Origin: Deltaproteobacteria bacterium
GTDB taxonomy: Bacteria; Myxococcota; SpSt-1050; JACRCP01
Reading direction: 5' to 3'
Length of the DNA: 64,000 nt
Assembly (NCBI GenBank): GCA_016218965.1
Contig: JACRCP010000248.1
Coordinates: 10,517 to 74,516 of the forward strand
Shown: positions 1 to 64,000 of the stretch, one piece after another
Position numbering within the stretch: the first letter of the stretch is position 1
How the letters are laid out: the number at the start of each line of letters is the position of its first letter
Made by a program: the position numbers and the translations under genes
The notes under the pieces: generated by a model
What the model was told of the DNA's origin: nothing
What the model saw: the letters and a program-made list of their open reading frames with translations, nothing else
The model's database searches: none

Positions 1-642
1 AATGTCGCCGTACAGAATCCCACGGTCCGAATCCTGTTCCCCCAGCAGGGCCAGGATTTCCATCCGGGCAACTCCCCCCGCGTGACGGTGAACGCCGTGA
101 AGGGTGAGGCGCCTATCGCCAAGGTCGGTTACACCGCCGACGGCCTTGCCGGCGTCATCGACGCTTCGGAGGAATTCACGGTCGACCCGCCGACATCTCC
201 GGCCCAACACGATTTTTTCCTTTCGATCCCGGCCGACGCGCCGGAGGGGGACGTCGAGATTATCGGAACGGCCGCAGACCAACAGGAAAAGCCCGGAACG
301 TCGCCGGCTGTCACCATCAACATCAAGGACAAAACGCCGCCGGCGGTCACCGTCCTCGCCCCAGTCGAGAACCAGTCGTTTGCCAAGGGCGCAACGATGA
401 CCGTGTCGGTCCGCGCCGTGGATGCGAGCAGCAACGTGGCAACGGTCACCATAAACGTCGCGGGGGTGTTCAGCGATTCCAAGGTCTTGAACGCGGGTTC
501 GAAGGACTGGACCGACTCATGGAACTTCACGGTGCCGGCGGGGGCCGCGTCTGGAGACGTGTACGTCTACGTCAGGGCGACGGACTCGGCGGCGGCGCCG
601 AACACCTCGTCGGCCGTCTCGGTGAAGGCAAAGGTGAACTGA
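1..642 (+). CDS. Partial CDS (5' end outside window): C-terminal part of a secreted Ig-like/Big-repeat surface protein
   Basis: Frame 1 is open from nt 1 to the stop at 642 (the track ORF starts at a GTG at 82). The translation is Thr/Val/Ala-rich with repeated 'TVxV...ATD' beta-sandwich-like segments. No domain search could be run. Confidence 0.45.
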   Translation, partial: NVAVQNPTVRILFPQQGQDFHPGNSPRVTVNAVKGEAPIAKVGYTADGLAGVIDASEEFTVDPPTSPAQHDFFLSIPADAPEGDVEIIGTAADQQEKPGTSPAVTINIKDKTPPAVTVLAPVENQSFAKGATMTVSVRAVDASSNVATVTINVAGVFSDSKVLNAGSKDWTDSWNFTVPAGAASGDVYVYVRATDSAAAPNTSSAVSVKAKVN

Positions 643-643
643 C

Positions 644-720
644 GGGCGATTAGCTCAGTTGGATAGAGCGTTGGCCTCCGGAGTCAAAGGTCGTGGGTTC
701 GAATCCCGCATCGCCCGCCA
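644..720 (+). tRNA. tRNA-Arg (anticodon CCG)
   Basis: A cloverleaf can be read directly: acceptor GGGCGAT/ATCGCCC, D-arm GCTCAGTTGGATAGAGC, anticodon loop CU-CCG-GA, T-arm GGTCGTGGGTTCGAATCCCGC, discriminator G plus encoded CCA. Confidence 0.9.
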
Positions 721-743
721 AAGTCTCAATCGAGGAGCGCGAC

Positions 744-1106
744 ATGCCAGAGCAGCAGGCCGGCAACGACGAAGGGGGCGCCGAGCGCAGAACGTCGCTC
801 CGGGTCCCCGCCGAGATATGGGTCGAGGAAACACGCGCCAGCGAGGTGTACTTCCAACGCACCGTCAATCTGAGCGAGGGGGGGCTGTTCTTCGAGCGCA
901 CCATCCCGCATCCCAAGGGCACGGTCGTCAACCTCAAGTTTTCGCTCCCCGATTCCGACAAGGTCATCCAGTGCAAGGGCGAGATCGTCAACCTCCCGAA
1001 GAACACCGAGGGGCTCGGGATGGGTATCAAGTTCGTCGACTTGAGCGACGAACACCGCCAGGACATCCTTTCGTTCATCCGGTCCGTCGTCAACGGGAGC
1101 AAGTGA
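744..1106 (+). CDS. PilZ-domain (c-di-GMP-binding) protein
   Basis: RxxxR motif (RRTSLR) followed by D/NxSxGG (NLSEGGLFF), typical of PilZ. The ATG at 744 was chosen because the track ORF (693) would overlap the tRNA. Confidence 0.75.
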   Translation: MPEQQAGNDEGGAERRTSLRVPAEIWVEETRASEVYFQRTVNLSEGGLFFERTIPHPKGTVVNLKFSLPDSDKVIQCKGEIVNLPKNTEGLGMGIKFVDLSDEHRQDILSFIRSVVNGSK

Positions 1107-1107
1107 C

Positions 1108-2622
1108 ATGAAACTGCGCCGCATCCTGCCGTGGTTCTGCTGTCTTGCCGTCGCCGCGGCCGCGGGCTGCCAGTGTGACGAGGACGAGCTGGCCGGCGTC
1201 TTCCCCGTGATGACCGTGGAGTGTTCGGGAGAGGCGTGCGACGGATACGATTTCGGCGAGGTCCCGGTCGGGGTGACGCGCGAAGCGACGCTCGAGCTCA
1301 CGAACACCGGCGACACCGACCTCCACATCTCGTCGATGGGCCTGCAAAACGGCAAGGTCTTCGCGATCGATCCCCTCGACTCGCTTTCGGGGTTTGCCGA
1401 AGGGAAGGTGACGGTCAACCCGACGAAATCGGTGCAGTTCAAGGTCACGTTCAAGCCGGTCACGCCGGCGCCCCCGGCGGATTCCGACGTCATCGCGTTC
1501 GACACGAACGACCCGAAGAAGAAAAGCTATGAGTTTTCGCTCAAGGGTACGGGGATCAAGGCCTCAATAACCGCCGATCCGGCCGCAATCGATTTCGGCA
1601 AGGTGGACGTCAAAACGCGCAAGGACGTTGCCGTGAGCGTGTCCAACACCGGGAGCGACGTGCTCAAGGTCACGTCGGTCGCGTACGTGGACGCAGCGGG
1701 CGGCGGGGACATCTTCATAGACGGGGGGCCGCCGGAAGGACAGGACCTCGAGCCCGGCGCGGCCATCGACTTCACGCTTTCTTACCTGCCGACCGACATA
1801 GGCGCCGACTCGGGGGAGATCCGGGTCGAAAACGACTCGAAGGACCTCCCGCACCTCACGATCGCGGTCAACGGCCTCGGGATCGCCCCGCTCCTGGTCG
1901 TGAGTCCGCTCACGCTCGATTTCGGATCGGTCGACAAGGGGTCGCAGCATGACCTTTCGACCACGCTCACGAACAACGGCAACAAGGACCTCGATGTCGC
2001 CGTGGTCGAGTTCAGGCAGGGGACCAGCGACTACTATTCGTTTGTGACACCCCTGCAGACGCCCGCGACGGTCGAACCGGCGAAAAGCGTGGACATCACG
2101 GTCAGGTACCACCCGCTCGAACGCAGCGACGACACGCTCAACAACAGCGTCAGGATTCACTGCAACGACCCGGCCCTTCCCGAGATGGACCCGGACGGGA
2201 ACTACGTGACCTACGTCGAGCTCAAGGGGCGCACGCACGCCCCCTCGATGGAGGCGACCGGTGGCACGAGTTTCCAGATTGGTTGCGGCATGCCTTTCGA
2301 CCCGCAGAACCCCGGCTGCAACCAGACCTGTATCGCGGACTGCTGCTGCATGGAGGCGACCCTTGACGTCGAGAACGTGGGGGACGACGTTCTCATTCTC
2401 GAATCGGTGACGATGATCGAAAATACCGGCAACGCCTTCACCCTGCTCTGGAACGAGCCGGTCCCGTACCAGATCGATCCGGGCGTGCTCGAACCGATCT
2501 GGGTCCGTTTCACCCCGCTCACGTTCGGCACTTTCAACGCGAAGGTCGAGGTCGTCAGCAACGACCCCATCACGCCGACGCGGCAGATCGGGATTGCCGG
2601 AAGCGCCGTGAAGCGCCAGTGA
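1108..2622 (+). CDS. Lipoprotein with repeated ASH/PapD-like (choice-of-anchor-D-type) beta-sandwich domains
   Basis: Signal peptide with lipobox (LAVAAAAGC). Four or more repeats of '...L.NTG...L.I.S....F......' beta-sandwich modules. Starts 2 nt after the PilZ stop. Confidence 0.7.
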   Translation: MKLRRILPWFCCLAVAAAAGCQCDEDELAGVFPVMTVECSGEACDGYDFGEVPVGVTREATLELTNTGDTDLHISSMGLQNGKVFAIDPLDSLSGFAEGKVTVNPTKSVQFKVTFKPVTPAPPADSDVIAFDTNDPKKKSYEFSLKGTGIKASITADPAAIDFGKVDVKTRKDVAVSVSNTGSDVLKVTSVAYVDAAGGGDIFIDGGPPEGQDLEPGAAIDFTLSYLPTDIGADSGEIRVENDSKDLPHLTIAVNGLGIAPLLVVSPLTLDFGSVDKGSQHDLSTTLTNNGNKDLDVAVVEFRQGTSDYYSFVTPLQTPATVEPAKSVDITVRYHPLERSDDTLNNSVRIHCNDPALPEMDPDGNYVTYVELKGRTHAPSMEATGGTSFQIGCGMPFDPQNPGCNQTCIADCCCMEATLDVENVGDDVLILESVTMIENTGNAFTLLWNEPVPYQIDPGVLEPIWVRFTPLTFGTFNAKVEVVSNDPITPTRQIGIAGSAVKRQ

Positions 2623-2640
2623 ACGCCGGACCTGATTCCT

Positions 2641-3147
2641 ATGCCACAGGACGAACACAAAAAACACGCCGGAGGGCGAAAGGCGCGGGTCCACGTCATC
2701 ACCGTTTCGGACACGCGCACGGCAGCCACCGATTCGAGCGGCGCCGCCGTGCGGGACGCCCTCGGGCGCGAAGGGCATCTCGTTGCGGGCCATGAGATTC
2801 TCAAGGACGAGCCCGAGGCGATCGCGCGGCGCGTGCGGGAGGTCAGCAAGTCGGGTTCTGCCGACGCAGTTCTGCTCAACGGCGGGACCGGGATCTCGCG
2901 CAGGGACTCGACCTTCGAAGCGGTCGATGCCCTGTTCGATCGGCGGATACCGGGTTTCGGCGAACTGTTTCGGTTCTTGAGCTATCGCGAAATCGGCTCG
3001 GCCGCAATGTTGAGCCGCGCCGCTGCAGGGCTTGTGGGGGAAACGCTGGTGTTCCTCGTCCCCGGGTCGACCGACGCGGTGAGGCTGGCGATGCGTTCGC
3101 TCATCATCCCCGAGCTCGCGCACGCCTTGTGGGAACTCAAAAGGTGA
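2641..3147 (+). CDS. moaB: Molybdenum cofactor biosynthesis protein MoaB/MogA family
   Basis: Motifs VITVSDTR, LLNGGTGISRRD and GFGELFR are characteristic of the MoaB/MogA fold. Confidence 0.85.
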   Translation: MPQDEHKKHAGGRKARVHVITVSDTRTAATDSSGAAVRDALGREGHLVAGHEILKDEPEAIARRVREVSKSGSADAVLLNGGTGISRRDSTFEAVDALFDRRIPGFGELFRFLSYREIGSAAMLSRAAAGLVGETLVFLVPGSTDAVRLAMRSLIIPELAHALWELKR

Positions 3148-4190
3148 ACGAACACGCGGGACACGAGGAACTCGCACGACGGGTCCGCGAGGCAAAGGTC
3201 CGGCTCGGCGGGAATTGCCTGATCCTCACGCACCACTACCAGCGTCCCGAGATCGTCGCGTTGGGTGACGCACGCGGAGATTCGCTGGGGCTTTCGCGCC
3301 TTGCGGCGTCAAGCGGGGCCCGGCACATAGTGTTCTGCGGTGTCCGGTTCATGGCCGAGAGCGCCGCGGTCCTCGCGCGCGGCGGCCAGACGGTCCATCA
3401 CCCCGACCCGTTTTCGGGGTGCCCCATGTCGGACATGGCCGACGTCGAGGATGTCGAACGCGCCGCCAGCGAGCTTGACGATGCGTGCGGGGCGGGCGCG
3501 TGGCTCCCGGTCACATACGTGAATTCGTCGGCCGAAGTGAAGGCATTGACCGGCCGTATGGGCGGGGCGTGCTGCACGTCGTCGAACGCCGAAAAGATCG
3601 TGCGTTGGGCGCTGGGCGGCGGGAAAAAGGTGCTCTTCCTTCCGGACGAAAACCTCGGCGCCAACACAGGCGCGCGGCTGGGCGTCGACCCGCGCGAGAT
3701 CGTCCGCTGGGACTACTCGCTGCCTTCCGGCGGGAACGACCCCGACGCGCTCCGTTCGGCGCGCGTCATCTTGTGGAAGGGTTACTGTCACGTCCACACC
3801 CTGTTCACCGCCGCACAGGTGGACGACGTCCGCGCGCGCTTCACCGGCGCGAGAGTCATCGTCCATCCCGAGTGTTCCCCGGAGGTCGTCACGAGGGCCG
3901 GGGAGAGCGGTTCGACCGAGTTCATGGTGCGGTACGTCGAGTCTGCGCCGCCGGGGTCCACCGTCGTGGTCGGCACCGAACTCAACTTCGTCCGCCGCCT
4001 TGCCGCCGAACACCCGGATCGGCGCGTGGTCGAGCTTGCGCGCTCGATGTGTCCCAACATGTTCAAGATCACACTGGCGAAGCTCCTTGCGACGCTCGAA
4101 GGCCTGCCGGACGCCAACCTCGTGACGGTGCCCGAAGACGTCCGCCGCGACGCCCGGGATGCGCTCGATCGAATGCTCGCCCTCTCTTGA
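3129..4190 (+). CDS. nadA: Quinolinate synthase A
   Basis: NadA signatures: LILTHHYQ, CPMSDM, VTYVNSSAEVKA, GACCTSSNA, VHPEC. The true start may be the GTG at 3144, which overlaps the moaB stop (GTGA). Confidence 0.9.
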   Translation: MGTQKVNEHAGHEELARRVREAKVRLGGNCLILTHHYQRPEIVALGDARGDSLGLSRLAASSGARHIVFCGVRFMAESAAVLARGGQTVHHPDPFSGCPMSDMADVEDVERAASELDDACGAGAWLPVTYVNSSAEVKALTGRMGGACCTSSNAEKIVRWALGGGKKVLFLPDENLGANTGARLGVDPREIVRWDYSLPSGGNDPDALRSARVILWKGYCHVHTLFTAAQVDDVRARFTGARVIVHPECSPEVVTRAGESGSTEFMVRYVESAPPGSTVVVGTELNFVRRLAAEHPDRRVVELARSMCPNMFKITLAKLLATLEGLPDANLVTVPEDVRRDARDALDRMLALS

Positions 4191-4210
4191 ACACTCGTAT
4201 TCGGAGTATC

Positions 4211-4350
4211 TGCCACAGAGTGCACAGAGGTAACCGAGAGAGAAATCTTCGGACTTTCGGGTTCCACAAAGCACGGGTTTTCTCTGTGTTCTCTGTGTTC
4301 AAAAGTTCCGTTGCGGCGTTTCCTCTTTGTGCTCTCTGTGTTCTCTGTGG
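4211..4350. repeat. Intergenic block of heptamer repeats: 2x CACAGAG (4214-4230), then 4x CTCTGTG (4282-4297, 4334-4349). Together they form a long imperfect inverted repeat plus an extra tandem copy.
   Basis: Read directly: 'gccacagagtgcacagag' ... 'ttctctgtgttctctgtgttc' ... 'ctctctgtgttctctgtgg'. Lies between the nadA stop and the EamA start. Confidence 0.6.
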
Positions 4351-4368
4351 TATGTCCCTACGCCGGGA

Positions 4369-5241
4369 ATGAAGCGGTTTTCCGAAAACGGCACGCTGCT
4401 TCTCGTCGTGTCGAGCGTTTTCTTCACGGCGATGGCGCTTCTTGCGCGGCGCGCGATGTGCGACCTCCCGCCGGCCGAGGTGACGTTTTTCAGGAGCGCC
4501 ATAGGCGCCGTCATCTGCGCCGCCTCTTTTGCGGCCGGCGCCGCCTCCCTCGAGTTGAAGAGGCCGCCGATGCTGGTCCTGCGCGCCCTTCTCGGCGGGA
4601 TCGCGATATTCCTGTATTTCAAGACGATGGGCGTGCTGGGCGCGGGCGAAGCCACGCTCCTAAACAACACGTTTGTGGTCTTCGTGGCGATCCTGTCGCC
4701 GTTGATTCTCAAAGAGCGGTTTTCGTGGCGGCTTGGGGCCGTCGTGGCCGTGGCCTTTTTTGGCGTTGCGCTCCTCATTCGGGCCGACATGTCCGGGGGG
4801 ATCGCCGGAAAACTCTTCGGGCTGGCCGGAGCGTTGTTCACCGCGCTTGCGGTGCTCACCATCCGGAACCTCCGGCGGGACCACGGCACTCTGACCGTCT
4901 TCTTTTTCTTTTCGTTGGGCGGGATGGCGACGCCGCTCTCGACGTTTGGTGACGGGTGGACGGTGCCCGGTGTCTGGACCGGCGCCATCCTCGTCCTGAT
5001 GGGGCTCTGCGCGGCGGCGGGGCAGCTCCTGTTCACACACTCGCTGAGATTCTCGCGGGCAATCGAAAGCAGCGTGTTCTCGCAGCTCACGGTCGTGTGG
5101 ACCTACGCGGCGGAGATCGCGCTGTGGGACGTCCGGTTGTCCGTGCTCACCGGTATCGGTGCCCTGACCGTCCTTGCGGCGTGCACGTATCTGGGCGCCG
5201 CGTTCGAGCGCGAAGGGCCGCCGCACGGACCGGTGGTCTGA
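4369..5241 (+). CDS. EamA/DMT-family (drug/metabolite transporter) membrane protein
   Basis: Ten predicted TM helices arranged as two EamA-like halves; start at MKRFSENG. Confidence 0.8.
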   Translation: MKRFSENGTLLLVVSSVFFTAMALLARRAMCDLPPAEVTFFRSAIGAVICAASFAAGAASLELKRPPMLVLRALLGGIAIFLYFKTMGVLGAGEATLLNNTFVVFVAILSPLILKERFSWRLGAVVAVAFFGVALLIRADMSGGIAGKLFGLAGALFTALAVLTIRNLRRDHGTLTVFFFFSLGGMATPLSTFGDGWTVPGVWTGAILVLMGLCAAAGQLLFTHSLRFSRAIESSVFSQLTVVWTYAAEIALWDVRLSVLTGIGALTVLAACTYLGAAFEREGPPHGPVV

Positions 5242-5259
5242 CGGCCGCGCGCGCCGGAT

Positions 5260-6078
5260 TCAACCCAGCGCGTACGCGACGAACACCGCGGCAAGGACAA
5301 TCGAGACCAGCCCCAGGATTGATGCGGCCGGGATGACCAACCGCTCCATCGAACGCTTGATGCCGGCCGTCACGGGAACTTCGCTTTTCGCGTCGGGAGG
5401 TTCCACTCCAACGACCAGCAAAACGGTATCGCCCGCGGTGATCTCGTCTCCGTTCGCGACGACCCGGTCACCCGAGAGCCGGACGCCGTTGACAAACGTC
5501 CCGTTGCGGCTTTTCGCGTCGCCGATGTGAAACGCGCCCGCGCGCCGGGTCACCTCGAAATGGCGCGAAGACGCCATACGGTCGGGGATCTTGAGCGCCA
5601 CACCCGCGGCGCGCCCCGCCGCAATCGAAGCGCCTTCCTCCGCGGGGAGGGCGGCAAATGCACCGGCCGCGGACCCGTTGAGGATGATCAGCGCCGGGCC
5701 GGTCCCTGCATCGCCGCCAATTTCGGCGGCATCGAGCATCCTGCGGAAGATGGTCCGCGTGCCCCCGGAAAACACGTCTTTCTCGGCCGTGATTCTGAGC
5801 CTTGCCGGGCCGACCGAAAGGACGTCGTCTCCGGAGATGCGCGCGAGGCGCCCGGGCGCAAGGCGGTTCCCGTTGAGAAACGTCCCGTTGGTCGATGACT
5901 TGTCGATCACGAAAAGGCAACCGGCCACGTTGAGAATCGAGCAGTGCCGGTCTGAAACCGACGGGGATTCCACCCGGACGGCGCAGTCCGGTCCGCGCCC
6001 GACATCCGCCGGGAAAGAACTGATCTCCTGTTGCCGTGTCTCCGCGCCGGGAGTGGATACCGATACCAATGCCTTCAT
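5260..6078 (-). CDS. Membrane-anchored protein with two FHA domains
   Basis: Two copies of FHA motifs (GR..C.....SVSDRHC; ST/SRNGTF.NG..L). C-terminal TM helix (IPAASILGLVSIVLAAVFVAYALG). Its ATG overlaps the stop of the upstream TPR gene (ATGA). Confidence 0.8.
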   Translation of the reverse strand: MKALVSVSTPGAETRQQEISSFPADVGRGPDCAVRVESPSVSDRHCSILNVAGCLFVIDKSSTNGTFLNGNRLAPGRLARISGDDVLSVGPARLRITAEKDVFSGGTRTIFRRMLDAAEIGGDAGTGPALIILNGSAAGAFAALPAEEGASIAAGRAAGVALKIPDRMASSRHFEVTRRAGAFHIGDAKSRNGTFVNGVRLSGDRVVANGDEITAGDTVLLVVGVEPPDAKSEVPVTAGIKRSMERLVIPAASILGLVSIVLAAVFVAYALG

Positions 6079-7139
6079 CGCTTGAATACCGCCTTCTTGA
6101 GGGCGTCGAACTTTTTCCGGGCCGCGGCGATCTCGGCCTCCTGGCCCACGGGTTTCGATGCCAGATAGGCTTCGTAGATGTCCCGGGCGAGTTCGATCTC
6201 CCCGGACACGGCCATGACGTCGCCCAGCCAGTAACACGCGAGGGCGAGGCCCATGTTGCACGCGCTCACGAAGCCCGTGCCGGCCGCCTTGAGATCCCCG
6301 CGTCCAAACCGGATCTTTGCCAGGTTGAAACCCGCTTCCGGGTGGTCCTTGGAAATCGCAAGCGCCGCCATGAACTCCTTTTCGGCTTCCTCCGTCTTCC
6401 CGATGTTCAGGAGCGCGGTCCCGAGGTTCGAACGCAGGTCGGCGTTTCGCGGCATGAGGTCGCGGGCGGTGCGAAGGTGTGTTGCGGCATCCTCGAACCG
6501 CTTGAGCAAGAGCAGCATGGACCCCAGGTCGAAATGCGCCTCGGCGTTTTTGGGGTCCTCTTCGATCACGCGCATCCACGAGTTTGTCGCGTCGGACACC
6601 CGGCCGAGCTGCTGGTACACGAGTCCGAGAGTGACGCGGACGTCGTGATTGCGCGGATCGATCTCGAGAACTCTGGTGAGCGTTTCTCGCGACTCCTCGA
6701 ACCTGCCGAGCGCCGCTTGCACCCCGCCCAGGTTTGCCCGGGCCGCCAGATAGTCGGGATCCACGGCGATGGCCGATTTGAACCGCGCCTCGGCCTTCTT
6801 GAACTCGCGCCGCAGAAGATAGCACCAGCCGAGGTTGTTCAGGGCCTCGGCGAAGTCGGCATTGAGATCGACCGCTTTGGAAAAGTAGGAGACCGCGGCG
6901 TTCATGTCGCCTTTTTTGAGCGCCACGATCCCCAGGTTGTTGTACGGCTCGGCGAACTTGGGGTTGAATTCGAGAGCCATCTCGAAGCGGCTCCGGGCAA
7001 GGTCGAGGCTGTTGTCCTTCAGGTACCCGACGCCGGTCGCATTGTGTTGGATGGCGCGGGCGTGGATCTGGCTTGCCGCGCACCCGGACCCGAGCACCAG
7101 TACGGCGAGCGCGATGACGGGGAACGAACGGTTCATCAT
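6075..7139 (-). CDS. TPR-repeat lipoprotein
   Basis: Signal peptide with lipobox (LVLGSGC). Seven or more 34-aa TPR-like repeats (A..YNNLG...KGD...A...F.KA..L.P.). Confidence 0.8.
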   Translation of the reverse strand: MMNRSFPVIALAVLVLGSGCAASQIHARAIQHNATGVGYLKDNSLDLARSRFEMALEFNPKFAEPYNNLGIVALKKGDMNAAVSYFSKAVDLNADFAEALNNLGWCYLLRREFKKAEARFKSAIAVDPDYLAARANLGGVQAALGRFEESRETLTRVLEIDPRNHDVRVTLGLVYQQLGRVSDATNSWMRVIEEDPKNAEAHFDLGSMLLLLKRFEDAATHLRTARDLMPRNADLRSNLGTALLNIGKTEEAEKEFMAALAISKDHPEAGFNLAKIRFGRGDLKAAGTGFVSACNMGLALACYWLGDVMAVSGEIELARDIYEAYLASKPVGQEAEIAAARKKFDALKKAVFKR

Positions 7140-7249
7140 GGGGCCTCCAAAAAAGAGTCGGGACCAGGAAATACAAGCCCCGTGCCACCCCGGTCGCCAA
7201 TGAAATCAAGTACTTGCCGGCGACCCCGGCCGGTTTCCGCCCGCGACCG

Positions 7250-7279
7250 CCTGATTGCGTGGTGCCTGATTGCGTGGTT
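7250..7279. promoter_or_regulatory. Tandem 15-nt direct repeat (CCTGATTGCGTGGTG / CCTGATTGCGTGGTT) in the divergent promoter region between the TPR-FHA operon and the hydrolase gene
   Basis: Seen directly in the sequence. Adjacent direct repeats are typical of binding sites for transcription factors that bind as multimers. Confidence 0.3.
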
Positions 7280-7351
7280 GGTGCGGGTTCCCGAAAGTGA
7301 TACACTGCGCGAGCTCGCGATTGAGGGCGGGGAAAATCGGGCGGCGGACCC

Positions 7352-8047
7352 TTGAGAACTCTTCTTCTTCCCGGACTTGACGGTACAGGGCGGCTGTTTG
7401 ACCCGCTTCTGGGCGTGCTACCGGACCGCGGCGCGGCCGTGGTGGTTTCATACCCTTTCGATGCCATTGACTACCCGGCGTGCATCGCCCGGGCCGAGGC
7501 GGCGCTTGGACCGGAGCCGGCGTTCGTGATCGCCGAATCGTTTTCGGGGCCGGTCGGCGTCGAACTTGCGCTGCGGTATCCCGACCGGGTCGTGGGTCTG
7601 GTCCTCGTCGCCTCGTTTCTCACAAACCCGATGCCACTGCTTGCGCTTCTGTTGCCTTGGAGATTGGCACTGTCATTCCGCGGCTCCCCGAGGTTCGCGG
7701 GTCGTCTTCTCGGCGAAGGCGCTTCTGCCGAACTCGTTTCGGAATTCTCTTCCACACTCGCGAGCGTACCTGCCAACACACTGACAGGTCGAATTGGCGC
7801 GATCTCCCGGCTTAAATCCCAGCCTGCGGAATCTCGCGGGTGTTCCGTTCTGTATCTTCGCGCATCGAAGGACCGGCTGGTTCCTGCGCGATGCGAACAC
7901 GAGGTCCGGACGGTCTTCCCGAAGGCAAAGACTGCGGTCTTGGACGGGACGCATTTCCTTCTTCAGACACGGCCGGCAGAGTGCGCCGGCGTGGTCGATG
8001 AATTCAGGCGAAGACAAGTTCGGGAACGCCGGGCGTCCGAACGGTGA
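7352..8047 (+). CDS. Alpha/beta-fold hydrolase
   Basis: GxSxG-type nucleophile elbow (ESFSG) and overall alpha/beta-hydrolase pattern. Confidence 0.65.
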   Translation: MRTLLLPGLDGTGRLFDPLLGVLPDRGAAVVVSYPFDAIDYPACIARAEAALGPEPAFVIAESFSGPVGVELALRYPDRVVGLVLVASFLTNPMPLLALLLPWRLALSFRGSPRFAGRLLGEGASAELVSEFSSTLASVPANTLTGRIGAISRLKSQPAESRGCSVLYLRASKDRLVPARCEHEVRTVFPKAKTAVLDGTHFLLQTRPAECAGVVDEFRRRQVRERRASER

Positions 8048-8049
8048 CT

Positions 8050-9843
8050 TCACGCCGAGACGGCGTCTTTCCCATTTTTGGCGGCGGCGCGTTCGCCCCG
8101 GAGCACTTTGGGGAGTCTGAAGATCGTGAACGCGACCATCGAGAGCGTTAGCACGGCAAGCACTATCGCCGCCGCGGTGAGAAGCGTGTTCCCGACCGAG
8201 TAGTATTTTTTCACAAGAAGCCAAAGCGACGCGCAGGTGGTGACAAGTATGAAGACCGCAGGGACGAGCGTGTAGATCGCCCGTTTGCCGTGCATGATGA
8301 GCCACGCCGAGACGACAAACAACGTGAGGGCGGCCAATAGTTGGTTGCTCGTCCCGAACAGCGGCCACAGGGCGTGGAAAGAGTTGGTGAAGGCGAGGAC
8401 CGCCATCAGGACCACCGAGAGCCCCGAGTTGAACCACGCGTGGCGCATGACGCCGGGCACGCGCTCGTCACTGCCGAAGGCGATTCGCCAGAGCTCCTCG
8501 AAAAGATACCGGTTGAGGCGCACCGCTGCGTCGAGCGTGGTGATTACGAAGCCCTCGACCAGCAAGATCCCGAAGACCGTGGCCAGCGCCTGCGGGATGT
8601 GGATTGTGCGGTCGAGCAGATGCCCGACGGCCAGTGAGAAAGCGAGAATCGGGTTCGACGGCAAGAGCTTCGCCTGCTCGGCTGTGGGCCACACCAGAGC
8701 CAGGTAGTCGTCAAAGGCGAGGCTCGACCCGAGGGCAAGCACGACGAGCAGGGCGAGCACCCCCTCGAGGAGCATCCCGTCGTAGCCGATCCGTTTGGCG
8801 TGCGCCTCGGTCGCAATCTGTTTTGCTGTCGTCCCGCCGGCGACCAGCGCATGGAAGCCCGAGATGGCCCCGCAGGCGACCGTGATGAAGAGCAGGGGCC
8901 AGATCATCCCGAGGCGTGCCGTTCCTTGCGCGATGTTCTCAGCGGGGATCTGCATCTTGGCGCCCTGCAGGCCGCCGATGATGACGCCGGCCGCAAGCAG
9001 GAAGAGTCCCGCGTAGAGGATCTGGACGTTGATGAAGTCGCGAGGCTGAAGGATGAACCAGACCGGAAGCACCGCCGCGAACATGACGTAGACCGAAAGG
9101 ACAACCATCCAGACCTTGGGGTCGAGGCTGATGGGGGCGTAGATGCCCGCCACGACCGAGCCGATGCAGATTGCCGCCGCGAGCATGTATGCCGCGACGG
9201 TGTTCATCTTCCGGCGGTAGATGAGATAGCCCAAAAGAGGGGAGAGCAGGGTGATGATGACGACCGAAGTCGAGGCGATGCCGCCAATCACGCCCAGGAC
9301 CCGGCCGTCGGCCGCCGTCACGACTTTCAGGAACGACTGCCCGGCCGAAAGCCCGAGCTTTTCGACCGGCCACATCGAGGTGAGCGACACCGCGGTCGCG
9401 GCGAGGAAGTTCGAGGTTACGAGCACCAGCATCACGATGGTGAACAGGATGAACATCACGAAACTCGTGCGCCCCAGCGTCGTGCGCGACACGTCGGCCA
9501 TCGAGCGGCCGCCCTCGCGGACGGACACGAAGATCGCCGTGAAGTCGTGAACGGCGCCAAAGAACACACACCCCAGCACGATCCAAAGCCAGACAGGGGT
9601 GTAGCCGTAAAGGATTGCGATGGTCGGCCCCAAAATGGGGCCCGCCCCCGCGATGGCCGAGAAGTGGTGCGCAAAGAGGACGTGGATCCGCGTGGGGACA
9701 AAGTCGCGGCCGTCGTTTTTGACGACAGCCGGGGTAGGCTGGGCCGGGTCGACGCCGAAGTTCCTGCCTATGACCCGTGCGTAGAACCGGCTCGCCAGCG
9801 CGAAAACCGCCACGCCCGCGACGAAGAGCACCAGGATGTTCAT
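8050..9843 (-). CDS. cstA: Carbon starvation protein A (peptide/pyruvate transporter family)
   Basis: 597-aa polytopic membrane protein with a CstA N-terminal signature (HHFSAIAGAGPILGP, GYTPVWLWIVLG). Confidence 0.85.
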   Translation of the reverse strand: MNILVLFVAGVAVFALASRFYARVIGRNFGVDPAQPTPAVVKNDGRDFVPTRIHVLFAHHFSAIAGAGPILGPTIAILYGYTPVWLWIVLGCVFFGAVHDFTAIFVSVREGGRSMADVSRTTLGRTSFVMFILFTIVMLVLVTSNFLAATAVSLTSMWPVEKLGLSAGQSFLKVVTAADGRVLGVIGGIASTSVVIITLLSPLLGYLIYRRKMNTVAAYMLAAAICIGSVVAGIYAPISLDPKVWMVVLSVYVMFAAVLPVWFILQPRDFINVQILYAGLFLLAAGVIIGGLQGAKMQIPAENIAQGTARLGMIWPLLFITVACGAISGFHALVAGGTTAKQIATEAHAKRIGYDGMLLEGVLALLVVLALGSSLAFDDYLALVWPTAEQAKLLPSNPILAFSLAVGHLLDRTIHIPQALATVFGILLVEGFVITTLDAAVRLNRYLFEELWRIAFGSDERVPGVMRHAWFNSGLSVVLMAVLAFTNSFHALWPLFGTSNQLLAALTLFVVSAWLIMHGKRAIYTLVPAVFILVTTCASLWLLVKKYYSVGNTLLTAAAIVLAVLTLSMVAFTIFRLPKVLRGERAAAKNGKDAVSA

Positions 9844-9930
9844 CCCGCCAATCCTTATGGGTGCCCCCCGACGAATGCGATTATTGTCCGGCCAGAAGCT
9901 GTGTCAAGCGTGGCCGCGGGTTTGCAGGAT

Positions 9931-11175
9931 TCAGTTCGGGACGCCGTCGCGCGGCGCGCCGTTCGGCCAGCCGAACAGAACGGGGTACGGGTCCCCCAAA
10001 AGAAACTCCTCAAGCGGCATTTCGTCGCCGCCGACGACAAGCGCCTTCGAGCCTTTGAACCTTTTGCAAAACGCTTGGATGCCTTTCCCGATTTTGGCGC
10101 GGCCGGATTTGACCTCGACGCCCACGATGGTCTCGCCTTTTTTCACCACAAAGTCGACTTCGTCGCCGCGCTCGCGCCAGTAGTGCAGCGCCGCACCGCG
10201 ATGCGAGAGGAGGTTGTAGAGGTGGGCGCCAACCGCGTTCTCGGCAAGACGCCCCCATCTCGCGCCATCCGCCTTGGCAACGTCAAACTCGCGGCCGACC
10301 GCAGCGTTCGTCAGGGCATTGTCGAGGATCAGGATCTTCGGGCTCGACGCCCTTTGGCGAACCACCGAACCGGAAAACCTCGACAGCGGAACGACCAAAC
10401 CCGCGGAGCCCAGGAGGTCAAGGTAGGACGCAACAGTGGTCGCGTTCCCGGCATCCTGAAGTTGGCCCACCATCTTTGCGAAGGCAAGAATCTCGGCGGG
10501 GTGTGCGCACGCGAGGTGGAAGACCTGCCGGAGCAGGGCAGGTTTTTCGATCGGGTTCATCAGGAGGATATCTCTGCCTAACACGGGTTCAATCAGAGCA
10601 TCGCGGACGTACTGCTGCCACCTGACCTCGTCACCCCCCGCGGCGAGAAGCAGTGCGATCGCGCCAGGGTATCCGCCAAAAAAAACGAAGTGCTCAAGGT
10701 CAACGCCAAATGCCTCGCGGCACTCCGCGAACGACCAGTGCCGAAAAGGAATCAACTCGAATCTTCCGGCAAGGCTTTCGTTAAGCCCTTTCTGGACCAG
10801 CAGCGACGAAGATCCCAGGATCACTGTCCTTAAGCGCGAATGCGAAAAAACATCTTCGTCGTGGAAACGTTTGACCGCCTCGCTCCACCGGGGGATTTTT
10901 TGAACTTCGTCAAACACAAGCAGCACCCCGCCGCCGCGCTCGCAGAGCTCACGCGCCTCGGCCCATCGGCCGGCAATCCACCCGGTTGACGGCGGTGCCA
11001 GAAGGTCGGCGGTGGCGTAGACCGATGGAATGCTCGTTTCGGAAAGGAACTGCCGAATCGCGGTGGTTTTCCCAACCTGCCGCGGCCCGATGATAACTTG
11101 GAGCAGGTTGGGACCACCCGAGAGCCTTTCCGATAAGCCGGAAAGGGGTCCATTTCGCTTGTAACCGTTAGCCAT
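9931..11175 (-). CDS. AAA-family ATPase with C-terminal DUF4143-like domain
   Basis: Walker A (GPRQVGKTT) and Walker B (VLLVFDEVQ). Followed by a restriction-endonuclease-like C-terminal region typical of the 'ATP-binding protein, DUF4143' family. Confidence 0.75.
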   Translation of the reverse strand: MANGYKRNGPLSGLSERLSGGPNLLQVIIGPRQVGKTTAIRQFLSETSIPSVYATADLLAPPSTGWIAGRWAEARELCERGGGVLLVFDEVQKIPRWSEAVKRFHDEDVFSHSRLRTVILGSSSLLVQKGLNESLAGRFELIPFRHWSFAECREAFGVDLEHFVFFGGYPGAIALLLAAGGDEVRWQQYVRDALIEPVLGRDILLMNPIEKPALLRQVFHLACAHPAEILAFAKMVGQLQDAGNATTVASYLDLLGSAGLVVPLSRFSGSVVRQRASSPKILILDNALTNAAVGREFDVAKADGARWGRLAENAVGAHLYNLLSHRGAALHYWRERGDEVDFVVKKGETIVGVEVKSGRAKIGKGIQAFCKRFKGSKALVVGGDEMPLEEFLLGDPYPVLFGWPNGAPRDGVPN

Positions 11176-11358
11176 ATCTTATTGATATCACAAATATATA
11201 TCAGCACGCAACAATTTATTCACTCGCTTGAACTATTTGTATTCGACTCCCCCGGACGGGCAAATCACGACGTCGTCTGGTGACCAACGCTTTGCACCTA
11301 ATAGACATGGAGAAAGCAGGAGTCGTCAAAGACGGCCACGTGGTGCCGGAGGCGGGCG

Positions 11359-11604
11359 ATGGCGGGACCGGCGGGTGGCCCGATTGAACAACCCGCAGTT
11401 GGACAACCGGCCGCCGACCCGCAATTGTTGGACCAAGGCGAGCTGGCGTCTTTGGAAGCCGGACAAGCCGCCAAAACCGTCGATGCCGAAATCCGAAAGG
11501 CCGAACGTCTTCTGGCGAGTTGCGAACCCGGCTCGGGCCAACACCGAAATCTCAGCCGCCGTGTAACCATGCTCAATAGACTCAAAGAGAAAATGCAAAA
11601 ATGA
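11359..11604 (+). CDS. Hypothetical small protein (81 aa), uncertain
   Basis: Only open frame in a 545-bp relatively AT-rich intergenic region. No recognisable motif. The C-terminus is basic and helical. Confidence 0.2.
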   Translation: MAGPAGGPIEQPAVGQPAADPQLLDQGELASLEAGQAAKTVDAEIRKAERLLASCEPGSGQHRNLSRRVTMLNRLKEKMQK

Positions 11605-11756
11605 CCGTGTTGTCGCACCCGTTGTGTGGTTCGTGATTGCCGACTCCACGACATTGGCGTTCGACATCCGGGCCGCACAAACCTGCCCAAAATCCCTTTC
11701 ATATGGTATATTTGTAAAAGTTGCCTGAACTTGAGACGGCATTCCCGGAGGTTGTC

Positions 11757-14700
11757 ATGTCGAGGAGTTTTTTGGCATTCGGTGCGGCGGTCGTTCTTCT
11801 CGCCGCTTGTCAGACCGGAGACCAGGACAAAGCAGAGGTGCCGCCTGCGTCGGACGGGGCGTTTGAGCTCCACCACACCGACGAAATCCCGGCGCTTCGG
11901 ACCGGCACGTCATGGACACGGGCACTGCCGGATGGCAAGCGCCTGGCGCACATCTCGACCGCGCCGATCCACTACACCGACGAAACCGGCACACTCCGCA
12001 AGATTGACGTAAACATCGTCCCCGTCGCCCGCCGCGACCTCCCCAACGCCGCCTTCGGCGTCGAGAAGAACCTTTTCAAGACCTACTTTCCCGCCCGGGC
12101 GGGGGAGGGGGTGACCGTCGAGCTTCCGGGCGGCCATCGGATCGAGATGTGGCGCGAAACGGCGGTCGCGGCGCTGGACGACGCGTACGCGCCCCTTCAC
12201 GCGCTCGTCCCTGAGGCGTCGCTCGGCGAACCTCGCGAACACGCTGTTTCGTACCGAGGGTCCTTCCGCAACATTGACGAGCGGTTCACCGCCGGACCAG
12301 TCCTCCTGAAACACGACGTCGAGATCAAATCCCGCGACGCGCTGCCGAGCGTACACCGCCTGGCCTACCTCGCCTTCTCCGAGGACGTCGTCTTGTCGCA
12401 CGGGCTGCGGCTCTCCTGCGACGGGCAGGTGATCGCAGAACCCACCGTCTGCCAAGGGGGGCTGGAGGTAATGGATGCCTCCGGGGGCTTCATCGCCGGG
12501 TTCAGGGCGCCTTGGTATCGCGACGCGGCATCGGCGGCCCCGTTGGGCCCTGCTGGTGCCGCCGGGCGGGCGGCCTATCTTGTGTCGCCCGGGAACGGCG
12601 TTTTTCGCCTGTCCGTCGTGGTGCCCTTCGGATGGCTCAACGACGAGGCGCGCGTTTTCCCCGTTGTCATCGACCCCACGGTTTCGCCCGAGGCGAATGC
12701 CGACACTTGGATATTTTCATCGTGTCCCGACACCAACGGTTCGCCGTATCAAGCGATGTACGCGGGCAGGGACGGAGGAGACTTGTTCGTCGACTGCAGT
12801 CCCGCGAGCAACCTCCGCGCCCTTGTGAAGGCCGATCTTTCGTCGGTCCCGATCGGCGCTACCGTGGACGCGGCGACGTTCAACGCGTACCTCGCCGATT
12901 CGTGGTACGACGGCACCACGACAAGCTACACGGTCAGCCGCCTGACTGGAGCCTGGAGCGAGGCGGTGACTTGGAACACGCAGCCGGGGATTGACTCGCC
13001 GGAGGCGACGGTTGGAATCCCATGGAGCTACGACATCTGGATTTCTTGGAGCATCCCCGTCATGGCGCAGTACTGGGCGAGCAACCCGACGGGGAGCCAC
13101 GGGCTCGCAATCCGGCACTGGAATGAAGGGTCTCAGACCTCGATGCGGCAGTTCTGGACGCGCGAGTACTCCGGCGGACATCCGTACTTTTCGGTCACCT
13201 ACACCCCCGACTCCACGGCCCCCGCCTTCCAGTCGACGACGGTCACCGGTGCCAGGTACCAGAACGGCAACGACTATTGGGTGCGGGGGGGCGAGCAGGT
13301 CAAGATAGCCGTCAGGCACTTCGACAACCAATCCGGCTTGAAGATCCAGCAGGTCGACCTTTACAACGGCTCGTGCAACTCGTGGATCGACCACTACTGG
13401 GATTCGCACAGCAACATCGTGAGCTACGTCCCCGGCGGGTGCAGCCACGTAACGTTCCCCGCGCCCACGGCCGAGGAGATCGAAAACGCCGGCGGCTACA
13501 CGACGACGAGGTTCACGGCACAGTTCACAGGGGGCGACTATGACTACCCCGTGCAGGGGAGGGCGTGGGACTACGCGACCAACGATTCGAACCTCGCAAA
13601 CGACGGCAAGTACGTCAAGACCGACGACACCGATCCTTCGATATCGAATCTGAGCCCCTCGGGCGGTTTTGTCTCGGGGGTCGTCACGGTGTCGGCCGAC
13701 GTCACCGACGCGCGGAGCGGCCTGAAATCGGTCGTTTTCTCGATTGGGGACGCCGCGTGCTCCGGGGGGTGGACCGACCTCGGGGCGCCGAGCCAGGCCG
13801 GGAACACCTTCTCGTCATCGTGGGACACCTCGGGAAGGCCCGAGGGGACGTATTGCATCAGGGCCGTCGGCACGGACAACGCGGATCGCACCGCCACCGC
13901 CACGACGACGGTTTCCGTCGACCGGACCGCGCCTTCCATCACCTCGCGCCAGCTCGACAAGGCGCAGGTGATCCCCAACGGCAGCGAACAACTCACCGTG
14001 ACCATTGCGGCCCAGGACTCGTCGAATCCAGTCTGGTGGATCAAAGGACGAATCAACTTCGACGGCTCGGCCGACCTTGCCGCCTGCCAGAACAACCCGC
14101 CCGACCCGCCTTGCCGCGGCTCGTTCGTGTGGAGTCCGGACCAGAGCTATCTTGTGGCAAGCGGTTATGTTTCCATCACCTCCTGTTCCGGCGGAGGCTA
14201 CGGCGCGCTAATAGACGCGTGGGGAGGGAGCACCTACCTGACACTGGCAAGCTGCACCGGCGGCGTCGCGGGAAACGCCGCCACGGCCGCCTGGACGATC
14301 TCACTCACACCCGCGTTCGGCGAACACACCGGCAACTGGATCTCTGCTGATGCCGCAGACATCTCCAACAACGTCGGCAGCTGGGGTCCGACCGCCCCGG
14401 CGGCGCCCATGTTCGACACGCTGGCCCCCACGCCGACGACGCCGCAGTTCAGCCCGGTCCCGCCTGCGTTTACCAAGGGCACGTCCATCAACCTCCAGTG
14501 GACGGCTTCGTCCGAGCCGGTCTACGGGATCAAGGAGTACGAGGCCGCGCGGACGAACACTCCGGCCGAGGCGCAGTCGTGCGGCGCGTCGCCTCCCGCG
14601 GGATACACGTCGAGCGGCGCGGTCGGAGGGACAAACCACATCTTCTCGGGCCTTGTGGACGGCCAGAAGTACTGCCACTGGGTCCGCGCCAAAAGCAACG

Positions 14701-17700
14701 CCGACAAGTACTCGGCGTGGTCAAACCCGGCGTCGTCCACGCAGGACAACACCAACCCGACCTGCGCGCTCGACGGCGTTACGGGCACCGCGGGCATCGT
14801 GTATTTCAATACGACGATCAAACGCGTCTACTACAACAACTCGACATCCGGCGGGAACATAGACGTTCTGGCGTCCGGTGCCGACGCGGCCTCGGGGATC
14901 GTGAGCATCAACTTCCCGACCATCGGCGGGTTTTCGGGGAGCGGGAACGACACGACGGCGCCCTACCGCTCGTCCGACGTCTCGGCCTACTCGTTCACGC
15001 CTGCCAGCACTTTCACGGGATCGGGTTTCGCCATTTGCACCGACGGCGTCAACAACCAGACGCCGGCCTCGTACTCGATCGAGCGCGACATCCTTGCGCC
15101 GGAAGGCGGCCTGATCTCATATCCCAACGGCACATCCGGGGCGGCGGCCGTCACGGTCCAGTGGGACGACGGGTCGGACTCGGGCTCCGGATTGGGCTCG
15201 GTTCAGCTCCGCCGCGCCGAGGCGGCCTACTCGGGCGGCTCTTGCGGTTCTTTCGGCCCGTTTGCCGACGTCGGGAACCAGACCGTCGGCGGGCTTTCAT
15301 GGATTGACACCGGCATCCAGGTGAACAAGTGCTACAAGTACGAGGCCCTTGTCGCCGACAATGTGGGAAACGCGGTCACGTACGACAATACCAACGTCTT
15401 TGTCCGCATCCCCGGCGCCCCGGCCGACCCCGCAAAGAGCACAATCTCGGCGGCGCCGCAGACGCTTCCGGCCGACGGCGCCGCAACGTCCACGATACTT
15501 GTGACCGCCATAGATACCAACAGCCAGAACATGGGCGCCGGACAGGCGGTCGCAATCGCAATCGAAGCGGGCACGGGGACGCTTCTGGGTACAGTCGAGG
15601 ATAAGGGGAACGGGACGTACACGCAACTTCTTCAGGCCGGCACGAAGCCCGGTTCCGCCACGTTGAGCGCGACAATCAACGGAGTGCTCCTGAACGGCCG
15701 GGCGACGGTCACGTACGTCGTCGGGCCGGTCGACAAAGACAAGACCGAGATCATCGCGGTGCCGGCATCGATCGTCGCCGACGGGTCGAGCACCTCGACG
15801 ATAGTAGTGACGCCGAAGGACGCGGGGGGCAACCTGATCGGGAAAGGCCAGACCGTCACGGTCACGCTCGCGAGCGGCACGGGAACGCTTTCCGGGGCGG
15901 TCGCGGACAAGCAGGACGGGACGTACGAGCAGACCGTCACGTCGCCCACCGCCGCCGGGAGCGGCGAGTTCGAGGCCGAGGTCAATTCCGTCAAGATCAC
16001 CAGTCGTGCGGCCGTCACGTACACCGCGGGAGGCGCGGCGAAACTGGCATTCGTCGTCCAACCGCCGGCCGCCGTGCAGGCGGGTGCCGTGATGGCGCCG
16101 TTTTCCGTGGCGGTCGCCGACGCCAACGGGAACGTCGTGACGGGGGACAACGCCACGCAGATCACGCTCTCGCTCGACGCGGGCACGGGCACGCCGCAGG
16201 GAACGCTTTTGCGGGCGGTGTCGGCCGGCGTCGCCTCGTTCGACGACGTGTCGCACCGCACGGCCGAAACGATCCGGTTCCGCGCCAGGAGCGCGCCGCC
16301 GCACGCCGAAGCGACGAGCAGCGACGTCGTCGTGAGCGCCGGTCCGGCGGACCACGTCGTGGCTACGGCGCTTGCCGGGTCGGTGCTCATCGGAACGCAG
16401 GCCGCCGTCGAAATCGCGGTGAAGGACCGGTTCGAGAACACCGCCGCCGGCGCGCGCGAGGTGACGGTCACCGTGGACCGGGCCGCTCAGATCGCCGCTA
16501 CGACGCTTGCGGGCGCCTCGGGGATCGGAACCGCCGCTGTGACGGGCACAACCGCCGCCGACGGCACGGCCCAGGTGAGCGTCACAGATGCGACACCCGA
16601 GGTAGTGACAGTGGCGCCCGACGGGGCGGGCCTGCCCGAGCAGTCGCAAAACGTCGCGGCAACGGTCCAGTTCGTCCGCGAGACCCCCGATCACATTGTG
16701 CTCTCGATCCCCGCGGGCGAGGTCAGGGCGGGCGTGAGCCGGGTGATAACCGCAAAGGTCAGGGACAAGAACGACCAGGACCTTTCGGCGCAGGTCATTG
16801 TGACCATCAGGGCCGAGAAGGGCGCGCAGTTCACCGCGACCACTCTTGCCGCCTCGTCGGGGATAGGCACTGCGGTCCTTTCGGGGACCATCCCGGCGTC
16901 GGGCGCGGCCGAGGCGACAATCACGGACACGGTGGCCGAGACCGTGAACGTTGTGCCGGAGGCCCAACTCGCCCAAACAATGCCGCACACTGGTGTCACG
17001 GTGACCTTCGTCCCGAACGTCCCGGCGGGGACCGTGACGCTATTGCCGAACCCCGCGAAGATCCGCGCCGACGGCGTGTCGGTCTCCACCGTCACCAGCG
17101 GCGAAATCAAGGACCAGTACGGCAATGTCGAACGCGACGGCACGCTCATCACGGTCGCTTCGTCTAAAGGGAACATAAACGCATCCGACGCCTCGGCGGC
17201 CAATGCCGGGATCCAGGTCGCGACGCTCGGCGGGGTTGTCACGTTCGATGTCAGGGCCGATGCGACGCCCGGTGTGGCCGATGTCACCGTCGCGTCCGTG
17301 GAGGGAAGCGCGGCGGGGGCGGCGACGCTCGAGTTCGCAGCAAACGGCGCGCCCACGGCAGACGCGGGCGCCGACGTAGAGGCGGTCGGCGGCGACGCCG
17401 TCACGCTTGACGGATCGGCGTCGAGCGATCCCGAGGGCGACGCGCTGACGTTTGTCTGGACGCAGACCGCCGGTGAGCCGGTGGCGCTGTCGGATGCCAC
17501 CGCCGAAAAACCGGGCTTTGACGCCCCGGACGTGTCGGACATGCAGGAGCTCGAGTTTGCGCTCGTGGTAAACGACGGGTTGGGCGCTTCCGCGCCCGAC
17601 ACGGTCAAGGTGACCGTGACGCCGGGCGCCGGCGCGGCCCCCAAGATCACGAGCACGCCGGCCCTCAAGGCGACGACCGGCGAGCCGTACCATTATGACG

Positions 17701-19163
17701 ACAACGACACCGCCGAGGCGTCGGGAAGAACGCCGATTGCATGGTCCAAGGTCGGCGGGCCTGCCGAGTTTTCCATTGACGCAACTTCGGGGCGTGTCAC
17801 GTGGACGCCGGTCGCTTTCGGACCGGCCGAGATTTCGATCAAAGCGGAGAATGCGTGGGGGAGCGACGTGCAGACGTTCACTGCCGACGTCACGAAAGGC
17901 GCGACCCCAGAGCCGCCCTCGGCCGTGCTGGCGGCGGATCCGGACCGCGGCGATGCGCCGCTTGACGTTTCTTTTTACGCGTCCGGGAGCACGGCCGGCG
18001 CGGGCGCCACCATTGTGCAGTATCGATGGGATTTCGGCGACGCGACCGGGGCTTCAGGCCAGGGCAAGACCGCCTCGCACACCTATCCCAGACCGGGTGT
18101 GTATCGGGCTGGCCTCACCGTCGTGGACGATTGGGGGCAATCCGGAAGCGCGTCGGCCGAGATCACGGTAATGGCGAAGGGCTTGCAGCCGCCGACGGTG
18201 AAGATTGTGGCCGACAAGACTGAGGGCGAGGCGCCGCTGCAGGTCTCCTTCTCGGCCGAGTGCACGGATGACGGCCGGATCGTGGACTATTTGTGGGATT
18301 TCGGCGACGGCTCGGCGGGGACGGTCGAGAAACCGGCGCACGTGTTCCAGTCGGGCGGGAGTTGGCCCGTGACTTTGCTCGTGCGGGACGACGACGGGCT
18401 GTCGGGATCGGACAAGAAGATCATCACCGTGACGGCAGGCGGGCTTAGGCCGCCCGCGGTAAAGATCAGCGCCTCGACTTCCAGCGGCGAGGCGCCTCTG
18501 GATGTCGAATTCACGGCGGTCGTGACCGAAGGTGACGGCGAGGTCACCTCCCGCCGCTGGACCGTCGACCGCGTGGATGCGGGGTCGGGCGAAACCCTTT
18601 CGCGCACGTTCGACCAACCGGGGCGGTACCTTGTTGCGCTCACCGTCTATGACTCGAACGAGCTCTCGGGGTCCGACGTGGTGACCACGAACGTCCTGAA
18701 AAACGGTCTCGTCCCGCCCGAGATAGTATCGAGCCCGGATCTCACGGCGCGGGCAGGGATCGAGTACCGGTACGCGGCGAGGGCCGTCGGCGACCCGCCC
18801 ATCGAGTGGTCGCTCGTCAAAGGGCCGGCGGAGATGGGCGTTGACAGTGCAACGGGCGAGATCACATGGACGCCGCCCGCGAACTCGCCGCCAAACGCGG
18901 ACGTGACCATCTCCGCGTCCAATGCTGCGGGCGAGGACAAGCAGGGCTGGACCATCATAGTAGGCGGCGCCGTCGGCGCCGCCGGCGCCGACGGCGGAAC
19001 GACGCCCGACGCCCCCGGGCTTGGCGACGAATCCGCCGGCGGGTGCAGTTGCGCGACGGCATCGGCTTCACCGGCCGACCTTGCGGCCATCGTTCTGTCC
19101 CTGGCTCTGATGATCGGCGTAGCGTTGCTGGCGCCGCGCGTGGGACGGGGCAGGAGAGCGTAG
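11757..19163 (+). CDS. Giant cell-surface lipoprotein adhesin (~2470 aa) with Big/invasin-type Ig, PKD and cadherin-like repeats and a MYXO-CTERM-like C-terminal sorting tail
   Basis: Lipobox (LLAAC). Many Big_1-like repeats (ADG..TSTI.VTA.D..G....G..V). Five PKD-like modules (DFGDG...H.Y...G.Y...L.V.D). C-terminus 'GCSCATASAS...IVLSLALMIGVALLA-PRVGRGRRA' (Gly-Cys, TM helix, Arg cluster). Confidence 0.85.
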   Translation: MSRSFLAFGAAVVLLAACQTGDQDKAEVPPASDGAFELHHTDEIPALRTGTSWTRALPDGKRLAHISTAPIHYTDETGTLRKIDVNIVPVARRDLPNAAFGVEKNLFKTYFPARAGEGVTVELPGGHRIEMWRETAVAALDDAYAPLHALVPEASLGEPREHAVSYRGSFRNIDERFTAGPVLLKHDVEIKSRDALPSVHRLAYLAFSEDVVLSHGLRLSCDGQVIAEPTVCQGGLEVMDASGGFIAGFRAPWYRDAASAAPLGPAGAAGRAAYLVSPGNGVFRLSVVVPFGWLNDEARVFPVVIDPTVSPEANADTWIFSSCPDTNGSPYQAMYAGRDGGDLFVDCSPASNLRALVKADLSSVPIGATVDAATFNAYLADSWYDGTTTSYTVSRLTGAWSEAVTWNTQPGIDSPEATVGIPWSYDIWISWSIPVMAQYWASNPTGSHGLAIRHWNEGSQTSMRQFWTREYSGGHPYFSVTYTPDSTAPAFQSTTVTGARYQNGNDYWVRGGEQVKIAVRHFDNQSGLKIQQVDLYNGSCNSWIDHYWDSHSNIVSYVPGGCSHVTFPAPTAEEIENAGGYTTTRFTAQFTGGDYDYPVQGRAWDYATNDSNLANDGKYVKTDDTDPSISNLSPSGGFVSGVVTVSADVTDARSGLKSVVFSIGDAACSGGWTDLGAPSQAGNTFSSSWDTSGRPEGTYCIRAVGTDNADRTATATTTVSVDRTAPSITSRQLDKAQVIPNGSEQLTVTIAAQDSSNPVWWIKGRINFDGSADLAACQNNPPDPPCRGSFVWSPDQSYLVASGYVSITSCSGGGYGALIDAWGGSTYLTLASCTGGVAGNAATAAWTISLTPAFGEHTGNWISADAADISNNVGSWGPTAPAAPMFDTLAPTPTTPQFSPVPPAFTKGTSINLQWTASSEPVYGIKEYEAARTNTPAEAQSCGASPPAGYTSSGAVGGTNHIFSGLVDGQKYCHWVRAKSNADKYSAWSNPASSTQDNTNPTCALDGVTGTAGIVYFNTTIKRVYYNNSTSGGNIDVLASGADAASGIVSINFPTIGGFSGSGNDTTAPYRSSDVSAYSFTPASTFTGSGFAICTDGVNNQTPASYSIERDILAPEGGLISYPNGTSGAAAVTVQWDDGSDSGSGLGSVQLRRAEAAYSGGSCGSFGPFADVGNQTVGGLSWIDTGIQVNKCYKYEALVADNVGNAVTYDNTNVFVRIPGAPADPAKSTISAAPQTLPADGAATSTILVTAIDTNSQNMGAGQAVAIAIEAGTGTLLGTVEDKGNGTYTQLLQAGTKPGSATLSATINGVLLNGRATVTYVVGPVDKDKTEIIAVPASIVADGSSTSTIVVTPKDAGGNLIGKGQTVTVTLASGTGTLSGAVADKQDGTYEQTVTSPTAAGSGEFEAEVNSVKITSRAAVTYTAGGAAKLAFVVQPPAAVQAGAVMAPFSVAVADANGNVVTGDNATQITLSLDAGTGTPQGTLLRAVSAGVASFDDVSHRTAETIRFRARSAPPHAEATSSDVVVSAGPADHVVATALAGSVLIGTQAAVEIAVKDRFENTAAGAREVTVTVDRAAQIAATTLAGASGIGTAAVTGTTAADGTAQVSVTDATPEVVTVAPDGAGLPEQSQNVAATVQFVRETPDHIVLSIPAGEVRAGVSRVITAKVRDKNDQDLSAQVIVTIRAEKGAQFTATTLAASSGIGTAVLSGTIPASGAAEATITDTVAETVNVVPEAQLAQTMPHTGVTVTFVPNVPAGTVTLLPNPAKIRADGVSVSTVTSGEIKDQYGNVERDGTLITVASSKGNINASDASAANAGIQVATLGGVVTFDVRADATPGVADVTVASVEGSAAGAATLEFAANGAPTADAGADVEAVGGDAVTLDGSASSDPEGDALTFVWTQTAGEPVALSDATAEKPGFDAPDVSDMQELEFALVVNDGLGASAPDTVKVTVTPGAGAAPKITSTPALKATTGEPYHYDDNDTAEASGRTPIAWSKVGGPAEFSIDATSGRVTWTPVAFGPAEISIKAENAWGSDVQTFTADVTKGATPEPPSAVLAADPDRGDAPLDVSFYASGSTAGAGATIVQYRWDFGDATGASGQGKTASHTYPRPGVYRAGLTVVDDWGQSGSASAEITVMAKGLQPPTVKIVADKTEGEAPLQVSFSAECTDDGRIVDYLWDFGDGSAGTVEKPAHVFQSGGSWPVTLLVRDDDGLSGSDKKIITVTAGGLRPPAVKISASTSSGEAPLDVEFTAVVTEGDGEVTSRRWTVDRVDAGSGETLSRTFDQPGRYLVALTVYDSNELSGSDVVTTNVLKNGLVPPEIVSSPDLTARAGIEYRYAARAVGDPPIEWSLVKGPAEMGVDSATGEITWTPPANSPPNADVTISASNAAGEDKQGWTIIVGGAVGAAGADGGTTPDAPGLGDESAGGCSCATASASPADLAAIVLSLALMIGVALLAPRVGRGRRA

Positions 19164-19193
19164 TTGCGCAACCCGGGGTTTCCTGTTAAGTGA

Positions 19194-20253
<1,060 letters not shown>

Positions 20254-20255
<2 letters not shown>

Positions 20256-20306
20256 AACAGGATTTGGGATTTAGAAATTAGAAATTTGGATTTGGAATTT
20301 TAGGAT
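20254..20306. repeat. AT-rich 'AAAACAGG-ATTTGGGATTTAG-AAATTAGAAATTTGGATTTGGAATTTTAGGAT' element between mreB and mreC (copy 1 of 2; see 60581-60625)
   Basis: Stands out in a ~68% GC background. A 13-mer ATTTGGGATTTAG and the flanking AAAACAG are shared with the inverted copy at 60581-60625. Confidence 0.6.
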
Positions 20307-20337
20307 CTGGGACATGCGAAACTGACGGCGGGCTTTC

Positions 20338-21186
20338 ATGGAACAACGGCCCCCAACGTGGAAGCTCACCGCCGTCCTCGCGGTACTGGTCGTCCTCCCG
20401 GTGTTCCTGATTGTCTTTTCCGTCAAGACCGAGGGCGAGACGTCGGTGCTCTCGCGCGCCGCATCGGCGTTGATCGGGCCGTTCCACAGGGCCATCACGT
20501 CCGGGATGGACGGGATCTCGCGGGCGTGGCGGGGATACGTGTGGCTCGCCGGGGCGGCGCAGCAGAACCTCGCCATGCACAGGGAGATCGACGAGATAAG
20601 GGCCGGAGATGCCCAAAGGACCGAGCTCGGTCTCGAAAACCGGCGGCTGCTCGACCTGCTCGAGTACCGCAAGGCGAACGCCGGCCACCAGATGAAGCTC
20701 GCGCGCGTGATTGCCGGCGGGGTCTCCGCCCAGGCCGACATGATCACCGTCGACAGGGGGACGGCGGACGGCGTGCAGAAAGGCATGGCGGTCGTGTCGG
20801 TCGACGGCCTCGTGGGGCGCGTGTTTCGCGCGTTCCGCGGCCATGCGGAGGTGCTGCTGGTCACGGACCGGAACAGCGCCATCGCGGGGACCGTGCAGTC
20901 CTCGCGCGCGAGGGGGATCGTGAAGGGAAGGGGGCTTGCCAAGGGCGCCACTTGCGACCTCGAATACATTCCGCGCTCCGAAACCGTGAACGAAGGGGAC
21001 CTCGTGGTCACGACTGGGCTGGGCGACTTCTTCCCCAAAGGCGTTGTGATCGGGAAGGTCGTGGGCGTGGACCGCGCCGCCAACTACCTGTTCCAGAGGG
21101 CCGTTGTCGAGCCCGCGGTCAAGTTCCTGAGCGTCGAGGAGGTGCTCGTCGTGGTGAAAACCGCGGCGGCGGAGGCGGATAGATGA
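20338..21186 (+). CDS. mreC: Rod shape-determining protein MreC
   Basis: N-terminal TM helix, coiled-coil region, then the MreC beta-domain (G.VVG.V.......A.V.L.TD). Confidence 0.9.
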   Translation: MEQRPPTWKLTAVLAVLVVLPVFLIVFSVKTEGETSVLSRAASALIGPFHRAITSGMDGISRAWRGYVWLAGAAQQNLAMHREIDEIRAGDAQRTELGLENRRLLDLLEYRKANAGHQMKLARVIAGGVSAQADMITVDRGTADGVQKGMAVVSVDGLVGRVFRAFRGHAEVLLVTDRNSAIAGTVQSSRARGIVKGRGLAKGATCDLEYIPRSETVNEGDLVVTTGLGDFFPKGVVIGKVVGVDRAANYLFQRAVVEPAVKFLSVEEVLVVVKTAAAEADR

Positions 21187-21704
21187 ACTTCGTGTTCAGG
21201 GCGATCCCGCCGGCTCTCGTGGCGGCGCTTGCCGCCGCGCTCGTCCCGCCTCTTGGGCGTGAGTTCGCGCCCGGATTCCGGTTTGACGTATTCCTCCCCA
21301 TCGTCGCATTCGTCGCCACCGGGGAACGGCTTTTTTTTTGCATCCCCGCCGCGTGGTTTTTGGGCGCGGCGGCGGACGCGCTCGCCGGGACGCCTGCGGG
21401 CACCAGCGTGTTCGGGTATCAGGTGATTGTGGTGGGAATGCACGCGGCATCCCGCTGGCTGAGCTTTCGCTCGCCGACCGGCTTCGGGTCGCTCGTCCTG
21501 CTGCTGGCCCTGTTGAATTCGTCGGTCCAGTATCTCGTTCTGACCATCGTCGGGCACAAGGCGGTCCTCGAGTGGGGAGTAACGACGGCCGACGCCCTTA
21601 GAACCGGCCTCTGGGGGGTGGCGGTCTACTTCCTGCTGGGCGGGGCCGAGCGACTTGCCGGCAGGCTCGTCGGCCGGGCCCGCGATGGAAAGGGGGCCTC
21701 GTGA
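21183..21704 (+). CDS. mreD: Rod shape-determining protein MreD
   Basis: Small polytopic membrane protein. ATGA overlap with mreC and GTGA overlap with pbp2; position in the mre operon. Confidence 0.8.
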   Translation: MNFVFRAIPPALVAALAAALVPPLGREFAPGFRFDVFLPIVAFVATGERLFFCIPAAWFLGAAADALAGTPAGTSVFGYQVIVVGMHAASRWLSFRSPTGFGSLVLLLALLNSSVQYLVLTIVGHKAVLEWGVTTADALRTGLWGVAVYFLLGGAERLAGRLVGRARDGKGAS

Positions 21705-23746
21705 CCCGGCGGCGTTTCGGACAAGGTCCCCGCGAGGCCGGCGAGCAAATCGTCTCGCAGGAGGAACGGATAACCGTCTATCGGTGGAACTACGTGTGGC
21801 TGTGGGCGGTCCTTCTGCTGGTGTTTTTGGCCCTGTGCTACCGGTTTTATCAGCTTCAGATCACGCGCGGCGACTCGTACAACGAAAAATCCGAGAAAAA
21901 CTTCATACAGATCCGGCGCGTGCACGCCGTCCGGGGGATCATCTTCGACAGGAAGATGCGCCCGCTTGTCGAGAACCGCGCTTCGTTCAACCTCCATCTC
22001 ACGCCCGCGTTTTCGAAGAACCCGCGCCAGACGCTCAAACTCATCGATCGCGTGATCGGCCTGAACTACGAGACGTTCAGGCGGGCCGAGCAGGCGATCA
22101 AAAAGGCGAAAGGGCTTGCCCGTTTCCAGGCCATTCCGCTTGCGGACGACCTCGACGCCGAACGCCTTGCGCTTTTCGAGTTTCACAAGACCGACCTCGA
22201 CGGGGTGGAAGTGGTGGTCGAGCCTCACCGGCACTACAAGTATGGCACGACGGCTTCGCATCTACTTGGCTACATGGGCGAGATCGACGCCGAGACGCTC
22301 GATAACATGAAGGCGCAGGGCAGGTCGTACCGGCAGGGCGATTTCGTGGGCAAAAAGGGGGTGGAATCGGCGTACGAGGAGGACTTGAAGGGTGTCGACG
22401 GCAGCGAGCCCGTGCTTGTCGACGCAAAAGGACGGCGGGTGGACGAGAAGGATTTCAAGGGGATACTGCCCGATGGCCCCCGCAAGGACGCACGGCCCGG
22501 GAACAACGTGGTCCTCTCGCTGGATCTGGATCTGCAGATGGCGGCCGAGGCGGCCTTCGAGGGGAACGAGGGAGGGGTGATCGCCATCGACCCAGGCACG
22601 GGCGCGGTCCTCGCCATGGTGAGCCGGCCCGCGTTCGATCCGAACCGCCTAACCGGGCGCGTTTCGCGTGACGAGTGGTGGACGCTCCTGATGGACCCCT
22701 TAAAACCCCTCGTCAACAAGGTCACGCAGGACCATAACCACCCGGGCTCGACGTACAAGCTCGTGACCGCGCTGGCGGCGCTCGAAGAGAAGGCCGTGCG
22801 CCCCGAAACCCTGAACCCGTGCCCGGGTTACTACCGGCTGGGCAAATGGCCGTTTCGGTGCTGGAAGGAAAAGGGCCACGGGGGGATGAACCTGCACAGG
22901 GCCATCGTGCAATCGTGCGACGTGTACTTTTACCGCATGGGCGACAAGCTGGGAATCGAAAGGCTGGCCGACTGGGCGCACATCCTGGGGTTCGGCGAGA
23001 AGACGGGGATTGACATCAGGGACGAGGTTCCCGGGGTGGTGCCCAACCGGGCGTTTTACGACCGGCCGCATTTCGGGGGGTACCACAAGGGCTACGCCGT
23101 GAACAGCGCCATCGGCCAGGGCGACGTGAACGTGACGCCGCTCCAGCTTGCGCTCGCGTATGCCGCCGTCGCCAACGGCGGAAGGCTCATGAAACCGACG
23201 ACCCTCCTGCGGGTGGAGTCCCCGGAGCGGAACACGCTTCGGGAGCCGGTTCCCGAGGTCAGAAGGGAACTCCCCGCGTCGCCTGAGAATCTCGAGGCGG
23301 TCAAGTCAGGGCTCGTCAGTGTCGTGAACGAGCCGGGAGGAACGGCGTATTCCAAAAGGCTTCCCGAGCTTTCGCAGATCAAGATCGGCGGCAAGACCGG
23401 CACCGCCCAGGTCGTTGCGATCGGTGCAAAGAGGGTCAGGGCCGAACAGATGGATTTCTTCCGGCGGGACCATGCGTGGTTCGTTGCGTTCGCCCCGGCC
23501 GAGGACCCCGAGATTGCCGTGGCGGTCATCAACAAACACGGCGGCCACGGAGCGACCGGCGCGGCGCCAATCGCCATGCAGGTCATCAAGGCGTACTTCG
23601 AGAAGGTCAAGGGCATGAAGCTCGAAAAGCCGCCACGAATCGTGACCCGCCGCCCGGCCCCCGTCGAGGAGCTAGAGGACACCATGCCCACGCCGCTCCC
23701 CGCCGTCGAAGAACCCGCGCCCGCCGAACCCGTGACCACACAGTAG
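21701..23746 (+). CDS. mrdA: Penicillin-binding protein 2 (peptidoglycan D,D-transpeptidase)
   Basis: N-terminal TM helix; SxxK (STYK), SxN (SCD) and KTGTA motifs. Confidence 0.9.
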   Translation: MTRRRFGQGPREAGEQIVSQEERITVYRWNYVWLWAVLLLVFLALCYRFYQLQITRGDSYNEKSEKNFIQIRRVHAVRGIIFDRKMRPLVENRASFNLHLTPAFSKNPRQTLKLIDRVIGLNYETFRRAEQAIKKAKGLARFQAIPLADDLDAERLALFEFHKTDLDGVEVVVEPHRHYKYGTTASHLLGYMGEIDAETLDNMKAQGRSYRQGDFVGKKGVESAYEEDLKGVDGSEPVLVDAKGRRVDEKDFKGILPDGPRKDARPGNNVVLSLDLDLQMAAEAAFEGNEGGVIAIDPGTGAVLAMVSRPAFDPNRLTGRVSRDEWWTLLMDPLKPLVNKVTQDHNHPGSTYKLVTALAALEEKAVRPETLNPCPGYYRLGKWPFRCWKEKGHGGMNLHRAIVQSCDVYFYRMGDKLGIERLADWAHILGFGEKTGIDIRDEVPGVVPNRAFYDRPHFGGYHKGYAVNSAIGQGDVNVTPLQLALAYAAVANGGRLMKPTTLLRVESPERNTLREPVPEVRRELPASPENLEAVKSGLVSVVNEPGGTAYSKRLPELSQIKIGGKTGTAQVVAIGAKRVRAEQMDFFRRDHAWFVAFAPAEDPEIAVAVINKHGGHGATGAAPIAMQVIKAYFEKVKGMKLEKPPRIVTRRPAPVEELEDTMPTPLPAVEEPAPAEPVTTQ

Positions 23747-23754
23747 GAGAACGG

Positions 23755-24852
23755 ATGTCGCAGGGCAGGGCGATAGCGAATTTCAACTGGGCGCTCCTGG
23801 GCGTGATGCTGGCGCTCTTTGGCGCCGGGATTGTCAACCTGTACTCCGCCACGGTAGCGCGCGAGAGCACGTCCCAGTACTACCTGAACCAGCTCTACTG
23901 GTTCGGCATCGGCCTTGCCGGGGTCATTGCGGTCCAGTTTTTCGACTACCGGCACGCCGACCGCTTCGCATATGTATTCTACGCGGTGTGCCTTCTGGGC
24001 CTCGTGCTCGTCGCGGTCAAGGGCAAGACCGTTTTCGGCGGCCGCCGATGGCTGAGCCTTGGACCCGTTTCGCTCCAGCCGTCCGAGTTCATGAAGCTCG
24101 GCCTCATCGTGGCCCTGGCGCACTTTTTCAACGCCCGCCAGGACGAGGGCCCATACGGGTTCAAGCAGCTCTGGGTGCCGCTGCTCCTGGCGGCGGTCCC
24201 GGCCGCGCTCATCATCAGACAGCCGGACCTGGGGACGGCGACCATTCTGCTCCTCGTCGCGTTTTCGATGCTCCTGTTCGCGAGAATGAAACTCTCGACG
24301 CTTTTGTTGAGCGTCGTCATCGGCGTCTCGACGATGCTGGTGTCCTGGCAGTACATCCTCAAGAACTACCAGAAGAGGCGCGTCCTCGCGTTCATGGACC
24401 CCGGCGCGGACCTCCTGGGGTCGGGGTACCACGCCAACCAGTCCATGATTGCCGTCGGGTCCGGAAAAGGTCTCGGAAAAGGGTTCATGGCGAGCACACA
24501 GTCGCAGTTCAGCTTCCTGCCCGAACAACACACCGATTTCATCTTCTCGGTGTTCTCCGAGGAATGGGGATACGCGGGCGTCCTGGCGATCATGTTCATG
24601 TTCCTGTTGCTGCTGTTTCTGGTCCTGGAGTGTTCGCGGACGGCCAGGGAGAAATTCGGCGTCTTCGTCCCGGCAGGGGTGTTCTTCATGATCTTCTGGC
24701 ACCTGGTGATCAACGTGGGGATGGTATCGGGGCTCATGCCGGTGGTCGGAGTGACCCTGCCGTTTTTTTCGTCCGGCGGCTCCTCGCTCATCGCGGTCAT
24801 GCTCGGAATAGGGCTGGCGCTCAACATCAACATGCGGAGGCATGGGTACTGA
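23755..24852 (+). CDS. rodA: Rod shape-determining protein RodA (SEDS-family peptidoglycan glycosyltransferase)
   Basis: FtsW/RodA/SpoVE family membrane protein. The ATG at 23755 is preceded by GGAGAACGG. The longer track ORF from 23476 is a spurious upstream extension that overlaps pbp2. Confidence 0.9.
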   Translation: MSQGRAIANFNWALLGVMLALFGAGIVNLYSATVARESTSQYYLNQLYWFGIGLAGVIAVQFFDYRHADRFAYVFYAVCLLGLVLVAVKGKTVFGGRRWLSLGPVSLQPSEFMKLGLIVALAHFFNARQDEGPYGFKQLWVPLLLAAVPAALIIRQPDLGTATILLLVAFSMLLFARMKLSTLLLSVVIGVSTMLVSWQYILKNYQKRRVLAFMDPGADLLGSGYHANQSMIAVGSGKGLGKGFMASTQSQFSFLPEQHTDFIFSVFSEEWGYAGVLAIMFMFLLLLFLVLECSRTAREKFGVFVPAGVFFMIFWHLVINVGMVSGLMPVVGVTLPFFSSGGSSLIAVMLGIGLALNINMRRHGY

Positions 24853-24921
24853 TCCGGCCCGCGGCCGCTTCCCCTGGGATTAGTTAACATAATATCCCTT
24901 ATGAGGCCTAACTGGTGTAAG

Positions 24922-24956
24922 GCTGGCGCAGGCGGATTCGTTCCGCCGAAGCCAGC
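24922..24956. terminator. GC-rich hairpin (GCTGGCGCAGGCGGA-ttcgt-TCCGCCGAAGCCAGC) between convergent rodA and the giant minus-strand gene; putative bidirectional terminator
   Basis: A perfect 15-bp stem with a 5-nt loop is visible. No U-tract follows it, so it is rho-independent-like but atypical. Confidence 0.35.
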
Positions 24957-24985
24957 GGGGGGAAAATCCGCGTAGCGGCCCCCCG

Positions 24986-27900
24986 TCAATATTGTCCCGT
25001 GAGCCGCACGAAGAACCCCGAGGCGTCGTGGTTGAGGCTCTCGTAGAGGTTGTCCGAGAAGCTCGAGAAGTTGTAGCCCACTCCAAAACGGATGTTCTTG
25101 GCGGGGATGATCGCAACCTCGGCAAGATACCCGTCCTTCTTTTCGAGATCGAGAAGGACGAGCACGCGGTACTCGGCGCCGAGGTCGATTCTCTCCTTCC
25201 AGAGGTGGAAGTTGAGCCGGTTGATCCAAAGGACCATGTTCACTGCCGTCCACGGCTGGGCGTACGACTGCGAAACGGCGTGCTTGAGCGCGAGCTTTTC
25301 GACGATCTGGAGCCTGAATGGCGTTTCGACGATCGGGATGAGCGAAAAGATGTCCGAGTAGATCTCCTGGGCGGCATCATCAGCCGTGACGTCGAAGTTC
25401 CGGAACTCGTACAGGCGCGAGTACTTGAAGATGAGGTTTATCCAGTCGAAGTTCACGGGCCTAAGCGCAAACCCGAAGCTCGCCTCCATGAAAGCGGCCT
25501 CGCGGCGTTCGTAGCGCTGGTTCTGCGTGTCCGAAACGGAAAGCTTTGCCAAAAACGACAGATCGCGCGTGAACCGCCACGTCGATCCCAGGGTCGCGAG
25601 GTACTGGAACCGGTCCTGGCCGTTCCAATGCTCGTCGGCGTTGTCGAACCGGAGCTCGAGCCTGGTGCCGATCTTGAAGAACTCGTAGCGCAAAAACTCG
25701 AGCCCCACCGCAAAGACATCGCGGGCCGCGTCGCCTTCCATCATCCCCAGTGGGTAGTTCAGGCCGTAGTACGGGACCAGGGCGCCCGCCGAAAGCGCCG
25801 ACTCGTCGCTCTTGAGACCCGCCTGCCGGCCCTGAAGCGGCGACCTCGAATCGCCGGCAAACGCCGCCTGGTTTGGCCGCCCGTATGCCGTGTACGGCGA
25901 CGAGCTCAAGGGAATCGCCCCAAGCGCCGTGTCGGTGCTCGAGATGTACGCCGCGCCGCCCAGCACCTGCGTGTGCTCGAAGTCGAGGTTGAAATACGTC
26001 CCCTTGGCGATGGGCCAGCGGTTGTTTAGGCCGAATACCGACCGGTTCATGGCGTTGCTCGAGACCGAATCGACCTGGTACTCACCGTAGGTTCTCGTCC
26101 CCGGGATGCCCTGGTCCTCGGCGCCCAGCACGCTCGACGTGACGAACTGCCCGTTCCACGACCCCAGTTTCTCGTTGACGTATGCGCTTCCCGTCCCCGA
26201 ATCCGAGAGCGGGACCTTGAGGCCAAGCTGTGTCGCGTTGTCACCGGACCAACGGGCCGTCTCGGACGCCCCCACGACCAGCCCTTCGCGAATCGTGTAC
26301 CTCGCGCCGACCGTCGAGAACATCCTGTCTGCAAACGAATCGTAGAGCTTCGGGTCGCCGCCCATCACGCCCTGCTGCGCGCCGAAAAGCTCCCACCGGC
26401 GGCTGAGCGCATAAGACAGCCCCGCCCCCGCGATGTCGGTGTGGACCTCCTCGGGGGCGACTATGTTGTCCCGGAAATAGATGTAGTTGTCCTCGGCGAG
26501 GACCTTCCACGGTCCCAACTTCTTCTGCCACGACCCGTAGGCCGAGTACTTGTCAAAACTCATCTCGCGCGCGCCGGCGGATTCCGTGAGCGGTTGGGGC
26601 GGGATGCTAACGCTTAAGGCATCGCCCTTGAAACGCAGCTCCATGTCGCCCGGGAGCGTCTTTGACGAGTCGAAACCGTATTTGAGCATCCCCTGTTGAA
26701 GGACGCTCGTCCCCGCCGAGAATCCCGGGTCCATGTCCTGGGCGTACGCCTTGAGCGCGAGCCGCCGCCCGTCCTTCCCGAGGGCCTCGCCCACGTCGCC
26801 CTGCGCCTCGAACATCCAGGCGCTTCCGCCGATCCCGTTCTGCGGGAGGATCCCCCCGCCCGAGGAGATGAAACTCAATCCCCCGTCGTCCGAAAAATAC
26901 ACCGTCGAATCGAAGGACCTCGACTGCGCAAACTCGGCCTTTAGGGCGGCGGTCTTCCCCACGCTCAAGACGGCGTCGGCGCCCCAGATGGAGTACGCCT
27001 CGCGTCCCTTGGCCTCTTCTTTCACATACCCTCCGCCCAGCCGTAGCATCTTGAAGACCGTTTCTTCGACGCGGGCGCCGTACGCCCTGTTGCCCCCGGC
27101 GAGGATCGCGCTGTAGTCGTAGTCGACCTCGAGAAAGACCGGGTGTCCCGCAAGCTGCCGCCCGGGACCCAGAAGCGGCGAGAACGAGTCGGCCGTGGCG
27201 GAGACAGGCTGTTTGAGGATGATCCGGCCCTCGCCGTAGCCCATCGAATAGTCGATGTCGCGGGCAAGCGTCCGGCGGAGGACATCGAGCCCCGAGTCCT
27301 TGTCGCGGACAACGAGGTCCACGCGGTCGCTCCCCTCGATGACGGCGCCGTTTCGCAGATACAGCACCGACCCGCCGGTGGGCCGAAGCACCAGGCGGTC
27401 GTGCGCTATCTCGTCGTAGTCCTGCGACACGAACCCCTTGACGCGGTTTCCCAGGTTCCCGTCGAACGCGGCCCGGTTGAGATCCGCGTCCACGCCGTAG
27501 AACGCGCGGTTGTACCTCAGGAGCTCGACGCCCCGAAGGTCCGAGACGAAGTTGCCGACCAGAAGCCTTGAGTCGTCCGCCTTGACGAGAAGATACAGTT
27601 TGTCTCTGGCGTTGACGTCCTGCACCTCCGACGCGGAGTCGCCGTAGACGGGGTAGTAGCGCTCGGGGTTGTACGCCTCCTTGAAGTACTCGTGCGCGAG
27701 CTCGCGTTGCTTGGCCGTGTCGAAATGGAGCGTGTATTCGATGTTCTCGAACGTCGCCCGCCTGTGCGCCATCCCCTTCACGTAGAGGACGCCTCGACCA
27801 TGAAAGAGCATCCCCGGCCAGTTCACGCCGTTCCAAACCCGAAGTGACGAGGCGGTCGAGACTCCGTCGAGGTCAAGCCCTCCCATACCGGCGATCCCCT

Positions 27901-30900
27901 CGCCGAGCGCCAGCACAAAGACACGCTCCGGGTCGTACTCGATGGTGTACGAGACGCGGCTCCGGTGTCCCGCCGGGTCCTCGGCGGTGACCTCCACGAG
28001 GTTTTTGCCGGGGGCAAGTTTGACGGTCGCGTAAAATGAGCCGTCCTCGCGCACCGGGACTGCCTGGGAGCCCACGATCACCGTGTTCCCGGGCGTCGTG
28101 CCGCCGCGGAAGGTCAAAAACTCATGGCGCGCGACGTAACCGGGCGGCGGGAGTTCGACCCACGTGGCAAGCGAGCGGTCCTCGGAAGGCTGCGGGCTGT
28201 AGGCTGGAGGCTGGAGTCCGGCATCAGGAGTGGGGAGTCCGGCATTGAAGGATGAATCGGGCAACGCGCCGCCGTCGCGAGTCGTGAGTCGTTGGTCGTG
28301 AGTCGGCGTGCCGGCGTCGTCGGTCGTGAGTCGAGAGCCGTACTCCGCCCAGTCGGTCTCGTGCGGCGCGGCGCCCGCGTCGGGGCCGGGTTCCGTCCGG
28401 CCGGGCACCTTTTCGGACGTCCGGTCAACGCGCGCCGCGGCGAACTTTTTCAGCCGGCAGTCGACGCCGAAATTGACCTTGGCCGGGAGTCCCGGCGTGA
28501 AGTTCAGACCCTTGACCACTTCGCCGGTCGGAAGCGACCCGGGCGGCAGCGTGGCCACGTCCAGCTTGACCAGATGATAGCCGGCCGGGATTCCCTTGAA
28601 GTGGTACTTGCCGGTTTCGTCCACGTCCGAGTACCAGCCCGTGTCCATGAACACGCGCGCCCCGCCCAGACCGTCTTCGCCGGGGTCCTGCGCGCCGTTT
28701 CCGTTGGAGTCGCAGAAGACCTTCCCGATGAGCAGCCCCTGGTCGAATATCGGGTCCTCGACCACTCGGACGGGCGCCGAGGCGTCAACGTCCACCGCGC
28801 GCCCTTCGATGTAGAGCCGCGCCCGGTTGTTGAGCACCCCGGTTTTCGCCTCGAGCCCGACCACGGCCTCGTAGCGCAGGCGGACGGTCTCGGAAGCGCC
28901 AATGGAAATCGCACCGAAAGAGATCTCGGCCGCCCCCGCCGCATCGACCGTCGTATCGGCCTTCTCTTTCCCGTTCACGGCGCGGTAGAGCCTGGCGCTG
29001 TTCTGGATGAATCTTAGGCCCGAAGGAAGGTAGTCGTGGATGCTCACTCCGCCCGTTCGGGCCGCGCCGCTTGGCCTGAAGGCCTTTGACGACAGGTTCT
29101 GCACTGTCACGGTGTACGTGAGGATGTCGCCCCGCGCGGCCTCCGGCTTGCTCACGTTTTTCTCAATCCTGAAGGCGCTCTCCGCCCGGTCGAGCGGGAT
29201 CCGGTTGTTTTTCAGCACAAACTCGTCCTTCCCCGAATCGACCCGCAGGTAGTACGGTGCGCCGCGGGAGCGCTCGGAGAAGTCGGTGCTGACGTAGCCG
29301 TCGGCCGCCGCCTTGGCGTAGCCTGCGATGGGAGGGTACGTGCCGGATGGGAATATCATCGACGGCGACGGCCCGGACACCTCGATCCGGTAGGCGCCCC
29401 CCGCCGGGAGCTCCGCCGCGTACATTCCGGTCCAGTCGGTCTTCTGCACGCGGAGTTCCTTGGGGACCTTCTGCGACGGAAGTGAGAGCCCCGATGCCCC
29501 GTCGGGGTAGTACACGACGGTGGCGTTCTCAATGGGCTCGCCGCTCCGGGCGTCATAGATGACGCCGGCGGGAACGATCGCCATGTCCGAGCGGTGGACG
29601 TCGCCCTCCTTGAGATCAATCCCTGCAATCCCGGCGAACGGGACGCCGTTTTGCGAATACACCGTGAGGCGGTAACGCCCGGGGGCGAGGTTGGCGACTT
29701 CGAACGACCCGGCGGCGTCGACGAGCACGCGCGCCGTACGTTTGCCGGGCGACGCGGGACCCGCGGGCCTGGGCGCGGCGCTGCGGCTTGACCCGGTTTC
29801 CTGGTCGACCGCCACCGTGTAACCCCGAAGCGGAATGTCTTTTCCCTCGCTGAATTGCGTCTCTTTCGTGTCGCGTTTTTGGAACACGCGGCCCTTGACC
29901 ATCGCGGTCCCCTCGGTCCCGCCGACGATGAGCGAGACCGTGTTGGTCGTCTGTTTGAACTTGGGCGAGTAGACCACGGCGGCGTTTTTGACCTGGTCGC
30001 CCCGGACTGCGTCCTTGTCCGCCGTGACGAGGAAACTCAGTTTGACGGCATCGGCGGGCGACGCCGCCCGGGGGATCGTGAGTTTCGTGACGACCAGCTT
30101 CCCGCGCGTGTACCGGCCCGACGGCGCGGGCAGGAAACTCAACACTGCGTCCTGTGGAACGGTGTAGTTCTTGGGGTCGTTTTTAAACGTCGTGTGGGCA
30201 GGGATGTCGTCTTCGAGGGTGACCGCCTCGAGGTCGCCCGACCCCTGGTTCAAGAGCGTCAGCGTGTAGAGGACCTGGTCGCCCGGCATCAGGCTCCCGC
30301 CGTTCAGATCGGCTGCGTCCTTGGCGGCGCTCAAGAATATCTGTTCTCCGCCGCAGGTGGGGACCACCGTTTCCTGCGCGCCGTTTCCTGCGTCGCCGTC
30401 CGCGTCGCTCAATACCGACACCCCGCCCCCGTATGTCAGCGTTGCCTGGTTTGCAAACCCGCCGCATTCCCCGACTGTGACGTCGAACGCGAAGCGGACC
30501 CTGCCGCCCGGCCCAAGGTCCGAAAGCAACAGCCGGACGCTTCCGCGCACGCCGTCCGCGGCGTCAAACCGGCCCTGGTCGCCGTCCGCCGCATCGGTGA
30601 GCGCGACCATCGCGCCGCCGTCGCGCTGGACCATCATGGACCCCGGCACGTACGAAACCCTGTCGGACAACGGGTCGCGGAGCGCGACGTCGCCGGCGGC
30701 GGCGGCGCCCGCGTTCTCGAACGAGAGGACGAACTCGACCACGTCGCCCTTGTCGGCGACACCGTTGGCGTTGGCGTCGGTTTTCAAAAACCACGTCTTG
30801 GCGAGCGCGGGAATGAACGGCACGTCCCCGACCGGCACGACGGTTTCGTTGGTCCAGACCGGCTGGCCCCCGTCCCGGTCGATCCGCGCCTTGTTCTTGA

Positions 30901-33900
30901 CGACCTGTGCGCCGGGGAGGACCGTGACCTCGAACGTCACCACGGCAAGCTCGTCGTCCGACCCCCTGCCGTCCCACGGCACTATCCTGCCCTCGTCGGC
31001 CCCGGGCATTGCGCCAAAAGACGCCGACGTCACCTTGAGGCCGGCCTCCAGAGGGAACTTCCCGCCCCGCGAATCGGCGATTGGTCTCCCGTTGAGCGTC
31101 GTCGATCCCGCCACGTACCGGGAGGTCTGCGGGTCGATCAGATCGGTCAGAGTCGTCCCGGTGGCATCCGTCCTTCCGACGTTTTTGACCGTGATCGAAT
31201 ACCGTATCCTGTCGCCGGACCTAAGCGGGCTCCTCGACGGCGCTGCGGCCTTGGCGGATGCCGACAGGTCCGGCGACGCGGCCGATCGGACGACGAGCGT
31301 TGTCGCGTCGGACTTGGCCGGCGTCCGCGGGTCGTCCGTCACGTCCTTCACGCCTTCCGACGACTCGACGGCTGCCTGGTTCGAGATCTTCGTCCCCGGG
31401 GCCGCGGAGGCCGCGACCGAACAGGCAAACGACAATGCCGTCTTCCCGCCCGAAGGGATGAGCTTGAGCGCCGGTGTCTGCGCCGGCCCCCAGGAAATCC
31501 TGGCGCCGTCGAACGCCCCGCCGCTTGCCGGGATGACCCCGGCAAGGTTCGTCGAATCGACGAGGTCCGTCACGGTGACGTCGTGCGCATCGATCGTCCC
31601 GGTGTTTTTCACCTCGATCTTGAATACGATCTGGTCGCCCGGCGATACCTCCTGGTCCGCGGGGATTGCGGCGCCGGTCGCGGTGTACGGCAGTTTGGTG
31701 CTCGACGAAAACACGGGCTTGTTGAGCACCGTGACGACCGTCGGCTGGTAGCCGTTCTTTGGGTCGCCGTCGGCATCCGAGTAGGCATCGACGAAGTTCG
31801 ACCCTTTTGCGACGGCCTGGTTCGCAATCTCGGTCCCGTCCGGTATTCCCGTCTTGAGCCGTGCATTGAACCTGTACGTGTACGTATTCGGAGGGGAAAG
31901 TCCGAGGGGCGGCAATGTCCACGAAAGGACGTGCCCCGCCGGGTCGTAGGTCCCTCCGTCAAGGGGCGTTGCCGCGTCGAGGAACCCCGCAATCGACGAG
32001 ATGTCATCGCGCAGCGTCCCGCCCTCGGCAATCGCGTCGCCGATGTTGGTGAGCGTGATTGTGTAGGATACCGTGCCGCCCGGCGGCGCCTGGGGGCGGT
32101 CGGCCTGTTTCGTCGCGTAGACAAAGGCGGTCGAGGCCACCTTGAACACCGTCGGGTCCGCAGCGGCCGGCGTCGCGGGGTCGTCGCTTGAAAACGGTGC
32201 GCCAAGGTTCGAGGCGGAGAGCACCGCCTGGTTAGAGACAACCGTCCCGTCCTTCAGGGGTTTTTTGACCTTTGCGCCAAACGTGTACGCGAACGCCCCC
32301 ACGCCGCCGTCGGCGCCCGCCGCAGGCAGGAAGCTCACCGTCCGCGTGGCAGGGTCGTAGGTCCCCGCCGAGACCTGCACGTCCTCGAGGTTCGAATCGA
32401 CCACGTCGGAGAGCTTCGCGCCGCAGAGCTTGACCTGGTCCTTTGGCGTGAACGCGACGGAGTATTCGACCCTGTCGCCGGGCCGGACCGGCGTCAACGC
32501 AAAAGACGCCCGTTTTTCAAAAGTGCCCCCCGCGCCCGCGCCGGAAACCGGCAGGACGATTTTCGGCGTGTTGAAGCCGTTCGGAACCTCCGCGGCCGAG
32601 ATGTGCGCCAGGTTCTCGACCTGGCCCGAGACGCACTGCCTCACAAGCGCCGCAAACGAGACCTTGGCCGCGTTCTGCGCGCCGACGCCGAGCGACGGGA
32701 TGGAGTAGCGCACCTTTTTGCCGTCGAACGTCCCGCCCGGGTATGTTTGGACCGTCAGCCTCGATGTGTCCACCGTGTCCTCGATGACCACCCCGGTCGC
32801 CTCGGCGTTGCCCGTGTTGACCGCCGTGATCTCGAATGTGACCGTATCGCCGGGTTTGAGCGACGCCGCGGGGGACCCTCCGACCGATGCGGTCTTCCTG
32901 CTCAGGATGAAATCCGGCGCCGACTCGACGGTCACTATCGTCGGGTCGGCCGGCGTAACGGTGTCGGGGTCGTCTGAGTTGGCGGGGTACTGGTTCTCGG
33001 CGCAGACGATGGACGCCTGGTTGCGAATCGTCGTGCCGTTCTTGATGGGCGTCCTGACGTCGGCCTCGAAACTCACGGTCCAAAACGCGCCAATCCCAAT
33101 CGACGGCACGGTCCACGTGATGACGCCGCCGGCGATCTGCCCCCCGTCCCGGACCGTGATGTTGACGAGGTTCTGCGTGTCCACGGCGTCGGTTATCGTG
33201 ACGTTTGTCGCCGCCACCGTCCCCGTGTTGGTGGCGGTCACCAGCCAGATCACCTTCGACCCGGCCTGGAACTTGTGCGTCCTGTTCGCAAACGACCCGT
33301 CCGGCGTGGCCACCTTGGTCGAGGCCGTGAACCCCGGCTGCTCTACTACCGCGAGGCGCACGGTGTTCGTCTTGAGGCTCGCCCCCCCGCCCGTGACGGT
33401 CGCGAAGTTCTCTACGAAAGACCCCGGTCTTGTCGGCGGCAGGACGCGGGCCGTGAACGTGAGGGCCACGGACCGCCCGAAATCCAGGCGCGGGACCGTC
33501 CAGTTGACGGCCCGGGTGATCGTATTGTAGGTCCCGGCCTGAACTGAAACGTCCGAGAGGCCGCGGTCCACGGTGTCGACGACCAGGAGGTCGTTTAGCC
33601 CGCCGGGGCTGGCGTTCACGACGGTCACCGTGAACGTGAGCAGATCGCCCGCCTTGACCACGCCGCCGGTGTCGCCCTGGACCGCCTTGGCGCTCCCGGA
33701 GAAATCGTAGGGGAACGTGACCGCAAGCGTGACCGGGTCGTCGGCCGCCGAAGTGGCCGGGTCGTCCGTCGGCACGCCCGTTATGACCTCTTTGGAATAG
33801 ACGAACGCCTGGTTGAAGATCTTCAGGCCGGAGTCAAGCGGCGTCTTTGCCCGCGCGGTAAACGCGACGGCCTTTTGCGCGGCCGGCGCCATGTCACCCA

Positions 33901-36427
33901 GGTTCCAGCGGATCGTCCGACCGGCCCTGTCGAACGTCCCGCCGTCTTCGGGAACCACGTTTTCGAACCTGGAGTCGACCTGGTCGAGCACGTACGCCGC
34001 CTCGGCCACCCTGTTGCCGGAATTGGCGACCGTCACGACGAATCGAACCGCCTCTCCCGGGGCGATGGTCCTGCGCCGGTCGTCCGCGCCGAAGATGGCG
34101 GCCTTTTTTGATGTCGAGAAATCGGGCGCGACGGTCACGAACAGTTCGGCGCTCACGGTCTTGGATACCGAGCTGTCGGCGGGTGTGGTTATCACCGCTG
34201 TGTTCTTGATTTCGGTAGTGCCGGAGGGGAGTTGATTGACGATTCTCACCCTGTACTTGATCTCGGCGACCGCCCCGTGGCCGGCCAGGTCGAAGCCGTC
34301 GACAGTGAGCACGCCGCTCGTGAAATCCCATCGCGCACCCGGGGGGAGCGGACCGACGTCGAAGGTGTACTCGACGTACGGCGAAAAACGGTCGGTGACG
34401 ACGACGGGGACCGTGCGGTTTCCGGTGTTTCTTAGCGTGATGGAGTACTCGAGCGTGTCCCCGGGCGCGGGCGGGTTTGACGTCTTGTCGACAACCGCCT
34501 TGCTCGATGCCGAGAAATCCGGGGCGTATGTGAGCGTCACGACGGTCGGGTCAGCGCCCCCGGGCTTCGCGGGGTCGTCGGTGAGCATAGGCGACGCGAG
34601 CGCGGGGCCGGTGAGTGTCCCCTGGTTGCTCACCTGATAGCCGTGGATTTGCGTCCTCGAGCGCCACTGGTCGGCCGTGTCGATCTTGACGAGGAAGGTG
34701 AACGTCACGCTGAAGCGTTTCGGGACCGATATCCCCTCGATTGACACCTTGGATGCCGTGGACCGATCGGTCGAGCCGCCGGGCGGGTTGACCTTTGTGA
34801 CGGTGGTGTGCGCGGGCGCGTTGTCTTCGAATTTGAGCTCGTTGACGTCGTAGTCCGACTCGTTCTTCAGCGTGATCTCGTACTGGAGCGTGTCGCCCGG
34901 CTCGACAAAACCGCCGTTTAAGTCGGCGACCGTCTTCGTGATTGATTTTACCTCCGGGGCGCGGACGGTGGTCTTGACGGTATTGGTGTTGACCGGCTGG
35001 GTTTCATCCGACGAGATCCGGGCGCCGTTGGTGATCTCGGTGCCGCTTCGCCTGCCGGTCTTGATTCGGACCTGGAACTTGACCTTTTTTGCCGCCGTCC
35101 CGACCGCCAGATCGCCGATGTTGAGCCCCGACCCCACCGAGAGCGGGCACTGCCCTCCCCTTCCGTCGGCGGCCGGCACGTCGTCTACCGTCGTGCTCCC
35201 CGGGATGTAGTCGGTCCCGGCCGGGATGGTGTCGAAGACCTTCACGTTGTGGGCCAGAAGCGACCCCTCGTTCTTGACCCAGATCGTGTACGTGAGCGTC
35301 TCGCCGCCCCCGGCCACGACCTTGTCCACGTCCTTGACCGTCCCCGACCCGTGAAAGTCCGGGGCGTAGGTGTCGAGTGCGAGGACCATGTAACCAAGGA
35401 ATATGCTTTCGCCGCCCCCGGTGAGTGACAGCGGATCGCCGACATTGCCGTCACCGGAGCCGACTTGAATCGACGCGTTCGTCTGGCCGGACTGAAGGAT
35501 GTTCAACCCGCCGACTCCGACATTGAACGTGTCGATGTCCACTCCGACGCCGTCCACGGATTCGCCCTCGATCGTGCTGTTGAAAACGTTGTTCGGAGGA
35601 TTGGCGGTGTCGGTGAGTTTCACGCTGTTCAACGAGAGGAAATCATTGCACGTCTCGCAGTAGAGGGGATGATCTTTCGGAAGCTGTTTCTGGAAAGGTT
35701 CGCCCAACTGATCGTCCCCTTCGAGCCCGAAATACGCAAACTCCGCATAGGCGGGGTTTCCGACTGTGAATCCTCCTATGCTCATTGGCGACGAGATGCC
35801 GGTGCGGTCGTCTTCGTCCACGTGATAGAACCCGTCGTAGATCACAACGTCGCGGTACTTCCTCTGGCTCTCCGCACTCCAGACAACGACGAGCGACCAC
35901 CCGGCGTAACGGGCCTGGCACCAGACGTCCGTGTCGCACGAGGCCGAGATCCTCGCGTCAACGTTTCCCACCGTGTACAGACCCGACAACGTGGGAAGCC
36001 CCGTCAGCAGGTCAGTGACGCGTTTCCTGCAGTAGAAGAAGGAGCCTTTGTCCCCGGTGTCGACTTGGTAGCAGGTGTCCGCGACCAACGAGGCGTGTGT
36101 AGGCGAATTCGGCGGTGTGAAGTCGGCGGTCGGGCTCGAGTAGATGTTTTTCGACCCGGACCAGAACAGCCAGGCCTCAACGAGTTTGCCGTCGGCCGGG
36201 ATCGAGGTTATCGGGGCCGTTTTTTCCGGAAGCAGGACGCAGTTGAAACGCCCGGATTCGATCGGGCACCACTGGGTGAGAGTCGCCCCGGTCTTGGCCA
36301 CCGAGCCGAGGAGCCGGTTGACGGTATAGAGTGGGGCCGGCGGGTAGCCGTCGACCGTCGCGCGCGCCTCGGGGGAGGCGGCCAGCGCCAAGAGGAGGAA
36401 CAGGCATGAAACGAGGCGTCTTTTCAC
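24986..36427 (-). CDS. Giant secreted protein (~3810 aa): N-terminal unique domain, ~20 DUF11/CARDB-like 'conserved repeat' modules, SdrD-B/CnaB-like and Big domains, and a C-terminal ~900-aa region with beta-barrel character
   Basis: Signal peptide (LLLALAASPEARA). Repeated '...PDFS.SK......G..L.Y.I...N.G...A..V...D.L' modules. 'FCDSNGNGAQDPGE' is SdrD-B-like. The C-terminus has alternating hydrophobic strands and ends '...GFFVRLTGQY' (terminal aromatic). Confidence 0.8.
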   Translation of the reverse strand: MKRRLVSCLFLLLALAASPEARATVDGYPPAPLYTVNRLLGSVAKTGATLTQWCPIESGRFNCVLLPEKTAPITSIPADGKLVEAWLFWSGSKNIYSSPTADFTPPNSPTHASLVADTCYQVDTGDKGSFFYCRKRVTDLLTGLPTLSGLYTVGNVDARISASCDTDVWCQARYAGWSLVVVWSAESQRKYRDVVIYDGFYHVDEDDRTGISSPMSIGGFTVGNPAYAEFAYFGLEGDDQLGEPFQKQLPKDHPLYCETCNDFLSLNSVKLTDTANPPNNVFNSTIEGESVDGVGVDIDTFNVGVGGLNILQSGQTNASIQVGSGDGNVGDPLSLTGGGESIFLGYMVLALDTYAPDFHGSGTVKDVDKVVAGGGETLTYTIWVKNEGSLLAHNVKVFDTIPAGTDYIPGSTTVDDVPAADGRGGQCPLSVGSGLNIGDLAVGTAAKKVKFQVRIKTGRRSGTEITNGARISSDETQPVNTNTVKTTVRAPEVKSITKTVADLNGGFVEPGDTLQYEITLKNESDYDVNELKFEDNAPAHTTVTKVNPPGGSTDRSTASKVSIEGISVPKRFSVTFTFLVKIDTADQWRSRTQIHGYQVSNQGTLTGPALASPMLTDDPAKPGGADPTVVTLTYAPDFSASSKAVVDKTSNPPAPGDTLEYSITLRNTGNRTVPVVVTDRFSPYVEYTFDVGPLPPGARWDFTSGVLTVDGFDLAGHGAVAEIKYRVRIVNQLPSGTTEIKNTAVITTPADSSVSKTVSAELFVTVAPDFSTSKKAAIFGADDRRRTIAPGEAVRFVVTVANSGNRVAEAAYVLDQVDSRFENVVPEDGGTFDRAGRTIRWNLGDMAPAAQKAVAFTARAKTPLDSGLKIFNQAFVYSKEVITGVPTDDPATSAADDPVTLAVTFPYDFSGSAKAVQGDTGGVVKAGDLLTFTVTVVNASPGGLNDLLVVDTVDRGLSDVSVQAGTYNTITRAVNWTVPRLDFGRSVALTFTARVLPPTRPGSFVENFATVTGGGASLKTNTVRLAVVEQPGFTASTKVATPDGSFANRTHKFQAGSKVIWLVTATNTGTVAATNVTITDAVDTQNLVNITVRDGGQIAGGVITWTVPSIGIGAFWTVSFEADVRTPIKNGTTIRNQASIVCAENQYPANSDDPDTVTPADPTIVTVESAPDFILSRKTASVGGSPAASLKPGDTVTFEITAVNTGNAEATGVVIEDTVDTSRLTVQTYPGGTFDGKKVRYSIPSLGVGAQNAAKVSFAALVRQCVSGQVENLAHISAAEVPNGFNTPKIVLPVSGAGAGGTFEKRASFALTPVRPGDRVEYSVAFTPKDQVKLCGAKLSDVVDSNLEDVQVSAGTYDPATRTVSFLPAAGADGGVGAFAYTFGAKVKKPLKDGTVVSNQAVLSASNLGAPFSSDDPATPAAADPTVFKVASTAFVYATKQADRPQAPPGGTVSYTITLTNIGDAIAEGGTLRDDISSIAGFLDAATPLDGGTYDPAGHVLSWTLPPLGLSPPNTYTYRFNARLKTGIPDGTEIANQAVAKGSNFVDAYSDADGDPKNGYQPTVVTVLNKPVFSSSTKLPYTATGAAIPADQEVSPGDQIVFKIEVKNTGTIDAHDVTVTDLVDSTNLAGVIPASGGAFDGARISWGPAQTPALKLIPSGGKTALSFACSVAASAAPGTKISNQAAVESSEGVKDVTDDPRTPAKSDATTLVVRSAASPDLSASAKAAAPSRSPLRSGDRIRYSITVKNVGRTDATGTTLTDLIDPQTSRYVAGSTTLNGRPIADSRGGKFPLEAGLKVTSASFGAMPGADEGRIVPWDGRGSDDELAVVTFEVTVLPGAQVVKNKARIDRDGGQPVWTNETVVPVGDVPFIPALAKTWFLKTDANANGVADKGDVVEFVLSFENAGAAAAGDVALRDPLSDRVSYVPGSMMVQRDGGAMVALTDAADGDQGRFDAADGVRGSVRLLLSDLGPGGRVRFAFDVTVGECGGFANQATLTYGGGVSVLSDADGDAGNGAQETVVPTCGGEQIFLSAAKDAADLNGGSLMPGDQVLYTLTLLNQGSGDLEAVTLEDDIPAHTTFKNDPKNYTVPQDAVLSFLPAPSGRYTRGKLVVTKLTIPRAASPADAVKLSFLVTADKDAVRGDQVKNAAVVYSPKFKQTTNTVSLIVGGTEGTAMVKGRVFQKRDTKETQFSEGKDIPLRGYTVAVDQETGSSRSAAPRPAGPASPGKRTARVLVDAAGSFEVANLAPGRYRLTVYSQNGVPFAGIAGIDLKEGDVHRSDMAIVPAGVIYDARSGEPIENATVVYYPDGASGLSLPSQKVPKELRVQKTDWTGMYAAELPAGGAYRIEVSGPSPSMIFPSGTYPPIAGYAKAAADGYVSTDFSERSRGAPYYLRVDSGKDEFVLKNNRIPLDRAESAFRIEKNVSKPEAARGDILTYTVTVQNLSSKAFRPSGAARTGGVSIHDYLPSGLRFIQNSARLYRAVNGKEKADTTVDAAGAAEISFGAISIGASETVRLRYEAVVGLEAKTGVLNNRARLYIEGRAVDVDASAPVRVVEDPIFDQGLLIGKVFCDSNGNGAQDPGEDGLGGARVFMDTGWYSDVDETGKYHFKGIPAGYHLVKLDVATLPPGSLPTGEVVKGLNFTPGLPAKVNFGVDCRLKKFAAARVDRTSEKVPGRTEPGPDAGAAPHETDWAEYGSRLTTDDAGTPTHDQRLTTRDGGALPDSSFNAGLPTPDAGLQPPAYSPQPSEDRSLATWVELPPPGYVARHEFLTFRGGTTPGNTVIVGSQAVPVREDGSFYATVKLAPGKNLVEVTAEDPAGHRSRVSYTIEYDPERVFVLALGEGIAGMGGLDLDGVSTASSLRVWNGVNWPGMLFHGRGVLYVKGMAHRRATFENIEYTLHFDTAKQRELAHEYFKEAYNPERYYPVYGDSASEVQDVNARDKLYLLVKADDSRLLVGNFVSDLRGVELLRYNRAFYGVDADLNRAAFDGNLGNRVKGFVSQDYDEIAHDRLVLRPTGGSVLYLRNGAVIEGSDRVDLVVRDKDSGLDVLRRTLARDIDYSMGYGEGRIILKQPVSATADSFSPLLGPGRQLAGHPVFLEVDYDYSAILAGGNRAYGARVEETVFKMLRLGGGYVKEEAKGREAYSIWGADAVLSVGKTAALKAEFAQSRSFDSTVYFSDDGGLSFISSGGGILPQNGIGGSAWMFEAQGDVGEALGKDGRRLALKAYAQDMDPGFSAGTSVLQQGMLKYGFDSSKTLPGDMELRFKGDALSVSIPPQPLTESAGAREMSFDKYSAYGSWQKKLGPWKVLAEDNYIYFRDNIVAPEEVHTDIAGAGLSYALSRRWELFGAQQGVMGGDPKLYDSFADRMFSTVGARYTIREGLVVGASETARWSGDNATQLGLKVPLSDSGTGSAYVNEKLGSWNGQFVTSSVLGAEDQGIPGTRTYGEYQVDSVSSNAMNRSVFGLNNRWPIAKGTYFNLDFEHTQVLGGAAYISSTDTALGAIPLSSSPYTAYGRPNQAAFAGDSRSPLQGRQAGLKSDESALSAGALVPYYGLNYPLGMMEGDAARDVFAVGLEFLRYEFFKIGTRLELRFDNADEHWNGQDRFQYLATLGSTWRFTRDLSFLAKLSVSDTQNQRYERREAAFMEASFGFALRPVNFDWINLIFKYSRLYEFRNFDVTADDAAQEIYSDIFSLIPIVETPFRLQIVEKLALKHAVSQSYAQPWTAVNMVLWINRLNFHLWKERIDLGAEYRVLVLLDLEKKDGYLAEVAIIPAKNIRFGVGYNFSSFSDNLYESLNHDASGFFVRLTGQY
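28186..28345. repeat. ~160 nt in 7-nt register inside the giant ORF: (GGCTNNA)x4, spacer, then (GAGTCGT)x7 (revcomp TCACGAC); copy 1 of a composite element also present at 52941-53012
   Basis: Read directly: 'ggctgta ggctgga ggctgga gtccggc atcagga ... gagtcgt gagtcgt tggtcgt gagtcgg ... cggtcgt gagtcga'. On the minus strand it encodes a low-complexity linker (..THDQRLTTRDGGALPDSSFNAGLPTPDAGLQPP..). Confidence 0.55.
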
Positions 36428-36488
36428 CCGGCAACACGTCCCCGCATATTATTTCACAAAACCCCCAACCGTTGTATTATACACCATC

Positions 36489-37283
36489 ATGGTAGGCCAT
36501 CTCAGGTATTACTACAGACAGCGCCATCTGCTCAAGGTGTTCGTGGTAAACGACCTCCGGAGCCGGTTCTCGGGCTCCGCCATGGGCATCTACTGGTCGG
36601 TCTTAAATCCCCTCCTGCTCATCCTGATCTACACGTTCGTCTTCTCCGAGATCCTGAAGGTCGAGTTCCACAAGGACACGGGCAACGTGAACTTTGCACT
36701 GTATCTTGTGTGCGGACTCCTCCCGTGGCTCGCGGTGCAGGACTCGATCCAGCGCTCCACGCCCTCGATTGTCGACAACGCGAACCTCATCAAGAAACCT
36801 GGGTTCCCGGCGAGCCTCCTCCCGATTCACATCGTTATCTCGAACCTTGTCACCGAGGCGATCGGGCTGGTCGCCCTCATTGTGCTCGTCGGGGTCACCG
36901 GCGAGGGCGTGGGGCTCAAGACCCTTGCCCTGCCCGTGATATTCATTCCGCAGATCCTTCTCACGTTCGGGGCCTGCTGGGCGCTCGCGAGTCTCCAGGT
37001 GCTCTTCCGGGACATCGCGCCGCTTTTGAGCTCGTTTATGATGCTCTGGATGTTCCTGACGCCCATATTCTACCCAAGCGCAATCTTCCCGCGGCACCTC
37101 GGTTTCCTGATGGTCGTCAACCCCATGGCGCACCTCGTGGACATCTACCGCGAGCTCATCATGAAGGACGCATGGCCCGCGGCCGGGTCGGTGGTCACGC
37201 TGTTTGTGCTTTCGGCAGCCGTGTTCCTGGCCGGCTACGCCATCTACGTCCGCCTGCAACCCAAGTTTTCGGACCTCGTCTGA
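36489..37283 (+). CDS. wzm: ABC-2 type polysaccharide/O-antigen export permease (Wzm/TagG/KpsM family)
   Basis: 264 aa with 6 TM helices and an ABC-2 signature; ATGA-coupled to the downstream ATPase. Confidence 0.85.
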   Translation: MVGHLRYYYRQRHLLKVFVVNDLRSRFSGSAMGIYWSVLNPLLLILIYTFVFSEILKVEFHKDTGNVNFALYLVCGLLPWLAVQDSIQRSTPSIVDNANLIKKPGFPASLLPIHIVISNLVTEAIGLVALIVLVGVTGEGVGLKTLALPVIFIPQILLTFGACWALASLQVLFRDIAPLLSSFMMLWMFLTPIFYPSAIFPRHLGFLMVVNPMAHLVDIYRELIMKDAWPAAGSVVTLFVLSAAVFLAGYAIYVRLQPKFSDLV

Positions 37284-38473
37284 TGAACGCGGTCGAAGCC
37301 AAGAGTCTCTCGAAAGTCTACCGGCTGTACCCCAATCCGCGGCAGCTCCTGGTGGAGTACCTGACGTTTCGGCGGCGCCGGACCCATGCGGAGTTTTGGG
37401 CGCTCAAGGACATCACGTTTTCGGTCCCGCGCGGAGGGGTGTTCGGGTTAATCGGCGACAACGGCGCGGGCAAGAGCACCCTTCTCCGCGTCCTCGCCGG
37501 CGCCACCCAGCCGACCTCCGGGACACTCGTCGTCGAGAGCCCTTCGGCCTCGCTCATCGACCTCGGCACGGGGTTCAAACCCGATTTCACGGGGCGTGAC
37601 AACGTGCGCCTGAATTGCGCGCTCCTCGGCTTCAACGCGCGTCAGACCGAGGAGGCACTCCAGGACATTGTGGCGTTTTCGGAACTCGGGAAGTTCATCG
37701 ACTATCCCCTTCAGACGTACTCATCGGGGATGATCATGCGCCTGGGGTTCGCCGTTGCGGCAAGCGTCCCTTCGCGCGTGATCTTCATAGACGAGGTCAT
37801 CGCGGTCGGCGACAACTACTTCCAGCACAAGTGCATCGACCGCCTCTCGGCGCTCCAGCGCGACGGCCGCACAATCGTGTTCGCCACCCACAACCTTCAC
37901 GCCGTCAAGACCATGTGCCACCAGGTGATGTGGCTCAAAAGCGGCGTGTGCGAGGCGCTGGGCCCCGCCGAGGATGTCGTGGCGCGCTATAGCGACTACA
38001 CGCGCGCGCGGGACGGATGCGCCGCCGAAGAGCAGCACGCGGTGACCCACCAGTCCAGGCATGTTTCGGTCCTCGGGGTGCGCGTGGTGGGGGCGGACGG
38101 GCGCGAGGCGGCGGAGTTCGAGACGGGACAGCGCGTCGCCGTCGAGGTGGATTTCCGCGCCGACGCCCCGGTTGTCGACCCCGCGTTCGGCGTTGCGATC
38201 CACCGGAACGACGGCGTCTACTGCTTCGGACCGAACACGGCGTGGGACAAGGTGCTCTACGGTGAGTACTGCGGCGACTACCGGCTCTCGATCACGTACC
38301 CCGCGCTCCCCCTGCTGGCCGGGAGCTACCTGGTGTCGGTGGGCATCTTCGACCGGGAACACGTCGTCCCGTACGTGTACCACGACCGGATGTACGGTTT
38401 CGCCGTTCGAACCTCCCGTCCGGAATACGGCATGGTTCTGATCGAGCACGAGTGGGGGATCCGAAAACTGTGA
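37283..38473 (+). CDS. wzt: ABC transporter ATP-binding protein (Wzt/TagH family) with C-terminal substrate-binding beta-sandwich extension
   Basis: Walker A (GDNGAGKST), signature (YSSGM) and Walker B (IFIDEV), plus a ~150-aa C-terminal domain typical of Wzt proteins that recognise a terminally modified glycan. The track ORF from 36710 is a spurious extension. Confidence 0.85.
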   Translation: MNAVEAKSLSKVYRLYPNPRQLLVEYLTFRRRRTHAEFWALKDITFSVPRGGVFGLIGDNGAGKSTLLRVLAGATQPTSGTLVVESPSASLIDLGTGFKPDFTGRDNVRLNCALLGFNARQTEEALQDIVAFSELGKFIDYPLQTYSSGMIMRLGFAVAASVPSRVIFIDEVIAVGDNYFQHKCIDRLSALQRDGRTIVFATHNLHAVKTMCHQVMWLKSGVCEALGPAEDVVARYSDYTRARDGCAAEEQHAVTHQSRHVSVLGVRVVGADGREAAEFETGQRVAVEVDFRADAPVVDPAFGVAIHRNDGVYCFGPNTAWDKVLYGEYCGDYRLSITYPALPLLAGSYLVSVGIFDREHVVPYVYHDRMYGFAVRTSRPEYGMVLIEHEWGIRKL

Positions 38474-39396
38474 CGACGCGCCGAATCGGAATAGACCTCA
38501 CCGCAGTCTGCAATCTGCGCTGCACGATGTGCGCCCTCGACCGGTTTCACCCGTCGCGGGGGGTCCTCGATTTTTCGCTCCTTGGCGAAATCGCGGCCGG
38601 CCTGTCTTTTTTCGACGAGGTTCACGTAGGGTGGTGCGGCGAGCCGCTCATGCACCCCCGATTCGCCGAGGCGGCGGCGCTTCTCAAACGCGCCGGTCCG
38701 CGGCTGGTGGTGACGACCAACGGCACGCTCCTCGACCCGGGCACCGCGGACGCGCTGGTCGACGCCCGCCTCGATGTCTTGAACGTTTCGATCGACGGCT
38801 CCACGCCCGAGCGTTACTCGCGAATCCGCCGGGGCGGCGACCTGCGGGCGGTGCTTTCGAACGTGCGGACGTACCTTGCGCGGCGGAAGCCCGGGCAGTG
38901 CGTGAACATGATCTCGACGGTCCATGCGGAAAACGTCGACGACATGGAAGACCTCGCGCGCCTCGCCCGCGACACGGGGTTCGACGCGATGGCGTTTAAT
39001 TTCGCCGTCCCGCACTTTTCGGAGATCGTGTCCTCGGACAGCGGGACGTTCGACGCGGCCCGCGCCGTCGGGCGGGCGCGCGAAGCCGCGGGGGCTTTTG
39101 CAGATCGGGTAGTCGCCCCGTCGTTTTCGGCCTCTCGGGGATGCGCGTATCTCACGCCCGCGATCACCCCCGAAGGGGACCTGGTACCGTGCGCCATGAT
39201 GCTGTTCGAGCGCGACACGTTCTATCGGGGGCGGGCGGTGCGCGTCGCGCGGCGTTCGTTCGGAAACGTCGGCGCCGTCCCGCTCTTGCGAATCATCGAG
39301 TCGCCGGACTATCTGGCGTTTGTCGGGACTGCGCGCGCGTCCAGCGCGGATTCGTGCGGACCGTGCGCGCTCAACGCGGGCTGTTTCTGCCCGTGA
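38452..39396 (+). CDS. Radical SAM enzyme with C-terminal SPASM-type Cys cluster (rSAM #1)
   Basis: CxxxCxxC (CNLRCTMC) near the N-terminus and a C-terminal CGPCALNAGCFC cluster. The start is ATG 38452 or GTG 38470, both overlapping the wzt stop. Confidence 0.8.
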   Translation: MGDPKTVTTRRIGIDLTAVCNLRCTMCALDRFHPSRGVLDFSLLGEIAAGLSFFDEVHVGWCGEPLMHPRFAEAAALLKRAGPRLVVTTNGTLLDPGTADALVDARLDVLNVSIDGSTPERYSRIRRGGDLRAVLSNVRTYLARRKPGQCVNMISTVHAENVDDMEDLARLARDTGFDAMAFNFAVPHFSEIVSSDSGTFDAARAVGRAREAAGAFADRVVAPSFSASRGCAYLTPAITPEGDLVPCAMMLFERDTFYRGRAVRVARRSFGNVGAVPLLRIIESPDYLAFVGTARASSADSCGPCALNAGCFCP

Positions 39397-39410
39397 GAAG
39401 GGAGAGCGAA

Positions 39411-40319
39411 ATGCTCAAGACCAATGAGGTGCGGCTCGTCATCCAGTCGGTCATCGGCGAAGTGACCTCGCCGCGGGTGCGCACGCCCCCGTACCGCGTG
39501 AGCACCGAAGGCGTTCCGGTGGTGCTCCCGGGGACCGGAGGGATAACGTTCAACGTGCGCGTGGGGGACCCGGCGTTCGGGTGGGCCGCCGACCACGTCG
39601 AACCCGGGGTCTCGGCCCGGAACCGCGAAAGCAAGGAGGGGTACGGCCCGGAGAACGAGGGGTTCAACTGCCTGTCCTGCGTGGGGAACGAGGCGGTCGT
39701 TGTGACCGGCGGGGCCAAGGGCGAAAAGGGGCGTGTCACCGGGAAGCACGGCGGGATCGAGCACGTCCTGATTGATTTCGGCTGGAAAGTCCTTGACAGG
39801 ATGGTCGTGGGCGACAAGATCCAGGTGCGCGCGCACGGCCAGGGGCTCAAGATCCTGGACCAACCCGCGGTCACCGTGATGAACCTCGACCCCGGTCTCC
39901 TGCACCTGATGGGGTGCCGGGTTGACGCAAGGCGGAACCTGCACGTGCCGGTCGTATGCCGCGTCCCGCCGGTGTTGATGGGGTCCGGCGTCGGCTCGAC
40001 TTCGGCGTACAGCGGCGACTACGACATCACGACGGCCGACAAGGCCCTGATCTCGCACCTTGGCATAGACAAGCTGCGGTTCGGCGACATCGTGGCGATA
40101 GACGACCATGACAGCAGCTACGGCCGGGCGTTCAGGCGCGGGGCCGTCACCATCGGCGCCGTGATCCACTCCGACTGCGTCCTCGCCGGGCACGGTCCCG
40201 GCGTAACTGCCCTGATGACGTCGAAAGAGGGGAAGATCGTGCCCGAACTGCACCCCGCGGCCAACATCGCGAGGTACCTGGGGCTGCGAAAGGACGTGTT
40301 CGGGAGGAAACCGCGCTGA
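39411..40319 (+). CDS. Conserved hypothetical protein (possibly DUF4438-like), ~300 aa
   Basis: Strong RBS (GAAGGGAGAG) 6 nt upstream of the ATG. Gly-rich and soluble, with no recognisable catalytic motif; the family assignment is from memory only. Confidence 0.65.
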   Translation: MLKTNEVRLVIQSVIGEVTSPRVRTPPYRVSTEGVPVVLPGTGGITFNVRVGDPAFGWAADHVEPGVSARNRESKEGYGPENEGFNCLSCVGNEAVVVTGGAKGEKGRVTGKHGGIEHVLIDFGWKVLDRMVVGDKIQVRAHGQGLKILDQPAVTVMNLDPGLLHLMGCRVDARRNLHVPVVCRVPPVLMGSGVGSTSAYSGDYDITTADKALISHLGIDKLRFGDIVAIDDHDSSYGRAFRRGAVTIGAVIHSDCVLAGHGPGVTALMTSKEGKIVPELHPAANIARYLGLRKDVFGRKPR

Positions 40320-40438
40320 ACCTGACCACCGACTACGTCGAGCGGCGCCGACGGCTCGAGCGCGCCCATTTCGAGGTCCTGCGCAAGTGCACGGACGGGT
40401 CGCTCCATTCGGGATTTCTCCCTCTGGTCCATTTCGTC

Positions 40439-41266
40439 GTGCACCAGGTCTTCAGATCGCGCCGGCTCATGCGGGCCGGCGTCCGGAACCTCCTGAACAT
40501 CCGCACCCGAAGGGTTTCGCTTGCGCCCCCGGGACTTCCACGGGCGTTTGACGGGTTTTCCATCCTGCTCCTCTCGGACATGCACCTCGGGTCGATCCCC
40601 GAGCTCGGGCCGGCTGTCGTCCGGGTGATAGAGGGTCTTCGCGCCGACGTCTGCGTGTTCGCCGGCGACTTCCGCCTTTATGCGCACCAGAGCGGCCCGA
40701 CGTTCGAAACGGACCTGCGCCGGATCGTCGATGCGGTCCGCGCACCGGCGGGCCTGTACGGCGTCCTCGGGAACCACGACACGATTGACGACGCGCGCCT
40801 TGCAGATTGCCTGGGAATCAGAATGCTCGTCAACGAGGCCGTGTCGATCCGGCGGGACGGCGCGACCATCCGTCTCGCCGGGGTCGACGACCCCCACACG
40901 TACCGGCTTGACGACCTTGACCGCGCTCTCGCCGGCGCCCCGAAGGGGGCTTTCACGGTCCTTGCCGCACACACATCCGAGATCGCCGCCGACGCGGCGC
41001 ACAAGGGCGTCGGCCTTTACCTGTGCGGTCACACGCACGGGGGGCAGATCTGTCTTCCCGGGGGCGTGCCCCTGCTGGTCTCGACCCGGTCGCCGCGGGC
41101 GTACGCCTGCGGCGAATGGGACCTGCGCGGAATGAAAGGCTATACGAGCGCCGGGGTCGGGGCGTCCATCGTTCCGGCCCGGTTCAACTGCCCCGGGGAG
41201 GTTGTCACAATCGAAATGAGGGCTAAAAGCAGTCGGACTCGCCCAGCTCGTACCAGTTGCCCTTGA
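40439..41266 (+). CDS. Calcineurin-like metallophosphoesterase
   Basis: Motifs D.H (SDMHLG), GD (FAGDF), GNHD (LGNHD), and GH.H (CGHTHGG). The N-terminus may extend upstream, since the frame is open back to 40319. Confidence 0.75.
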   Translation: MHQVFRSRRLMRAGVRNLLNIRTRRVSLAPPGLPRAFDGFSILLLSDMHLGSIPELGPAVVRVIEGLRADVCVFAGDFRLYAHQSGPTFETDLRRIVDAVRAPAGLYGVLGNHDTIDDARLADCLGIRMLVNEAVSIRRDGATIRLAGVDDPHTYRLDDLDRALAGAPKGAFTVLAAHTSEIAADAAHKGVGLYLCGHTHGGQICLPGGVPLLVSTRSPRAYACGEWDLRGMKGYTSAGVGASIVPARFNCPGEVVTIEMRAKSSRTRPARTSCP

Positions 41267-41405
41267 GCGGCGGCTCGGCCTTCGGGGCCTTCGGGGCCTT
41301 CCCGGCGGCTTTTGCCTTGTGGGCATCTTCCTCTGAGAGCTGGTATTTCTTGAGGACGTCGGGCGGAATCTTGTAGAGCTTCCCCTCGATGACCGTGTAT
41401 TTTTC
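41223..41405 (-). CDS. Candidate independently translated small peptide (61 aa), in-frame with rSAM #2: MEKYTVIEGKLYKIPPDVLKKYQLSEEDAHKAKAAGKAPKAPKAEPPLKGNWYELGESDCF
   Basis: Has its own Shine-Dalgarno: AGGAGGG is 9 nt upstream of the ATG on the minus strand. It lies beyond the end of the SPASM domain. It contains K/A/P repeats and a single Cys at the C-terminus. Confidence 0.3.
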   Translation of the reverse strand, partial: EKYTVIEGKLYKIPPDVLKKYQLSEEDAHKAKAAGKAPKAPKAEPPLKGNWYELGESDCF

Positions 41406-42341
41406 CATTCGTCCGTTCCCTCCTGCGTTCGCCGTACGCACTATATCATATGCCCGCGCAAAGGCCAATTTCAGACGGCACTGCGGCCCTTGTCTCTTTG
41501 ACCCCAACTTGGGGACGCATCGCGTACAATCCCGGAGAGCCGGGCAACGGCTGCACGCCGCCGAATCGACGATCAGGCGCGCGGCATTCGAAACCGGGCT
41601 TCGGTGGCAGGGGAGCACCGTCCCGTCGGGTTCGATGGTCATGGTATCCACGCCCGGATTGCAGGCCGCCGCCCTCCCCTCGCGCGCGCGTTCGAAATCG
41701 GACACGCGCGGGAGGACGCCGGTTTTTACCCCTCTTTCGTATTCCGCGGCCAATGCGCACAGCGAGCCGTCGAGGCGTTGAATCGGGCGGGGACCCCATC
41801 GGATGTTTGCCGCGGGGGCGATTCCCAGTTGCGTAACGCCGATCCCCGCGAGGTACAGCGCGTCGTCCCGGACGTGTCCCGCGGAGGCGGGCGTCACGGT
41901 CATCCGGACTGCCGTCGGCACGCCCGCCTTTGACAGCAACTCGAAGGCCCGAACGACCCTTGCATGCGTCGGAGACCCGCCGGCCGCCCTCCTGTGCCGG
42001 TCGTGCGTTTCGGTCTTGCCGTCGAGCGCAAGGGACACGGAGATGCCGTTTCGCGAAAGGAACCCGGCGGTCCCGGCATCGAGCAAGGTCCCGTTGGTGT
42101 TGAGCGTGAAAGCGCATTCCGGGTGCGCCAAAACCGCGGCGCGCAGCAGTTCGAAACGGAGCAGCGGCTCCCCGCCGAAGAAGACGACATCCCTCTTCCC
42201 GCGCGGGACGCGTTCGACAAGCGTGTCGAAAGAACGGATCATCGCCCGCCGGTCGGTTCTCCGCACGCGCCCGCCGCGGCCTGCGTAGCAATACCCGCAA
42301 CGGAGATTGCACGCGCCCGTGAGCTTGAGAACGATTCTCAT
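41223..42341 (-). CDS. Radical SAM/SPASM enzyme (rSAM #2) carrying an in-frame 61-aa C-terminal extension
   Basis: CxxxCxxC (CNLRCGYC) and a SPASM cluster (CSRCPALRDCTRC...C). The ATG overlaps the stop of the upstream GT2 gene (ATGA). The ORF reads through 'GGNGR' into the peptide-like tail with no stop. Confidence 0.75.
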   Translation of the reverse strand: MRIVLKLTGACNLRCGYCYAGRGGRVRRTDRRAMIRSFDTLVERVPRGKRDVVFFGGEPLLRFELLRAAVLAHPECAFTLNTNGTLLDAGTAGFLSRNGISVSLALDGKTETHDRHRRAAGGSPTHARVVRAFELLSKAGVPTAVRMTVTPASAGHVRDDALYLAGIGVTQLGIAPAANIRWGPRPIQRLDGSLCALAAEYERGVKTGVLPRVSDFERAREGRAAACNPGVDTMTIEPDGTVLPCHRSPVSNAARLIVDSAACSRCPALRDCTRCVPKLGSKRQGPQCRLKLAFARAYDIVRTANAGGNGRMEKYTVIEGKLYKIPPDVLKKYQLSEEDAHKAKAAGKAPKAPKAEPPLKGNWYELGESDCF

Positions 42342-43111
42342 CTCCCGCCACCGACCGCCCACCGCCCGCCGCCAAGCCGTGCGAGCCTGCCCGATCTCAC
42401 CCACTTCTCGAGAAACCGTTCCTTTCCCTTAATTCGTATCTCGAGGTCGTCGGGGCGGAGCCCAAAGCTCGCGGACTCCTCATGGATGAAGACGGCCGAG
42501 GGCTCGTACACGCTCGACCAACCGGCCTCGACGAAACGCAGGCCCATGTCGCAGTCATCGTACATTCCGAACCCGAAGCCCTCGTCAAGGCCCCCCAGTT
42601 CCCGAAAAGGCGCCGTCCGCAGAAGGATCGCCGCGTACGTGATCATGTCAAGCTCCCGGGGCTCCAGGACCTCCGGGGCGTGGCGGGTGAAGTATCGGTA
42701 CCTGTGGACGGGAATCCCTTCGCTCCCGATCTCGATCCCCGCGTGCGCCACCGTAATGCCGTCCGGAAACAGGAGCAGCGCGCCGACCGCTGCCGCCCGG
42801 GCGCGCTCGTCGAGCGCTCGGGACATAGCGGTGTCCCATCCGCCGAAGGGCACGACGTCGGAATTGAGAAGGAAGAAACGGTCAGATTGGACCAGCGACG
42901 CACCGCGGTTTGCCGCCGCGGGGAACCCGAGGTTTCGCTCGTGCACAACCGCGCGAACCCCATGCCTTCGTGAGCAGCCCCGGACAAGCTCGCGCGTCGC
43001 CGCATCCGGGGACGCATCGTCGACCAGGATCACATCGTGTCCGCGGAGATGCCCGAGCAGGCGTGCGAGGCCGGGGGCGTTGCCGTACACGGGGATGACT
43101 ACTTCAGCCAC
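42338..43111 (-). CDS. Family 2 glycosyltransferase
   Basis: GT-A fold motifs: VILVDDAS, DxD-like (NSDVV) and a C-terminal acceptor region. Overlaps both flanking rSAM genes. Confidence 0.85.
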   Translation of the reverse strand: MAEVVIPVYGNAPGLARLLGHLRGHDVILVDDASPDAATRELVRGCSRRHGVRAVVHERNLGFPAAANRGASLVQSDRFFLLNSDVVPFGGWDTAMSRALDERARAAAVGALLLFPDGITVAHAGIEIGSEGIPVHRYRYFTRHAPEVLEPRELDMITYAAILLRTAPFRELGGLDEGFGFGMYDDCDMGLRFVEAGWSSVYEPSAVFIHEESASFGLRPDDLEIRIKGKERFLEKWVRSGRLARLGGGRWAVGGGR

Positions 43112-44022
43112 GGGGCGTGCTCCGGCGCAAGGTACGAAAGCGCGTAGGGTCCGTCAATGAAACACTCCGGTTTGAAGCACTCGGACTTGAGAGCGTCAAG
43201 GACGAGGCCGTCCCATCGCGCGGGGACTTCCCCGATCGGAAGCGCGAGTTCGTGCGAGTGGCAGAGCCTGAATTTCCCGTCGGGGTCCACGACGCCGGTC
43301 AGTCCCTTGCACGCGCAGGGCCTGTGTGCGCCCGTCCTCAAAAACCGCCCGATGGCCGCGGTGAAATCAAGGTTCCCTTTTGCGCGATCGGGAAGCCTGT
43401 TGAGCACGGTATCGAGATTGGCCACCTGCGCCGGCGTCCAGGAGACATCGGACTCCCCTCGAAAATACGAACCCCGGACAGCCGGCCGGAGCGCAACCTC
43501 GCAGTCATAGTACTCCGCGACCGCGGCGACATCCAGAAGCGCCTCCGCCCCGCCCGGCGCCACCGTGACCGACAGCCTCGGGCGCTTCCGGAAGTGGTCC
43601 CTGACAAAGAGGATCCCCCGGAGAACCTCGTCGTAGCTCCCCGTTTGCCCGTGGCGCGCGTCGTGGACGGGGGCAAAGCCGTCGAGCGAAAGGCAGACCA
43701 GAAGGTCGGGGTCGGCGCCGGCAAGCCTTTCGAGAACAGGCCGGGCCTGCCACGCGTTGGTGACGACCGCGCGCTCGTGCGCGCGCGGGAAACGCCCCCT
43801 CGCCCACGCGATCGCCTCGGCGAGCCTGGGAAAGAGCGTCGGCTCACCCCCGAACCAGTTCAGGTACTCGAGGCCGTCGAAGAACGGGTGCCCGAGGGCC
43901 TGTTTGATTCGGTCAAGGTCAAGGAATTCGGGGGGTGAAGGCGCCTGCTTCCAGATCGAACAGATGGTGCACCTGAGGTTGCACCGCCATGTCACCGCGA
44001 TACTAAGGAGCTTGAGCGCCAT
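43099..44022 (-). CDS. Radical SAM enzyme with C-terminal Cys-rich (SPASM/twitch-like) region (rSAM #3)
   Basis: CxxxCxxC (CNLRCTIC) and C-terminal cysteines (RPCACKG...RLCHSH...ECFKPEC). The start was chosen at MALKLL; the track ORF extends to 44052. Confidence 0.7.
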   Translation of the reverse strand: MALKLLSIAVTWRCNLRCTICSIWKQAPSPPEFLDLDRIKQALGHPFFDGLEYLNWFGGEPTLFPRLAEAIAWARGRFPRAHERAVVTNAWQARPVLERLAGADPDLLVCLSLDGFAPVHDARHGQTGSYDEVLRGILFVRDHFRKRPRLSVTVAPGGAEALLDVAAVAEYYDCEVALRPAVRGSYFRGESDVSWTPAQVANLDTVLNRLPDRAKGNLDFTAAIGRFLRTGAHRPCACKGLTGVVDPDGKFRLCHSHELALPIGEVPARWDGLVLDALKSECFKPECFIDGPYALSYLAPEHAPWLK

Positions 44023-44176
44023 CGACGCGGATTTTAGGGCGGTCCGCGTCATTTGGCAACGCTTCGGTCCGCGCCAACGGTCCGTTTCGACCAGCGAGTT
44101 CGCAGATCCTTCTCATTTGACACCACGGGTGCCTGTCTATAAGATCGGTTCCGACAGACGGCCAAGAAGGGCACCG

Positions 44177-44866
44177 ATGCTGAACAGCCTTGACGAAATC
44201 CGCGATCGCATTGTCCGGTCGTACGACCCGGAACGGATAATCCTTTTCGGGTCGTGGGCGCGGGGCGAGGCAGACGAAACTAGTGATGTCGATTTGCTGG
44301 TCATCAAGGACACCGCGGCCAGGCCGCTCGATCGCCGCTGCACCGTGGAAAAAATCCTTCTTGATAGAGACGTGCCGCTGGACCTTCTCGTCTACACGCC
44401 GGCAGAGGTCCGCTACCTGTATTCCATCGGGAGTCCGTTTATCGAAGACGTCATGGAAACCGGGAGGGTCCTGTACATGCGGAAGGCGACGGAAAGCTGG
44501 GTCGGGGACAGCGAAGAAGAGTTGAGAACCGCACAAGTGCTGATCGAACACGACAGATTCAGGGGCGTCTGTTACCACAGCCAGCAGTGCGTCGAGAAAG
44601 GACTCAAGGCGGCGATCATCGAGAAAGGCAGCCGTCCCGAAAAGACCCATGACGTTCTTGAGCTTCTGAAGGAGGCCCGCAACCTGGGGTTCGAGATCCC
44701 CCTTGAGATGGATGACGCGGTCTTCCTGAACAGCATCTACAAGGGAAGATACCCGACCGAAGAGGGCCTTCTCCCGCACGGCGACCCGTCGCGCGACGAC
44801 GCCGAGCGCGCGTTGCGCGCGGCGGACTCGTTTTTTTCAGCCCTGCGCTCGTCTTTCGGTTGTTAG
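44177..44866 (+). CDS. Fused nucleotidyltransferase (Pol-beta-like MNT) plus HEPN-domain protein
   Basis: N-terminal GS...D.D NTase motif (FGSWARGEADETSDVDLLV). The C-terminal helical domain has an Rx4-6H-like element (RPEKTHD). The architecture resembles fused MntA-HepT or kanamycin-nucleotidyltransferase-type proteins. Confidence 0.7.
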   Translation: MLNSLDEIRDRIVRSYDPERIILFGSWARGEADETSDVDLLVIKDTAARPLDRRCTVEKILLDRDVPLDLLVYTPAEVRYLYSIGSPFIEDVMETGRVLYMRKATESWVGDSEEELRTAQVLIEHDRFRGVCYHSQQCVEKGLKAAIIEKGSRPEKTHDVLELLKEARNLGFEIPLEMDDAVFLNSIYKGRYPTEEGLLPHGDPSRDDAERALRAADSFFSALRSSFGC

Positions 44867-44999
44867 TTTTTTTGGGGCACGCGCGTTTTTGGCACGCCCG
44901 TTTTTGCGCCTTTACAGCGCCTTTTTGTTACATATAATGTGGGCGACGGAATGTTGAAGGACAATCCCACCAGTACACCCACCATGGAGCCCAGAGGTC

Positions 45000-46727
45000 A
45001 TGGCTGACAGCAGGGCCGACCTGGCCCGCATCGATCTGGCCGCATCGATCGATCAGAAGGACTTCACCGCGCTTCCGCTCCAGCGGAGGCTCGAGCTGCT
45101 CCCGTACCTGCCGCCGTCAAGAAGGCGCAACTACGTCCTGGCCTGCGAGGACTCGAAGGCCCTCGTTGAGGCCATGCAACCGCAGGACCTTTTCCTTACG
45201 ATCAAGGAGATCGGGCTCCACGACGCCGCCGAGATCGTGGGGCTTGCGAGCCCCGAGCAGTTCCAGAACTGCCTGGACCTCGACTGCTGGAACAGGGACG
45301 TGATCGACGCGGAGACCTCGTGGCAGTGGCTGACGGTCCTGTCGGAGGCGGGCCTGGACGTGCTCATGGGCAAGGTCGGCGCCCTCGACTTCGAGGTCGG
45401 GATCGCGCTCTTCGCGGAGCACGTCAAGGTGTACGTTGCGAAGGAGGATTTCGATCCGGACGAGGGCGTCCCGCCCGGGAGTTTCACGGCGGACGGTGTT
45501 TACCACCTCGTGATCGACGCGTCCCCGGACCGGGTCGAACTCATCGAGAAGATGGTGACAGACCTGTTCCACCGCGACTCGGATCTGTACCTCCGGCTGC
45601 TCAGCGCGGTCCGGGACGGGATGAACGCTCCTGTGCAGGAGGAGGCCCTCAGGTGGAGGACCGCGCGCCTTGCCGACCTCGGGTTCCCCGACTACGTCGA
45701 GTCGCTCAAGGTCTACTCGCGGCCCGACAAGAAAAAGGAGCGGCGCGACCTCCGCTCCGCGGTCCCCAAGGGCGACGTTCCCCCTTCGTTTGCCATCATC
45801 CGGCACGACGGCCTGTCGGTGGTCCCTCTCGACGCCGCGGCAAGGGTCGACTCCGACGACGCGGCGGCCGTGGCCGCGGGGGCCGCATACCTTGTGAACT
45901 GGCTCGCGGTCGCCGATCGGGTGGACCCCGGCGATGTGACGCAGGTTCGCGAGCTGATGGAAAAGGCGCGCGGGTACGTGTCGATCGGGCTGCACGAGAT
46001 TGGGGGTGATCCGGCCAGGACACTCGCTTCGACGCCGATGCTCGACATCTTCAGAACGGGATTTGCCAGGGCAAAGGACCTTGCCGACAGGGCAAAAAGG
46101 ATCGTCGCCGAGCACCCCCTCATCGCGGGAGACAAAAAGGCCCTCCGCCTCGACGAGGTGAGCCGCGAGACCGTAGCGGCCCTGCTCCAGCCCAGGCCCC
46201 TCCTCTACCTCGGCGCGGTCAAGGACGGTGCGGCGGGCATGGGGCATTTTTCGTCCGCGCATGACGTCGCCGCCATCTCCGGTCTTCTCGACAAGGTCGA
46301 CGCCTCGGCCGAGGTATTCGGGACGGTGCTCAAGATATTCAAGAAGGACCTCCTGGCCCTCGATCTCAAGGGGCTCAACGTCCCGATCCGCGACGATCTC
46401 ACCGTGAGCCGGGTGTTCAACACCGCGGTGGCGCAGAAGGCGCTGAAAGACGCCTTCGTCCTTGAGCCCGTCGCAGCCGGTGACCTCGCAAAACTCCACG
46501 GCCTTCTCTTCGTGCGGTCCGGAGACGGATGGGACATCGCGCCGTCGGCGGCTGAGACCGTCAAAGACATCATGGAAGTGGTCGAACGGAAGCGCCCCGA
46601 CCTCCGCCGGCCCGCCATGCAGTTCATGAACGCCTGCCTCGAGGACCTGCGCGACAGTCTCGCCCACGTGGACTTCTCGAAAGAGGTCAAACCCGACTTC
46701 ATCGGGTCGCTCATCATCAGGAAATGA
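45000..46727 (+). CDS. Hypothetical protein (575 aa, alpha-helical, no recognised motif; possibly a Myxococcota-restricted DUF)
   Basis: Long open frame with coding-like GC3 bias, ATGA-coupled to the downstream DUF72 gene. Confidence 0.65.
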   Translation: MADSRADLARIDLAASIDQKDFTALPLQRRLELLPYLPPSRRRNYVLACEDSKALVEAMQPQDLFLTIKEIGLHDAAEIVGLASPEQFQNCLDLDCWNRDVIDAETSWQWLTVLSEAGLDVLMGKVGALDFEVGIALFAEHVKVYVAKEDFDPDEGVPPGSFTADGVYHLVIDASPDRVELIEKMVTDLFHRDSDLYLRLLSAVRDGMNAPVQEEALRWRTARLADLGFPDYVESLKVYSRPDKKKERRDLRSAVPKGDVPPSFAIIRHDGLSVVPLDAAARVDSDDAAAVAAGAAYLVNWLAVADRVDPGDVTQVRELMEKARGYVSIGLHEIGGDPARTLASTPMLDIFRTGFARAKDLADRAKRIVAEHPLIAGDKKALRLDEVSRETVAALLQPRPLLYLGAVKDGAAGMGHFSSAHDVAAISGLLDKVDASAEVFGTVLKIFKKDLLALDLKGLNVPIRDDLTVSRVFNTAVAQKALKDAFVLEPVAAGDLAKLHGLLFVRSGDGWDIAPSAAETVKDIMEVVERKRPDLRRPAMQFMNACLEDLRDSLAHVDFSKEVKPDFIGSLIIRK

Positions 46728-47533
46728 CAGTCATGCCCTGCCGCGTGTACATCGGCACGTCGGGCTATTCGTACGCCGATTGGCGGGGGGTGTTCTACCC
46801 GCCTTCGCTCGCCCAATCATCATTTTTGGAATTTTACTCCCGCCGGTTTCCCTGCGTCGAGTTGAACTACACCTACTACCGGATGCCCGACGCCGAAACG
46901 CTTTCGCGGATGGAGCAGAAGACCCCCGCGGGCTTCATCTTCACAATCAAGGCCCACCGCGAGATGACGCACGAGATTGACGACGTCAAGGCCGTGGAGA
47001 TCTGCAACCTGTACCTGAATGCCCTGGAACCGCTTGCTCGTGCGGGGAAACTCGGCTGCGTTCTCTTGCAGTTCCCGACGTCGTTTCACTACACCGACGC
47101 GAACCGCCGGCGCCTTGCAAAGCTCCTGGATATGCTCTCTTCATTGCCGCTGGCGGTGGAGTTTCGCGGGGGGGACTGGCTTCGTGACAGGGTCTACACG
47201 GGCCTGACGAAAAAGAACGCCGCGTTCGTCTGTGTGGACGAGCCGGCCCTTCCCGGGCTCATCCCCCCGCTGGAAGTCGTGACCGCGGATATCGGCTACG
47301 TCCGTTTCCACGGCCGGAACGGCGAAAACTGGTGGAGCGGCGACTCGGCGTCCCGCTACGACTACCGCTACACCGCGGCCGAGCTTGGCGAGTGGGCCCC
47401 GCGCCTGAAAAAAATCGCCTCGGAGACCGAAAAGGCCTTTGTCTTCATGAACAACCACTGGCAGGGCAAGGCCGCCGAAGCCGCCGTGATGCTCAAGGAG
47501 ATCCTCGAAAACGAGGGCCTCGAAACGGCATGA
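46724..47533 (+). CDS. DUF72 (UPF0759/TM1631-like) family protein
   Basis: N-terminal 'YIGTSGYSYADW' and the 'RFHGRN' region typical of DUF72. Confidence 0.8.
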   Translation: MTVMPCRVYIGTSGYSYADWRGVFYPPSLAQSSFLEFYSRRFPCVELNYTYYRMPDAETLSRMEQKTPAGFIFTIKAHREMTHEIDDVKAVEICNLYLNALEPLARAGKLGCVLLQFPTSFHYTDANRRRLAKLLDMLSSLPLAVEFRGGDWLRDRVYTGLTKKNAAFVCVDEPALPGLIPPLEVVTADIGYVRFHGRNGENWWSGDSASRYDYRYTAAELGEWAPRLKKIASETEKAFVFMNNHWQGKAAEAAVMLKEILENEGLETA

Positions 47534-47621
47534 GGTCCGCTGTTGGCGTGAGGTCCGCTTGCGCCCGGGGGCCGGGGCGTGTAGGCTGGCGCGGCCGTCG
47601 AGGGAGTCCTGGAGGGACCGA

Positions 47622-48620
47622 ATGTTTGCGAGCGCGTATCAGCTGGGCGCCGAGTTCTCCGCGCGGGCGAGGCACTTCGGGCAGCCGCTGTTCGTGCTCG
47701 CGCACCAGGACGACGAGCTCAACTACGCGGGCCTGATCTCGCGGCTGGGACCCAAGACCCGCTTCGTCTGGGTCACCAACGGCGACGGCCTCTACCAGGA
47801 ATCGAACCTCGGTCCCGGAAAATACGGCGACCTCCGGATGGCAGAGGCCGTCCGTTCGGTCGCTGCGGCCCGAATCCCCGAACAGAACACTCGGTTCCTC
47901 AAGTTCTCGGAGGTCGAGATCTACCGGCACCTGGCGGAGATCTATGGCGAGGCTGGAGGCATCCACCTTCGCCATCCAACTTCGCCAAGGCTTCGTCGGG
48001 CAAGAGGCTACGGCGGACAAGGGAGGCTGGGGGCGGGAGGTATCGGAGAGCCGCATCGCGTGTTCTTCGACCGGATCCGCGTGGCTGTTCGCAATGCCCT
48101 CTTCGAGATCGATCCCGACGTCGTTTTCACTCTCGCCTGGCAGGGGGGCCAGCCCGAGCACGACCTCACGCACCTCTTCACGATGCTTGCCATCCACGAT
48201 TTCAGGCGCGAACGCGGCGGCAAGGTCGAGTTCTTCCACCTGCCGGAGTACGAGTACACGATACTGCTCGCGATGCGGTTCCACCCGTTTTACCGCGGTG
48301 TGAGATACCGGATACGCCTGACCGACGATGAGATGGCGGTCAAGCAGAAGATGATTGACGCGTACGCGTCGCAGGCTCGCCTGTTCGGTGAGTTCCGCAA
48401 GGTCTTCACATACATCGGCCGTGTCGGGCGGTTCGTCGGCGGGCCGAAGAGCGCCGAAGAATACCTGTCGACCGAGGAATTCGGTCCCGTCCCCGCGGAT
48501 CTCGACTACACGGCAAAACCGCACTCCCTGGACTACTTCACATACATGTTCGACCATTTCGAAGGCACGCCGGTCACGTTTTCCCGGTCCATCCGCCCGA
48601 TCGTGGGGACTTTCATATGA
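47622..48620 (+). CDS. PIG-L/LmbE-family N-acetylglucosaminyl deacetylase-like protein carrying an in-frame ~28-aa Gly/Arg-rich insertion
   Basis: 'FVLAHQDDE' matches the PIG-L (L/V)xxAHPDDE zinc motif. Residues encoded by 47958-48045 (GGIHLRHPTSPRLRRARGYGGQGRLGAGG) correspond to a DNA repeat that recurs downstream. Confidence 0.7.
   Translation: MFASAYQLGAEFSARARHFGQPLFVLAHQDDELNYAGLISRLGPKTRFVWVTNGDGLYQESNLGPGKYGDLRMAEAVRSVAAARIPEQNTRFLKFSEVEIYRHLAEIYGEAGGIHLRHPTSPRLRRARGYGGQGRLGAGGIGEPHRVFFDRIRVAVRNALFEIDPDVVFTLAWQGGQPEHDLTHLFTMLAIHDFRRERGGKVEFFHLPEYEYTILLAMRFHPFYRGVRYRIRLTDDEMAVKQKMIDAYASQARLFGEFRKVFTYIGRVGRFVGGPKSAEEYLSTEEFGPVPADLDYTAKPHSLDYFTYMFDHFEGTPVTFSRSIRPIVGTFI
47958..48045. repeat. 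Copy A of a ~90-nt repeat (AGGCATCCRCCTYCGCCATCCAACTTCGCCAMGGYTTCGYCGRGCAAGAGGCTACGGCGGACRAGKGAGGC...), in-frame inside the PIG-L CDS
   Basis: About 89% identical over ~71 nt to copy B at 48624-48728. Both end in a (GGAGGCN)-type heptamer tract. Confidence 0.7.
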
Positions 48621-48623
48621 CAG

Positions 48624-48728
48624 GCATCCGCCTCCGCCATCCAACTTCGCCACGGTTTCGCCGAGCAAGAGGCTACGGCGGACGAGTGAGGCGCGAGGCA
48701 TGAGGCAGCAGGCGAAAGGCGGGAGGCG
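48624..48728. repeat. Copy B of the ~90-nt repeat, intergenic; its 3' heptamer tract (gaggcgc gaggcat gaggcag caggcga aaggcgg gaggcgg) provides the ATG and first codons of the downstream Omp85-like gene
   Basis: Direct comparison with copy A. The tandem 7-nt register is visible. Confidence 0.7.
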
Positions 48729-50319
48729 GACAGTCACGACATTCATTGTTGCGTGGTGCCTTGCGGCTTCGGTTGCCGGGGCGGCGGAAAAGGCGCGCGA
48801 GCCGGCAGTACTGTTCCACGGCAACGTCGTGTTTCTCGAACCCGTCCTCTTGGGCCAGATGGGGATTGACGGCGCGGCCGTCCCGTCCGCCAGGGAGATG
48901 GCCGCGGGGATCGAAAGGCTTTACGCGTTCTACCGGAAGAGCGGGTACGTGCTTGTCGACATGCACTACCGCAAGAGAGGGCCCACCTGGCACGTCTTCA
49001 TCGACGAGGGGAAGCTCGATCGCATCATCATCATCGGCACGGGTTCGATTCGAACCGTTCTCATAAGGCAGAGCATCCACCTGCCGTACAAGGTCTTCAA
49101 CAAGGCACAGATCGAGAAGGACATTGAAGCCATCAAGAAAAAACACGGGATCCCCCGCATCGACTACAAGGTGGTCGAGCTCGAAGAGGTCGCCCACGAG
49201 GGCTTCCAGATCCCCGAATGGCTCACCGCCACGGGCCATGACATACTGCCCCCGGCGCTCTCGTTCGAGCCGCGCGCCCGCTACGACCTGCGCATCCACG
49301 TACGCAGCAGCGAGTGGGGCACGGGGTTCGGCTGGGGTCTCGACTACACCTCGCTGGGGATCTCCGCCCACGCCGACTACAGCGGCGAGTCGGCACTGTT
49401 TGAAAAGGACCGCCAGCGCCTGCTGGTGGCCGCCGGCGGCGACCGCCGGAGCCGGATTGACGACGGGAACGACTACCTTACGTTCGCACAGGGGACCGTC
49501 GAGGTCGAGTATTTCCTCCCGCCCATTGCAAAGACCCGCATCCGGCCGCAGTTGGTTTCGCGCAGCGACATCGCCAACTGGCAGCGCAAGGACCTCCCGC
49601 TGGAGCTCTATTGGTTTTTCAAGGAAGAGCTCTCGGCAAACGCGCAGTTCGAGCCTTTCACGAGTTTCACGCTCTCGCTCGGCGCCGGGAGCCAGTTCAA
49701 CAACCTTTTCGGCTTGGAGACTGTCGAAAGCAGACCGATGGAGGCGCCGGTGGCCGAAGGCCCCTTCCAGCGCTGGTTCGTCGCGGGGACCGTGGAATAC
49801 CAGTTTGACGAACTGATGCTGCGCAAGGACCAGCGGCACTCAGTCTTCGGAAAGGCCAGCCACTACTTCGGCGGGAGCCGCAACACTACGGGCGCCTTTG
49901 AGATCGAGTACCAGAAGGTCTTTCTGTTCGGGTACGACGACCTGACGCTAAAAACCGCAGGCCTCTACATGTGGGGCGATCCGGTCTTCCACGAGGAATA
50001 CCGGTTGACGTGGGGGCCGTTCTCGTCGAGCTTCGACAACATGTTCTACGTCCGGAGAGCCGCGTACCAGGCGGCGGACTACGGCATGTCTTTGTACCAC
50101 GAGGTCGTGACGCTCCACGTATTCTGCGACCTGGCGGCGTTCGGCAGGATTTCGAGAAAGGACAACTCCGAGGAGTTGGCCGGCGCCCTCTCGGCCGGCC
50201 CCGGCCTGTCGCTTCTTCTGTACGACACCTTCATGTTCAGGCTCCACTACGCCTACGGCCGCGCCACCACCGGCGACTCCGGCTGGGAACTAGGGATGAG
50301 CTTCAGGAAGGTGTTTTGA
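48700..50319 (+). CDS. Omp85/BamA-superfamily outer-membrane protein with one N-terminal POTRA-like domain
   Basis: Signal peptide. POTRA-like segment (IERLYAFYRKSGYVLVDMHYRKRGPTWHVFIDEGKLDRIIIIGTGS). Long region with beta-strand periodicity and a C-terminal '...MSFRKVF' aromatic terminus. Confidence 0.7.
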   Translation: MRQQAKGGRRTVTTFIVAWCLAASVAGAAEKAREPAVLFHGNVVFLEPVLLGQMGIDGAAVPSAREMAAGIERLYAFYRKSGYVLVDMHYRKRGPTWHVFIDEGKLDRIIIIGTGSIRTVLIRQSIHLPYKVFNKAQIEKDIEAIKKKHGIPRIDYKVVELEEVAHEGFQIPEWLTATGHDILPPALSFEPRARYDLRIHVRSSEWGTGFGWGLDYTSLGISAHADYSGESALFEKDRQRLLVAAGGDRRSRIDDGNDYLTFAQGTVEVEYFLPPIAKTRIRPQLVSRSDIANWQRKDLPLELYWFFKEELSANAQFEPFTSFTLSLGAGSQFNNLFGLETVESRPMEAPVAEGPFQRWFVAGTVEYQFDELMLRKDQRHSVFGKASHYFGGSRNTTGAFEIEYQKVFLFGYDDLTLKTAGLYMWGDPVFHEEYRLTWGPFSSSFDNMFYVRRAAYQAADYGMSLYHEVVTLHVFCDLAAFGRISRKDNSEELAGALSAGPGLSLLLYDTFMFRLHYAYGRATTGDSGWELGMSFRKVF

Positions 50320-50414
50320 AGAAGGCAGGAGGCAGGAGGCGGAAGGTCGGGTGAATCGCGGGCCGATTGGTGGTATGATATCGGCCGTACCGGGACTCCT
50401 ACGGAGGGCGAGCC

Positions 50415-52940
50415 ATGCGAAAAGGAATCACCGCGTGCGCCTGGGCGGGGTTTGTCGTGGCCGCGATTTTTGTGGCGTCGGCGTGCAACAACGCCGCGGA
50501 CAGTTCGGGCTGCAGCCAGGATCGGGACTGCGAAGGCGGAAAGGTCTGCATTCAGGGCGTCTGCCGCGCGCCGGGCCTCGGGCCGTTCCGGGACGGGGGA
50601 GGAGCGCGGGACGAAGGCACGGAGGACGAAGGGACGACGGACGACGGGCCCGCCGGAGACGCGGGAGACACGGTAGGACCTGACGCCGCGCTGGCGCCCG
50701 AGGCCGGTTCCGATGGGTCGGATCCGTCCGATTCGTCCTATCCGTCCGATGCGTCCGACGCCTCGCCGGACGGACCCGGTGACGGGTCGGAAACCGGCGA
50801 CACAGGCTCGCCGGATGCCGGCTCCGACGCCGGGGGAATCCCCCCCAAGACCTGCGGGCGGCCGGACCCGTATCCCCAGCCCGACATGACGCCCGAGGAC
50901 CCGGCGTTCGTCATTCCGCCGGAGTTCTGCCAAAGCGGCGTGTTCTTGCGTTTTGATTCGCAGAACGGCTACGCCCTGACCCCGTTCCCCAACAATTTCT
51001 ACACCGAGTACGATGCCGACACGTCCACGTGCATGCGGCTTGCTTTCGAGGGGCGCATCGGCCCAAACGAGGGGACGTTCACGACGTACCCCGAGACAAG
51101 GGCCCAGCTCGAGGCGCTTGAAGGTTTTTCGACGAGCTCGCGCATAAGCTTCATCGCGAGCGATCAACTGGAAAACAGCTATCTTGTGCCGGGATCGCTC
51201 AAGTACTTCGACCCCGAAAAGAGCGACCTGCCCGACGCCGCAATGATCATCATCAACGCCGACCCGGGTTCCCCCGAATACGGCAGGCTCCACAAGTACC
51301 TCGTCCAGGAAACTTGGGACCCCGACAGGGAAGGCGTCGCCGGCGAACACCTGCTTCTACTGCACCCGCTCGAGCCCCTTCTTTCCAAGACTAGATACGC
51401 CGCAATCGCCACCACCAGGGTGCCTACGAAATCCGGGGGGTGCCTCGGCCCGGACCGGCGGATGGCGATGCTTCTTCTGGGAAAGGCAAAGGGAGTCGGC
51501 ATCAACCGGTTGCAGCCGGACGTGGACCCGCTGTTTGACCTGCTTGCGCAGAAGAACATTCCGATTGCGAAAAAGGACGTGGCGGCGCTCACAATCTTCA
51601 ACACGATGGACGTTCGCCGCGACACGCTCTACATCTTTGACAAGGTCCGCCGCGAGACGGCGGCAAACCCACCGGACTACGTGCCCGGAAGCCTCACCTG
51701 GAGCTACCCACAAAAGACCGGGATCGGCGTCCAGATCAACGGCAAAATACAGGTGCCGACGTACCGCAATCCCGAGACGGGGCTTCTGGCGCTCGACGGC
51801 TCCGGCAACCCGGTGCAGAACACGACAACGGAGATCGAGTTCGCGGTCCGTTACCCAAAGGACGTACCGCCGCCGTACCGGATGTTCGTCTATCACCACG
51901 GCCTGGCCGGCAAGTGGGGCGAGTTTGGCGGGGTTTCGGAGCGCCTTGCGCAGGAGAGCATCCTTGCGGGCAAGGAGGGGTGGGCGACCGCGGCCATATC
52001 GACCATCCACCACGGCGAGCGCTGCACGACCGAGCCGAGGTGCAAGCCCGCCGACTGCAAGTCATGCGGCGAGGGGACGACGGCCGATGCCATGGCAATA
52101 TTCCATTTCTTCGCCATAGACGGGAAGAACTTCAACATGGAGTTCGCCCGCGAGAACTTCAGGCAGGACTATATTGACTGGCTCTACTTCATCCGATTCC
52201 TGACGAGGCCGCAGGGCCTGGACTTTTTGCCCGAAGGCGCGCCCGACGGCGTGCCCGAGGTCAAGGTCGAGCACGTGGGCTATACCGGCCTGTCGCTGGG
52301 AGGGTGCATGGGCGGGGGGATCGTGCCGCTGGTTTCCGAGATCGAAGTCGGGCAGATCAACGTCGGCGGCGGGGGCCTAACCGACATCCTGCTCAACTCC
52401 ACGATCTTCGGGTCATTCATCCTGCTCCTCAAACCCCAGGGGAGTTCGAGCTTCGACATCGACTATTTCTTCCCCATCATCCAGACCATCTTCGACCCTG
52501 CGGACCCCGTCAACTACGCGATCGGCATGTTCCATGAACCGTTTGCGGAAATCGGTGCGAAGGCAAAACCGGTGATCTTCGAGATGGTCGAGGGCGACCT
52601 GTTCGTGCCCAACTACACCAACGAGATGCTGGGTCGCGCCGCCCGCACCGTGCAAGTCGGGAAGCAGTACCACGACGTGCCCGGCATGGAGGCCGGGCCT
52701 CCCATCCCGGTTTCGGCCAACCTTCCCAGCGGCCTCACCACGGGGTACTTCCAGTTCAAGGAGTCGTGCACCGAGGACGGGTCGAAGAACTTTTTGAACT
52801 TCAACCACGGCGACATGCTCAACTCGCCCAACGGCGCAGTACAGTGGCGCCATTGGTTCAGGACGTTCTACGACACAGGGACGGCCGAGATTCTCGACCC
52901 GTACGAGCAGCCGCCGTTCGCGGGGAAGTGCCGGCAGTGA
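50415..52940 (+). CDS. Secreted lipoprotein alpha/beta-hydrolase (lipase/esterase-like), paralogue 1
   Basis: Lipobox (FVASAC), a long D/G/S/E-rich low-complexity linker, and a GYTGLSLGG nucleophile elbow with Asp and His candidates downstream. Confidence 0.75.
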   Translation: MRKGITACAWAGFVVAAIFVASACNNAADSSGCSQDRDCEGGKVCIQGVCRAPGLGPFRDGGGARDEGTEDEGTTDDGPAGDAGDTVGPDAALAPEAGSDGSDPSDSSYPSDASDASPDGPGDGSETGDTGSPDAGSDAGGIPPKTCGRPDPYPQPDMTPEDPAFVIPPEFCQSGVFLRFDSQNGYALTPFPNNFYTEYDADTSTCMRLAFEGRIGPNEGTFTTYPETRAQLEALEGFSTSSRISFIASDQLENSYLVPGSLKYFDPEKSDLPDAAMIIINADPGSPEYGRLHKYLVQETWDPDREGVAGEHLLLLHPLEPLLSKTRYAAIATTRVPTKSGGCLGPDRRMAMLLLGKAKGVGINRLQPDVDPLFDLLAQKNIPIAKKDVAALTIFNTMDVRRDTLYIFDKVRRETAANPPDYVPGSLTWSYPQKTGIGVQINGKIQVPTYRNPETGLLALDGSGNPVQNTTTEIEFAVRYPKDVPPPYRMFVYHHGLAGKWGEFGGVSERLAQESILAGKEGWATAAISTIHHGERCTTEPRCKPADCKSCGEGTTADAMAIFHFFAIDGKNFNMEFARENFRQDYIDWLYFIRFLTRPQGLDFLPEGAPDGVPEVKVEHVGYTGLSLGGCMGGGIVPLVSEIEVGQINVGGGGLTDILLNSTIFGSFILLLKPQGSSSFDIDYFFPIIQTIFDPADPVNYAIGMFHEPFAEIGAKAKPVIFEMVEGDLFVPNYTNEMLGRAARTVQVGKQYHDVPGMEAGPPIPVSANLPSGLTTGYFQFKESCTEDGSKNFLNFNHGDMLNSPNGAVQWRHWFRTFYDTGTAEILDPYEQPPFAGKCRQ

Positions 52941-53012
52941 CGCACGACTGACGACTCACGACTGACGACCTACGACTCTGAAGGACTGTCTCGCGCCTCC
53001 CGCCTCATGCCT
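52941..53012. repeat. Copy 2 of the composite heptamer element: (TSACGAC)x5 followed by (revcomp of GGAGGCN)x4, located between the convergent hydrolase paralogues
   Basis: 'gcacgac tgacgac tcacgac tgacgac ctacgac' ... 'ctcgcgcctcccgcctcatgcctcctgcc'. Its reverse complement has the same architecture as 28186-28345. Confidence 0.55.
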
Positions 53013-53025
53013 CCTGCCTTGTGAC

Positions 53026-55137
53026 CTACTCCGGGTCGCAAGGGCCGTCGCACGTCTGCGTAACTTCGCCGGTCGAAAGGAAGCTCCTCACCTGTTCTAG
53101 GACATTTGGCTGCCAGCACATGTCGCTGTGGACGTTGTTCTCGGCCGTGGGCATGGTGTTGTCGTCGGGGGGCATGTACTTCGCCGTCTGCTCCTTGAGG
53201 TGGTACTGCACGATCGCGGAGCCGCTGAAGGGCGACGCGATCTGTGGAAGCCCGAAGATGACCGAATCGCCGGGGGTCATCGCCGACAGGCCAATCGCGC
53301 GGGCGAGCATTTCGGTCGTGAGGTTGGGAACCTGGCAATCGCCGATCGACTCTTGAATTACGACCGCCCTCCCCTGCGGCGCGTCGGGGAGCCGGGACTT
53401 GAACATCAGTTTCGTCAGGTTCACCGGGTCCGAGTGGTCAAAACGCATCTGCATGAAGAAGATCCCGAGCTGGCGGATCAACGGGTCGGGGTATTCGGTG
53501 TCGAAGAAAGGCTTGATGGCCGCCCAGACGCGTGATCGAGGCAGCATGCTCGACCAAGCGCAGCCGGGCACGGCGAGGACACCGCGCTGCACCCTGTTCG
53601 AGATCGAGATGAACGACGAGCCCTGAATCCCGCCCAGGCTCACGCCGTAGTAGTAGACGCGCGACGGGTCGAGCAGGTCATGGCCGTCCGGCTTCATCTC
53701 GGGGTCGAACTGGAGGCTCCTGAAGGCCAGCTCGGTCATCACAAGGTTGTTGATGAGCGACTGCTGGAGGCGGTCGGTGACGACGCCGATCTGGCTGGTG
53801 TCGGGGATGACCTGATCGATGATGATCTGAAGGTCCACGTGCGACAGCCCTATCCAGTCGGTCGCAATCACGACTGCGCCCGCCTCCTGCGCCATCGGCT
53901 GGACGACGTCGCGTCCGATGCCGCCCTTGAGATAGTCGCGCCCCTCGCCGAAAATCCCGTGTCCGAATACGGTCAGCGGCACAGGCCCGGTTGCGGTCGA
54001 GACACTCTTGGGGACGATCATCGTGTACGGAAAGCTCTGTGATTGTGCCTGAAGCACGGGCCGGTGGTCCGCGTCGAATTCAAACGTGTTTTCGCTCGTG
54101 ATGAACGTCGGGACAGTGAAGTCCCCCCAGACCAGCTTCGAAACGTTTTCGTTCGGGTCCGTCTCGACGCCTTCGACGGTGTACGAGACGCCGTCTTTGA
54201 CGATCTCGAACGCCTTCTCCCGCATCGAGAGCACCGGGCCCAGCATCCACTCGTCGCTCGCGACCGTGAAATCCCACGCCATGAGAAGGTTGTCTCTTGC
54301 ATACCCGTTGGCCGAAAGGAACTCGAACAAAAGGTCGAAGCGCGGCCGGGCGTTCTCGATGATGTCATTTGTCGTTAGCACGCCGTCGCGAAGGGCCGCG
54401 AACGCCGGCGGAGACCTGTAGGAGTTCCCGTCGGCCTTCTTGAGACCATTTGCGAACGCGATCGCGTGTCTGTCCCCGGCCCCCATCGGTTCGAGCGGCC
54501 GGACAATGAGGGCGTATCGCTTCTGGTAGTCGTCGGAACGGTTGGCGTCCATCTCGGACATGAACATGACCCGCCTGCCGGTGTTCAGGTTGAAAAGGGC
54601 AATCGGGGCGTCGGGGGCGAGCGACCGCTCGACCTCGCGCTGGCCGACGAGCTGGGCGGGGTCGGCGTCGGCGGTGAAATGGACGAGTATCGGCGAAACC
54701 GGCGAAACGCCGTCGCCGAGGTTGACCGACGCGATGTCGTACGTGGTTTCGCCGTCGGCGTTCGGGAGGACGTCGCCCGGGTAGTTCAAGCGGACACCGG
54801 TAGGACTCGTCGCGTCGGCCTTCTCGAAAAACGAGCTCGGCACCGGGAATACGCACTCGTTGCTGGTCGCAAACGGGTTGCAGCCGGGCTTGAGGTCGAG
54901 CGTCACCCGCTCGGCAAGCCCCGCATCGGCGCCGGTGTCGTCTGCGGCCGCGGCGTCGGAGGCCGCGCCGCCACGGTCTTCCGTCGTCGATCCCCCGTCA
55001 GCGGGAGCTCCCGCGTCTTCCGTCTCCACCTCGCGCGCGGCGCCGCAGGCAAACGAAACCATGCCAGACAGGAGTACAAAGAGGGTGGCACGGACAAACT
55101 CGTTTGTCCGTGTGGGACTACGGTGGTTCGAGGTCAT
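53026..55137 (-). CDS. Secreted lipoprotein alpha/beta-hydrolase, paralogue 2
   Basis: Start at MTSNHRS...SFAC (lipobox), a D/G/A-rich linker, a GVSLGG nucleophile elbow, and the same domain order as 50415-52940. Confidence 0.75.
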   Translation of the reverse strand: MTSNHRSPTRTNEFVRATLFVLLSGMVSFACGAAREVETEDAGAPADGGSTTEDRGGAASDAAAADDTGADAGLAERVTLDLKPGCNPFATSNECVFPVPSSFFEKADATSPTGVRLNYPGDVLPNADGETTYDIASVNLGDGVSPVSPILVHFTADADPAQLVGQREVERSLAPDAPIALFNLNTGRRVMFMSEMDANRSDDYQKRYALIVRPLEPMGAGDRHAIAFANGLKKADGNSYRSPPAFAALRDGVLTTNDIIENARPRFDLLFEFLSANGYARDNLLMAWDFTVASDEWMLGPVLSMREKAFEIVKDGVSYTVEGVETDPNENVSKLVWGDFTVPTFITSENTFEFDADHRPVLQAQSQSFPYTMIVPKSVSTATGPVPLTVFGHGIFGEGRDYLKGGIGRDVVQPMAQEAGAVVIATDWIGLSHVDLQIIIDQVIPDTSQIGVVTDRLQQSLINNLVMTELAFRSLQFDPEMKPDGHDLLDPSRVYYYGVSLGGIQGSSFISISNRVQRGVLAVPGCAWSSMLPRSRVWAAIKPFFDTEYPDPLIRQLGIFFMQMRFDHSDPVNLTKLMFKSRLPDAPQGRAVVIQESIGDCQVPNLTTEMLARAIGLSAMTPGDSVIFGLPQIASPFSGSAIVQYHLKEQTAKYMPPDDNTMPTAENNVHSDMCWQPNVLEQVRSFLSTGEVTQTCDGPCDPE

Positions 55138-55160
55138 CAGTCCTCCTGGATTGACCGCAC

Positions 55161-56783
55161 TCACTCTCCCCACTTCGCGGGGTCGGCGACGACGGAGCAG
55201 TCAACCGGAACGGCGCCTGTGGGGTTCTTGAGCGGCGACCAGCAGTATTCGAAGATGAACGCGACCTCCTCGGCCTCGATCCGATCATCCAGCCGGTACG
55301 TGTACTCGCCGTCGGGGACCGAGGCGTCCCAGAGGTCCCACTTGTCCCACGCGCCCATGGCGTCGGCCGCCTGCCCCCAGTACTGCTGGATGAGACGCGC
55401 CTCTTGGGACGTGAGCGGGAGGCCCACCGACGCGCCATTCAGGGCCGCGAGCGCGAGGTCCGAGAGCCAGTTCTCTTTTTCAGTCGGGAGCTTCGAGTCG
55501 GGCTTGGCAAGGTCGCGGTCGAGCCGCTCGGCAAGACCCTTGAGAAGCTTTTCGGCCGTGACGTCCTGGCGACGCGTGAGCGCGTGCAGGATGGCCGCCT
55601 GATGGAAGGCGCGGATGATCGCCGCGTTGTAGTAGTGCTGACCGATCGCGGCCTCCTCGTACGCGCCGCCGTAGCCGCTTTCGCAGTTGTTTTTCAGGCG
55701 CTCGCCGTAACCCATGAGCGCCGAGGTGATCTTGGCGTTGCACTCGGCGTTCGGGTCGATCCATTCGAAATCGACAAACGACGCGAGGTCCTCGGTCGGA
55801 ACGTACGGGACGCCGTCGGCGCCCTTCGTCCTGATCTCGTAGCCGAAGTCGACGATGTCTTTGGCGAACCCCCGCAGGTATTCGTCGTTTATCGCCGCAG
55901 CGTCGCGCACGAACGCATCCGGTCCGTCGGCGACGGCATACGGGAGCCAGCCGGCGGTCCGGTAGATGTGGCAGACGTCGTCCTTGCTGCGCATGTTTTT
56001 GACCCAGATATTTCCCCAGTACGGGTTGTTGGGCACGTTGATGGTGTGCGTGTTCCAGTCCTCGGTGGGGTGAAGCCATTCGGTGTAGTCCACGGCCTTC
56101 CGTTTTGTCCCCTCGACGACGTACTCGTGGTTCTGCGTCATCACGGCCCGCGCCATGATGTACTTGTCGGGGTCGTCCGGCGAGAACATCATCCCCATCA
56201 TCGTCCCGACCTGACCCTTGCTGTATTGCTCGACGACCTTGCCGGCCGATGCGTCGCCGGTCAGAAGATACGCGGCGATGGCCTGCGCGAGCACCTTTGA
56301 GGTCGGGATCATGATGTTGTCCGGGCCGCCGTCCGGGCGGTGGTAAAACGTCACGAGGTCCCCGGTCTTCCGGGCCGACACCCCGGTCCACCAGACCATG
56401 AAGTCGTACTGGCTATGGCTGAGATCCTCGCCGTGGCTGGTCCGGAGGACCCACGCAAAGAAGTCGACCTTCTTGAAAAACCCGGTGATTTTTTTGGTGA
56501 ACGCGGCAATCTCGTCGGTGGTGAGAGGGTCACCGACGTCGGGGCGCGTGAATTCGAACGGCAGTGCCTTCGGGAGGCCACCGGTGTCCGGCGTCCCGGC
56601 GTCCGCCGTGCCCCCCGAATCCGGCGCGCCCGCGTCCACCGCGCTTCCGGTGTCCTCGACCGCCGCGGCGTCAGTGCCCGCCCCCGAATCCGCGGCCTCG
56701 CCGCCCCCCGATCCGCAGGCGCACAAGGACAAGACGGCCCCTGCGAAAACAACGGCGAGAATCTTCGCGCAGTTCGACTTCAT
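55161..56783 (-). CDS. Secreted lipoprotein, hypothetical (540 aa)
   Basis: Lipobox (LSLCAC), a D/G/T/A-rich linker, a Trp/Tyr-rich globular region, and the RBS GGAGGAGG. Confidence 0.7.
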   Translation of the reverse strand: MKSNCAKILAVVFAGAVLSLCACGSGGGEAADSGAGTDAAAVEDTGSAVDAGAPDSGGTADAGTPDTGGLPKALPFEFTRPDVGDPLTTDEIAAFTKKITGFFKKVDFFAWVLRTSHGEDLSHSQYDFMVWWTGVSARKTGDLVTFYHRPDGGPDNIMIPTSKVLAQAIAAYLLTGDASAGKVVEQYSKGQVGTMMGMMFSPDDPDKYIMARAVMTQNHEYVVEGTKRKAVDYTEWLHPTEDWNTHTINVPNNPYWGNIWVKNMRSKDDVCHIYRTAGWLPYAVADGPDAFVRDAAAINDEYLRGFAKDIVDFGYEIRTKGADGVPYVPTEDLASFVDFEWIDPNAECNAKITSALMGYGERLKNNCESGYGGAYEEAAIGQHYYNAAIIRAFHQAAILHALTRRQDVTAEKLLKGLAERLDRDLAKPDSKLPTEKENWLSDLALAALNGASVGLPLTSQEARLIQQYWGQAADAMGAWDKWDLWDASVPDGEYTYRLDDRIEAEEVAFIFEYCWSPLKNPTGAVPVDCSVVADPAKWGE

Positions 56784-56819
56784 CGGTTCCTCCTCCGGTC
56801 CGTGTTCGACGACCGCAAG

Positions 56820-56848
56820 AGTATCAGCCGGGCGGACCGGATGTCAAA
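56820..56848 (-). promoter_or_regulatory. Sigma70-like promoter candidate (TTGACA-17nt-GATACT) about 40 nt upstream of the 55161-56783 gene
   Basis: The minus strand reads 'ccTTTGACAtccggtccgcccggctGATACTcttg' with a perfect -35 and a 4/6 -10. Confidence 0.35.
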
Positions 56849-57026
56849 GGCGTGCCGGCGCCTGGCACTCCGTGTTTCCGAGGGTGTCGGCGATGTCCGT
56901 GGCACGGTTTCCCCACTATGGTGGTGTCCGGCAGGTCACACGGTCGGACTCCGCCCTTCGACTTCAGGGCTGCGGCCGACCCTACGTCGACCCTGCATCG
57001 GACCAATCAACCCCGCATCGCGGCTG

Positions 57027-57728
57027 TCACTCTTCGTAGTAGACGCAGACGTTGAAACCCAGCCCCGTGTCAACGCAGTCCGCGGTTTGGTAGCAATCGG
57101 CATAGGACTGGCACACCTGGTAACAAAACGTCCCGCCCGCATCGAGACATTGCGCGCCGGCGACGCACGAATTCGACGCCGAACAGCCCTCTCCGACGAC
57201 CTTGGCGCCAGGGGTCTGGCACTGTGGTTCCTCGCCTTCGCCGATGTAATAACAGTAGCCGCCGTTGCACGCCTCGCCCACGGAATAGCAGGTTTTTGGC
57301 GCGGGGACGCATTCGCGGTCTATCTCTTCGAGAACTCCACTCACGTATTCATCGTCTTCACAGGTGAACCATTGGAGCTTCCGGTAGGCCTCTTCCCTCT
57401 CATCTCCCAAACATGTCCCGGCGTCCGCGTCCATATCCGGATTGATCTCAAGGGTCCCGTCGAAGCCCGAAGCCTGTCCCCCGTCCGAGGCTTCGCCGCA
57501 CGACGGATCTCTCAAACGCGAAACCGAGTACTCGCACACCGGGCATTCCATGTTCTCACACGCGGGCTTTATGCACGCGTTGACGCGGATTTGGTACTCG
57601 GCGCACGGGTCGCAGTGCGGGCCCGGACCCGAGTCGGGCTCATTGGTCATGCCGAGGTGGCGGCAGGCGGCGGCACCCGCCGCCGCCGAGACGAGAAACA
57701 ACAACGCGATGGTGATTGGCGTTCGCAT
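57027..57728 (-). CDS. Cys-rich secreted lipoprotein (~26 Cys in 233 aa), paralogue A
   Basis: Signal peptide with lipobox (GAAAC). The 'CDPCxEYQxRxxxC...' arrangement is shared with 58909-59601. Confidence 0.7.
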   Translation of the reverse strand: MRTPITIALLFLVSAAAGAAACRHLGMTNEPDSGPGPHCDPCAEYQIRVNACIKPACENMECPVCEYSVSRLRDPSCGEASDGGQASGFDGTLEINPDMDADAGTCLGDEREEAYRKLQWFTCEDDEYVSGVLEEIDRECVPAPKTCYSVGEACNGGYCYYIGEGEEPQCQTPGAKVVGEGCSASNSCVAGAQCLDAGGTFCYQVCQSYADCYQTADCVDTGLGFNVCVYYEE

Positions 57729-57742
57729 GACCGTCCCTCCGC

Positions 57743-58885
57743 CTACCAGGCGTACTTCAGCGACGCACGGGCGTTGAGCATTCCCGCCTCGCCTGAAATG
57801 AAGTTCGGACCGCGAAGGAAGAACCCCGGGTCCACCATGAAGTCCATCGTGAGCCGGTCGAACTTCAGGCCCGCGCCCAGATAGGTCGTCATCGAAGAAT
57901 AGCCGGTGCGCCGCGAGACTTCCTCGGTCACGTCTTCGAAGGCGTCAACCCAGCGCTTGACCGCGCCCAGCCGAAGGTCCAGCCAGTCGGTGACCATCCC
58001 TTCGAGCCCGACGCGCAGGTACGGGAGCACCAGTTGCGAAAGGCTCATCTCGACGGTCTTTCCGGTCCAGGGGTCGTATTCCTGGTCGTCCGAATGGTAG
58101 TTGAAACCCGCGTCAAAGAGGAGAAGGACCGCATCGACCGGGGAGATCGCGACGCCCAATCCGGCATCGTACTCGATGCGCGTCGCCTCCTTTCGGGCCT
58201 TCTCCGGCTGCCTCTCCGCCTCCGCGCCGTAACGGAACCCGGCGTGGGGTATCAGATCAACCTCGTCGGTAACCGACGCCCGATACCTGCCGCGAAGGTT
58301 GAGCGCCCAGTTCGTGTTCGGCTTGTACACGTCGCCGCCTTTTTCGTCTTTCACGGTCCACGAGTCGGTCAAGACTCCCAGCGCCAGGTCGAGGCGTTCG
58401 TCCCACGAGAGGCCCAGGGCGATGTTGAACGCCGTGTCATCGCGCTCTGACTTGTCGGTCGGGTCGCCGTAGACCTTGTAGTAGTCCCGGAAAAACGCAA
58501 ACGAGATCCCGGCGTCGAAGCTCTCGCCGAAGCTGCGGCCGTAAAAGAGATTCACGCGGTTGTCGATCCCGTCGGCGTCCACGGGCGGCCTGAATATCTC
58601 GCCCGCGACGGGCGCCGGCGAACGGTCGAGGTACAACCCCACGACGCCCCAAGTCTTGCCCATGTCGTGCTGCGCGCCGAGCCTGTAGAGGGCGTTCGAC
58701 CCGACCTCGCCGAAGACCATGCCCCCGTACCCGGGGATCACGGACGGATACAGCAGGATATTGGCCTCGTCCTTGACGATCTCGTTTGACTCGCCAAGCG
58801 TGAGGACCCTCGTCTCGGTGGCCCACGCAACGGTCGTCGCGGACAGGACCGCCGCCACAGTGATTGCTTTGGCCAAACGTCGCAT
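57743..58885 (-). CDS. Outer-membrane beta-barrel protein (~380 aa)
   Basis: Signal peptide (AAVLSATTVAWA), amphipathic beta-strand periodicity, C-terminal '...ASLKYAW'. The start was chosen at MRRLAKAI, preceded by GGAGGGAGG. Confidence 0.7.
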   Translation of the reverse strand: MRRLAKAITVAAVLSATTVAWATETRVLTLGESNEIVKDEANILLYPSVIPGYGGMVFGEVGSNALYRLGAQHDMGKTWGVVGLYLDRSPAPVAGEIFRPPVDADGIDNRVNLFYGRSFGESFDAGISFAFFRDYYKVYGDPTDKSERDDTAFNIALGLSWDERLDLALGVLTDSWTVKDEKGGDVYKPNTNWALNLRGRYRASVTDEVDLIPHAGFRYGAEAERQPEKARKEATRIEYDAGLGVAISPVDAVLLLFDAGFNYHSDDQEYDPWTGKTVEMSLSQLVLPYLRVGLEGMVTDWLDLRLGAVKRWVDAFEDVTEEVSRRTGYSSMTTYLGAGLKFDRLTMDFMVDPGFFLRGPNFISGEAGMLNARASLKYAW

Positions 58886-58908
58886 GCGATCGCCTCCCTC
58901 CCCCCTTA

Positions 58909-59601
58909 TCAATCCCACCATTCGTCCGGCACACACACCGAAAACCCGCCCTTGTACGGCAGGCATCTCCCGCCTTCGGTGCACACGCTCGTGTCCTTGC
59001 AGACCTTCAGACAGTACATAGTCTTGTCGCGCTTGGCACACACAGCCCCGGGGATGCACTCGTTTGCGGCCGAGCAGATCTCGCCCAGCGGTTTGAGACC
59101 GGGCGGAAAACAATCGCAACTCCCTTTCTCGTAGTCGAAGTAGAGATAGCCCGATTCGCAGATGGACCCGGCGTTGGGGCAGTCGGCGGAACCGTCCGCA
59201 CCCTCCTCCCCGCAGTACTCCTCGATCGTGTCTGCCAAAGGGGCATCCTCCTGACAGTCGAACGACGCGATCTTCTCGATGTAGTCCTCCCAGACGCCTA
59301 TGGGGCAGGATTCAGGGGGCGTAATTGAGATGCCGCCACCGTCGCATTCAGGTTTTTGGAACCCGGCGATATTCTGGAGATAATCGCGACATACGTCGCA
59401 GTCCAGGCCCGAACAGGCGTCTTCGAGGCACTCATATATGCGAAGCTGGTATTCGGTGCAGGGGTCACAACGGATCCCGGCGTCGGTTTCGCGGCCCGCG
59501 TCGGCGTCGTCCGCAAGGCCGAGGTGCCGGCAGCCCAAGAAGCCGAAAGCAAGAGCCGGGACCGCAACGGCGAAAAACAGCACGCCCATCCGCTGCTTCA
59601 T
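58909..59601 (-). CDS. Cys-rich secreted lipoprotein, paralogue B
   Basis: Start at MKQRMGVLFF; lipobox (FLGC); a CDPCTEYQLRIYEC... N-terminus homologous to paralogue A. Confidence 0.7.
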   Translation of the reverse strand: MKQRMGVLFFAVAVPALAFGFLGCRHLGLADDADAGRETDAGIRCDPCTEYQLRIYECLEDACSGLDCDVCRDYLQNIAGFQKPECDGGGISITPPESCPIGVWEDYIEKIASFDCQEDAPLADTIEEYCGEEGADGSADCPNAGSICESGYLYFDYEKGSCDCFPPGLKPLGEICSAANECIPGAVCAKRDKTMYCLKVCKDTSVCTEGGRCLPYKGGFSVCVPDEWWD

Positions 59602-59816
59602 CACCCTCCCTCCAACGCCAAGGACCCCGGCACACCCATTGCTGCACTTTGGAACTTGTCTTGCCGGACCTTTTCTACGTCCGACGGCGCGGGCGGTCAA
59701 GCGAAATCCGCTTGTGTCACCACTTCGGGTTTGGAGGACTTTCCCCACATGTTTCCGTTGCCCGCGACCTTTTCCCTTGATATAGTCCGCCCGGCACCAA
59801 GACGCGGAGGCGGGGC

Positions 59817-60575
59817 ATGGCGGAAACACGGCTCACGGTCCTCATCACGGGCGCGACATCTGGGTTCGGCGAGGCAACGGCGCGGCGGTTCGCGCGCGAG
59901 GGACACAGGATTGTCATCACCGGGCGGCGCGAGGACCGGCTGGAGATCCTCGCGGGCGAGCTCAAGACGCCGGTGCTGCCGCTTTGTTTTGACGTGCGCG
60001 ACAAGAACGAGGCCGATCGCCTGCTCTCCGGGATCCCCGGGGATTTCGCGGAGATCGACGTGCTGGTCAACAACGCGGGCCTGGCGTTGGGGATCGAAAA
60101 GGCCCACGAAGCGAGCTTCGACGACTGGGAGACCATGATCGACACCAACTGCAAGGGTCTCGCGTACGTCACCAGGAAGGTACTGCCCGGGATGGTGGCG
60201 CGCGGGCGCGGGCACATCGTCAACATCGGTTCCATCGCCGCGACGTACGCATATCCGGGCGGGAACGTCTACGGCGCAACCAAGGCGTTCGTGCGGCAGT
60301 TCTCGCGAAACCTCCGCGCCGAGCTTGCGGGCACGCCCGTGCGGGTGACTGTCATCGAACCGGGACTGGCCGAAACCGAGTTCTCGGTCGTGCGTTTCCA
60401 CGGCGACGCCGAACGGGCAAAAAAGGTCTACGAAGGGACTTCGCCGCTTTCGGGAGAAGACGTCGCCGACGCGATTCACTGGGCGGTGACCCGGCCGCCG
60501 CACGTGAACGTGGATGCCATAGAGCTCATGCCGGTGTGCCAGGCATCCGCCGGCTTGTCCATCCACCGAAAATGA
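59817..60575 (+). CDS. Short-chain dehydrogenase/reductase (NADP-dependent, YdfG-like)
   Basis: TGATSGFG Rossmann motif, NNAG, and the catalytic Y-x3-K (YGATK). Confidence 0.85.
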   Translation: MAETRLTVLITGATSGFGEATARRFAREGHRIVITGRREDRLEILAGELKTPVLPLCFDVRDKNEADRLLSGIPGDFAEIDVLVNNAGLALGIEKAHEASFDDWETMIDTNCKGLAYVTRKVLPGMVARGRGHIVNIGSIAATYAYPGGNVYGATKAFVRQFSRNLRAELAGTPVRVTVIEPGLAETEFSVVRFHGDAERAKKVYEGTSPLSGEDVADAIHWAVTRPPHVNVDAIELMPVCQASAGLSIHRK

Positions 60576-60580
60576 CCGCT

Positions 60581-60625
60581 CCGAAAATCCTAAATCTCAA
60601 ATCCTAAATCCCAAATGTCTGTTTT
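60581..60625. repeat. Inverted copy of the AT-rich ATTTGGGATTTAG element (copy 2), overlapping the annotated ATG of the downstream gene
   Basis: The reverse complement 'aaaacagacatttgggatttaggatttgagatttaggatttt' aligns with 20254-20306. Confidence 0.6.
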
Positions 60626-61904
60626 GGTTCCCTCCCGCCTCCCCGCCGTTTCCGCGGACCGCATGCTGGTCTCGTGGCAGGACCTCGGCATCATCGACAT
60701 GATGATCCAGTTCGAGATTTCCTTCGACGCGAAGTTGGACGCCGACCGCCTCGCCCGCGCTTTCGACCTCTCGCTGGACGCCGAGCCCGTGGCCGGTTGC
60801 CGGTTCGTGCGCGACGGCCGCTGTTTCTGGGAGCGCGTCGCCGAAGGGCGTTCCGGGGCGTTCGTGGTCTCGACCGACGCCGCCGCGTGCGACCGCTTTC
60901 TCGTGGAACCGCTCAACCTGTCCTCGGGCCCGCAGGTCAGAGCGTTGCTGGCGCAACGGTCCGGGGGCGACAGGCTGGTCCTAAAGGTCAGCCACGCCCT
61001 CGCCGACGCGGGCGGGACGAAGCACTACGCGCGCACCCTGTCGTCCATCTACCGCGCGCTCGACACCGATCCGCGGCACGCGCCCGAACCGAACGTGGCG
61101 GGATCGCGATCCGTCGGCCAGATCTTCCGCGCCCTGCCGTGGCGCGCACACCCCCGCGTCCTTGTCAATCTCTGGCGCGAGATACGGGGACTCAATCTAC
61201 CGCCCGTGACGCACGCCATCGCCCTCCCCGCTTGCGAGCGCGGACCCCTGGGGTTTGCCGTTCGGCACCTTCCGGTTGACCGCGTATCGGCCCTTTCCGC
61301 GTACGGGCGCGCGCACAGCGCGACGCTCAACGACCTCTTGATGTCGGCCTTCGTCCGGGCGCAGATTGATCTCGGGAGGTGGGACGGGGAATCGCAGGTG
61401 CGTCTCCAGACGACGGTCGACCTCCGGCGCTACCTCCCGGGCCGGCGGGCGGGAGGGGTCTGCAACTTGAGCGCGTTTGACTACGCTTTTCTTGGGACCG
61501 AACCGGGGGCGGACTTCGACGCGACGCTTGGGCGCGTGACCGCAATCACGAGCCGCCGCAAGGCCGACTGGACGGGGCTTACGCTGATAAGCACCGTGCC
61601 GGTTCTCTGGAGCATGGGCTATCCGAGGATCAAGAGGTTTTTCGCGTGGCTCTTCAAGCGTTCCGCCGAAACCCGCAACCAGCCGAATGCGCTCACCAAC
61701 ATGGGCCCAATTGCCCCCGAAGACTTGGACTTCGGCGTCCGTCCGGTCTCGGCGTGGCTCCTGACGCCGCCCATCCATCCTCCGATGTTCGGGATGGGCC
61801 TCACGGGTTACTCGGGAACTCTGACGCTCTCGGTCGGTGTCCCGGTCGCCGCGCTCCCGGAGGTGGAAACGTTCATGGACGCGATGCTCAAGGAGCTTCC
61901 GTGA
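60615..61904 (+). CDS. HxxxDG-motif acyltransferase (condensation-domain / WS-DGAT / PapA5-like)
   Basis: 'VSHALADAGG' matches the HHxxxDG catalytic motif of this superfamily; ~430 aa is the typical size. The start may instead be the Met at 60663, because 60615 lies within the AT-rich repeat. Confidence 0.65.
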   Translation: MSVLVPSRLPAVSADRMLVSWQDLGIIDMMIQFEISFDAKLDADRLARAFDLSLDAEPVAGCRFVRDGRCFWERVAEGRSGAFVVSTDAAACDRFLVEPLNLSSGPQVRALLAQRSGGDRLVLKVSHALADAGGTKHYARTLSSIYRALDTDPRHAPEPNVAGSRSVGQIFRALPWRAHPRVLVNLWREIRGLNLPPVTHAIALPACERGPLGFAVRHLPVDRVSALSAYGRAHSATLNDLLMSAFVRAQIDLGRWDGESQVRLQTTVDLRRYLPGRRAGGVCNLSAFDYAFLGTEPGADFDATLGRVTAITSRRKADWTGLTLISTVPVLWSMGYPRIKRFFAWLFKRSAETRNQPNALTNMGPIAPEDLDFGVRPVSAWLLTPPIHPPMFGMGLTGYSGTLTLSVGVPVAALPEVETFMDAMLKELP

Positions 61905-61939
61905 TTTCTTTGGAGTGCGGTAGCTTGCACACTCCAAAT

Positions 61940-63232
61940 CTAGTACGACGGCGGGGGCGAGTGGAGCTTCACGGTCGGGAGAAACGCGTCCATCTTGATA
62001 AGGATCATGCGTTCGGCGACGGGGCTTTTTGAGACCATCGACGGTGTGATCTCGGCCGGTTCGTCGCTCGGGCACGCGCAGCCCTCGGGCGGTGCCGCAG
62101 GGACCGCCGCCAGCGCCGCCGGGGACGAATCGGGCGGAAAACGGCGCGGAGGGACCACCAGCGGCGGCGGCACCGGGCAGTTGACGCACGGGCCTTTAAT
62201 GGGTACGTTGAGCGCGCGACCGACACGCAGGGCCGTCGACTTCATCCCGTTTTCCTTTTTGATGGCCTGGACCGTGCTGTGGTATTTGCGCGCGATCTGC
62301 CCAAGGGTGTCTCCCTTGCGGACGTGGTGGACCACGAAGTTCCGGTCGTCCTGCCCCTTGCCCAGATGCGGCTGGATCCGCCGCCCGAGCTCCTGCGCGC
62401 GGGCGTTGTAGAACCGGACGTGGAAGTGGTCGCGGTGCCGCCGGACCCCCTTGACGATCGAGTCCTCCCCGGCGTTGAAGACCCGGTTGAGCCAGGCCCT
62501 GTCTTCACCGATCGAACATGCGAAGTCGTAGATTTTTTTTGCGCCCTTCCTGTTGATGAGAATCGCCTCGACGTCGGCGAGCGTGATGAATGCCTTCACC
62601 AGCGCCCAGTTGCGCGGGAGGTCCATCGACTCGAGGCGAATCCCCGCCCTGGCCTCTTCCCCGCCCGTGTAGAAGCCCAGGTCCACGTCGCGGCCGGACT
62701 GGTGAGTCTTGTGAGGCCTGATGTACCCGCCGTCCCGGCGGCTCATGTGGTTAATCCGCATGGGGTGCGTGCCCGGAAACTTTTCGGCGACCGCGTTGAC
62801 TGCGGCGACTATGAAGTCCACGGTTTCGCGCGTCCCCCAAGCCTTGGCGGGCTCGACCACAATCCAGTTCTTCCCGTCGGGGAACTGGACGCCGTTCAGG
62901 AGCCTCCCGGTTCTGGCGACGCCAACCGACATCGAGCCCAGCGATGCCGGTTCTTCCTTCCACCTCCGCAACAGCTCGGCGTCCGTGATGTCCTTGGTGT
63001 AGCGAACCTCGTCGGATGCCGCCGGCTGTTCCCGGGTCTCGGCATCCTCGTCTTCGAACTCCTCGTCGAGGTCGCCGGGGCTGCCGTTGCTCTCGTCCTT
63101 GGCATCCTCGACGGCGTGCCCCGCCTTGGCCTCGGTGGACGGCTCGCGCGACTCCGCCGCCAACGCCGTCGCGGCGACAGCGAGGCACGCAAACGGTACG
63201 CCCACCCAGGAAATGGCCTTTCCTGCCGTCAT
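61940..63232 (-). CDS. MepA-like penicillin-insensitive murein endopeptidase (peptidase M74-like) with a LysM domain
   Basis: Signal peptide; 'H.SGRDVDL' and 'HRDHFHVRF' metal-binding motifs; LysM-like segment (HHVRKGDTLGQIARKYHSTVQAIKKENGM...LRVGRALNVP). Confidence 0.65.
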   Translation of the reverse strand: MTAGKAISWVGVPFACLAVAATALAAESREPSTEAKAGHAVEDAKDESNGSPGDLDEEFEDEDAETREQPAASDEVRYTKDITDAELLRRWKEEPASLGSMSVGVARTGRLLNGVQFPDGKNWIVVEPAKAWGTRETVDFIVAAVNAVAEKFPGTHPMRINHMSRRDGGYIRPHKTHQSGRDVDLGFYTGGEEARAGIRLESMDLPRNWALVKAFITLADVEAILINRKGAKKIYDFACSIGEDRAWLNRVFNAGEDSIVKGVRRHRDHFHVRFYNARAQELGRRIQPHLGKGQDDRNFVVHHVRKGDTLGQIARKYHSTVQAIKKENGMKSTALRVGRALNVPIKGPCVNCPVPPPLVVPPRRFPPDSSPAALAAVPAAPPEGCACPSDEPAEITPSMVSKSPVAERMILIKMDAFLPTVKLHSPPPSY

Positions 63233-63351
63233 GAAGCCCCTCAAGGTGTCACTCAACACGCCCTGTTTATATTGATAACCGAATTCCGCCCCGACGGAAA
63301 GATTTTTGTCGCGACCCCGACACCGGTCGGGCTGCGGCCGACCCTACATTG

Positions 63352-64000
63352 TTATCGGCACTCCTGCCCCACGGGGTCGCACACGCCGGCGCAACACTTG
63401 CCCAACGCGGCGATGAGGCAGTCGTTTTCCGTGGCGCAGCAGACCTCTTGGACGTCAACGCAGAAATTGAGTTTGGTACAGCATGTCTGGCCCGATTTGC
63501 ACTTCGGAGGGATGTCGTTGCAGATCGTCCTGCAGTGATTCTGATAGCACGTGCTCTTCCATGTGTTGGAAGTCCCGCCGTCGACGGTCGTGCCGACGGC
63601 CGGGCAATCGGCGTCCCCGCAGCAATCACCGACAAAACACTTGCCCTCGCAGCAGCGCTCGTTGTTCTCGCACCCGCCGCACTTGACCTGTCTGTCCTGC
63701 CCGCAGTTGTCGCGGACCGTGTGCTCGCCGCAGGCAAGCCCCTCTGCCTCGCAGATCTCGGCCTCGGACTTGGGCGTGCAGCAATCGTCTTCGGCGCACA
63801 CCTGCCCGGACTGGCAGGCCTCCTTGACATCTTCGCGGTATCCGCACGAGTCGAACCAGTAGACGTTCCCCTGGTCGCAGCGCGATTCGGCGTGCGGGAC
63901 CGGCTTGCACACGTACTCGAACGCCCCGATGTCCGCGTAAGGCGGGAGGCCCTTCCCCTTGTCGGGGGTGTTGAGGTCGTCGTTGCGCGGCGTCCCTTCG
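63352..64000 (-). CDS. Partial CDS (5' end outside window): Cys-rich secreted protein (more than 40 Cys)
   Basis: The frame is open to the window edge. Cys spacings recur (CCxxKxxQxCC, CxGxC). Confidence 0.5.
   Translation of the reverse strand, partial: EGTPRNDDLNTPDKGKGLPPYADIGAFEYVCKPVPHAESRCDQGNVYWFDSCGYREDVKEACQSGQVCAEDDCCTPKSEAEICEAEGLACGEHTVRDNCGQDRQVKCGGCENNERCCEGKCFVGDCCGDADCPAVGTTVDGGTSNTWKSTCYQNHCRTICNDIPPKCKSGQTCCTKLNFCVDVQEVCCATENDCLIAALGKCCAGVCDPVGQECR

Follow-up and report, generated by a model that had tools for sequence, protein, structure and literature searches.

Two inverted AT-rich sequences of a GC-rich "Deltaproteobacteria" MAG are probably GGATTTR simple-repeat arrays rather than copies of a discrete functional element

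Introduction

An AT-rich sequence occurs twice, in opposite orientations, in a GC-rich stretch of a MAG labelled "Deltaproteobacteria bacterium" by NCBI, once between mreB and mreC and once between an SDR gene and an acyltransferase gene. The question that this locus raises is whether the two occurrences are copies of one functional element, and in particular whether the first of them regulates the mre operon from within. The original prediction had described an element of about 45 nt shared by the two sites and had offered three roles for it: a site for a transcription factor or nucleoid protein, a small structured RNA motif, or a short dispersed repeat. Here we analyse both copies, the other repeats of the same stretch, the corresponding gaps in relatives, and similar arrays in genomes, metagenomes and viruses. 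The whole stretch of DNA that was analysed (64,000 nucleotides, GCA_016218965.1 JACRCP010000248.1:10517-74516, 64% GC) is called the window throughout.

Results

Position, rarity and likeness of the two copies

The two inverted AT-rich copies were found where they had been predicted, each in the interval from a stop codon to the following start (20259-20306 and 60585-60616). The features of the two sites are the following.

20259-20306, + strand: copy 1, a degenerate heptamer array of about 6.7 GGATTTR units, G-rich strand on +
20254-20260, + strand: AAAACAG head of copy 1 (from the sequence)
20256-20337, + strand: mreB-mreC intercistronic spacer, 82 nt, which houses copy 1 (ORFs, Pfam MreB/MreC)
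60585-60616, - strand: copy 2, a heptamer array of about 4.6 units, G-rich strand on -
60576-60614, + strand: spacer between the SDR gene and the condensation-like acyltransferase gene, 39 nt, nearly all array
60619-60625, - strand: AAAACAG head of copy 2, CTGTTTT on + (from the sequence and homologue N-termini)

A second, independent assembly made from this sample (Logan SRR12113407) has the same sequence in both spacers, which are therefore not assembly artefacts. The window contains only eight AT-rich islands, two of which are copies 1 and 2. Exactly two occurrences of the 13-mer ATTTGGGATTTAG, one on each strand, are present in the window, as compared to an expectation of about 0.002 exact matches in 128 kb.

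The alignment of the two copies by MAFFT slipped register because of their periodicity and was replaced by a local pairwise alignment, in which 34 of 42 columns are identical, with three 1-nt gaps. The score of this alignment is 43, as compared to 45-58 when each copy is aligned with GGATTTR arrays of unrelated genomes (Chloroflexia, Pirellulaceae, Saccharibacteria, Verrucomicrobiales and others). This result indicates that a common unit, and not a common origin, accounts for the resemblance. Of the shared element of about 45 nt, the 13-mer and the 7-nt head are indeed common to both copies, whereas the remaining likeness is heptad periodicity and not a unique element. The head, AAAACAG, is a flank outside the periodic part; its presence at both copies is unexpected for independent arrays, the probability of its arising by chance being roughly 1e-3 to 1e-2.

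Copy 1 in the mreB-mreC spacer

The spacer that houses copy 1 (AAAACAGGATTTGGGATTTAGAAATTAGAAATTTGGATTTGGAATTTTAGGAT) extends from the TAA stop codon of mreB (20253-20255) to the ATG of mreC at 20338. The head of copy 1 starts within this stop codon, which provides its first two bases. According to Tandem Repeats Finder, the array has a period of 7, with 6.7 copies and 69% matches; its units are GGATTTG, GGATTTA, GAAATTA and similar ones. The 48 nt between 20259 and 20306 do not contain any C and form the sole C-free run of at least 25 nt within the window. TAG occurs in all three frames of the array. The RNA of copy 1 carries at least six GGA motifs, which lie just 5' of mreC in an unpaired context, none of them in hairpins; the RNA of copy 2 has no GGA motifs.

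Copy 2 and the start codon of the downstream gene

Copy 2, whose minus-strand sequence is AAAACAGACATTTGGGATTTAGGATTTGAGATTTAGGATTTTCGG, was found by Tandem Repeats Finder with a period of 7 (4.6 copies, 80% matches) and with a period of 14 (94% matches). Its units are GGATTTA, GGATTTG and AGATTTA, and the mRNA (+) strand reads AAATCCT AAATCTC AAATCCT AAATCCC AAAT, with TAA in two frames. The array is contained in a run of 33 nt without G (60584-60616), the longest of the window. The stop codon of the SDR gene (60573-60575) lies 5' of copy 2, and at the other end the array extends into the ATG at 60615-60617.

This ATG is not the start codon of the NCBI record (P0121, HY897_15940, 413 aa), in which the gene that we place at 60615-61904 (+) begins at ATG 60663. 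The N-termini of homologues (IPxRLPxVxADRML) are encoded 5' of ATG 60663, and for this reason the start should be ATG 60615 or TTG 60624; the public start-codon annotation is probably wrong. The predicted product has 429 residues from ATG 60615 and, from TTG 60624, 426, as many as the closest homologue; a gene call made independently on a Logan contig also starts at 60615. If ATG 60615 is the start, the head of copy 2 corresponds to codons 2-4, otherwise it overlaps the alternative TTG start at 60624. Since the 31 nt upstream of the 60615 start (60584-60614) are without G, a Shine-Dalgarno sequence cannot be present there. In fact, no purine run resembling one was seen in the SDR-acyltransferase spacer, and a Shine-Dalgarno sequence is absent both at ATG 60615 and at TTG 60624.

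An imperfect 11-nt inverted repeat brackets copy 2 (60566-60576, CCGAAAATGAC, and 60616-60627, GTCTGTTTTGG). Both of its arms lie partly within coding sequence, and it represents the sole predicted pairing in this spacer (-6.4 kcal/mol, z = -1.1). It is probably due to chance.

Other heptamer arrays in the window

Period-7 self-similar runs are nine in the 64-kb window, as compared to 0.6 in shuffled sequences; for periods 5, 8, 10 and 11 (non-coding) there are 0-1 runs each, which corresponds to the background. GGATTTR copies beyond copies 1 and 2 were not found in the 64 kb. Arrays made of other units are the following.

50323-50345, + strand: AGGCAGG array of about 3 units, starting 3 nt downstream of the stop codon of ORF 48355-50319
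52944-52977, + strand: ACGACTS array of about 5 units, starting 3 nt downstream of the stop codon of ORF 50415-52940
52990-53019, - strand: AGGCRNG-type array (read on -), its end lying 6 nt from the stop codon of ORF 53026-55173 on the minus strand
28188-28333, - strand: pair of arrays, one of ACGACTC type and one of CCAGCCT type (read on -), within the open frame 24986-36448 of 3821 codons

Copies 1 and 2 and three other arrays each lie 0-6 nt from a stop or start codon. Two arrays sit within the giant open frame and not in intergenic DNA; either a giant protein has a linker colonised by heptads, or the frame 24986-36448 actually represents two genes.

A composite of two arrays, in which an ACGACTS array is followed by a short gap and a CCTSCNG/CCAGCCT array, was found twice. 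At 52942-53020 it occupies a convergent intergenic gap; at 28188-28333 it lies on the minus strand, in a low-complexity stretch of the giant frame, and its translation is the low-complexity sequence LTTDDAGTPTHDQRLTTRDGG...LQPPAYSPQP.

Turnover of the arrays in relatives

Relatives were reached through MreC, the exact-protein look-up of MreB having given no match. In the sister lineage (L001 and L002, MreC 87% identical), the mreB-mreC spacer is 339 nt long and of different sequence. A two-unit remnant of the array, TTTGGGATTTGAGA, adjoins mreC, and nothing more of the array is left; as the alignment with L001 and L005 shows, the only part of the spacer kept in the sister lineage is the last 25 nt or so before the mreC ATG (CTGACGGCnGGCTTTC). 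In the next relative (L005, MreC 68% identical) the spacer is 34 nt long, GC-rich and without an array. The 339-nt spacer of L001 (9662-10000) also has a repeat of about 9-10 nt, TTTCGTGNN, present three times in addition to the remnant.

The gap between the SDR and acyltransferase genes measures 164 nt in the sister lineage (L147, 5837-6000). It holds three AATGTCC units right after the SDR stop codon, positionally aligned with copy 2, and about 70 nt further on an inverted array of seven TTGGACA units that abuts the ATG. A more distant relative, L149, has other neighbour genes and no array. Arrays thus persist at both orthologous gaps across the nearest split, while their length, unit and architecture turn over. 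This persistence could reflect selection for the presence of some array at these gaps, rather than mere descent.

Another intergenic gap of L001 (7448-7571) contains mixed tandem arrays (GAGAATCAGGCT twice, AGGCTGT three times and ACAGGTCT 4.8 times), which indicates that the occurrence of heptad and octad arrays characterises the lineage and is not confined to one MAG. No such arrays were found in 6-10 kb of L005 (70% GC) and L149 (74% GC).

GGATTTR arrays in other genomes, metagenomes and viruses

Species-representative genomes were scanned for the 14-mer ATTTGGGATTTAGRA. About 2000 chance matches are expected in the 596 Gb covered, so that the raw numbers of matches are meaningless and it is their context that is informative. 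Among the matches listed, at least 42 of 120 lie in arrays of at least three heptads, whose hosts, on the basis of record titles, are Verrucomicrobiota, Planctomycetota, Acidobacteriota, Kiritimatiellia, Chloroflexota, Cyanobacteria, Bacteroidota and Patescibacteria. The arrays often form inverted pairs and potential long hairpins (L085, L058, L062, L079 and L144). Inverted array pairs, seen in L144, L085 and L147, are not present at the sites of copies 1 and 2. In a census of position, 50 arrays were distributed as 11 + 12 at the 5' end of the G-rich strand and 6 + 7 at its 3' end; the direction is the one reported by Rehm et al., but the difference is not significant and the ORF heuristics used are crude. 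The frequencies of stop or CAT triplets near the array edges were about those expected by chance.

Viral sequences contain such arrays as well. In IMG/VR, 47 stretches have at least three perfect units, and one group of phages carries about 13-17 perfect GGATTTA units. Arrays of this length were seen in the viral contigs L153 (56-145) and L182 (645-757), and also in L168, L171, L174, L175, L176 and L196; arrays of the L153/L182 type begin with ...TAGACAGGATTTAGG and lie near the contig end in the shorter contigs. Among 97 arrays, a start with ACAGGA was seen four times (L114, L144, L153/L182 and L185), as compared to about 0.8 expected. When all metagenome contigs were scanned for the head together with the core, only 19 stretches were found, about 17 of which are unrelated AT-rich sequences that do not form arrays, several of them at a similar conserved position.

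A 21-mer of copy 1, AAAACAGGATTTGGGATTTAG, is also present in an unrelated metagenome contig of 60% GC (L144, JGI Ga0208565_1000025). This contig has four GGGATTT/AAATCCC arrays in 12 kb (6360-6590 and 7930-8125), one of which carries the 21-mer. They form inverted pairs with GC-rich centres, flanked by GCGGGATTTGGGA ... TCCCAAATCCCGC. In this arrangement the GGGATTT heptad appears to be used in a palindromic, REP-like way.

Fold, promoter, terminator and quadruplex

The stability of the predicted folds was compared to that of shuffled sequences for both strands of both spacers, and none was better than the shuffles (z = -0.84, -1.13, +0.29 and +1.04). Rfam gave no match in either spacer, even at E<=1. 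With one strand devoid of C and the other devoid of G, strong pairing is impossible. These results speak against a small structured RNA motif. Neither copy has a hairpin, and target duplications and terminal inverted repeats were not found at either.

Neither a sigma-70-like promoter (-35 and -10 hexamers with 16-18 nt spacing) nor an intrinsic terminator (GC-rich hairpin followed by a T-run) was found in or beside either array. The proposed internal regulation of mreCD-pbp2-rodA thus finds no promoter or terminator, and the spacer in which it would reside varies from 82 nt to 339 and 34 nt in the relatives. When further copies and conservation of the spacer were looked for, this proposal largely failed: the 64 kb hold no further copies, and the spacer is not conserved.

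A regular-expression search for canonical G-quadruplexes (four or more G3+ tracts, loops of 1-7 nt) gave none in either copy. The corresponding G2 search gave one weak two-tetrad motif in copy 1 and none in copy 2 with loops of up to 7 nt. The "ideal" GGGATTT arrays of L144 do contain a canonical G3 motif (6396-6437).

Discussion

The two copies are members of a known, poorly understood class, the intergenic heptameric repeats. Among the long simple repeats of prokaryotes, those with a unit of seven nucleotides were reported to be the commonest in the majority of genomes, and their proposed cause is slippage of the polymerase (Mrazek 2007, as summarised in PMC4679880 and PMC4692102). The 7-nt LSSR of Mrazek, Guo & Shah (2007), as outlined in those later papers, are head-to-tail, over-represented in their period, non-coding and sporadic across phyla, as are the arrays described here. 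In fact, we observed at least three head-to-tail units, an excess of period 7, locations near ORF ends and rapid turnover at conserved positions, and there is no essential difference between these LSSR, as so outlined, and copies 1 and 2. A literature search found no earlier description of the GGATTTR unit or of this host lineage. Of the three roles that had been offered, the short dispersed repeat comes closest, although what is present is actually two arrays of one heptanucleotide family.

The repeats reported by Rehm et al. (2015), GGGAATC in Xanthomonas and GGGGA(C/T)T in Nostoc PCC 7120, are intergenic and close to ORFs, are found between the same gene pairs in related species with extensive variation in length and sequence, and include one example within an operon, pecE-pecF; their function was not identified in that study (PMC4692102). 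Copies 1 and 2 match this description point for point, having very similar units with a G-run followed by A/T, complete strand asymmetry, a location near ORF ends and an example within an operon, except for the quadruplex potential, since they are degenerate and do not have four G3 tracts. The Rehm repeats also occur as inverted pairs, which among our arrays are found in L144, L085, L058 and L147. The hosts differ, being Nostoc and Xanthomonas there and a GC-rich "Deltaproteobacteria" MAG here.

As far as copy 2 is concerned, the same anatomy by the start codon is found in the TAACTGA heptads of marine Beggiatoaceae, cyanobacteria and Bacteroidetes, which have 2-6 units, carry stop codons and lie just 5' of starts that are without a ribosome-binding site; binding of S1, Csp or CsrA was suggested for them (MacGregor 2015; PMC4679880). 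No functional class of neighbour genes stands out for TAACTGA. These repeats are mostly found in one orientation upstream of starts, whereas copies 1 and 2 differ in sense from each other and copy 1 lies after a stop codon. Membership of this family was rejected, the units here being GGATTTR/YAAATCC. Units such as CCCCAGT, TTGGTCA and CAACAGT make up the STRR heptamers of cyanobacteria. The STRR of Calothrix PCC 7601, as they are cited in PMC4692102, are similar to our arrays in that several distinct heptamer units per genome occur in tandem in intergenic DNA. STRR arrays are cyanobacterial and usually longer than those found here, and membership was rejected, the host being a "Deltaproteobacteria bacterium" MAG and the units being different. 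In Geobacter metallireducens, GGGACCG x4 occurs at 49 sites and MTYCTGA x5 at 15 sites, between and within genes, annotated as putative global regulatory elements (PMC2700814). These deltaproteobacterial arrays of 4-5 units are comparable to those in the giant ORF of the window, but differ in their units, in their fixed number of 4-5 copies and in their aligned flanks; no function has been shown for them either. A REP/BIME or MITE-like element was also rejected, given that there is no palindromic body or terminal inverted repeats and that the head-plus-core pattern is rare in metagenomes, where most of its occurrences are not in arrays.

The anatomy and periodicity of the two copies, the absence of structure and of conservation, and the arrays that are found elsewhere make it probable, in our opinion, that the copies are two GGATTTR/YAAATCC simple-repeat arrays born by slippage, with an effect that depends on composition only, and that they are not copies of a discrete functional element. 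From these observations we infer both the slippage origin and any effect on expression. The arrays would grow, shrink and decay by slipped-strand mispairing in a 7-nt register at replication, and would be kept out of coding sequence by their unit length, 7 not being divisible by 3, and by the stop codons that the units carry. Both would belong to an intergenic heptamer population that is spread over the lineage and includes several different units. Any effect would come from composition and not from a specific site, in the form of a strand-asymmetric, AU-rich, unpaired stretch at gene boundaries in a genome of 64% GC. Given that the two copies are oriented oppositely with respect to transcription and differ in where they lie relative to start codons, their anatomy does not argue for a shared site-specific function.

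The C-rich array of copy 2 makes up the whole leader, abuts the start codon and would stand in for a ribosome-binding site; without a Shine-Dalgarno sequence, we infer that translation must start from a leader that is open and unstructured. The G-rich array of copy 1 follows the mreB stop codon, closes the three frames and would provide an unstructured gap rich in GGA/AGGA. This gap may uncouple the translation of mreC from that of mreB, or expose the RNA to endonucleases. RNase E has a preference for RN↓WUU, which the GG↓AUU units of copy 1 fit, and a putative intercistronic processing by this enzyme is possible as a side effect.

Among the alternatives, the one to which we assign the highest weight, though we consider it unlikely, is that the arrays act as RNA, as a putative platform for a multivalent RNA-binding protein that tunes the translation of the adjoining gene; the candidates would be CsrA on the GGA repeats of copy 1, and ribosomal protein S1 or a cold-shock protein on copy 2. 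The unpaired GGA motifs upstream of mreC, at least six in number, are consistent with it, as is the location of copy 2, which reaches the start codon and takes the place of the ribosome-binding site. The repeats of CsrB are heptamers too (CAGGAUG), a resemblance, and only that, which we count in the same direction. An equivalent proposal was made for the Beggiatoaceae TAACTGA heptads that overlap ribosome-binding sites (PMC4679880), and in a Nostoc preprint deletion constructs suggest that heptamer repeats affect the expression of recO and recF (bioRxiv 10.1101/2022.06.06.494920). However, transcription reads the two copies in opposite senses, so that no single RNA-binding specificity suits both, close relatives have lost the array or carry it in remodelled form, and all four gene-relative positions are used in the 50 arrays of the census (11, 12, 6 and 7). 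Opposite orientations would not matter if the AT-rich heptads were a putative DNA site for a nucleoid-associated protein or a transcription factor, because binding to the duplex is compatible with inverted copies. Both copies are AT-rich islands within a genome of 64% GC, three heptads make 21 bp, which we take as two helical turns, and in the Vibrio cholerae ctxAB promoter the TTTTGAT heptads, likewise AT-rich and in tandem, are a real protein-binding site, bound by H-NS and ToxT (bioRxiv 10.1101/2021.05.14.444153). There the array lies in the promoter upstream of -35 and its copy number tunes transcription, whereas no promoter-like sequence is detectable near either copy here. Copy 1 lies within an operon, neither site is conserved in relatives, and the GC-rich heptads of the same window (AGGCAGG and ACGACTS) indicate that AT-richness is not a common property, all of which makes a DNA site of this kind quite unlikely.

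The head shared by both copies might suggest a dispersed and possibly mobile element, in which AAAACAG and the array were copied between sites or inserted site-specifically. The identical 21-mer in the unrelated contig L144 and the recurrence of ACAGGA starts in L114, L144, the viral L153/L182 and L185 point in the same direction. On the other hand, the head overlaps the stop codon at copy 1 and either codons 2-4 or the start codon at copy 2; head and core together are rare in metagenomes (19 stretches, of which about 17 are not arrays); neither terminal inverted repeats nor target duplications nor a hairpin are present; and the full AAAACAG head is found in none of about 60 genome-scan arrays among the matches listed. 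We regard such an element as very improbable. An even lower probability, close to negligible, is given to a G-quadruplex-forming element like the GGGAATC and GGGGAYT repeats in vitro. Although related heptads form quadruplexes (Rehm et al., PMC4692102) and the ideal unit GGGATTT makes a G3N4 motif, as in L144 at 6396-6437, neither copy in the window has four G3 tracts, and copy 1 has only a two-tetrad G2 motif.

The AAAACAG flank, the recurrence of ACAGGA and the arrays that persist at orthologous gaps leave a small probability, between those given to the RNA platform and to the DNA site, for a selected, sequence-flexible boundary element. In that case GGATTTR-type arrays would be a cross-phylum class of gene-boundary elements, in which it is the presence of an array at the gap that is conserved, and not its sequence, with roles that depend on the strand. 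Where the C-rich strand is transcribed, the array would serve as a ribosome landing pad independent of a Shine-Dalgarno sequence; where the G-rich strand is transcribed, it would be a protein-binding or processing platform after stop codons; and the ACAGGA with which several arrays begin would be the sign of a defined origin or of a recognition point.

With the two copies seen as slippage-born simple repeats, the tempting reading of copy 1 as a regulatory site of the mre operon is removed, as unsupported. What the analysis adds is a small data point on the function of heptamer repeats, namely that GGATTTR arrays occur across many phyla and in viral contigs. The persistence of arrays at orthologous gaps in spite of changing units bears on whether heptamer repeats do anything, and the same question of function is touched by copy 2, an array that lies in the place of a ribosome-binding site.

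Follow-up and report, generated by a model that had tools for sequence, protein, structure and literature searches.

The window analysed here, a 64-kb stretch of DNA (64,000 nucleotides), carries imperfect tandem arrays of 7-nt units that are concentrated at gene boundaries and form its main non-genic structure, as a preliminary description of the same DNA had noticed. We propose that these are heptamer arrays that were probably born by slippage and have since decayed, that are tolerated in spacers and that were at times co-opted as linkers. The arrays and the larger features to which they belong are as follows.

20259-20307, + strand: (AGGATTT)n array of about seven degenerate units in the mreB-mreC spacer, starting 4 nt past the mreB stop codon
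24986-36427, - strand: giant ORF of 3813 aa with DUF11 and other Ig-like repeats, host of a composite
28186-28345, - strand: the whole composite, an in-frame low-complexity linker of about 53 aa (aa about 2694-2747)
28186-28220, units on the + strand: (AGGCTGN)n array of 4-5 degenerate units
28206-28245: 21-nt (three-unit) duplication, GGAGTCCGGCATCAGGAGTGG-like (TRF period 21, 84% matches)
28274-28339, units on the + strand: (GTCGTGA)n array, interrupted
42336-42378, - strand: weak period-7 tract, GGCGGGN-like on this strand, in the Gly-rich C-terminus of the ORF at 42338-43111
47957-48040, + strand: second copy of an 84-nt repeat, in frame in a PIG-L-family ORF (47559-48620)
48622-48731, + strand: hairpin-forming intergenic element that holds a (GAGGCNN)6 array
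48686-48729, + strand: the (GAGGCNN)6 array, 3' part of this larger hairpin element
50320-50345, + strand: (AGGCAGG)3 array, starting 1 nt past the Omp85 stop codon (50317-50319)
52938-52979, + strand: (CGACTSA)6 array, beginning with the stop codon TGA of an 841-aa gene
52990-53019, + strand: (GCCTCNN)4 array, reading (AGGCNNG)n on the - strand
60585-60616, + strand: (AAATCCY)n array, reverse complement of the AGGATTT family

With a self-match of at least 19 of 28 as the threshold, we found nine local lag-7 regions in the window, and none at any of lags 4, 5, 8, 10, 11 and 13 in the same scan. Order-3 Markov simulations gave 0.23 lag-7 regions on average and one at most, so the period-7 signal, for which a check against base composition had been proposed, lies far above chance and the original observation is not refuted. 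TRF independently reported period-7 or period-14 arrays at 28187-28216, 28274-28333, 48688-48729, 50323-50340, 52939-52977 and 52990-53019. The signal is local rather than global: the autocorrelation suggested earlier picks out local tracts, whereas the window-wide lag-7 value is ordinary (0.257). All four sites flagged in the preliminary description (28186-28345, 52941-53012, 48685-48728 and 50320-50350) carry arrays as described. The weak tract at 42336-42378 is probably a coding coincidence, and its membership of the heptamer family is doubtful. An Rfam scan of the window at the gathering score returned only a tRNA (644-717) and no RNA family at the tracts.

The tracts comprise at least three unit families (AGGCNNN/GGAGGCN, ACGACNN and AGGATTT/AAATCCY), each array consisting of 4-7 degenerate units placed head to tail. 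Six arrays in five spacers start 0-10 nt past a stop codon or sit in an element that does. At two tracts TRF matched a longer period better than 7 (88% vs 81% at 52939-52977; 94% vs 80% at 60585-60616), and such better matches at periods of 14 and 21 nt are what block duplication would give. Mismatches are unevenly spread over the units, with 70% on the two most variable positions vs 59% expected (p = 0.006); in other loci these values are 65% and 62%. This unevenness hints at conserved 4-5-nt cores (AGGC, ACGAC), and thus at some constraint or at the copying of already mutated units. The independent Logan assembly of SRR12113407, which may share reads with the assembly of the window, is 100% identical over 49153-53137, two tracts included, which argues against mis-assembly by one assembler.

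The composite in the giant ORF lies between an SdrD_B-like domain (2569-2624) and a Glucodextran_B-like domain (2772-2831). On the coding (-) strand its first array reads (CCAGCCT)n and encodes ...GLQPPAYSPQP..., the 21-nt duplication encodes NAGLPTP / DAGLQPP, and the (GTCGTGA)n array reads (TCACGAC)n, encodes ...RLTTDDAGTPTHDQRLTTRDGG... and is free of any TGA-forming CGACTGA unit. The earlier statement that the whole of 28186-28345 falls into a 7-nt register was too strong: block identity is 5-6 of 7 at 28186-28220 and 28277-28304 and patchy at 28326-28339, and it falls to 2-3 of 7 at 28242-28283 and 28305-28325. The linker has a non-coding-like composition. Its GC3 of 0.68 is at the 1st percentile of the giant ORF, and its GC3-GC2 difference of 0.06 (mean 0.37; 0.3rd percentile) is the lowest-ranked of all 159-nt windows in the 11.4-kb gene. 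This loss of the codon-position GC signature points to an origin at the DNA level rather than to protein-level selection. The sequence on either side of the linker keeps one frame with a GC3 of about 0.82-0.88, which indicates that the giant ORF is one continuous gene. We rejected a fusion of two genes by a missing stop codon on the same grounds, and no plausible start codon or signal peptide was found downstream. A protein search for orthologues of the linker region gave one match, covering 13% of the query, and no relative turned up in metagenomes scanned with the C-terminal 1054 aa. Judged from its sequence, the composite is predicted to form a disordered interdomain linker when translated, and it appears too degenerate for an on/off switch.

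The PIG-L-family ORF provides a second in-ORF case. An 84-nt direct repeat (D1) has two copies only, which are 85% identical: one in the spacer, within the element at 48622-48731, and one in the upstream ORF. In the spacer element CCGCCUCCGCC near the 5' end pairs with GGCGGGAGGCGG near the 3' end, and the fold z-scores of the 84-nt hairpin element are -3.63 and -2.80. The copy in the PIG-L ORF is flanked by GGAGGC-type heptamers and is an insertion relative to 10 out of 11 homologues (alignment A2). The closest PIG-L homologue (L131) carries at this site a clean (GGAGRYC)8 array with four perfect GGAGGTC units, and a growing array at the insertion site favours evolution in place. A PDB sequence search with the PIG-L protein returned no matches.

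The shorter GGAGGC-like runs that had been noted at gene boundaries were recovered at 48686-48729 and 50320-50345. Their proposed mimicry of Shine-Dalgarno sequences is supported in part. The former array probably supplies the Omp85/POTRA gene with its ribosome-binding site, its ATG (48700) and the codons of its charged N-terminus, MRQQAKGGRR; this start is inferred from an in-frame ATG followed by a signal-peptide-like sequence. The 50320 tract lies 65-95 nt from the next start codon, and in the giant ORF it is the antisense strand that bears the GGAGGC units.

In the convergent spacer, the (CGACTSA)6 array places TGA in all three frames within 28 nt, and the (AGGCNNG)n array begins 7 nt past the stop codon of the convergent 715-aa gene (53026-55173). 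As previously claimed, this spacer and the giant ORF have two unit families in common, and we find these in the same order and orientation. This agreement is greater than independent births would predict. The local alignment of the two composites scores 38 (dinucleotide shuffles 20 ± 3.4, maximum 35 of 300), with the likeness limited to the low-complexity ACGAC part, and blastn-short between them gave nothing at an E of 0.01 or better. Neither composite has a significant fold (z = 0.23 and 0.76) or terminal inverted repeats. Their secondary structure does not differ from that of shuffles except on the - strand of 52938-53028 (z = -2.26), while the + strand RNA of this composite is less structured than its own shuffles. 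No terminator-like site (a GC-rich hairpin followed by a T run) was found in 52938-53028 or at the other tracts, and we rejected intrinsic terminators for this reason; a Rho-loading site on the C-rich strand was rejected because orientation varies among the tracts. A metagenome scan for orthologues of the convergent gene pair found none. A protein search with the 841-aa gene returned only the identical HY897_15905, from a 'Deltaproteobacteria bacterium' MAG, and one 47% relative, which lies on a non-syntenic contig without heptamer tracts.

An AT-rich third family, (AGGATTT)n / (AAATCCY)n, had been overlooked in the preliminary description. Its array at 60585-60616 takes up the 39-nt spacer that separates an SDR gene from the following ORF, and it extends into the ATG of that ORF; it contains no Shine-Dalgarno sequence, and its RNA is predicted to be unstructured. 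Relative to transcription, the family occurs in both orientations (20259 and 60585). For AAATCCC we rejected a plant-type telomere repeat, since it is not a circular permutation of TTTAGGG. A G-quadruplex calls for at least four closely spaced runs of three or more G; the array at 20259 has only two GGG runs, at 20262-20275, and the GGAGGC units contain GG only.

To follow the array at 20259-20307 between genomes, we compared the mreB-mreC spacer of the window with those of four relatives (L122, L124, L125 and L126). The closest named MreB matches are Myxococcota and Deltaproteobacteria MAGs, in keeping with the Myxococcota affiliation suggested in the preliminary description. In the relative L122 (MreB 98% identical at the amino acid level, DNA 82-90%), only TTTGGGATTTGAGAA stands in place of the roughly seven units and the spacer is otherwise different, and relatives at 90-96% MreB identity have 25-34-nt spacers without repeats. 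Together, the mreB-mreC and PIG-L sites reveal turnover of heptamer arrays between related genomes in both length and sequence. A 12.7-kb stretch of the closest relative contains no lag-7 tract, so the sample behind the notion of a heptamer-prone lineage is small. Arrays are also present in the mreB-mreC spacer of a Terriglobia locus (L007); conservation of this position across phyla was rejected as a probable coincidence, with a chance of about 0.1-0.2 by rough estimate.

We observed similar arrays well beyond this lineage. The pattern (ACGACNN)3ACGAC has at least 120 matches in genome contigs vs about one expected, and (ACGACNN)4 arrays occur in MAGs of more than 10 phyla; the ACGAC matches span Acidobacteriota, Chloroflexota, Gemmatimonadota, Verrucomicrobiota, Armatimonadota, Cyanobacteria, Bacteroidota, Omnitrophota, Patescibacteria and others. 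Across 838 kb of these loci there are 333 lag-7 tracts vs 7-11 at lags 4, 5, 10, 11 and 13 and 42 at lag 8. Among these tracts are 198 further heptamer arrays with many different units, often as adjacent composites or inverted pairs. About 73% of the heptamer arrays lie outside called genes, which cover 69% of the sequence, and the arrays occupy eight convergent spacers vs one divergent spacer. With respect to transcription, the sense strand reads ACGAC in 15 cases and GTCGT in 7. An ACGAC-then-GCCT arrangement was found in 0 of the 120 ACGAC loci listed, with no GCCT or AGGC arrays within 150 nt.

Several other explanations have to be weighed against a slippage origin. The arrays might be functional cis-elements kept by selection, their 4-5-nt cores read at 7-nt spacing on RNA or DNA by a putative oligomeric protein; in an RNA version they would affect translation or mRNA stability between cistrons. 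We consider this unlikely. It would fit the gathering of mismatches at two to three unit positions, which leaves the AGGC and ACGAC cores, as well as the arrays within operons (mreB-mreC) and directly ahead of a start codon that lacks a Shine-Dalgarno sequence (60615), the arrays in the Terriglobia mreB-mreC spacer and the recurrence of ACGAC-core arrays across phyla; regulatory roles for heptamer repeats have been proposed elsewhere (PMC4679880; bioRxiv 10.1101/2022.06.06.494920). However, the test for cores yields a small effect, the mreB agreement may well be chance by the estimate above, a single 64-kb window contains several unit families that are unrelated to one another and other genomes contain dozens, a single family is used in both orientations relative to transcription, one copy is translated, and the orthologous mreB-mreC spacer is unconserved in a relative at 82-90% DNA identity. 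Distinctly unlikely, too, is a selected cross-phylum 'core plus spacer' signal (ACGAC, AGGC and GGATT at 7-nt spacing) that also feeds linkers and loops into proteins, for which the arrays may be landing pads for a putative single-strand-binding oligomer or products of a dedicated 7-nt-step synthesis. If this were true, it would feed a giant adhesin-like protein and a PIG-L enzyme, and the near-perfect array of the PIG-L relative could still switch. We find it improbable that the composite behaves as a small element able to move or duplicate, in the manner of MITEs or Rickettsia palindromic elements, and that one copy of it landed in frame in the giant gene. The two composites do match in families, order and orientation with an alignment score above the shuffle maximum, and the 84-nt hairpin element 4 kb upstream of the intergenic composite, with its copies in a spacer and in PIG-L, offers a parallel. 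Yet there are only two composite copies, alike only in the low-complexity ACGAC part and below the blastn-short threshold; terminal inverted repeats and a significant fold are lacking, the arrangement is absent from the listed ACGAC loci, and the L131 array favours evolution in place.

Two further readings concern the giant gene. The tract was described earlier as a candidate contingency locus, in which gain or loss of 7-nt units would switch the surface protein by phase variation. Its position inside the ORF at 24986-36427 would allow this, since a 7-nt unit does not consist of whole codons and gaining or losing one would alter expression, and the four perfect GGAGGTC units within an ORF of a related genome show that in-frame arrays can exist in the clade. 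The arrays of the giant gene, by contrast, hold at most 2.3 perfect units (at most 2.6 in any tract of the window), they are interrupted, and half of the 160 nt is aperiodic, whereas heptamer switches known so far rely on long perfect arrays. We therefore consider phase variation very improbable here; the accompanying caveat that unit imperfection argues against efficient slippage was well placed, as perfect period-7 runs reach no more than 13-18 nt in the tracts. It would be equally surprising if the periodicity in the giant ORF had no relation to the intergenic arrays and followed from selection on the protein for a repetitive linker rich in Pro, Thr and Asp. Although the peptide encoded by the tract, with its 7-aa repeat (AGLPTPD / AGLQPPA), is plausible as a disordered linker, peptide repeats do not yield a 7-nt period, both unit families also occur in the same order in non-coding DNA, and the codon-position GC signature of the linker is the weakest of the whole gene.

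Under the slippage origin that we favour, short arrays would be born and lengthened where they stand, through slipped-strand mispairing or unequal exchange that shifts their length by 7, 14 or 21 nt at a time, in a lineage apparently prone to the 7-nt step size. As a 7-nt step destroys reading frames, arrays would persist mainly in spacers, on the stop-codon side and away from promoters and ribosome-binding sites. Point mutation would then degrade them, and all arrays in the window appear to have decayed so far that they are no longer efficient substrates for slippage. We infer that the arrays are largely neutral, with effects that would be incidental: longer spacers, stop codons in all frames after a gene, RNA that is unstructured or, when an array is paired with an inverted one, hairpin-forming, and in one case a ribosome-binding site with the first signal-peptide codons. 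The composite of the giant gene would be the same kind of DNA captured into a coding sequence, a pair of neighbouring arrays with a 21-nt duplication, whose net length keeps the frame and whose coding strand is free of stop-forming units, giving a disordered interdomain linker.

These observations add an uncultured Deltaproteobacteria/Myxococcota lineage to the hosts of heptamer arrays. They also add the recurrence of one core (ACGACNN) as arrays in MAGs from more than 10 phyla and the two translated cases, a linker of a 3813-aa surface protein and a loop of a PIG-L enzyme, which illustrate how non-triplet microsatellites can turn into protein sequence. For annotation, the giant ORF is to be treated as one gene and its tract not as a switch.

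The tracts in the window are heptanucleotide long simple-sequence repeats, comparable to the heptamer repeats of cyanobacteria. Tandem heptanucleotide repeats of cyanobacteria are known as STRR. That many bacteria carry tandem 7-nt repeats in excess was recognised in 2007: later papers relate that, among long simple sequence repeats, heptamers show the strongest over-representation in many bacteria and that polymerase slippage was proposed as the explanation (Mrázek, Guo and Shah 2007 PNAS, via PMC4692102 and PMC4679880). Like the arrays in the window, the prokaryotic repeats are, in these accounts, tandem 7-nt units far above other non-triplet periods, mostly intergenic, sporadic across lineages and present as several unit families per genome (PMC4679880, PMC4692102); the window differs in its host, an uncultured Deltaproteobacteria/Myxococcota MAG, in its short (4-7 units), degenerate arrays and in one composite being translated. 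Cyanobacterial repeats (Calothrix, Nostoc) likewise form several families per genome in spacers and operon interiors (PMC4692102), although their arrays are often longer and more perfect, with other units, and their genomes are AT-rich vs 64% GC here. The Xanthomonas GGGAATC and Nostoc GGGGA(T/C)T arrays, or (GGGANTN)n, resemble the AGGATTT/GGGATTT family at 20259 and 60585 and have in common with the window position-specific unit conservation, some inverted pairs and a length that differs widely among close relatives (Rehm 2015, PMC4692102); in contrast, the window has too few G3 runs for a G-quadruplex, and its AGGC and ACGAC families are of another type.

The TAACTGA repeats of marine Beggiatoaceae, Cyanobacteria and Bacteroidetes also lie near start and stop codons, give stops in all three frames one way, precede genes without Shine-Dalgarno sequences and have occasional in-ORF copies, at protein peripheries; (ACGACTG)n contains an ACTGA core too (MacGregor 2015, PMC4679880). 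That system has a single dominant unit, whereas the window has several, and the arrays of the window hug stop codons with no bias to positions upstream of starts. The heptanucleotide switch NeuO of E. coli K1 has many identical in-ORF copies. NeuO has been called phase-variable (PMC13001214). Like the tract in the giant ORF, it has 7-nt units in a coding region, with protein made only from frame-keeping unit numbers; unlike NeuO, the giant ORF holds so few perfect units that switching is not expected. Rickettsia palindromic elements, like other small repeats inserted in frame in genes, are repeat DNA of an intergenic type that when translated adds a loop or linker to a protein. The PIG-L copy of the 84-nt element is in line with this, whereas the composite is not palindromic and growth of arrays in place accounts for the data no less well.

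We found that a sliding lag-match scan requiring 19 or more of 28 positions to match returned nine regions of the window at lag 7 and none at lags 4, 5, 8, 10, 11 or 13; order-3 Markov simulations gave a chance expectation of 0.23 regions (maximum 1), so that the heptamer periodicity noted in the preliminary description exists and is significant. The lag-7 autocorrelation of the window as a whole was ordinary, and the signal is therefore local, confined to tracts that do exceed chance. TRF assigned period 7 to the arrays of all the sites flagged earlier, with periods of 14 or 21 often matching better, and the segment 49153-53137 is identical in the Logan assembly of SRR12113407. On reading the sequence, we observed that these four sites (28186-28345, 48685-48728, 50320-50350 and 52941-53012) carry repeats as described, and their interpretation as a repeat family was correct. 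The lag-match scan added an AT-rich family (AGGATTT/AAATCCY) absent from that list.

Heptamer arrays and associated repeats in the window
20259-20307: (AGGATTT)n, AT-rich, mreB-mreC spacer; lag-match scan
28186-28220: (AAGGCTG/GAGGCTG)n, + strand reading; direct reading of the sequence
28206-28245: 21-nt duplication
28274-28339: (GTCGTGA)n, interrupted, + strand reading
48686-48729: (GAGGCNN)6
50320-50345: (AGGCAGG)3, immediately 3' of the Omp85/POTRA gene stop
52938-52979: (CGACTSA)6, its first bases being the 841-aa gene's stop codon
52990-53019: (GCCTCNN)4
60585-60616: (AAATCCY)n, reverse complement of the AGGATTT family, separating an SDR gene from the ORF that follows it; lag-match scan

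Six arrays in five spacers of the window start 0-10 nt after a stop codon or lie inside an element that does. The proposal of a single 7-nt register over all of 28186-28345 held only in part: identity between successive 7-nt blocks was high in places, but only 2-3 of 7 positions agreed within 28242-28283 and 28305-28325. Repeats of another period also occur, namely two 9-nt-period arrays (TTCTCTGTG and CTCTCTGTG) at 4280-4349, apparently in a spacer flanked by two ORFs, one with its end near 4190 and the other with its start near 4327, and a (CGGCGCCGA)n 9-nt repeat at 18965-18996, near the 3' end of a 2480-aa ORF, which is also a 29-nt near-perfect palindrome.

The composite at 28186-28345 is in frame with the giant ORF (24986-36427, minus strand; 3813 aa, with DUF11 and other Ig-like domains) and encodes about 53 low-complexity residues between SdrD_B-like and Glucodextran_B-like domains. 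Because this frame keeps a GC3 of 0.82-0.88 on either side of the linker, we regard the giant ORF as one gene. The linker is its least coding-like 159-nt window, with a GC3 of 0.68 (1st percentile) and a GC3 minus GC2 of 0.06 against a mean of 0.37 among windows of the giant ORF (0.3rd percentile, ranked first), a composition that argues for a DNA-level origin and not for long-standing protein-level selection. No orthologues of the linker region were found by protein search or metagenome scan. Known heptamer switches are long arrays of identical units. In the giant-gene arrays, perfect 7-nt periodicity extends over 16 nt at most, and over no more than 18 nt in the whole window. Since these runs fall far short of such switches, the suggestion of phase variation at 28186-28345 is unsupported, and we do not regard this tract as a credible contingency locus; that the composite is translated is a modest point of interest.

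An in-ORF parallel was found in the PIG-L-family gene. An 84-nt direct repeat (85% identity) has one copy at 48622-48705, directly 3' of the stop of this gene, and the other at 47957-48040, inside the same gene and in frame; both copies fold as imperfect hairpins. In an alignment with 11 PIG-L homologues, the internal site corresponds to a 22-28-aa insertion that is absent from 10 of the 11 and shorter in the closest, P0124. The DNA encoding P0124 (contig L131) carries at the same ORF site a clean (GGAGACC)2-3(GGAGGTC)4 array of 8 units, 4 of them perfect (366-421; ENA ERZ27247960). Taken together, the insertion and this array indicate that GGAGG-type heptamer arrays live and change length inside reading frames of this clade, with the frame kept. 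After about residue 200 the L131 protein loses the family alignment, which a frameshift or a chimeric contig may explain. The array at 48686 belongs to a larger hairpin-forming element (48622-48731), whose predicted fold is long and imperfect (fold z = -3.6 and -2.8). An ATG at 48700 lies in frame within the array and is followed by MRQQAKGGRRTVTTFIVAWCLAASVAGA, suggesting that the array would supply the ribosome-binding site and first codons, the charged signal-peptide start, of the Omp85-like protein. The Omp85/POTRA gene thus probably starts here and not at the far-upstream TTG 48355 of the ORF list.

Turnover was observed in the mreB-mreC spacer. The nearest named MreB sequences come from Myxococcota MAGs (81-83% identity). 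In a syntenic locus (L122; MreB 98% identical to that of the window in amino acids, DNA 82-90%), the spacer is 340 nt and holds just TTTGGGATTTGAGAA in place of the window's ~7 units, and in relatives at 90-96% MreB identity it is 25-34 nt without repeats. Because the repeats are missing or reduced in these relatives, the window's (AGGATTT)n array is young and lineage-specific. In L122, four extra genes (7055-9828), one of them for a PhdYeFM-type antitoxin, also separate mreB from a 2455-aa repeat-protein gene, at a place where 58 nt of spacer lie in the window; L122 has an 8-nt-period array, (AGGTCTAC)n, at 8897-8961. The mreB-mreC spacer of Terriglobia MAG SRVP_17 (L007, 3875-4036) contains an inverted pair, (GTCGYYG)4 just 3' of the mreB stop and (ACGACYA)5 just 5' of the mreC start; that both this genome and the window have arrays in this spacer is probably a coincidence.

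The convergent genes on either side of the spacer 52941-53025 are each trailed by an array of their own; this spacer contains no terminator-like hairpin, and the + strand RNA of its composite shows no excess of structure over shuffles. The 841-aa protein matches HY897_15905 of a Deltaproteobacteria bacterium MAG at 100% identity, and a metagenome scan found no orthologues of the gene pair. Both genes (50415-52940 and 53026-55173) gave weak matches, well below cut-off, to the VolA/Pla-1 phospholipase family (TIGR03502), and they may be paralogues; besides the identical MAG protein, the sole homologue at E <= 1e-100 is 47% identical.

Scanning a genome collection once with ACGACNNACGACNNACGACNNACGAC (20 fixed bases), we obtained at least 120 matching stretches against about 1 expected by chance. 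Among the matches listed are MAGs of Acidobacteriota, Thermoanaerobaculia, Chloroflexota, Gemmatimonadota, Verrucomicrobiota, Chthonomonadaceae, Cyanobacteria, Bacteroidota, Omnitrophota, Patescibacteria, Actinomycetota and Proteobacteria, and one Woesearchaeote, a breadth of modest interest. The 838 kb of these listed matches contain 333 lag-7 tracts, compared with 42 at lag 8 and 7-11 at lags 4, 5, 10, 11 and 13; among them are 198 further arrays built from many different units, often adjacent (composites) or in inverted pairs. In the same DNA, 73% of tracts lie outside genes, which make up 69% of it by a rough GC3-based gene call; convergent spacers hold 8 arrays and divergent ones 1, and in co-directional spacers the ACGAC sense orientation (15) does not differ significantly from antisense (7). 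In Thermoanaerobaculia MAG DASXRT01, inverted heptamer arrays surround a GGGGGC...GCCCCC hairpin (L011, 7437-7521; L074, 945-1022), forming very long stems of 7-nt units, an architecture that recurs within this genome. A low-GC (0.40) genome has a telomere-like (TTAGGGA/TTAGGGG)n array of ~12 units (L121, 7379-7471) among many other heptamer arrays.

Differences between units cluster on 2-3 positions and leave cores such as AGGC and ACGAC (window 0.70 vs 0.59, p = 0.006), as might be expected of protein-binding or regulatory elements; this effect is clear in the window and small in the wider set (0.65 vs 0.62). It runs counter to the slippage account given below, and we consider such a role unlikely. 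The composite might instead be a duplicative element, to which the alignment of the two composites above shuffles (38 vs 20 +/- 3.4) and the 84-nt element of the PIG-L gene and adjoining spacer point; no ACGAC-then-GCCT composite besides the window's was found among the matches listed, and we judge a duplicative origin unlikely as well.

The arrays of the window fit a known class, over-represented heptanucleotide long simple sequence repeats, and from this fit we adopt an account based on slippage, decay and capture. Arrays would be born in place and lengthen there as slippage adds 7, 14 or 21 nt at a time, would be kept, as presumably neutral sequence, where reading frames and promoters are unharmed, and would decay through point mutation, with their DNA occasionally captured as a protein linker or loop. 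Periodicity, positions, composition, turnover and the in-ORF parallel are observed; slippage itself and neutrality are inferred. Among long repeats, heptamers are the commonest in many bacterial genomes, and Mrázek and colleagues are reported to have proposed that polymerase slippage is favoured at the 7-nt unit size (PMC4679880, PMC4692102). TAACTGA arrays adjoin start and stop codons and place a stop in each of the three frames; occasional copies occur in ORFs, at protein peripheries (PMC4679880). The related GGGAATC and GGGGAYT arrays differ widely from one close relative to another, and some can pair up in inverted orientation (PMC4692102).

Follow-up and report, generated by a model that had tools for sequence, protein, structure and literature searches.

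A radical-SAM enzyme fused in frame to a conserved peptide as a probable self-contained maturase and precursor within a probably composite gene region

An ABC exporter, three radical-SAM enzymes and several accessory proteins are encoded side by side in the stretch of DNA analyzed here (64 kb in length, referred to as the window). This raises the question whether these genes act together in one pathway or whether independent modules have come to lie next to each other. The preliminary description had placed nine genes between 36489 and 44866. Gene content and coordinates were recovered as placed there, and two start codons were revised, as set out below. The genes, together with two further ones beyond these coordinates, are as follows.

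36489-37283, plus strand: wzm, ABC-2 permease (Pfam ABC2_membrane, 54 bits; NCBI MBI5527801.1)
37283-38473, plus strand: wzt, ABC ATPase with Wzt_C (Pfam ABC_tran, 65 bits; NCBI MBI5527802.1)
38452-39396, plus strand: rSAM1, radical-SAM/SPASM enzyme (Pfam Radical_SAM, 80.5 bits; SPASM, 24.8 bits, cut-off 21.5)
39411-40319, plus strand: DUF4438 protein, TM1086 family (PF14505, 188.7 bits; PF20999, 165.2 bits)
40316-41266, plus strand: metallophosphoesterase, YaeI-like (best NCBIfam match 73.7 bits)
41223-42341, minus strand: rSAM2 with a 61-aa tail (Pfam Radical_SAM, 72 bits; NCBI MBI5527806.1, 372 aa)
42338-43111, minus strand: GT2 glycosyltransferase (Pfam Glycos_transf_2, 56 bits)
43099-44052, minus strand: rSAM3, radical-SAM enzyme (Pfam Radical_SAM, 55 bits)
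44177-44866, plus strand: NTase-HEPN fusion (Pfam HEPN, 80 bits; NTP_transf_2, 40 bits)
45000-46727 and 46724-47533, plus strand: DUF6178 and DUF72 genes (Pfam)

The convergent operons overlap at their 3' ends by exactly the 44 nt described before (41223-41266), and over this length the phosphoesterase gene runs across the codons of the peptide core on the opposite strand. Within the plus-strand operon we found overlaps of 1 nt and 22 nt, a gap of 14 nt and an overlap of 4 nt, and within the minus-strand operon overlaps of 13 nt and 4 nt. ATGA or GTGA junctions had been claimed for nearly all gene pairs; an ATGA is present at the GT2/rSAM2 junction, but the pattern is not universal. The start of rSAM2 had been set at 42404, whereas the real start is the ATG at 42341, which overlaps the GT2 stop codon in this ATGA and is translationally coupled to it. 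The start of the phosphoesterase gene was moved as well; it is probably a CTG (40316) that overlaps the stop codon of the DUF4438 gene, and the 40 N-terminal residues read from this CTG are kept in the related locus L003. A SPASM domain had been assigned to all three radical-SAM enzymes, and rSAM1 passes the Pfam model while rSAM2 and rSAM3 do not. None of the proteins reaches any NCBIfam curated cut-off, which agrees with the earlier view that the gene set is not a described pathway.

The rSAM2 gene encodes an enzyme part of 311 residues (1-311), behind which the 61-aa peptide is fused in frame. Three features lie inside this reading frame.

41223-41408, minus strand: nested in-frame 61-aa peptide ORF, MEKYTVIEGKLYKIPPDVLKKYQLSEEDAHKAKAAGKAPKAPKAEPPLKGNWYELGESDCF
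41226-41255, minus strand: codons of the invariant core WYELGESDCF at the extreme C-terminus
41419-41424, minus strand: internal Shine-Dalgarno-like AGGAGG inside the rSAM2 coding sequence

The peptide begins with a hairpin and helix resembling a leader, continues with a variable linker and ends in the invariant core, and its Met, leader motif and C-terminal core are conserved in alignments A1, A3 and A5. Across the family the C-terminus is near-invariant, [WF]YE[LI]GESDC[YF], with Y, E, G, E, S, D and C unchanged in every member examined and L replaced by I in P0137. Members sharing this core have enzyme parts that are merely 23-69% identical. The family is very rare, with about 20 loci among billions of proteins: six close homologues of rSAM2 were found in 5.8 billion proteins, and a profile scan of 1.84 billion representative proteins returned about 10 true members of the peptide family. 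All close homologues possess the in-frame tail with the invariant Met and core, and distant relatives (enzyme part 23-31% identical) carry an in-frame tail as well. At the tail start of P0136 the Met is absent. In total the peptide is fused to the enzyme in about 15 loci and is encoded by a separate gene in at least two. In one of these (L020) the peptide gene stands by itself and possesses an AT-rich intergenic region and an AGGAG ribosome-binding site of its own. In the other (L010) in-frame stop codons separate the peptide from the upstream radical-SAM gene, and a second PapB-like radical-SAM gene follows the peptide and overlaps it. P0126 and P0139 are probably further stand-alone peptide genes.

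By predicted family affinity the nearest relatives of the rSAM2 enzyme are peptide thioether maturases. Its best NCBIfam match is PapB (NF047865) with 135 bits against a cut-off of 340 bits, and PapB tops the matches of the enzyme in every clade, with 54-229 bits. As these scores always stay below the curated cut-off, the chemistry of rSAM2-type enzymes could differ from that of PapB. Alignment revealed a seven-Cys SPASM pattern, the Cys residues of which are invariant in alignment A1. The nearest solved structures are CteB, anSME, ChlB and SkfB, with CteB as the top fold match. The AF2 model (mean pLDDT 83.8) is confident in the catalytic core. It folds the tail leader into a hairpin and helices (pLDDT 64-75) and leaves the tail core disordered, as a substrate would be expected to be; docking of the peptide core in the active site was not seen in this model. 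No RRE domain had been evident before, and none was found in the locus, plausibly because the in-frame fusion tethers the substrate to the enzyme. For rSAM2 and its tail, the RiPP-like reading of the preliminary description is thus supported by a conserved precursor-type peptide that stands alone elsewhere and by an enzyme nearest to peptide thioether maturases.

The tail might instead be a built-in part of the enzyme that is never released, serving as an auto-inhibitory pseudo-substrate, as an iron-sulfur ligand via its Cys or as a protein-derived cofactor, while the true substrate is another one. Retention of the fusion in about 15 loci over very deep divergence, with no stop codon in between, would suit such a role. 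Moreover, the rSAM2-tail gene has no conserved protease, exporter or dedicated transporter beside it, and the auxiliary cluster of CteB-type enzymes has an open Cys-binding site. We nevertheless consider this improbable, since the stand-alone peptide genes (L020, L010 and probably P0126 and P0139), the conserved ribosome-binding site and Met at the tail start, the order leader, variable linker, invariant core that is typical of precursor peptides, and a modeled core that is disordered and not packed on the enzyme all argue against it.

The AGGAGG motif is separated by 10 nt from the peptide ATG (41406-41408) that follows it. In all 11 loci checked, covering all fused clades, an SD-like 5-mer was found 4-18 nt before the tail Met, compared with a background of 1.4-8.4% for such 5-mers in the same ORFs; at the SD position of L023 there is only the 4-mer GGAG. 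The amino acids encoded at the site differ between loci. Given an SD-like motif and a Met at the peptide start in each of these 11 loci, a free 61-aa peptide is probably made in addition to the fusion protein. Against an internal start, the SD-like motifs lie in Gly-Gly or Arg-Arg codons, and their retention for reasons of the protein linker is conceivable.

Comparison of the neighbourhoods showed which genes accompany rSAM2. The DUF6178-DUF72 pair is located directly beside the rSAM-tail gene in L001, L002 and L012, with rodA on the other side, and the order rodA, rSAM-tail, DUF6178-DUF72 is common to the window, L001 and L012. The latter two loci lack the other cluster genes. By synteny, DUF6178 and DUF72 are the ancestral neighbours of the rSAM2-tail gene. 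The rSAM3-GT2 pair is found again in L021 (rSAM3 67-69% identical) and L022 (60-61%), in both cases without the peptide, the exporter or other cluster genes. Only nine homologues of rSAM3 were found in 5.8 billion proteins, and its Cys pattern is partial and SPASM/twitch-like. GT2 is 83% identical in L003 and has MftF as its best NCBIfam match (81 bits, cut-off 280), while other GT2 families score at most 36 bits. The tight coupling of rSAM3, GT2 and rSAM2 and the gain of genes on both flanks in this lineage would also fit a growing biosynthetic cluster, so that describing the region as composite may understate functional links.

The plus-strand operon varies between close relatives. Wzm is 94% identical in L003 and L009, and both loci lack rSAM1 (best NCBIfam match W_rSAM_matur, 133 bits, cut-off 380), so that wzt directly abuts the DUF4438 gene there. 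The protein at 39411-40319, suspected before to be DUF4438, is indeed a member (PF14505 and PF20999) and matches the TM1086 structures 3dcl and 3n99 in the PDB (E = 2e-89). Its gene adjoins the rSAM2-tail gene in the window, L003, L009 and L018; L018 is devoid of the phosphoesterase, and DUF4438 converges straight on the rSAM2-tail gene. The NTase-HEPN gene, which is preceded by a promoter-like TTGACA-N17-TATAAG (44118-44146), is absent from every related locus compared and is probably an unrelated gene of the toxin-antitoxin or defence type. The preliminary description had named a scattered occurrence of the three radical-SAM genes elsewhere without this neighbourhood as a refutation. Such an occurrence was seen for rSAM2 and for rSAM3 (with GT2), and rSAM1 is missing in the nearest relative, which weakens the idea of one pathway made up of all nine genes. 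By the comparative data, the co-location of three radical-SAM genes within 8.4 kb is recent and not ancestral.

The eight biosynthetic and export genes could still serve one pathway, as in the earlier RiPP reading: the peptide would be modified by rSAM2, rSAM3 and, where present, rSAM1, glycosylated by GT2 and exported by Wzm/Wzt, with DUF4438 and the phosphoesterase helping in processing and Wzt_C recognising the glycosylated end. Such a pathway would be in agreement with the coupling of rSAM3, GT2 and rSAM2 (overlaps of 13 nt and 4 nt), the convergence of the two operons over 44 nt, the preference of GT2 for the mycofactocin glycosyltransferase MftF, and an ancestral single gene that gained genes on both flanks in this lineage. 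GT2, DUF4438, wzt and wzm also flank the rSAM2-tail gene in L003, L009 and L018. However, these cluster-sharing relatives are nearly the same organism, so that their conserved gene order is not independent evidence; with a Wzm 94% identical, order shared within clade A is weak evidence either way. Moreover, the peptide gene is on its own in clade B, clade C and L023, with no such partners within 10 kb, rSAM3-GT2 is found without the peptide, and neither rSAM1 nor the phosphoesterase is indispensable in close relatives. Apart from the terminal Phe in place of Tyr, the invariant core has not changed in this lineage in a way that would point to additional tailoring. We therefore regard a single pathway of these eight genes as rather unlikely.

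A glycan cluster would be another explanation, in which radical-SAM chemistry and the phosphoesterase modify the end of an exported polysaccharide or glycolipid and the peptide tail is incidental. Wzm, Wzt, GT2 and a YaeI/LpxG-like phosphoesterase are present, a giant surface protein is encoded next door, and the C-terminal glycan-recognition extension ascribed to Wzt was confirmed (Pfam Wzt_C, 78.8 bits, cut-off 30.4). For modification of an O-antigen terminus in particular, this domain is the sole positive point. Among the genes scanned across the 64-kb window there were no other glycan-assembly genes; glycosyltransferases for polymerisation, terminator enzymes and sugar-nucleotide genes were all absent. 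The domain set (ABC2_membrane, ABC_tran, Wzt_C) is that of ABC-dependent O-antigen export, but genes for glycan polymerisation or chain termination are lacking nearby and Wzm and Wzt score far below the NCBIfam curated cut-offs of known exporter families. Furthermore, rSAM2 falls among the peptide maturases and has a conserved peptide attached, and the nearest relative keeps the exporter without rSAM1. A glycan cluster is thus highly improbable.

PapB joins Cys to carbons alpha to carboxylates, including that of the C-terminal residue (PMC12373016). With PapB ranthipeptide maturases and the related thioether-forming SPASM enzymes QhpD and CteB, rSAM2 shares the radical-SAM core and the seven-Cys SPASM region, and its peptide offers a Cys near Asp, Glu and a free C-terminal carboxylate, the groups joined by PapB (PMC12373016). 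The carboxylate residue of PapA is found on the C-terminal side of the Cys, whereas here this holds only for the terminal residue and the acidic residues are N-terminal. The peptide also has one Cys instead of repeated CxxxD units, is encoded within the reading frame of its enzyme and has a core that is invariant over distant lineages and not variable.

Borosins were first described in fungi, and we know of no internal translation start reported for them. Similar to rSAM2, OphMA-type borosins combine enzyme and substrate peptide in a single chain that ends with the core; their enzyme is a SAM-dependent N-methyltransferase, while rSAM2 is a radical-SAM enzyme. Fused and split borosins both occur in nature (PMC7878506; bioRxiv 10.1101/2021.12.24.474128). 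Mycofactocin and PQQ resemble the present system in the strongly conserved C-terminus of a small peptide and a modifying SPASM radical-SAM enzyme, and mycofactocin also in the neighbouring GT2 with MftF as best match. The Glu-x3-aromatic spacing at the peptide C-terminus recalls PqqA. In contrast, neither MftF (81 bits, cut-off 280) nor MftC (32 bits, cut-off 265) reaches its threshold, equivalents of MftB, MftD, MftE, PqqB, PqqC and PqqD are absent here, the peptide of this lineage ends in Phe, and GT2 travels with rSAM3 and not with the peptide. Internal in-frame translation that yields a small protein is described for Cas11b from within cas8b (PMC11899642). There, too, a conserved ribosome-binding site and start codon inside a longer ORF of the same frame give a long and a short product, but Cas11b is a structural subunit, whereas the short product here would be an enzyme substrate and its initiation is deduced from sequence alone.

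Taken together, we favour, with a probability of roughly 0.6, a composite of modules whose core is the single self-contained gene rSAM2, a PapB-like maturase with its own precursor in frame. Full-length translation from the ATG at 42341, coupled to the GT2 stop, would give an enzyme with a C-terminally tethered peptide, and ribosomes would also initiate at the internal AGGAGG-N10-ATG (41408) and produce the free 61-aa peptide. Its first 25 or so residues (beta-hairpin and helix, VIxGKxYxIPxxVLKKY) would act as recognition element in place of an RRE domain. The enzyme would then cross-link the sole Cys of the core to a carbon next to a carboxylate, that of Asp-1, Glu-3, Glu-6 or the C-terminal aromatic residue, and the resulting thioether product would be freed by an unlinked protease. 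The wzm-wzt-(rSAM1)-DUF4438-phosphoesterase genes would represent a lineage-specific neighbouring operon, and rSAM3-GT2 an independent module upstream of rSAM2 in this lineage, which may add tailoring steps. The rSAM2 gene is most likely a self-contained maturase-plus-precursor gene that would cross-link the single Cys of its own peptide.

The contig (79 kb; locus tags HY897_; proteins MBI5527801 to MBI5527810) derives from a metagenome-assembled uncultured "Deltaproteobacteria bacterium". Frame analysis and domain searches recovered every gene that the preliminary description had listed from the sequence:

36489-37283, plus strand: wzm, ABC-2 permease (Pfam, 54 bits)
37283-38473, plus strand: wzt with Wzt_C domain (Pfam; ATPase 65 bits, Wzt_C 78.8 bits)
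38452-39396, plus strand: rSAM1, radical SAM (Pfam, 80.5 bits)
39411-40319, plus strand: DUF4438 protein (PF14505, 188.7 bits; PF20999, 165.2 bits)
40316 (probable CTG start)-41266, plus strand: metallophosphoesterase
41223-42341, minus strand: rSAM2 with a 61-residue tail
42338-43111, minus strand: GT2
43099-44052, minus strand: rSAM3
44177-44866, plus strand: NTase-HEPN fusion

The junctions are tight, with overlaps of 1, 22, 4, 13 and 4 nt and a single gap of 14 nt, and the described convergent 3' overlap of about 44 nt between the two operons is exact. Translation of rSAM2 starts at ATG 42341 in an ATGA overlap with the GT2 stop codon, identical to the NCBI protein. A 393-aa call of this gene found no match in an exact look-up because the true start lies 21 codons downstream. 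The metallophosphoesterase probably starts at CTG 40316, since the 40 residues before its first listed start are kept in a relative. Across all families scanned, no cluster protein reached a curated NCBIfam cut-off, and we agree that the gene set is not recognisable as a described pathway.

What stands out in our analysis is a real and rare gene, rSAM2, which joins a probable maturase to its likely precursor and has an invariant core and a probable nested start. When rSAM2 was searched against 5.8 billion proteins, six close homologues (36-69% identical) were returned, followed by a sharp drop to generic SPASM enzymes. All six carry the tail in frame, with an invariant start methionine, an N-terminal VIxGKxYxIPxxVLKKY motif, a variable linker and an invariant EPPxKGNWYELGESDC[YF] end. 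Scanning genomes and metagenomes for the motif extended the family to a low-GC group whose assemblies carry the labels Bdellovibrio sp., Myxococcota and Deltaproteobacteria; there the enzyme part is just 23-26% identical and the protein still ends in NFYELGESDCY. In one further lineage the C-terminal end reads GLWYEIGESDCY. A profile of the tail alone, searched against 1.84 billion representative proteins, found about ten true members and no other convincing match, and the tail had no family match in NCBIfam. The tail family is therefore very rare, at roughly 20 separate loci in all, and its C-terminus hardly varies while the enzyme is divergent.

A RiPP precursor comes from a short reading frame divided into leader and core, is genetically linked to its modifying enzyme and is able to be its own gene. 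The tail fits this description: it shows a leader motif, a variable linker and an invariant core in two alignments (A3 and A5), stands alone in the loci L020 and L010, and wherever the context is known lies inside or beside a PapB-like radical-SAM gene. In the window, the core-coding DNA is read on both strands (41223-41266), its antisense forming the final 14 codons of the metallophosphoesterase (...SRTRPARTSCP). The same phosphoesterase end occurs in L003, a locus sharing much of the cluster; the constrained peptide may dictate how the opposite-strand gene ends.

In about 15 loci the peptide is fused to the enzyme. L020 has a separate peptide gene (62 aa), with an AT-rich intergenic region to itself and AGGAG as ribosome-binding site, and the proteins P0126 and P0139 are similar to this stand-alone peptide. 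Two other candidates for a stand-alone peptide were rejected: P0121 sits at a contig end with its frame open upstream, and an N-gap before P0122 breaks the frame of a fused gene. In L010 (1742-3010) one frame runs through a PapB-like radical-SAM gene, a Cys-rich SPASM-like segment and the peptide and is interrupted by TGA at 2597 and TAG at 2783, and the segment between the two stops is G/T-rich with low GC. Stop-codon recoding was rejected as a simple explanation because the two stops differ; the L010 arrangement may be a fusion in decay or a true split. In this locus the peptide end overlaps a second PapB-like radical-SAM gene, whose encoded C-terminus bears a likeness to the peptide leader that is weak and only a hint (hhalign E = 0.024, 19 columns).

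Moreover, a Shine-Dalgarno-like 5-mer precedes the tail methionine by 4-18 nt in 11 of the 11 fused loci checked, compared with a background of 1.4-8.4% of positions at other codons of the same ORFs. The sites encode differing residues (AGGNGR, TGGREA, SERNNS, KAGGGS, LRRSG, NRRSE and others). A chance origin of the motif seems unlikely from this comparison because the pattern extends over at least four independent lineages, with the caveat that the motifs fall in Gly-Gly or Arg-Arg codons. Exceptions are one lineage with just a 4-mer (GGAG) and one protein without the tail methionine. Internal in-frame starts that make a small second product are known from other systems (PMC11899642). We propose that one gene would give two products, namely the enzyme with its tethered peptide and, through the internal start, free peptide.

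All three radical-SAM proteins carry the CxxxCxxC motif and score above the 29.5-bit gathering threshold of PF04055: rSAM1 (CNLRCTMC, 80.5 bits), rSAM2 (CNLRCGYC, 72.1 bits) and rSAM3 (CNLRCTIC, 55 bits). The SPASM domain (PF13186) is defined by a Pfam match or by a C-terminal seven-cysteine pattern (Cx9-15Gx4C, Cx2Cx5Cx3C, C). For rSAM1 the Pfam score is 24.8 bits against a cut-off of 21.5. rSAM2 has no Pfam match to SPASM; its residues C248, C266, C284, C287, C293, C296 and C309 are invariant in the alignment A1, the spacing is Cx2Cx5Cx2C and the predicted fold matches CteB and anSME. The homologue P0001 has a 59-aa insertion between the Cx2Cx5Cx2C block and the last cysteine, which is no assembly error because it is present in two independent samples (L003 and L009, likewise a locus sharing much of the cluster). 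Only a Gx4C plus Cx4C pattern is found in rSAM3. The nearest solved sequences and folds to rSAM2 are CteB, anSME, ChlB and SkfB. PapB (NF047865) is the best NCBIfam match of the enzyme in every clade, followed by QhpD, SCIFF and other peptide maturases, at scores below the equivalog cut-off of 340 bits (135 bits for rSAM2 of the window, 54-229 bits for its relatives). The PapB-type thioether RiPP system would be nearest in working, although its curated membership score is not reached.

The preliminary description had seen no RRE, and indeed no PqqD-like domain (PF05402) was found by Pfam in any cluster protein; the sequence of rSAM2 opens straight into the radical-SAM core. Recognition of the substrate by tethering or by a structured leader would explain why no RRE is present. 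The AF2 model of rSAM2 has a confident catalytic core, a tail leader forming a hairpin and helices at moderate confidence and a disordered stretch of the last 21 residues; the core peptide is not docked at the active site in this model. PapB links a cysteine sulfur to the carbon adjoining an Asp or Glu carboxylate and can also use a C-terminal residue (PMC12373016). As the invariant core has a single Cys together with one Asp, two Glu and a free carboxylate that sits exactly one residue past the Cys, a single thioether cross-link on the core is, by analogy with PapB, our best guess for the chemistry.

The idea of one nine-gene pathway could not be established. The rSAM-tail gene is the only component common to all lineages. 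In mid-GC relatives this gene lies between rodA and DUF6178-DUF72. The window keeps the same frame, with the cell-shape operon mreB-mreC-mreD-pbp2-rodA at 19194-24852 (plus strand) and DUF6178-DUF72 at 45000-47533. Since rodA directly adjoins the rSAM-tail gene in the mid-GC relatives, it marks the ancestral position of the gene, and the shared frame indicates that a single ancestral gene later received the other cluster genes on either flank. Past DUF72 (47559-52940, plus strand) the window encodes a PIG-L-type deacetylase, a protein whose POTRA match is weak and sub-threshold, and one of 853 aa without a Pfam match; in the mid-GC relatives this position holds genes for an isochorismatase, a thioredoxin-reductase-like protein and an RlmN/Cfr-like radical-SAM protein.

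In the low-GC group the only constant neighbour of the rSAM-tail gene is a convergent Cys-rich lipoprotein without a Pfam domain. It has about 350 aa, overlaps the rSAM-tail gene by 7 nt and is 73-81% identical across four loci (L005-L008; for example L006 11002-11994, minus strand). A further locus, L023, has no gene neighbours in common with the window. Only nine homologues of rSAM3 were found. The rSAM3-GT2 pair occurs by itself, with neither peptide nor exporter beside it, in two long contigs where rSAM3 is 69% and 61% identical, and no second precursor was found beside the pair in the locus L022. The closest relatives (Wzm 94% identical) keep GT2, rSAM2-tail, phosphoesterase, DUF4438, wzt and wzm and are missing rSAM1; in one other relative the phosphoesterase is missing. 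The nine-gene set is mostly a recent juxtaposition and should not yet be read as one pathway. Translational coupling of rSAM3, GT2 and rSAM2 leaves room for lineage-specific tailoring. The earlier interpretation is partly supported: its RiPP-like reading holds for rSAM2 and the tail, and the single pathway is weak. The notable feature is narrower than described.

Pfam matches to the permease, ATPase and Wzt_C domains support a Wzm/Wzt exporter; in NCBIfam the galactan and teichoic-acid exporter equivalogs score far under their cut-offs. A linkage to glycan export had been suggested; among the genes scanned across the 64-kb window we found none for glycan polymerisation or chain termination and no further glycan-assembly gene. 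The protein at 39411-40319 does belong to DUF4438, as had been suspected, and matches TM1086 of Thermotoga maritima (PDB 3dcl, 3n99) with E = 2e-89 across a large phylogenetic distance. The family is mentioned nowhere in the searched literature, and plasmids gave no match. In a HEPN-MNT type VII toxin-antitoxin system the HEPN toxin is a separate protein and the nucleotidyltransferase matches MntA at equivalog score. Here MntA scored 35.9 against 60 bits and both domains are fused in one 229-aa protein. This NTase-HEPN gene looks unrelated to the rest of the cluster and has its own promoter-like site; a near-consensus sigma-70-like sequence (TTGACA-N17-TATAAG, 44118-44146, plus strand) lies about 30 nt before its start codon.

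Divergent from wzm, a 3813-aa secreted protein (24986-36427, minus strand) contains at least nine DUF11 repeats and DUF7507, SdrD_B and CARDB-like domains; its pairing with wzm is also present in L003, L009 and L019. Another giant surface-type protein (2481 aa; 11718-19163, plus strand) has PKD, invasin D3, Big_1 and CBM96 domains. The sole structured RNA detected in the window is a tRNA-Arg (CCG; 644-720, plus strand), and Rfam and tRNA scans found nothing relevant within the cluster.

Mycofactocin systems comprise MftC and MftF at equivalog score together with MftA, MftB, MftD and MftE. The rSAM2 system is alike only in its conserved C-terminal core and an MftF-like GT2; MftF scored 81 against 280 bits and MftC (rSAM3) 32 against 265 bits, and no other Mft proteins were detected in the cluster with NCBIfam. 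The fused design parallels the borosins, whose methyltransferase carries its own core peptide. A housekeeping molecule fits better than an antibiotic, because the core is invariant while the enzymes are only 23-31% identical and because most lineages have no linked exporter, immunity gene or protease. A speculative proposal, to which we give a probability of only about 15%, is that the [WF]YE[LI]GESDC[YF] peptide is the precursor of a new peptide-derived cofactor or signal, like PQQ or mycofactocin, from a one-gene system whose conserved internal start governs how much of the peptide is tethered and how much is free.

Public records label the rSAM2 gene "radical SAM protein" and miss the peptide. 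No description of a natural radical-SAM/precursor fusion turned up in the literature that could be searched, the coverage of which is incomplete. If our reading is true, rSAM2 would be, to our knowledge, the first natural radical-SAM peptide maturase with its own precursor in frame, and would be to radical-SAM enzymes what the borosin design is to methyltransferases. It would account for how a maturase without an RRE finds its peptide, with the nested internal start as a possible supply of extra free substrate, and, as a compact system of just one gene, would lend itself to enzymology and peptide engineering. Moreover, it would mean that uncultured deltaproteobacterial lineages have a strictly conserved modified C-terminal peptide.
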